20,000 nt of DNA from Chiloscyllium plagiosum (taxonomy: Eukaryota), in NCBI RefSeq assembly GCF_004010195.1, contig NC_057753.1, positions 8,051,277 through 8,071,276 of the forward strand, given 5' to 3'. Shown in pieces: positions 1 to 20,000 of this stretch. The notes under the pieces were generated by a model. The model worked only from the letters and a program-made list of their open reading frames with translations, was not told the origin of the DNA and did not search any database. A program made the translations under genes and the position numbers. Position 1 is the first letter of the stretch, and every line of letters begins with the position of its first letter.

Positions 1-21
1 CCACACACATATAAACATTTA

Positions 22-62
22 CCAAATGTTTCCTTACCCTACTAGGTAATGTCTTCAGTGGG
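22..62 (-). ncRNA. Degenerate hammerhead ribozyme motif in the 3' pLTR
   Basis: Minus strand reads CCCA-CTGAAGA-C-ATTACC-TAGTAG-GGTAAG-GAAA-CATT-TGG. The core is intact, but the stem II closing pair and the cleavage triplet are mutated. Confidence 0.6.
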
Positions 63-757
63 CCTCAGGCAACGCAATGCTGAATATTCCTGCTTTCTAT
101 TTATATGTTTGGGTTCTTTGGATTGGTGATGTCATTTCCTGTTGTGATGTTATTTCCTGTGGTGAAGTCACTTCCTGTTCCTTTTCTCAGAGGATGGTAG
201 GATGGTCTAAATTGATTTGTTTGTTGACAGACTTCCAGTTAGAATGTCATGTTTCTGGAAATTCTCGTGCATGTCTTTGTTTGGCTTGTCCTAGGATGGA
301 TGTGTTGTCCCAGTCGAAGTGGTGTTCATCATCTTCCATATGTGAGGATACTGGTGAGAGAGTGTCATGTCTTTTTGTGGCTAGTTGGTGTTCATGTATC
401 CTGGTAGCTAGTTTTCTGCCTGTTTATCCAATGTTTGTTATGCTCCTTGCACGGTATTTTGTAAATGACATTTTCTGTATCGTGTCTTTCAATTTCATTA
501 CCTGCATTTTAAGTGTGTTGGTGGGTTTGTGGGCTACCATGATACCAAGGTGTCTGAGTAGTCTGGCAGTCATTTCCGAGATGTCTTTGATGTAGGGGAG
601 AGTGGCTAGGGTTTCTGGACGTGTTTTGTCTGTTTGTTTGGGTTCGTTGCTGAGAAATCAGCGGGCAGTGTTCACCACAGGAAATGACATCACCGAATCA
701 AAGAAACCCAAACATATGAATAGAAAGCAGAAATTTTCAGCATTGCTTCGCCTGAGG

Positions 758-799
758 CCCAATGAAGATGTTACTTAGTAGAGTAACGAAACGTCTGGA
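758..799 (+). ncRNA. Minimal type I hammerhead ribozyme motif in the inverted pLTR (first core C mutated)
   Basis: CCCA-ATGAAGA-T-GTTACT-TAGTAG-AGTAAC-GAAA-CGTC-TGG matches the CUGANGA...stem II...GAAA...NUH layout. Confidence 0.7.
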
Positions 800-1328
800 T
801 ATGAACCTTCCTCTCAGCGAGCAAACCTACATCCAAAACCTCAACCTGAGAGACAAATTTTCTCAAAAATCCCTAACACACATACCAGTATAGACACTAT
901 AATACCGACACACAAATACTGATACACAGACACAAGTGGTAGTAAAGATACACTAAAATAAAGATACTAATAAGCACATACATCAGCTCTGTCAGCTTCT
1001 CTGACTTTTCTGCACAGTTCTTCCATTTTCGATCTTTTTGCTCATTGAGTGAGGCTGCGAATAAACATGACTGTGTATCTGAAATTAGAGCGTCCCCTTC
1101 GAGGTCACTACTCGGCTGATTTCACACATTTAGTGCAGCCCCTGATTTGTGAGAAAGAGTTCGGTGGTTAGACAAAAGTGTACATTTAAATGCGTCCTTC
1201 ATATGTCTTCATGTTACCAATGTCAGAGACAGGAACCACGTGTGTTAAATGTCCCAGAATGTATCCAGTACTTTCTCATTTTGGACTCCCTCCGTATAGT
1301 AACCGGACACAACTGTACATGCAGGAGA

Positions 1329-1557
1329 AAGTGAGGACTGCAGATGCTGGAGATCAGAGCTTAAAATTGTGTTGCTGGAAAAGAGCAGCAGGTCAGGCAG
1401 CATCAAAGGAACAGGAGAATCGACATTTCGGGCATAAGACTTTCAACAGGAATGGGGAAAAGCCCTTCCTGAGGAAGGGCTTATGCCCGAAACGTCGATT
1501 CTCCTGTTCCTTTTATGCTGCCTGACCTGCTGCGCTTTTCCAGCAACATATTTTGAA
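1329..1557. mobile_element. Palindromic non-autonomous Penelope-type (pLTR-derived) element with hammerhead motifs
   Basis: Arms at ~1364-1452 and ~1466-1554 are inverted copies, and the left arm has a ~35-nt extra tail. Flanked by ACAACTGTACATGCAGGAGA (1309-1328) and ACAACTATACATGCAGCAGA (1558-1577). Confidence 0.85.
1464..1500 (+). ncRNA. Minimal hammerhead ribozyme motif, core intact
   Basis: CTGAGGA(1469-1475)-A-GGGC-TTAT-GCCC-GAAA-CGTC(1496)-GATT. Confidence 0.75.
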
Positions 1558-1590
1558 ACAACTATACATGCAGCAGATTTCATTTCTGAC

Positions 1591-1656
1591 CCAAAGCTCG
1601 TGCTTCCAAATAAACCTGTTGGACTATAGCCTGGTGTTGTGTGATTTTTAACTTTG
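1591..1656 (+). repeat. Fragment of another abundant shark short repeat (probably pLTR-derived), truncated at its ribozyme end
   Basis: AAAGCTCGTGCTTCCAAATAAACCTGTTGGACTATAGCCTGGTGTTGTGTGATTTTTAACTTTGT resembles a common shark repeat as I recall it. Not verified by search. Confidence 0.5.
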
Positions 1657-1806
1657 TTGTATTTGATGCTGAGTTACAGAAAATGGCGTGAGAACCTTTT
1701 ACATTCCAGTGCAGAGAAATGCAATGATCTTTTTTTAAAGAGAAAGTGAAGACCTGAGGGCTGGGAAATGAGGGAAAAGGAACATTTTGATCACTGCTGT
1801 ATAAGT

Positions 1807-2127
1807 ATTAGATGAGATTAGATTCCCCACAGTTTGGAAACAGGGCCTTCGTCCCAACAATTCCACAGCGACCCTTCGAATAGTAACCCACTCAAACCCA
1901 TTTCGCTCTGACCAATGCAACTAACACTAGGGCAATTTAGCATAGCCAATTCATCTAAACTGAACATCTTTGGACTGTGGGAGGAAACCGGAGCACCCGG
2001 AGGAAACCCACGCAGACACGGGGAGAATGCGCAAACTCCACACAGACAGTCACCCGAGGCTCGAATCGAGCCTGGGGCGCTGGTGCTAAGAGGCAGCAGT
2101 GCTAACCACTGAGCCACCGTGCCGCCC
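1807..2127 (-). mobile_element. HE1-like tRNA-derived V-SINE, full length
   Basis: Minus strand has GGGCGGCACGGTGGCTCAGTGGTTAGCACTGCTGCC (A box), GGCTCGATTCGAGCC (B box), V-domain GTGGGTTTCCTCCGGGTGCTCCGGTTTCCTCCCACA and a CR1/HER1-type tail ending in AATCT-like repeats. Confidence 0.95.
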
Positions 2128-2134
2128 AATTGTG

Positions 2135-2462
2135 CACAGAATCATCGAATCAGTGTGGAAACAGGCCATCAGGATATCCACACAGACAATCCCAAGTGTA
2201 TTCCACCCGTACTCGCACCCCTACCTGATGAGTCTACGTTTCTCCAACTAATTCCCCCGACCTGCATCTCGCTGTACACAATGGGAAATTTTGCATGTCC
2301 AATTCACCTAACCTGCACATTTTTGGACTGTGTTGGTAAACCGGAGCACGTGGAGGAAACCCACAGACACGGGGAGAATATGTAAACTCCACACAGAAGT
2401 CGCCTGAGGTTGTAATCAAACCGGGGTTTTGAAACTGTGAAGCAGCAGTGCTAACCACGGTC
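2135..2462 (-). mobile_element. Second, more diverged V-SINE (HE1-related)
   Basis: Same head and V-domain (GTGGTTAGCACTGCTGCTTCACAG...TTCTCCCCGTGTCTGTGGGTTTCCTCCACGTGCTCCGG). Tail is CCTGTTTCCACACTGATTCGATGATTCT. Confidence 0.85.
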
Positions 2463-2589
2463 CTGTCCATATTCTTTTTAAGGAATGATTTCCTTAACAC
2501 GGAGAGAGCACAAAAATCTTTGCCCAGACAACTTGGATAGCGTCTCCCACCCATCCTCCTCCTCGAACCAAAAAAAAAGGTTCCGTGCA

Positions 2590-2937
2590 CTGGTTGGTAA
2601 GGTGATGAGAGTTCATTAGATTTTCAGGATACTTGTTGGAAATTTGGAATAGTGAGAATGGAGGTTAGGGAAGTTGAATGTTCATCCTGCAGAATGTGGG
2701 ATGTAAGATTTAACAGTACTGTCCCTGCTGACTGCATCTGTAGAAAGCACACTAAACGCCAGCTCCTTGAAAACTGCGTTAGGGATATGGAGCTGGATGA
2801 ACTTCGGATCATTTGGGAGGCACAGGGGGTTATTGACAGGAGTTCCCGGACGTTAGACCCACCTCAACGTAAAGAAAGTAGGTAGATTACCGTCAGTGGA
2901 CAGAAAGGGAACCTTCAAATAGTGCAGGCATCCCCTT
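2590..2937 (+). mobile_element. CR1 LINE 5' fragment: ORF1 N-terminal zinc finger/leucine zipper
   Basis: ORF 2652..2885 reads VECSSCRMW...CICRKHT..QLLENCVRDMELDELRII. It is homologous to 10716-11060(+) and 12560-12900(-) in this window. Confidence 0.85.
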
Positions 2938-3170
2938 CAACAACTCCACAAAGACTGGAAACTCAACAGCAAGGCACCCTTTCTTTATATATGGAGAATT
3001 CTTGCCTCGAGTACTGCCTTATTCAAAGTCAGGTTTCAAACTGACAGAACGTCTGATATTTCTCCTTTCATCTGTCAGCCAGGGCTCCTTAACTGGACCT
3101 GATTAACTGCCCCAATCAGGGAACTCATATTCTATGAGGCCCAACTATCTGACCAGTTGCAATCGCTACC
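2938..3170 (-). mobile_element. Probable solo LTR of an LTR retrotransposon
   Basis: About 230 bp with CCAATCAGGG/CTGATT(GG)-like boxes, a minus-strand ATAAAG near the 3' end and degenerate TG...CA-like ends. It resembles a shark LTR family as I recall it. Confidence 0.5.
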
Positions 3171-3559
3171 ATTTCGCTTTGTCGAAATCATAAAGATAGC
3201 TTTATTCACAATGACTGCGTTCTTTTGATAATTTGTCCTAACCTTACACTTTATAGAACTGATGGAAGGCTGAATATTACGTAAAAGCATAACATAGTGA
3301 GGAGGAACAACACTGAGCAATTCAAGTACTCAAGCCTCCTCCCCCATTTGTTACGGTCATGGCGAGTATCATCCTGGCCTCAGCTCCTTTTCACTGTCAA
3401 TTCTGCATGACCATTCATCCACACTATGTCTCAGCATGCTCTGGACGTTATAGTAGTGAATTCTACAGCTGTTTTAAATCTGCTGCACTCCATTCTAAAA
3501 CTATGAACTCTTGCCCTACTTCACCCACAAGAGATACGTTTCACTTTACATCGAGATTT

Positions 3560-4560
3560 TCAACCGATTTGATATACCTCGATTACAAACCCTCCCCCAC
3601 CCAAGTTCTTCTGAATTCCGGAGGGTACAGCTCCAAACTGCTCAATTTCACTTCCCTGGACAAACTGAATATATTTGGAATCAATATAGAGAATGCTATT
3701 TGAATTGCCTCCACTGCATCTGCATCCACACTGAAGTAAGGACACGAAACCTGTTCACAGTATTCCTGTGACGGGTTCACTCGTGTTTTGTACATATGCA
3801 GCAGCCCTTACCTACATATATGCTCCATAGCTTTCGAAATAAGTACAAATATTTCACTTGCTGTACTTATTACCGTTCCTGCCGGCATATAGTTTTTTTT
3901 TTGGCAATTCATTCAAGGGGCAAACAGATATCTCCACACCAACAGAACCTGAAATTTCTGTCTATTTCGATAATAATTTGCTTTTCTATTTCTCCAAGCA
4001 AAGTGGCTCACCTGATTCATAACACACAATTTCACTATGAAACGCCGGCCAGTGCACCTAATCAATCTATTGCCCTTGTTAGATCCACTTATTTATTCTT
4101 CAAAACTTGCATCTGCTCCTATTTTAGTGCCACATGAAACTTTGGCAATAGTACTTTCTATGCTCTTTTCCAAGTCATTAAAATAGGTTACTACTGGTGG
4201 GGGCCTCAACATTGAACAATTTAGTACACTAATCTCGCCAACCAGAATAAAAATTATGTGTGTCTGTATTTTGTGGTTTAGCCAATCGTCCACCCATGCT
4301 AATAAATTGCCTTAACGCTATGTGGTGTATTAGCATGCGTATGAATCTTTTGTGGATAACTTATCCAATGATTTTCGGAAGTCCAGTTTCACAATATCTG
4401 CACAATATCATTGGCACAACTTGCTTACAACAAATTTAACGAACTCACGAAAATTATTCAAGCACGATTTACCTTTCATAAAATTATGCTGCCTGTGATG
4501 GGCGGCTGTTTTGCCCTTGCAAATGTCCTGTTATTAACTCCTTAATAATGAATTCTGATG
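3560..4560 (-). mobile_element. Old, heavily degraded CR1 ORF2 (RT) fragment
   Basis: Minus-strand motifs are QHNFMKGKSCL (~4490-4460), DIVKLDFRKSLDK (~4400-4360), YFNDLEKSIESTIAKVSCGTKIG (degenerate YINDL..FADDTK) and EYCEQVSCPY (degenerate YCVQFWSP). Confidence 0.85.
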
Positions 4561-5012
4561 ACTTGCCTTCAGTCCAAATAGTTTGTTCAATGCCATTTAT
4601 TCCCTGGTGATATAAGGTATTCTAAGATCCTGCCCTTCTCTCGCTCTGTGCTCCCTTCTAGATCCTATGTATTGGCGACAAAGGGGAAGTAAGGATCTGA
4701 TCTGACTGACCTGGAAGAGATTTCAGTGGCTAAACGGCCGCATTGTGTTCGTTTTACAGAAACTCGGTTGACTGGATGTCCTTCTCGTGTTTACGCATTA
4801 TATTCTCGAGGGCATGAATGGTCCACTCTGGTTCCTGTGTGAAAGGATCGAAATCTGATGGAATTGTGATTTTGCTACGTAGAATTTTGTGGGGCGGAAG
4901 GGAATTGTAAAGTTCCCCCACAGCACACTTGAGGCACTCAACGTTTTGTTTTGCATCCGTGATTGTCAGAACCAGCTAGCACTGGCTGGGAAACGGGGAT
5001 ATGTTCAATATC

Positions 5013-5031
5013 TGTGCGTGTGTGTGTGTGT
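5013..5031. repeat. (TG)n microsatellite followed by a G-rich tract
   Basis: tgtgcgtgtgtgtgtgtgt. Confidence 0.85.
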
Positions 5032-6809
5032 TTGGGGGGAGGGGCGGGGAGGTGAGGGGCATGGGCGTGAGAAGAATGCCATCAGTGGAATTTGGAGAAA
5101 GGAAATGAGCGAATTCGGCATTAGTGCTATTTTACCCAACATACCTTAATATTTTCAGAGGGAAATTTTGTATGGAATTATTATTTTTAAATTAGTAGAA
5201 TTGAGATTATTGCTGCCAGAACGTCACATATACTCGAAGATCCTAAATGCATAGACCTGGAACAACCACCAGAAAGTGAAACCAAGCTTTCAATTTAAAG
5301 GAAGACAATAATATTAAATCATAACAAACAGGCAAAACATTATAATGAATTGAAATTACTGCAAAGTTACTTGACAGAAATACGTTACCGCTATAATTAC
5401 CTAAAAAATTTCAATATCTGTATTTCTATGTTATCTCAGTTTCAGATTTGGAATCATAACTGAACGTGAGTTTATTGGTACTGCCCCCAAAACGACAGGA
5501 TTTAGCTTCAGAATTCAGAGACCATCGGAAACAACAGAGGAACATTTGCATTCGTCCGAAATCAATCGAATTGCTTGAGCAGAAGACCAGGGAAAAAACA
5601 ATAATGTGAACGTTTGAGATCAGCAGTACTAATGTGTGAGTTTACATTTAATTAAACAGAAGAACCAATCAACTTAATTATTTCACTTTAAAGCACGAAT
5701 ATTTTGAATATTCACACGTTTAACAGAGCGATGGGAGATCCTTTGGAAACGTTAAATTGGAAGAGTGTGATGCTTGAGGAATTATGTGTCCAGATGTTTC
5801 TATTATCATCCTCATCGTCGCCAATTCAGCCAAAACCGTGGAATCTGTGAAAATACAGTGCATAATTATATATTTACACCCTAATCCATTTCCTTGAACT
5901 ATTACTTTGTTAGCTGCTTTCCTAGCGGAAGTATAATTTTTAAAATTGTCATTTCTGTGTAAAAATCTCTGCGTTTTATTATTTCGATACATGTGCTTCC
6001 TAAGGACAGGACATATTTTCCCAGTTGCAAAATACGCAGCTTTTATTCATAGTTTATTGGACATTAGTATCTCATTGATCATTTGAGGTAATTGGTAACA
6101 AATTATACAACCTTAAAGACATTTCACTATTACAGTATAGGCTCTAAGAGCCACGTGTCACAAAACCTGAGCCATCATTGAGTAAGAACTAATATCAGTC
6201 AACTTTCATCTTGGTTCATCACTGTGAACGTCATCATTGGTACGTGAAGAACATCATTTTTTCTCTTCAATAGCAATGCTTCATCGAAATTCTGGTTCTT
6301 CGAACATACTGCAAACCGTTGTTCTCCAACGTGTCCCTTAAAATAACGTTGACTTTACTTTGAGCGACATACTGCAGTTTGAATTTGTCCTGTAATGTTT
6401 GCACATTTCTTCATGTGCCTCTCTTGCTTCGCCTTCCCGTTTTCTCGCTATCCATATACGTGTATCTGCGTTAATAGGGGCATCCTTGTGCCATGAATAT
6501 CTGTGTTTCCTCAACGCCAGCGTGTGTATGAATCCTTGAATGAATTTCATCATGTTTAGTGCCTGATTAATAATTATTAATAGATGTGTGAATGTTCATA
6601 AATCTACAGCTATTGAAATCCATACTATTTTGCTTCTTAACTGATGTGGAATATATTCACAGTGAAGACCCAAGAAAATGTAAACGTATTGACTTGTGCA
6701 GTTTCTTTTGAAGAAGTTAAAGAGAGCAATTTAAATCGAGAAGACAGGCAAGAGCACAACAGGGAATGAGAGACGTAGCATGAATTATACTGCCCTTGTT
6801 CGGACTTGA

Positions 6810-7600
6810 GGTGCAAGGCAAATGACCTCGGAGAATGGTTGGGAACATGGGACTGGGATATCATAGATATTACAGAAACACGACTGAGGGACGATCAGGG
6901 CTATCAACTTAATTTTCCAGGGTACAGATGCTATGGAAGGAGAGAAGCCAATGCAACAGAACAGGCGAAGTGTTATTTTTATTTGGGCAAATATAAGCCG
7001 CAGTGCTTCGAGAATAAACTTCTGGGGGATCATCGTGTGAACATATATTGGGGGAACTACGAAGAAAAAAGAAGTTAATCTAAGTCATGGAATTATATAT
7101 TGCTCCTCAACGCTCTCCCAATAGTTAGTGGGAAATTGAAAAACAAATATTGAGGGAGATTGCACACAGTTTTAACAGCAGTACCATGTAAGAGTAGGGA
7201 ATTTAACTTTCAAACGTGGACTCGGACTGTGGCAGATTTAATGACCTAGATAGGGCTAAGTTGTTTCAGTGTGTACTGGAAAACTTTCTCAATCAATATG
7301 AAGGCGACCCTACGAGAAAAAATACTCAACGTTTTCTTGGGAAATAAGGCAGGAAGAGACGAATAAATGGTCAATATTTTGAACAAGTGACAATAATTAT
7401 ATCAGTTTAAAAATAGTGAGGGAATTGGATATGCCTCGTCCACAAGTTGATGTTTTAAATTGTGGCAGGTTCAATTTTAATGGTATTCGGCAGGAACTTC
7501 CAAAAGATGATTGGAAGGAGCCATTCGCAGGTAAAGTATACCGTGGCCGGTGAGAGGTTTTCAAAACCAAGGCAACGCGTTTGCAGATCAGTTATTTCCT
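6810..7600 (+). mobile_element. Old CR1 ORF2 N-terminal AP-endonuclease fragment
   Basis: KANDLGEWLGTWDWDIIDITETRLRDDQGYQLNFPGYRCYGRRE, followed by VGEFNF (GDFN-like) and further degenerate EN motifs. Confidence 0.88.
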
Positions 7601-7619
7601 CTCGTTGCGAAGTTTAATG

Positions 7620-7880
7620 TTGCACAGACTACTTTTGCGTTGGTAGATAAAGTGTAGGGGATCGAGGTAGGTTGGGAGACCAGAGTTGATGTGGGCCTTT
7701 AACCAGCCTCGAGATACACATCATGATTATGACCGTCTAAACCACTGAGCGATCGTCATTAAGGCACGTTGCAGGTGATTTATTAGGTACTGGATAATGA
7801 TGGTCTTCTATAAGAATGTGGGGACTTCGGCTTATTGGAAGGAGTGTATGTAATATCAACTGATATTTCTATTATCAACT
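7620..7880 (-). mobile_element. Rex1/Babar-like LINE RT fragment
   Basis: Minus strand with frameshifts reads VPTFL*KTIII(P)VPNKSPATCLNDDRSVV*TVIIMMCISRLVK(A)HINSGLPTYLDPLHFIYQRKSS. This matches the Rex1-type 'CLNDYRPVALT..MKCFERLV...LDPLQFAY'. Confidence 0.8.
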
Positions 7881-7959
7881 GCGATGTGTAAAGTGCCAGA
7901 AGATTGAAGATTGGGTAATGTGCAATTATTTAAGAAATTTTGCGAGGAAAGCCGCTGAA

Positions 7960-8242
7960 CTACAGTGGGAACAGTGTTTAGCACTGCCGCCTCACATCAC
8001 CAGAGTCCCGGGTTCAATTCCCGACTCAGGCAACTGTCTGTGTGGATTTTCCAAATTCTCTCCGTGTCGATGTGGGTTTCCTCCCACTGTGCAGGTGAGG
8101 TGAATTGGCCATGCTAAATTGCCTGTAGTGTTCAGTGAACGCATAAATGTAGTGGAATGGATCTGGGTGGGTGCTGTTCGGAGGGTCTGTGTGTACTTGG
8201 GCACAAGGGCCTCTTTCCACGCTGTAAGTAATCTAATCTTAA
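7960..8242 (+). mobile_element. HE1-like V-SINE with an internal deletion
   Basis: TTAGCACTGCCGCCTCAC...GGGTTCAATTCCCG (B box)...GTGGGTTTCCTCCCAC...GAATTGGCCATGCTAAATTGCC...tail TAATCTAATCT. Confidence 0.92.
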
Positions 8243-8256
8243 CTCATTCAAAGATC

Positions 8257-8478
8257 AGTGAGCCACATGACATTGTTGAGTAAGTTGTAGGAGGTGATTC
8301 TAAAAGACAGGTGCAATTGGAAAGAAAAGGAATGGTTGGGGATTGTCAGGACTGTTTTGTGCGACTCATAAACTGATTTTTTAAAAAAATGTGGTCAAAA
8401 AGATTAATGAAGGCAGAGCGATTGACATGTGACACATGGACTTCAGTTGGCCATTTGACAATGTACCGCATAATGAGT
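8257..8478 (+). mobile_element. Old CR1 RT fragment, ending at the VPH motif
   Basis: KKINEGRAIDM*HMDFSWPFDNVPH is a degenerate DEGRAVDVVYMDFSKAFDKVPH. Confidence 0.82.
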
Positions 8479-9158
8479 ACATGGAACATGAAAATACAGA
8501 ATACAACTTAGAACAGGCCTTTCGGCACAGGATGTTGTAACGCGGATTATTCCTCATCTAAAATAAAGTAAGCTAATATCCGTACACAACTCTTAACTCA
8601 CCGCTGTCCATCTGCATGTCCAGCAGTAGCTTAAATTTCCTAATGACTCTGCTTCCACCACTATCGCTGACAACGCATTCCATGCATTTACAACTCTCTG
8701 CGTAAAGGACATTCCTCTGACGTCTCCACTATACCAATCTCCTACTATCTTAAAACGACAACCACTTGTGCCAGTCAATGCTTCCTGGGGAAAGGTCTGT
8801 GACTATTATTCTATCCATGCTTCTCATTAGCTTGTCTACCTCGATCAGGTCACGTCTGTCCCTCCTTCTTTCCAGAGAGAAAGGTCCGAGCTTATAGACA
8901 ATATCCAATAGACAATAGGTGAGGAGTAGGCCATTCTGCCCTTCGAGCCAGCACCACCATTCATTATGATCATGGCTGACCATCCTCAATCGGAATCCTA
9001 TTCCTGCCTTATCCCCATAACCCTAGTTTCCACTATCATTAAGAGCTCTATCCAACTCTTTCTTGAAAGTATGCAGAGACTTGGCCTCAACAGCCTTCTG
9101 GGACACAGCATTCCACACACTCACCACTTTCTGGGTGAAGGATTTTCTCCTCAACCTC

Positions 9159-9195
9159 AATTCCTGAAGAAGGGCTTATGCCCGAAACGTCGATT
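9159..9195 (+). ncRNA. Minimal hammerhead ribozyme motif, core intact
   Basis: AATTC-CTGAAGA(9164-9170)-A-GGGC-TTAT-GCCC-GAAA-CGTC(9191)-GATT. Confidence 0.78.
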
Positions 9196-9257
9196 CTCCT
9201 GTTCCTTGGATGCTGCCTGACCTGCTGCGCTTTTCCAGCAACACATTTCCAGCTCTG
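9160..9257 (+). mobile_element. Single-arm copy of the hammerhead-bearing short element
   Basis: Near-identical to 1466-1554. Flanked by CTCAACCTCA (9150-9159) and CTCAATCTCA (9258-9267). Confidence 0.88.
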
Positions 9258-10539
9258 CTCAATCTCAGTCAACCTTAGCCAACCTCTGGTCGGAAGACAA
9301 GCCCTCCAGTCCAGGCAGCATCCCACTAAACCTTCTTTGCACCCTCTTTAAAGACTCCGTATTTTTCATGTAATGGGGCGATCCGAACTGGACACAATAT
9401 TTCAAGCGTGATCTCACCAGGGTCTTGTGGAGCTGCAGCAAAACCTTGCGGCTGTTAAACTCGATCCCCCTGTTGATGAAAGCCAAAACACCATATCCTT
9501 TCTGAACAACCCTATCGACGTGGGTGGCAACTTTGAGGGATCTATGTACTTGCACACCCAAATCCCTCTGTTCCGCCACACTGCCAAGAATCCTGTCTCT
9601 AATCCTATATTCAGCATTCGAGTTCGACCTTCCAAAATGCATCACTTCGCATTTATCCAGGTTGAATTCCATCTTCCATTTCTCAGCCCAGTTCTGCTTG
9701 CTGTCTATGTCATGCTGCAGCCTGCAATAACCCTCGGCACTGTCAACGGCACCTTCAATCTTTGTGTCATCGGCAAATATACTAACACACCCCTCAAACT
9801 CCTCATCCAAGTAATTTATAAAAACTACAAAGAACAGAGGCCCAAGAACAGACCTCTGCGGGACAACACTCACCACTGACCTCCAGGCAGAATACTTTCC
9901 ATCTACAACTACTGTCTGCCTTCTGTCAGCCAACTAGTCCTGAATCCAGACAGCCACATCCCCCTGTATCGCATACCTCCTGACTTAAGAATGAGCCTAC
10001 CAAAGGAAACCTTATCAAAAGCCTTGCTGAAGCTTATATACACCATGTTCACTGCTCAAACTTCATCGACCGTTCTCGTTATCTCCTCAAATTACTCAAT
10101 AAGATTTTTTAGGCATGACCTGACCCTCACAAAGCCATGTTCACTGCCTTTAATCACGCTATTACTTTCCAAATAGTCATAAGTCCTATCCCTCAGAATT
10201 CTTTCCAAAACTTTGCCGACCACAGATATAAGACTGATGGTTTGTAATTGCCAGGGATTTCTCTACTCCCCTTCTTGAAATGAGGAACAACATTTGCCTC
10301 CCTCCAATCGTTTGCTACGACTACCGTGGAGAGTGAGGAAACAAAGATCGTCGCCAACGGCTTAGAAACCTCCTTTCTTGCTTGCCGGAGCAACTTAGGA
10401 TACATCTGGTCTGGCCTTGGCGACTTATCAATCTTAATGTTCGTCAAAGTTTCCAGCATATCACCTTCATCAATCTTGATCTGTTCAAGCCTGCTTCCAA
10501 GCTCCTCAAAGTTCTCATTCACAACAAGGTCCCTTTCCC

Positions 10540-10566
10540 TATATATATATATATATATATATATAT
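10540..10566. repeat. (TA)n microsatellite
   Basis: Perfect TA run close to the CR1 breakpoint. Confidence 0.95.
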
Positions 10567-10659
10567 CTCCCACCCGCCCTCCTCCTCTAACCTAGTTAAT
10601 ATGGTAAGGTTCATTCTAAACTTCCTCTATTGAATATAAGCTTGTTATTAATTTTATAG

Positions 10660-11611
10660 CAACTTGAATTAAGCTTTCTACTTTAGTACTGAGTGGGTAT
10701 TCAGATAATTGGGGTATGGATGCTAGGGCAGTTGCCTGCTCCTCCTGCAGAATGAGGCAGGTGAGAAACATGGCATACGTCTCCGCTGCTACATCTGCGG
10801 GAAGTGCACCCAACTCCAGCTCCTTGCAAACCGTGTTAGGGAATTGGAACTGGAGTTGGAGCTGGATGAACTACGGATCATTCGGGAGGCTGAGGGGCTA
10901 CTTGAGAGGAGTTACCGGGAGTTGGTCACTCCTAAGGCTCAGGACAAGCATAGATGGGTTACAGTTAAGGGGAGGAAAGGGAACAGACAGACAGTGCAGA
11001 GATGCCCTGTGGACATTCCCCTCAGCAATAACTATACCGTTTTGGATACTGCTGGGGGGATGACCTACCAGAGGAAAGCCATAGGAGTCAGTTCTCTGGC
11101 ACTGAGCTTGACACTGTGGCAAAGAAGGGAAGGGGGCAGAATTGGAAAGTACGCGTGGTAGGGGACACGATAGTTAGGGGAATCGACAGAAGATTTTGTG
11201 GTCAGGATCGGGATTCCCGGAAGGTATGTTGCCTCCCTGGTGCCAGCGTCCGGGACGTCTCTGATCGGGTGTATAAGGTTCTAAAAGGGGAGGGCGAACA
11301 GCCAGAAATCCTGTTACGTATTGGCACTAATGATACAGCCAGAAAAAGGATTGAGGATATAAAAAGTGATTTCAGGGAGTTAGGATGGAAGCTGCAAAAC
11401 AGGACGAACAGAGTAGTGTTCTCTCGTTTACTACCAGTGCCACGAGAGAGCGAGGGGAGGAACAGGGAGCGGGCGCAGTTTAACAAGTGGCTGCGCAGCG
11501 GGTGTAGGAGGGAGGGCTTCAGATATGTAGATAATTGGGATACCTTCTGGGGAAGGTGGGACCTGTACAAGAAGGACGAGTTGCATCTGAACTGGAAGGG
11601 AACCAATGTCC
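10660..11611 (+). mobile_element. CR1 ORF1 segment (zinc finger/leucine zipper plus SGNH/GDSL esterase), frameshifted, with no ORF2 or 3' end
   Basis: AVACSSCRM..., RELELELELDELRIIREAE, then ORF 11116.. VVGDTIVRG, CCLPGASVRDV, IGTND, DELHLNWKG (SGNH blocks I, II, III and V). Confidence 0.93.
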
Positions 11612-13230
11612 TCGTTTCTGTAGCTTTGATGAACTCTCTGATTAGTAAGGTTACTCCTCTGTTCTTTTTCCACCCTCCCTGTTCTTCTTAAACGTTCTAA
11701 AGCCTAGAACGTCGAGCAAACATTCCACTCCCTGTGAAACCCATGTCTCCGTTATGGCCGGAATATCACAGTTCCAAGTTCTGATTTACGCTGTAAGATC
11801 ATCACTCTTAGTTCGGACACTCTTGCATTAAAATAGACAAAGTTTAATGGACCCCTTTGTTCCATTGCATGACAAACCTTCCCGATGGATTCACTACATA
11901 CTGTCACTTCCCCATAGCTAACTATCCCCCGTTTCAGATATGTAGCTCTAGTTCCCACACCCCCGCCCCCCGCCAAACTAGTTGAAACTCTCGCGAACTA
12001 CACGAGCAAATCTCCGAACCAGGACATTTGTGACCCTCCAATTCAGGTAGAACCGGTCCTTCATGTACAGGTCCCAACTTCCCCACAAGGAATCCTAATG
12101 ATCTAAATATCTGAAGCCCTCCCTCATGCACCAGCTGCACAGTTACGTGTTAAGCAGCACTCGCTGCCTTTTCCTTGCCTCACTATCTCGTGGCACAGGT
12201 AGCAATCCTGAGAAAACCAATCTACTCGTCCTGCTCTTCGGCTTTCAACCTAGCTCTCTGTAGTCACTTTCTAAATCCTGAATTCCTTTCCTGGCTACAT
12301 CATTGGTGCCAATATGTACTACGATTTTTGGTTTTTCACCCTCCCCTTCGGAATCCTGTAAACCCATTCGGCGACATCCTGGCACCTTACAACTGGGAGG
12401 CAGCATACCTTCCTGGAGACCCGTTCCTGATCACAAATTCTCTTGTCAATCCTTCTAAATATTGAGTCCCCTACCACTAGCGCTTTTCTATTCTCCTCCT
12501 TTCCCTACTGAGCCTCAGTACCAGGCTCAGTGCCAGACACCTAAAAACTATGGCTTTGCCCTTGTACGCCATCCCCACCCGCAGTATCCGAAACGGTATA
12601 TATATTACTGAGGGGAACGGCCACAGGGGATCCCTGCTCTATATTTTGGTCCCCTTTCCTCACCCTGACTGTAACCTATCTGTCCTTATTCTGCAGCTGA
12701 GGATTGACCACCATCGTGTACGTCCTCTCATTTTCTCCCTCAGCCTGCCGGATGACCTGTAGTTCATTCAGCTCCAGCCCTAGTTCCCTAATTCTGTTTT
12801 CGAGGAGCTGGAGTAGGGTGCAGATGTGGTCGGCAGAGACATGTATCGTGTCTCTCACCTGCCACATTCTACAGGAGGAACAACTGCCCTATCAGCCATA
12901 TCTCACTAATCTGAAAGCCCACAAATGACTAAACAAGGAAGACTAAACAAGAAAAGAAAAAGAACTCAGAAAACCTGTAAACTTACTTAGTTTACAGAAC
13001 CTAAGCATGGTTCGCGGGGATGGGTAGAATGGTGGCCCTACGGTGTATAGTTTCGGGTTTAGATTTCACCTACTAAAAAGTTTCCCGACAGACCTAATTT
13101 CTCTATGCACTCTCTCCTCACAGCTCTGTTCAAAGTGAAGGCCCGACTGTCGAGGTAAGTCCCTTCATAAGTGGGAAAAGCTGAAGTATTCGGCAGCCCT
13201 CGTTTCTCTCCGCCCTCACTTCTCGCCTGT
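11612..13230 (-). mobile_element. CR1 5' part: 5' UTR, ORF1 and start of the ORF2 endonuclease
   Basis: 12676..12867 reads MWQVRD..LLENRIRELGLELNELQVIRQAE. The esterase C-terminus lies near 12050-12130. ORF2 starts LNFVYFNAR...AITETWVSQG...GVTLLIREFIKATET and ends at 11612. Confidence 0.9.
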
Positions 13231-14350
13231 CTGTTCAACATGGAGGTTTGTATCACATGGATTCCGAGGATCGCCAACGAATTGCATGCAAAATTGACAT
13301 TGTAGAAGACGCAGGACGGAGTTAGAGGATTATTGTTTCGACTCGATATCTGTGACCAGCAGTGTACCACAATAATTGTCTTTGGGTCCATTGTTGCTCA
13401 TCATTTTTACAAATGATTTAGATGGGAATATTGAGGGATGGTTTGCAAGTTTGTGGATGACACCGAATTCTTGGTCCAACGAATAGTTAAGAATGTTTTC
13501 TAACACGACAACGGGATCTTTATCAACTGGGTCAGCTGGCCGAGAAATGGAAAATTGAATACAAGTCAGATAAACGCGAGGTGTTGAGTTTTGGTAAGAC
13601 AATACAGAGGTAGATTTACACAGTTAATTCTAATTTCTCGCGAACTTTGTTGATCAGAGAGTACATGGGTCACGGTAACATAGTTCCTCGAAAGTGGCAC
13701 AGTAATTAGACGGGGTGGTGAATAAGGCGTTTGACATGCATCCCTTCATCATTGAAATCATTGAATACACCAGTTGGGACGTCATGAAAGATATCGGTAG
13801 GGTCAACCTGGAATTCTGCGACTATTGCTCGCCATGCTGTAGGAAGGACGTTACGATACTGGCAATTGTGCAAATATATTTTCAAGGATGTTACCAAGAC
13901 TGGAAGGATTGTGCGATAAGGACAGCATAGATAGTTTGGAACTTTTCTCTCCCTGGATGGTAGGAGTTTGAAGGTTGACTTTTTTCATGATTATAAATTC
14001 ATGAGTGGCACAGAGAAGGTGAAAGACGAAAGTGTTCTCTCGAGGGTAGGGAAACCAAAACTGGAGGACATACATTGAAGATAAGGGGGAAAGCATTGAA
14101 ACAACTTCAGCGGCGATTTTCTGTTTTAACACAGAGCGAGGTGTGTGCATGAAGCCAGCTGTAAAAGTAAGTGGAGGTGGAGGGGAAAATGCAACATGAA
14201 AAAACCTTTAGGCATGTACATGGATCAGAAGGGTCTGCAGTGATTTCGGCAAAACACTGACAAACGTGACTAGTTCAGTTTATAAAACCTGGCCAGCAAG
14301 GCCAATTTGAACTGAAAGTCTGTGTCCAAAATGCATGGCTATGCGTCAAT
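13231..14350 (+). mobile_element. Old CR1 RT to 3' end, continuing 8257-8478
   Basis: SVTSSVPQ*LSLGPLLLIIFTNDLDGNIEG, KFVDDTE, VVNKAFDM, LEFCDYCSPCCRKDV, and a degenerate 3' UTR near 14290-14350. Confidence 0.87.
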
Positions 14351-14354
14351 AAGA

Positions 14355-14495
14355 TGTATATGTGACTGTGTCCGTGGATATGTATCTGTATCAGTGTGTC
14401 TATTTACATCTAACGATGTCTGTGTTCACGTGTACACGTGTGATTCTTTACTGTTGGTGACTATCTTTATGTGTGAATTTGTATCTGTGTGCATT
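14355..14495. repeat. Degenerate TG-rich low-complexity tract
   Basis: Repeated tgtg/tgta/tgtc units. Confidence 0.6.
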
Positions 14496-14728
14496 TCCTT
14501 CTTACGTCAGGGTGTTTATTTTTATTATTGTTTGAATTTAAAATAATTATCAATAATGCATCTGAAAATATTGGTGTCATGCATATAGAAGTTTTTTGTG
14601 TGATATTCAAAGATAAAAACAAAATTATCGAAAGACCCGACTCATCGGATGAGCCTTTAACAACAGAGGGATGAAACCATATGATATAACCTGAATTCAT
14701 TTTTATCACGCGTATCGTTTTGATGATG

Positions 14729-14754
14729 TGGTGGTGGTGGTGGTGGGGGTGGTG
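14729..14754. repeat. (GGT)n microsatellite
   Basis: tggtggtggtggtggtggggtggtg. Confidence 0.85.
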
Positions 14755-14899
14755 TCAATGTTTACAGGTAATTAACAGAAATATGATTATGCAAAAGATT
14801 TCACAAATACCATGTTGCCTGTACTTGGCCCATGCCCTTCTCGTCCTTTATTTTTTATCACACTAATGCGACTTGTTCTATCCATGTCTTTCGCCAGTG

Positions 14900-15956
14900 T
14901 ATTTAATGTATTTAATTATACATCAAACGGTTTCTTATCGTTTTCTGTTTCATTTGCCTCGAACTCAAGCTGCTTACATTTCAATTGTATTTCATTTAGC
15001 TCGAAAGATTTCAAGCATTTCCAGAGAAGTTAAATGCCGAGCAATTGCTATAATTGTCTTTCCGTTTCTCACACAAAAATGTAACTCCAACTTCAGCTTT
15101 TCTGCCAAATTCCAGGAGCTTTGCCTTGTTCACCTTCTGTATAACCCCCATAGTCCCTTCTTCCATACCCAGATAACTCTTAGGGAGTTGAAGAGTCATT
15201 ATTGCACGAAGCACTGTTTAACTAAGTGAGTTCAACACACAGAATAAAAGACTCCAACACTTATCACTCGCTGCATTTGAGTCCAACAATCCTAATCCCA
15301 AAATGAAACTGAACAATAAATCCCACCAAGAACCTTCAATCTGTTATGGAGCGGGCCAGACCCCCTCAAAACATTGTGAGAAGGAAACCCAGACCTTAAT
15401 TGTTTTTCTATTTGTTTAAGCAGATATAAATTGGATACTCCAGGACTGAGTCAGTTGGTCAAACCACTTGGCTCTAAACAAAACAGAAATGTTGAATGAA
15501 TATAAATAAAACACGAACAAAAGAACACAGAATTTAGAATAGCTTTACTGATTGGAAAAATCCAAACGACTCCATCTCAACTTAATGAAGCTGTTGCATT
15601 TCCCCCAACATGCTACAAACGCACCCGTGGCAATAGGTAAATTCGAACACAAGTCCTTACCGCTCCGAGAGAACAACTTCCAAAGAGAGTTCAGGGAGAA
15701 AGCTAATCAGGAAGCATGGATTTCCTTCTCAGTGCAGCTGATTCTCTGTTGCCAGCAGTTTATTTTGACTGCAGGCAAATATTAAGACAATTCGAGCACA
15801 AAACAAAACCTGAATTGGCAGAACTGACCATTCCCGTGTCATTGTTCAAAATAAGCTTTTCCAGACAAATTGTCATCTCCACACTTAGGATCACTCTTGA
15901 AAAGAAAATGCACAGAATAAGTTAATGTGGCAGCATAATCACAGTGGTTACTGACA
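14900..15956 (-). mobile_element. Gypsy-type LTR retrotransposon 5' remnant: LTR 15342-15956, PBS ~15320-15339, degenerate gag start at 15199
   Basis: The LTR has TGTCA...TAACA termini on the minus strand. It is followed by GATTGAAGGTTCTTGGTGGGAT, which resembles the tRNA-Pro PBS TGGGGGCTCGTCCGGGAT. Next comes MTLQLPKSYLGMEEGTMGVIQKVNKAKLLE and a coiled-coil-like IQLKCKQLEFEANETE. Confidence 0.72.
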
Positions 15957-16147
15957 AATAATAGCACGTTGGCTTTTCCATTGTTATTTCGTAATGCCAC
16001 ACAATTGCATTTTTCCTCTCCCGATCCAATATTAAATCTGACCATCGCATTCATCACAGCTCGAAATTACAAATCGTCCCCATCATTCTTCACTGCCAGT
16101 CTATTTTTTCAAAAATTGACATGGTTACTGAACACTTCGTTGTCGAA

Positions 16148-16345
16148 GAATATGGTGCTGGAAAAGCAGAGCTTGTCAGACAGCATCCGAGGAGCAGGAG
16201 AATGCACGTTTCTATCATAACTTCTTCCTGCTGAAGAGCTCATGTTCGAAACATTCCATCCCCTGCTCCTGGGATACTGCTTGACCAGCTTTGTTTTTCC
16301 AGCACCACACTCTGCGACCCTGATCTTCAGCACCTGCAGTTCTTT
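16148..16345. mobile_element. Older palindromic hammerhead-bearing element, flipped relative to 1329-1557
   Basis: Left arm TGGTGCTGGAAAAGCAGAGCTTGTCAGACAGCATCCGAGGAGCAGG is inverted relative to right arm CCTGCTCCTGGGATACTGCTTGACCAGCTTTGTTTTTCCAGCACCA. The centre reads CTGCTGA-A-GAGC-TCAT-GTTC-GAAA, and the right arm carries the CAGCACCTGCAG tail. Confidence 0.82.
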
Positions 16346-16999
16346 GCCGATTTCACATCTCACTGGAATGCACAAACCCGTTTCCAGTTCGGATCATTAT
16401 TCATTGCATTGGTTAGAAATCATTGTGATATTTTGTGCCAAATGTCCCCAACAGTTTACCTGAACGTTAAAGAAAGTTATTTTGCGTTCATTGTTGACAG
16501 TTCAGAACAGTTACTTTTGGTGTGCTTGCACATAGTTCACTGTATTTAAATTCAAAACAAACTGATTAATTTAATTAGATGTGATGCATTAATCCTATGA
16601 CAGATTCTGCATTGGTGATCAAGTGTACTGTACATAAGGTAAAAACAAGGGCTGCAGATGCTGGAAACCAGATTCTAGATTAGAGTGGTGCTGGAAAAGC
16701 ACAGCAGTTCAGGCAGCATCCGAGGAGCAGGAAAATCGACGGTTCGGGCTAAAGCCCTTGCACATAAGCCTATTTCACATCTCACTGGAATGCACAAACC
16801 CGTTTCCAGTTCGGATCATTATTCATTGCATTGGTTAGAAATCATTGTGGTATTTTGTGCCAAATGTCCCCAACAGTTTACCTGAACGTTAAAGAAAGTT
16901 ATTTTGCGTTCATTGTTGACAGTTCAGAACAGTTACTTTTGGTGTGCTTCCATATAGTTCACTGTATTTAAATTCAAAATAAACTGATTAATTTAATTA
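16346..16999. repeat. 232-bp direct duplication (16346-16577 and 16768-16999)
   Basis: Ungapped at offset 422, with about 5 mismatches by eye. Confidence 0.95.
16639..16759 (-). mobile_element. Single-arm sister-subfamily element truncated inside the hammerhead
   Basis: Minus strand starts AA-GGGC-TTTA-GCCC-GAAC-CGTC-GATTTTCCTGCTCC. Flanked by GTACATAAG (16630-16638) and GCACATAAG (16760-16768). Confidence 0.85.
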
Positions 17000-18694
17000 T
17001 AATTTCATGTATTCTGCAGAGTTCCATGCTCGTTTTGCTGATTTAACAGCGGACAGGATTACTGTCACAACATTTCTTGCTGCTATTCCCATTCTTGATC
17101 AGCAGTTGTAGCTTTGTGTGGACAGGTCCAATTGCTTCGATCTCAGCTGACAGTATTACCATCCAAGTCAGGTCTCAGAATTTAAACCTATCCTGATAAA
17201 TGTTTATGTTTATGTAATTAGGCACTCATTTAAAATATACAAAAGAATGTGACAAAGTATTTGCATCAAAGTTTGCATTTAGTACAGTGAAGATTCAACC
17301 CTTTCCCCAGTCATGTTCTTCACAAACAGTCAGATCCCCTTATCACCAAGTTGACCTTCACTTTAAAATTTCTGACTCAACGTATCGTGTCCTTCTGATG
17401 AATTTCTGCTTATTCGCCAACGTAACATTCCCTTTGCTTGCGTCTCTTTTCGAGACACGGGCATTCAGAGCAACTCCAGGACTTTCTCAATGGATACAGA
17501 AAAAAACGTGACTTTTCCCAACTCTGTCTACGGGGCCTAATAACAGACGTTAAGAAATCTATTCACTTCTGAAGGTAACTGGACTAAGTAAACTAAAATG
17601 CCTTTCTGTGACATCGAACCTTTGCCACTGAATGAGCCTAATTTCGGTTGATGTTAGTGTCACTTTCTGAGTTCATGGACATTAAATTGCAAGTCGTTTC
17701 TGTTATCCAGTCGTTTAGCTGACGTCGCTTAATTTCTTCAATATGTTGTTATAACTCAGTTCAAAGACAAAATATTTCCTGACTCCTGACAACATCAAAT
17801 CACATTGAAAGAATAAATACCAAAAGCTAGGCATCTCTCCTTCAGAACTAAAGTTTATAAATATTATTATTAATAAGAATAATATTATTAATAATAATAG
17901 CAAAAACGATATTGTACGAAGTACATTCATCACAAACTTGGCTGCAATTATATTCAGTATTGAGAGATCCAATTCCATGTCAAACATACTGCCTTCAATG
18001 CAGAATCGTTAAATCCAGAGCATAAAGCTTCAATTGCAGAAATACGCTTGGGAAAGCATACAGTCAGCCTTGACATGTCTAAGTCAGCATGATTAGTATT
18101 TTGTTGGATAGCGCGACTGAATATATTCCATTCGTCAGATGAAGCCAATTCAAAGCAGTTGCATTGAATTTCTGCAGATTGATTTTGATCAGATTGTAAT
18201 CACTCTGTTGAAGTAAGATTCACCAGCTTTCTGTCCTTGGTTGTAACACCAGTCTGAGCATAATTAGTTCATGCACACTTCTTCACAAAGAAAAAACACA
18301 TTTTCTGCCAGAACAATCGTCTCCACGATTGAGATGTAAAGGAAATACTCAACAGTTCAGGAAACACTTATAGCCATAGGTGGGCCCAGATAGTGTGTCT
18401 GTTTTGAGCATTTTTTAATATTTCAACTAACTGTATTCCCAATGCAAAAGTAAATGTGTATGGACAGGTGCAATACAGAATATTCTCACGTCAAATTGTG
18501 ACATATTATTGTTACAATTATTTCTATTTACCTCAAAAGTGGAATCATCTTCATGGAATCTGTGTCCTTCGAAGCATTTTCTGTTCATTCATTACTGAGA
18601 GCGTTGCCCTCGGCTGGCTTCTTAGAATTTCCCAGTCTACTTGGAACAGCTAAGGAGCAAGGTCCAAATGTTGTTTTTTAACATACTTTCGAAG

Positions 18695-20000
18695 ATAAAA
18701 CTTTGAACAATGCAGTGACGTAAGAGCATTCGGCCCTCGATGTTGCGCTGATGTATGGAACCGATTTGAATCCCATTTAACCAACACTATTCCATTTTCA
18801 TCCATAAGTCTATTCAATGACCATTTTAGCGGCCCTTAAATTTGGCGTGTCTACTATTGTTGCAGACAGTTCGATCCGTGCTCCTACTACTCTCTGAGTA
18901 AAGAAACTACTTCTAACACCTGCCTTATATCTATCATTCCTAAATTTAAAGCGATGTCCCCTCAAGCTATACATCACCATCCACGCAAAAAGGCTCGTAC
19001 AAACTGACAAACACTCTGATTATCTTGTATGTCTCAATTAACTCACCACTCAATGTTCTTCTCTATAACGAAACCCAGCTTCAAGTCCCTCAGCCATTCC
19101 TCATAAGACCTCCCCTCCATACCAGGCAACATCCTTGTATATCTCCTCTGAACTTTTCCAGTGCTTATAATTTGGTGGCCAGAACTGTGTGAAATATCCC
19201 AAGTGCAGCCGCATAAGAGTTTTGTTCAGCTGCAGTATTACCTCGTGGCTCCGAAACTCAATTCCTCGACAAGTAAAAAGCTAACAGACCGTATGCCTTC
19301 TTAACAACCCTCTCAACCTGGGTGGCAACTTTCAGGGATCTATGTACATGGTCACTCAGATCTCCTTGCTCATCGTCTTCAGCAGGAATCTTACCATTAG
19401 CCAAGTACTCTTGATGCCTGTTGTTTCTTCCAAAGTGAATCACCTCACATCTTTCCGCATTGAACTCCATTTGCCACCTCTCAGCCCAGCTGTGCAGCTT
19501 ATCTATGTCCCTCTGTAACCTGCAACATCCTCCATCACGATCCACAATTCCACCGAAGTTAGTGTCATCCACGAACTTATTAACTCACAGTCCTACGCCC
19601 TCATCTGGGTCATTTATAAAAATGATAAACAGCAGTGGCCCCAAAACAAATCTTTGCGGTACACCACTTGTAACTGAATACGAGGATACATGCTTCCATC
19701 AACCACCACCCTCTGTCTTCTTTCAGCAAGCCAACTTCTGATCGAAACCGCCACATTAACTTCAATTCCATGCCTCCGTATGTTTTGCAATAGCCGACCA
19801 TGAGGAACCCTACCAAAAGCCTTCCTGAAATCCATATACACCACAACAACTGCTTTGCTCTCATCCATCTGTTTGGAAACCATCTCAAAGAACTTAGTAA
19901 GGTTTGTGAGGCACGACCTACCCTTCACAAAACCGTATTGATTATCCTTAAACAATTGAATCCTCCATGGATGATTATATATCCTATTTCTTATAACCTT
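18695..20000 (-). mobile_element. CR1 LINE 3' part (RT and 3' UTR), running off the window
   Basis: QYGFVKGRSCLTNL, VYMDFRKAFGRVPHGRLL, DDTNFGG, WQMEFNAERCEVIHFG, FFTQRVVGA. The 3' tail is near 18700-18750. Confidence 0.95.

Follow-up and report, generated by a model that had tools for sequence, protein, structure and literature searches.

Short hammerhead-bearing repeats of Chiloscyllium plagiosum as probable truncated ends of a Penelope-like retrotransposon family

A 20,000-nucleotide stretch of contig NC_057753.1 of the shark Chiloscyllium plagiosum (the window) carries four insertions of a short repeat built around a hammerhead ribozyme motif. Does such a unit move on its own, or is it the end of a longer Penelope-like element (PLE) that was copied incompletely? 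An earlier interpretation, made from the letters of this DNA (the sequence-only reading), had proposed a high-copy, self-moving ribozyme retroelement mobilised by PLEs. We followed its claims through the anatomy of the four copies, the conservation of the motif and the family in public data.

Anatomy of the four insertions

Sequence comparison within the window agreed with the sequence-only reading that the four insertions belong to a single repeat family and lie roughly at the positions claimed. For copy 3 the claimed end at 16345 was kept, and the start was moved from 16148 to near 16143. The parts of the copies are the following.

1309-1328, plus strand: left target-site duplication of copy 1 (20 bp, 2 mismatches against 1558-1577)
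1329-1457, minus strand: inverted arm of copy 1, with decayed hammerhead, downstream body and tail
1458-1482, no strand: junction of copy 1, an additional 10-bp perfect palindrome at the fold-back centre, from fold and sequence
1465-1557, plus strand: direct arm of copy 1, without tail, minimal hammerhead core intact at 1469-1496
1558-1577, plus strand: right target-site duplication of copy 1
9150-9159, plus strand: left target-site duplication of copy 2 (10 bp, 1 mismatch against 9258-9267)
9160-9257, plus strand: copy 2, a solo unit without tail
9258-9267, plus strand: right target-site duplication of copy 2
16143-16224, minus strand: inverted arm of copy 3, old, without tail, beginning beyond the CUGANGA box
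16225-16345, plus strand: direct arm of copy 3, with tail (about 16323-16345) and a decayed core from 16228
16629-16638, plus strand: left flank repeat of copy 4 (10 bp, 1 mismatch against 16759-16768; 7 exact)
16639-16759, minus strand: copy 4, with tail, of a subfamily with a divergent 3' end

Two of the four, copies 1 and 3, form head-to-head palindromes with arms that are 88% and 77% complementary, and the arms of the same palindrome have subfamily letters in common. Copy 1 folds into a single hairpin (-159 kcal/mol), and its junction palindrome pairs 1460-1469 with 1473-1482. This palindromic layout is absent from the sequence-only reading. A tail of about 26-31 nt is present on three of the six arms, namely one arm of each palindrome (1354-1329 in the inverted arm of copy 1) and copy 4; copy 2, which was inserted within a minus-strand LINE remnant that we take from its peptide to be CR1-like, has none.

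Flanking direct repeats of 20, 10 and 9 bp had been claimed for three copies, and we scored the flanks against 4989 random 30-nt pairs. The repeats of copies 1 and 2 stood: the 20-bp repeat of copy 1, with its 2 mismatches, was equalled by 0 of the 4989 pairs, and copy 2 shows either 10 bp with a single mismatch or 14 bp with two (p=0.012). That of copy 4 is weak (7 bp exact, or 10 bp with one mismatch; p=0.044), and no target duplication was found in the flanks of copy 3 (p=0.90 against the 4989 pairs). The final 5 bases of 1309-1328 also match the end of the family tail.

Head-to-head arms, a tail on one arm and target duplications of variable length bear out a PLE-type insertion. The step from direct repeats to autonomous movement as a retrozyme-like unit did not hold, since every target-primed insertion, even a truncated one, leaves a target duplication. 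A PLE insertion with an inverted pLTR, a 31-bp tail on one arm, an 8-10-bp target-site duplication and a junction palindrome has been described (PMC3846280, Arkhipova et al. 2013), and PLE copies show 5' truncation, an inverted 5'-truncated copy and a 30-40-bp tail at one end (PMC8557442, Craig et al. 2021). The copies in the window resemble these endonuclease-bearing PLEs (PMC3846280, PMC8557442) in their head-to-head arms, one-armed tail, junction palindrome and variable target-site duplication, but no reading frame remains between or beside the arms and the 5' ends are tightly clustered at helix I.

The hammerhead motif and its conservation

The pattern CTGANGA-N{4,30}-GAAACGTH matched twice in the window (1469-1496 and 9164-9191) against 0.01 expected, and 0 of 200 shuffles reached two, which bears out the intact cores claimed at 1469 and 9164. 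Numbered after the consensus of minimal hammerheads (min-HHRs) in the PMC4209133 supplement, copy 2 consists of the helix I 5' strand (9160-9163), CUGANGA (9164-9170), a bulge (9171), helix II (9172-9175 with 9180-9183), GAAA (9184-9187), the palindromic CG (9188-9189), U16.1 (9190), C17 at the predicted cut site (9191) and the helix I 3' strand (9192-9195). The corresponding cut in the direct arm of copy 1 is predicted after C1496. The bulge and the G10.1-C11.1 pair demanded by the min-HHR core are present. There is no helix III loop; the palindromic 15.2-16.2, with A-C-G-U at 9187-9190 and 1492-1495, would allow a dimer. Helix I has three of its four pairs in copy 2, with a single U-U mismatch, and 52.9% of its cells are paired over the arms; a variant at 9194 that completes it makes up 26% of the depth in run X4 and 3.7% in run X5.

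The motif fits the published consensus, and the sequence-only reading was right to call it a minimal hammerhead of type I such as PLEs carry. Like the min-HHR of metazoan PLEs (PMC4209133), it has CUGANGAH, one bulged base, G10.1-C11.1, GAAAN, a loopless palindromic 15.2-16.2 and opposite-strand pairs, and its incompletely paired helix I may correspond to the short closing helix of that consensus; its helix II of 4 bp is at the short end of the range. A lone copy, which has no helix III, should not be expected to cut as a monomer, and in the palindromic copies the long predicted hairpin would bury the motif.

Contrary to what had been claimed, the four insertions do not all share a unit starting at CTGANGA. 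The box is missing from copy 4 and from the left arm of copy 3, both of which begin beyond it, and A6 is altered in two further arms, the left one of copy 1 and the right one of copy 3. The whole core is kept in two of the six arms, the other four being decayed or cut: the inverted arm of copy 1 (core 1449-1422) has A6, helix II and the palindrome all altered, the direct arm of copy 3 has A6 and the palindrome altered and an A-U at helix II pair 2, and the 5' end of copy 4 falls inside the hammerhead, with no CUGANGA and with A15.1 altered. The loop II variants TTAT, TCAT and TTTA are as described. The claim that stem II varies while staying paired comes down to a single compensatory event, pair 2 being G-C in four of six arms and A-U in both arms of copy 3, but the chance of such a double transition at the observed divergence is about 10%, and no whole-structure measure of covariation over the six arms stood out from shuffled data, since between 61 and 462 of 500 shuffles did as well.

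The expected conservation of the core was supported only against part of its surroundings. In the DNA contigs, with variation counted at 3% of depth or more, reads less than 82% alike excluded and X4 represented by the rows listed, which are all but at most four, no variation was seen at the 17 positions of core and helix II outside CpGs, against four of the five free positions (p=0.0007). The downstream positions varied at 6 of 46, so that the core shows no significant excess of conservation over them (p=0.18). The variants sit at N7 and loop II, and the core changes at CpGs only, where variants make up 6-12% in the DNA contigs. The parent elements would therefore keep the motif while the inserted copies decay.

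At E values up to 5, Rfam gave nine matches in the window, none of them to a hammerhead; all were hairpin-type and below gathering scores. Models that expect helix III, absent from the min-HHR, would explain the missing hammerhead match. These hairpin matches and the palindromes of copies 1 and 3 are also what would be seen if the repeat were a MITE-like DNA element, or a chance hairpin, with the hammerhead match incidental. This explanation is largely refuted, and we give it almost no credence: the one-sided tail makes the arms asymmetric, solo arms insert alone, the length of the target duplication and the inversion points vary, and a motif that fits the min-HHR consensus varies at N7 and loop II and is spared in its core. 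The MITE and chance-motif readings were rejected on the arm asymmetry, the solo insertions and the core-sparing variation.

Abundance and boundaries of the copies in public data

As proposed, the family is very abundant in public runs. The contigs aligned to the unit numbered 93,769 in X4, 75,671 in X5 and 3,082 in X15, counts that favour copies with unique flanks, are not copy numbers and leave the share of longer copies unreadable. The RNA reads derive from a poly(A) single-cell library; they showed no accumulation of ends at the cut site, although a library of this type would not reveal one. Loose ends behind 9257 yield the same tail as in the window (317 reads, agreement 0.93), and the 3' variant of copy 4 recurs among loose ends behind 9244; at least three subfamilies differ at the 3' end.

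The start of the copies does not coincide with the cut site but lies about 28-32 nt upstream, and their 5' ends concentrate at 9160 in helix I (977, 954 and 77 contigs, and 623 reads). The 30 letters preceding 9160 agree poorly (0.34-0.45), and the loose-end consensuses there have the same four final bases in all four runs, preceded in three of the four, by eye, by a GCACAC- or GCCCAC-like stretch. Part of the family continues upstream, as seen over about 20 letters. Opposite-strand joints in the contigs of three runs and in RNA reads tie 9159-9174 to many partners (9171-9214), so the inversion points differ from copy to copy.

These boundaries bear on the proposal of a non-LTR retrozyme, in which dimeric hammerheads would cut the transcripts of tandem units and the monomers would be made circular before reinsertion. 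Animal retrozymes form head-to-tail tandem units and circular RNA (PMC7229834, Cervera and De la Pena 2020), and both monomer derivatives and retrozyme families in the one chondrichthyan genome analysed, with a mean consensus of 363 bp, have been reported (Li, Clavereau and Pollet 2026, bioRxiv 10.64898/2026.07.22.740005). Our units are likewise non-coding, carry a type I hammerhead and are related to PLE pLTRs, and head-to-tail joints (9255 back to 9160) do occur in X4, X5 and X15. Such joints are few, at 9, 6 and 1 among all aligned contigs of the three runs; the copies are about 100-130 nt, solo or head-to-head, and none of the four in the window is tandem. None of the six arms begins at the cut site (the equivalent of 9192), head-to-head pairs are unable to form the dimeric ribozyme in cis, and the motif is minimal, whereas retrozymes typically carry the canonical hammerhead with its tertiary contacts (PMC7229834). 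We consider a retrozyme very improbable. The rare tandems, the starts some 30 nt upstream of the cut and the upstream continuation therefore point to 5'-truncated PLE ends rather than to the retrozyme-like unit of the sequence-only reading, against which the palindrome-plus-tail anatomy also speaks.

The occurrence in shark was borne out by a copy within a RefSeq C. plagiosum protein. A protein search with the open frames over the unit gave two matches, each to a FUBP3-like isoform into which a copy has been exonised; this copy begins at the same codon as copy 2 and is flanked by a repeated short peptide. Two further word-based protein searches gave no match.

That exonised copy, the sharp 5' boundary with low upstream agreement in four runs, the target duplications of solo copies, the 3' subfamilies and the lack of a frame tied to the unit would all suit a SINE-like non-autonomous PLE derivative. 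Here the template would be a pLTR-only RNA of 100-130 nt from helix I, with its own source copies, mobilised in trans by PLE protein; pLTRs are sufficient in cis for such mobilisation (PMC3846280). The upstream letters common to part of the family and the differing starts of the arms in the window speak against it, and the boundary is equally explained by a preferred stop or by the pLTR start of the full-length element itself. We regard this derivative as unlikely. Its fullest form is a rather doubtful prospect: a vertebrate SINE-like element made from a PLE terminal repeat alone, present at many sites as ADAR-edited hairpins, a shark counterpart of inverted Alus. If true, an RNA of 100-130 nt with its 5' end fixed at helix I would be copied in trans by PLE protein, fold-back insertions would make many copies perfect hairpins and so a source of double-stranded RNA edited by ADAR, and editing at core A14 and A15.1 would silence the ribozyme. 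Editing of hairpin copies is in itself a possible side lead.

Parent element and known relatives

We think it probable that the units are dead-on-arrival stubs of pLTR ends, left by an endonuclease-bearing Penelope-like retrotransposon family of at least three subfamilies. Its parent RNA would carry a minimal type I hammerhead in the terminal repeat; the motif is observed, and its link to a parent is inferred. The PLE reverse transcriptase/GIY-YIG protein would nick DNA and prime cDNA downstream of the cut site, at a distance of about 65 or about 95 nt, and these two priming sites would give the two observed end classes, without or with the tail of about 26-31 nt, by a mechanism modelled on PMC11167929. 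Synthesis would pass the uncut hammerhead and very often halt at or just within helix I, where the 5' ends are seen to pile up; the stop may reflect the point at which the copied RNA itself starts, or a splice boundary like that of D. virilis. Direct end joining could then yield solo copies such as 2 and 4, and fold-back or a template switch head-to-head copies such as 1 and 3, and the target would be duplicated over a varying length in the process; these products are observed and their chemistry is presumed. Selection would preserve the motif in the parents only, and inserted copies would decay, CpGs first, which is the pattern seen. The two 3' end classes past the hammerhead and the uncut RNA template resemble those of endonuclease-bearing PLEs (PMC11167929, Frangieh et al. 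2024). Against the stubs stand the sharp pile-up at 9160 with low upstream agreement, which fits a discrete short template and would not arise from random truncation, and the fact that the lone PLE frame of the window is of a different family.

No PLE frame tied to the unit was found by word-based protein searches and an HMMER scan, in collections ill-suited to an animal repeat. The one HMMER match (P0003) was rejected as an unrelated tandem-repeat peptide. DNA pattern scans gave 0 and 0 matches in metagenome contigs, 0 and 0 in prokaryote genomes and 1 and 0 in viral contigs, and the viral locus (L001) was discarded as a chance match with only a 19-nt pattern in common. The sequence-only reading had itself stated that its novelty would be undone if the copies were 5'-truncated ends belonging to an autonomous Penelope family; this is the likelier case, although the autonomous partner was not found in these collections. 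Similar shark ends may follow Neptune-type frames. The family is likely to have a repeat-library entry, because PLEs of the whale shark are reported to be expanded (bioRxiv 10.1101/443036).

The kind of element is already known, since a 2014 study described minimal hammerheads in the ends of PLEs, for the most part in solo or opposite-strand remnants. Most of them are reported to stand alone and to be "probably related to truncated PLEs", and others to form opposite-strand pairs 100-700 bp apart (PMC4209133); solo motifs number about 4,000 in coelacanth and 9,000 in Xenopus (PMC4209133, Cervera and De la Pena 2014). The abundance here appears far higher, with the proviso that contig counts are not copy numbers. 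In the portion of the PMC4209133 supplements covered, supplement file 2, part 2, holds no shark row, and "shark", "Callorhinchus" and "Leucoraja" do not occur. In the PMC8557442 supplement a search by term turned up no shark entry, no description of a shark PLE hammerhead was found in the open-licence literature, and full-text search of that literature with five short family motifs returned no paper. What the family adds is scale and statistics, namely tens of thousands of distinct insertions that share a tight 5' boundary at helix I but differ in where they are inverted. Such insertions form a natural data set on how PLEs complete insertion and on the purpose of the hammerhead.

A second PLE trace lies upstream of copy 1.

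1-850, minus strand: unrelated Poseidon-like PLE remnant, with a broken GIY-YIG-like frame to about 660

It was rejected as a member of the same family, as it has no BLAST match to the short units. Pfam returned nothing meaningful for three fragments of it, and its frame clusters with GIY-YIG at 0.85 in Atlas, which we treat as a lead only. The remnant has an inverted terminal repeat (22-147 against 672-798), a hammerhead-like motif on the plus strand at 762-795 with C3 altered, and a second, decayed one on the minus strand near 57-25. It is the sole PLE frame in the window and an in-window case of similar PLE anatomy.

Four insertions of one family and their hammerhead core

Repeat comparison within the window gave four insertions of one family, which occupy 651 bases (3.3% of the window) and carry six arms.

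Insertions of the family, from repeat comparison within the window
Copy 1: 1329-1557, two head-to-head arms
Copy 2: 9160-9257, single arm
Copy 3: 16143-16345, two head-to-head arms
Copy 4: 16639-16759, single arm

The hammerhead pattern was matched exactly at two places, 1469-1496 and 9164-9191, where 0.01 was expected from 200 shuffles of the window. In both intact cores CUGANGA is followed by a single bulged A, helix II (4 bp, closed by a 4-nt loop), GAAA and C-G-U-C; a helix III loop is absent and A-C-G-U is palindromic. The short helix I is interrupted in copy 2 by a single U-U mismatch. Both cores agree with the minimal type I hammerhead consensus in a passage of Cervera and De la Pena (PMC4209133). 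The Rfam search of the window matched no hammerhead family. The minimal hammerhead of Penelope-like element (PLE) type proposed in the sequence-only reading is a real feature. That reading also had all four insertions begin at CTGANGA, which was too strong: they belong to one family, but the core is whole in only 2 of 6 arms, since A6 is altered in the copy 1 left arm and the copy 3 right arm, and copy 4 and the copy 3 left arm begin beyond the CUGANGA box.

Palindromes, tails and target duplications

Copies 1 and 3 each consist of two arms placed head to head as a palindrome, with a 26-31-nt 3' extension (tail) on one arm only, an anatomy that the sequence-only reading had not described; the tail is present on copy 4 and absent from copy 2. 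An additional 10-bp palindrome lies at the centre of copy 1, which is predicted to fold as a single hairpin (-159 kcal/mol) with the hammerhead motif buried. Subfamily letters are common to both arms within a palindrome, which therefore derive from one template. The anatomy of copies 1 and 3 (inverted arms, tail on one, junction palindrome) is that of rotifer Penelopes, for which sections of Arkhipova et al. 2013 (PMC3846280) describe an adjacent inverted terminal repeat (pLTR), an optional 31-bp tail on one inverted arm, target duplications of 8-10 bp and palindromes at the junction. Part of Craig et al. 2021 (PMC8557442) presents the inverted copy plus tail as general to PLEs.

Flanking direct repeats of 20, 10 and 9 bp had been claimed for three copies. 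That of copy 1 was strongly confirmed (20 bp, 2 mismatches; as good in 0 of 4989 random pairs), that of copy 2 fairly well (p=0.012 vs random pairs) and that of copy 4 weakly (p=0.044 vs random pairs). No flanking direct repeat was found for copy 3 by the same comparison, and for this reason a local rearrangement may have put new sequence in place of its right flank; alternatively, two haplotypes may have been merged in the assembly. A direct duplication of ~245 bp (98%) occupies 16346-16587, directly after copy 3, and 16768-17009, directly after copy 4.

We consider it probable that the insertions derive from an autonomous PLE family as end stubs: target-primed reverse transcription would start at one of two sites, synthesis would traverse the uncut hammerhead and halt near helix I, and the insertion would be finished by direct joining or by fold-back. 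Frangieh et al. 2024 (PMC11167929) trace the two tail ends to two separate sites, both downstream of the hammerhead, at which reverse transcription begins; the template is mainly uncut RNA, and mutation of the hammerhead does not abolish insertion in vitro. The earlier proposal that the unit moves on its own gives way to truncated, folded-back PLE ends as the better reading, rather than a self-moving ribozyme element.

The family beyond the window and its 5' boundary

The copy 2 stretch was wholly or partly present in 20 of the 24 sequencing runs listed. Four of these runs were aligned to 9110-9310 at 82% likeness, with 93,769, 75,671 and 3,082 aligned contigs in the DNA runs X4, X5 and X15 (totals that do not equal copy numbers) and 2,951 reads in the RNA run X21. 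These data show that the family is very abundant and present in more than one organism. A protein search found two RefSeq FUBP3-like isoforms from Chiloscyllium plagiosum into which a family copy has been exonised; the family therefore occurs in a bamboo shark. At the C-terminus of XP_043576351.1, the last ~40 residues of the predicted isoforms come from this copy, whose first codon is that of copy 2 and which has a 4-residue peptide repeated on either side, the pattern expected of a target duplication. The exonised copy may be a prediction artefact.

Among the rows of loose ends listed (24 of 632), 5' ends were concentrated at 9160 (977, 954 and 77 contigs; 623 reads), 4 nt 5' of the core and 32 nt 5' of the predicted cut site, and agreement upstream was only 0.34-0.45. 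Many copies therefore begin directly at helix I. By eye, the upstream consensuses of the four runs have identical last four bases and, in three of the four, a similar short stretch (GCACAC- or GCCCAC-like) just before, so some copies continue upstream; contig counts, biased to copies with unique flanks, are no gauge of the share of longer copies. In the same rows the 3' ends formed three variants (copies 1 and 2, copy 3, copy 4), and 317 reads contained the tail sequence (agreement 0.93).

The sharp 5' boundary is unlike the outcome of random truncation and counts against the end-stub reading, as does the failure to find a PLE frame joined to the unit in protein searches or in scans of metagenome, prokaryote and viral DNA. 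The boundary could coincide with a splice boundary or with the point where transcription of the pLTR itself begins; in D. virilis, the 5' end of helix I is where the intron stops (PMC4209133). The tight bounding at helix I would also suit a SINE-like family, in which the boundary marks a short independent pLTR-only template, and so would the lack of a joined PLE frame; we hold this alternative to be unlikely. Apart from the link to a frame, the features that could be tested match those of an endonuclease-bearing PLE at its hammerhead-carrying end. Shark ends of like kind probably follow Neptune-type frames.

Opposite-strand joints connected 9159-9174 to many partners within 9171-9214, and the 9160/9171 joint, of copy 3's type, was found in 18 RNA reads and 3 + 6 contigs. 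Head-to-tail joints (9255 to 9160) were found in 9 (X4), 6 (X5) and 1 (X15) contigs. A non-LTR retrozyme, with a monomer bounded by the cut site and derived from tandem arrays, is very improbable, as the units differ from it in both tandem arrangement and boundary. The few head-to-tail copies would satisfy the working definition of retrozymes in part of a 2026 preprint (bioRxiv 10.64898/2026.07.22.740005) if both units keep the core. Excerpts of that preprint tie vertebrate retrozymes, including one chondrichthyan, to PLE pLTRs, and the present family may be among its chondrichthyan families.

The kind has been known since 2014 as solo and opposite-strand minimal hammerheads of truncated PLEs: parts of PMC4209133 report thousands of solo motifs "probably related to truncated PLEs", along with pairs on opposite strands, families in fish, coelacanth and frog, and a tested motif without monomer cleavage and with low dimer cleavage. 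PLEs are expanded in the whale shark, according to a portion of bioRxiv 10.1101/443036. Searches of an open-licence library turned up no description of a PLE hammerhead from a shark.

Sequence variation, possible editing and neighbouring repeats

Of the 40 variant rows listed, out of 52, 37 were typed, leaving out the edge rows 9159, 9249 and 9255, and a position was scored as varying at >=3% of depth in a DNA run. Non-CpG positions varied at 0/10 in the core and 0/7 in helix II, counts for which all 25 X5 places are among the rows listed, with some X5 differences uncounted, and two G>A and two C>T places of X4 lie outside them and could be in the core. The excess conservation looked for held against the free positions (N7 and loop II, 4/5 varying, p=0.0007 vs core plus helix II) but not against downstream non-CpG positions (6/46, p=0.18). 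All six motif CpG positions vary, at 6-12%, G12 and C17 among them. Our reading is that parent elements vary where the ribozyme tolerates it and that inserted copies decay without selection. Covariation in helix II amounted to one event, G-C to A-U at pair 2 in both copy 3 arms, and did not rise above shuffles.

A>G and T>C made up 20 of 49 listed places in X21 vs 4/25 and 6/25 in DNA contigs (p=0.03), a comparison in which contigs lose rare variants and the DNA is from a different animal than the RNA. At 9171, 9186, 9187 and 9220, A>G reached 9-17% in one read orientation and 1-6% in the other (DNA 0.1-2%). Strand-biased A>G / T>C excess in X21 was seen at 9171, 9178, 9186, 9187, 9220 and 9232, including core A14 and A15.1. 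The pattern looks like ADAR (A-to-I) editing of hairpin copies, as a lead only; against it, some non-editing changes are strand-biased as well, and T>C at 9211 and 9246 is biased in the wrong direction. A SINE-like pLTR-only family seeding edited hairpin RNA is more doubtful still than the SINE-like template itself.

Other repeats also lie in the window. A second PLE remnant at 1-850, presumably Poseidon-like, has a GIY-YIG-like frame (minus strand), an inverted terminal repeat and a hammerhead-like motif at 762-795 with an 8-bp helix II, and a decayed minus-strand partner near 57-25; it had no BLAST match to copies 1-4 and was rejected as a member of their family. At 10669-12946, a LINE ORF1/esterase-like remnant, which we take to be CR1-like, is matched by its own reverse complement in an inverted arrangement ~2.3 kb across, with arms 73-78% complementary. 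A SINE-like repeat, by our assumption HE1/V-SINE-like, has three copies (1930-2130, 2283-2460 and 7970-8140), two in one orientation and the third in the opposite one.
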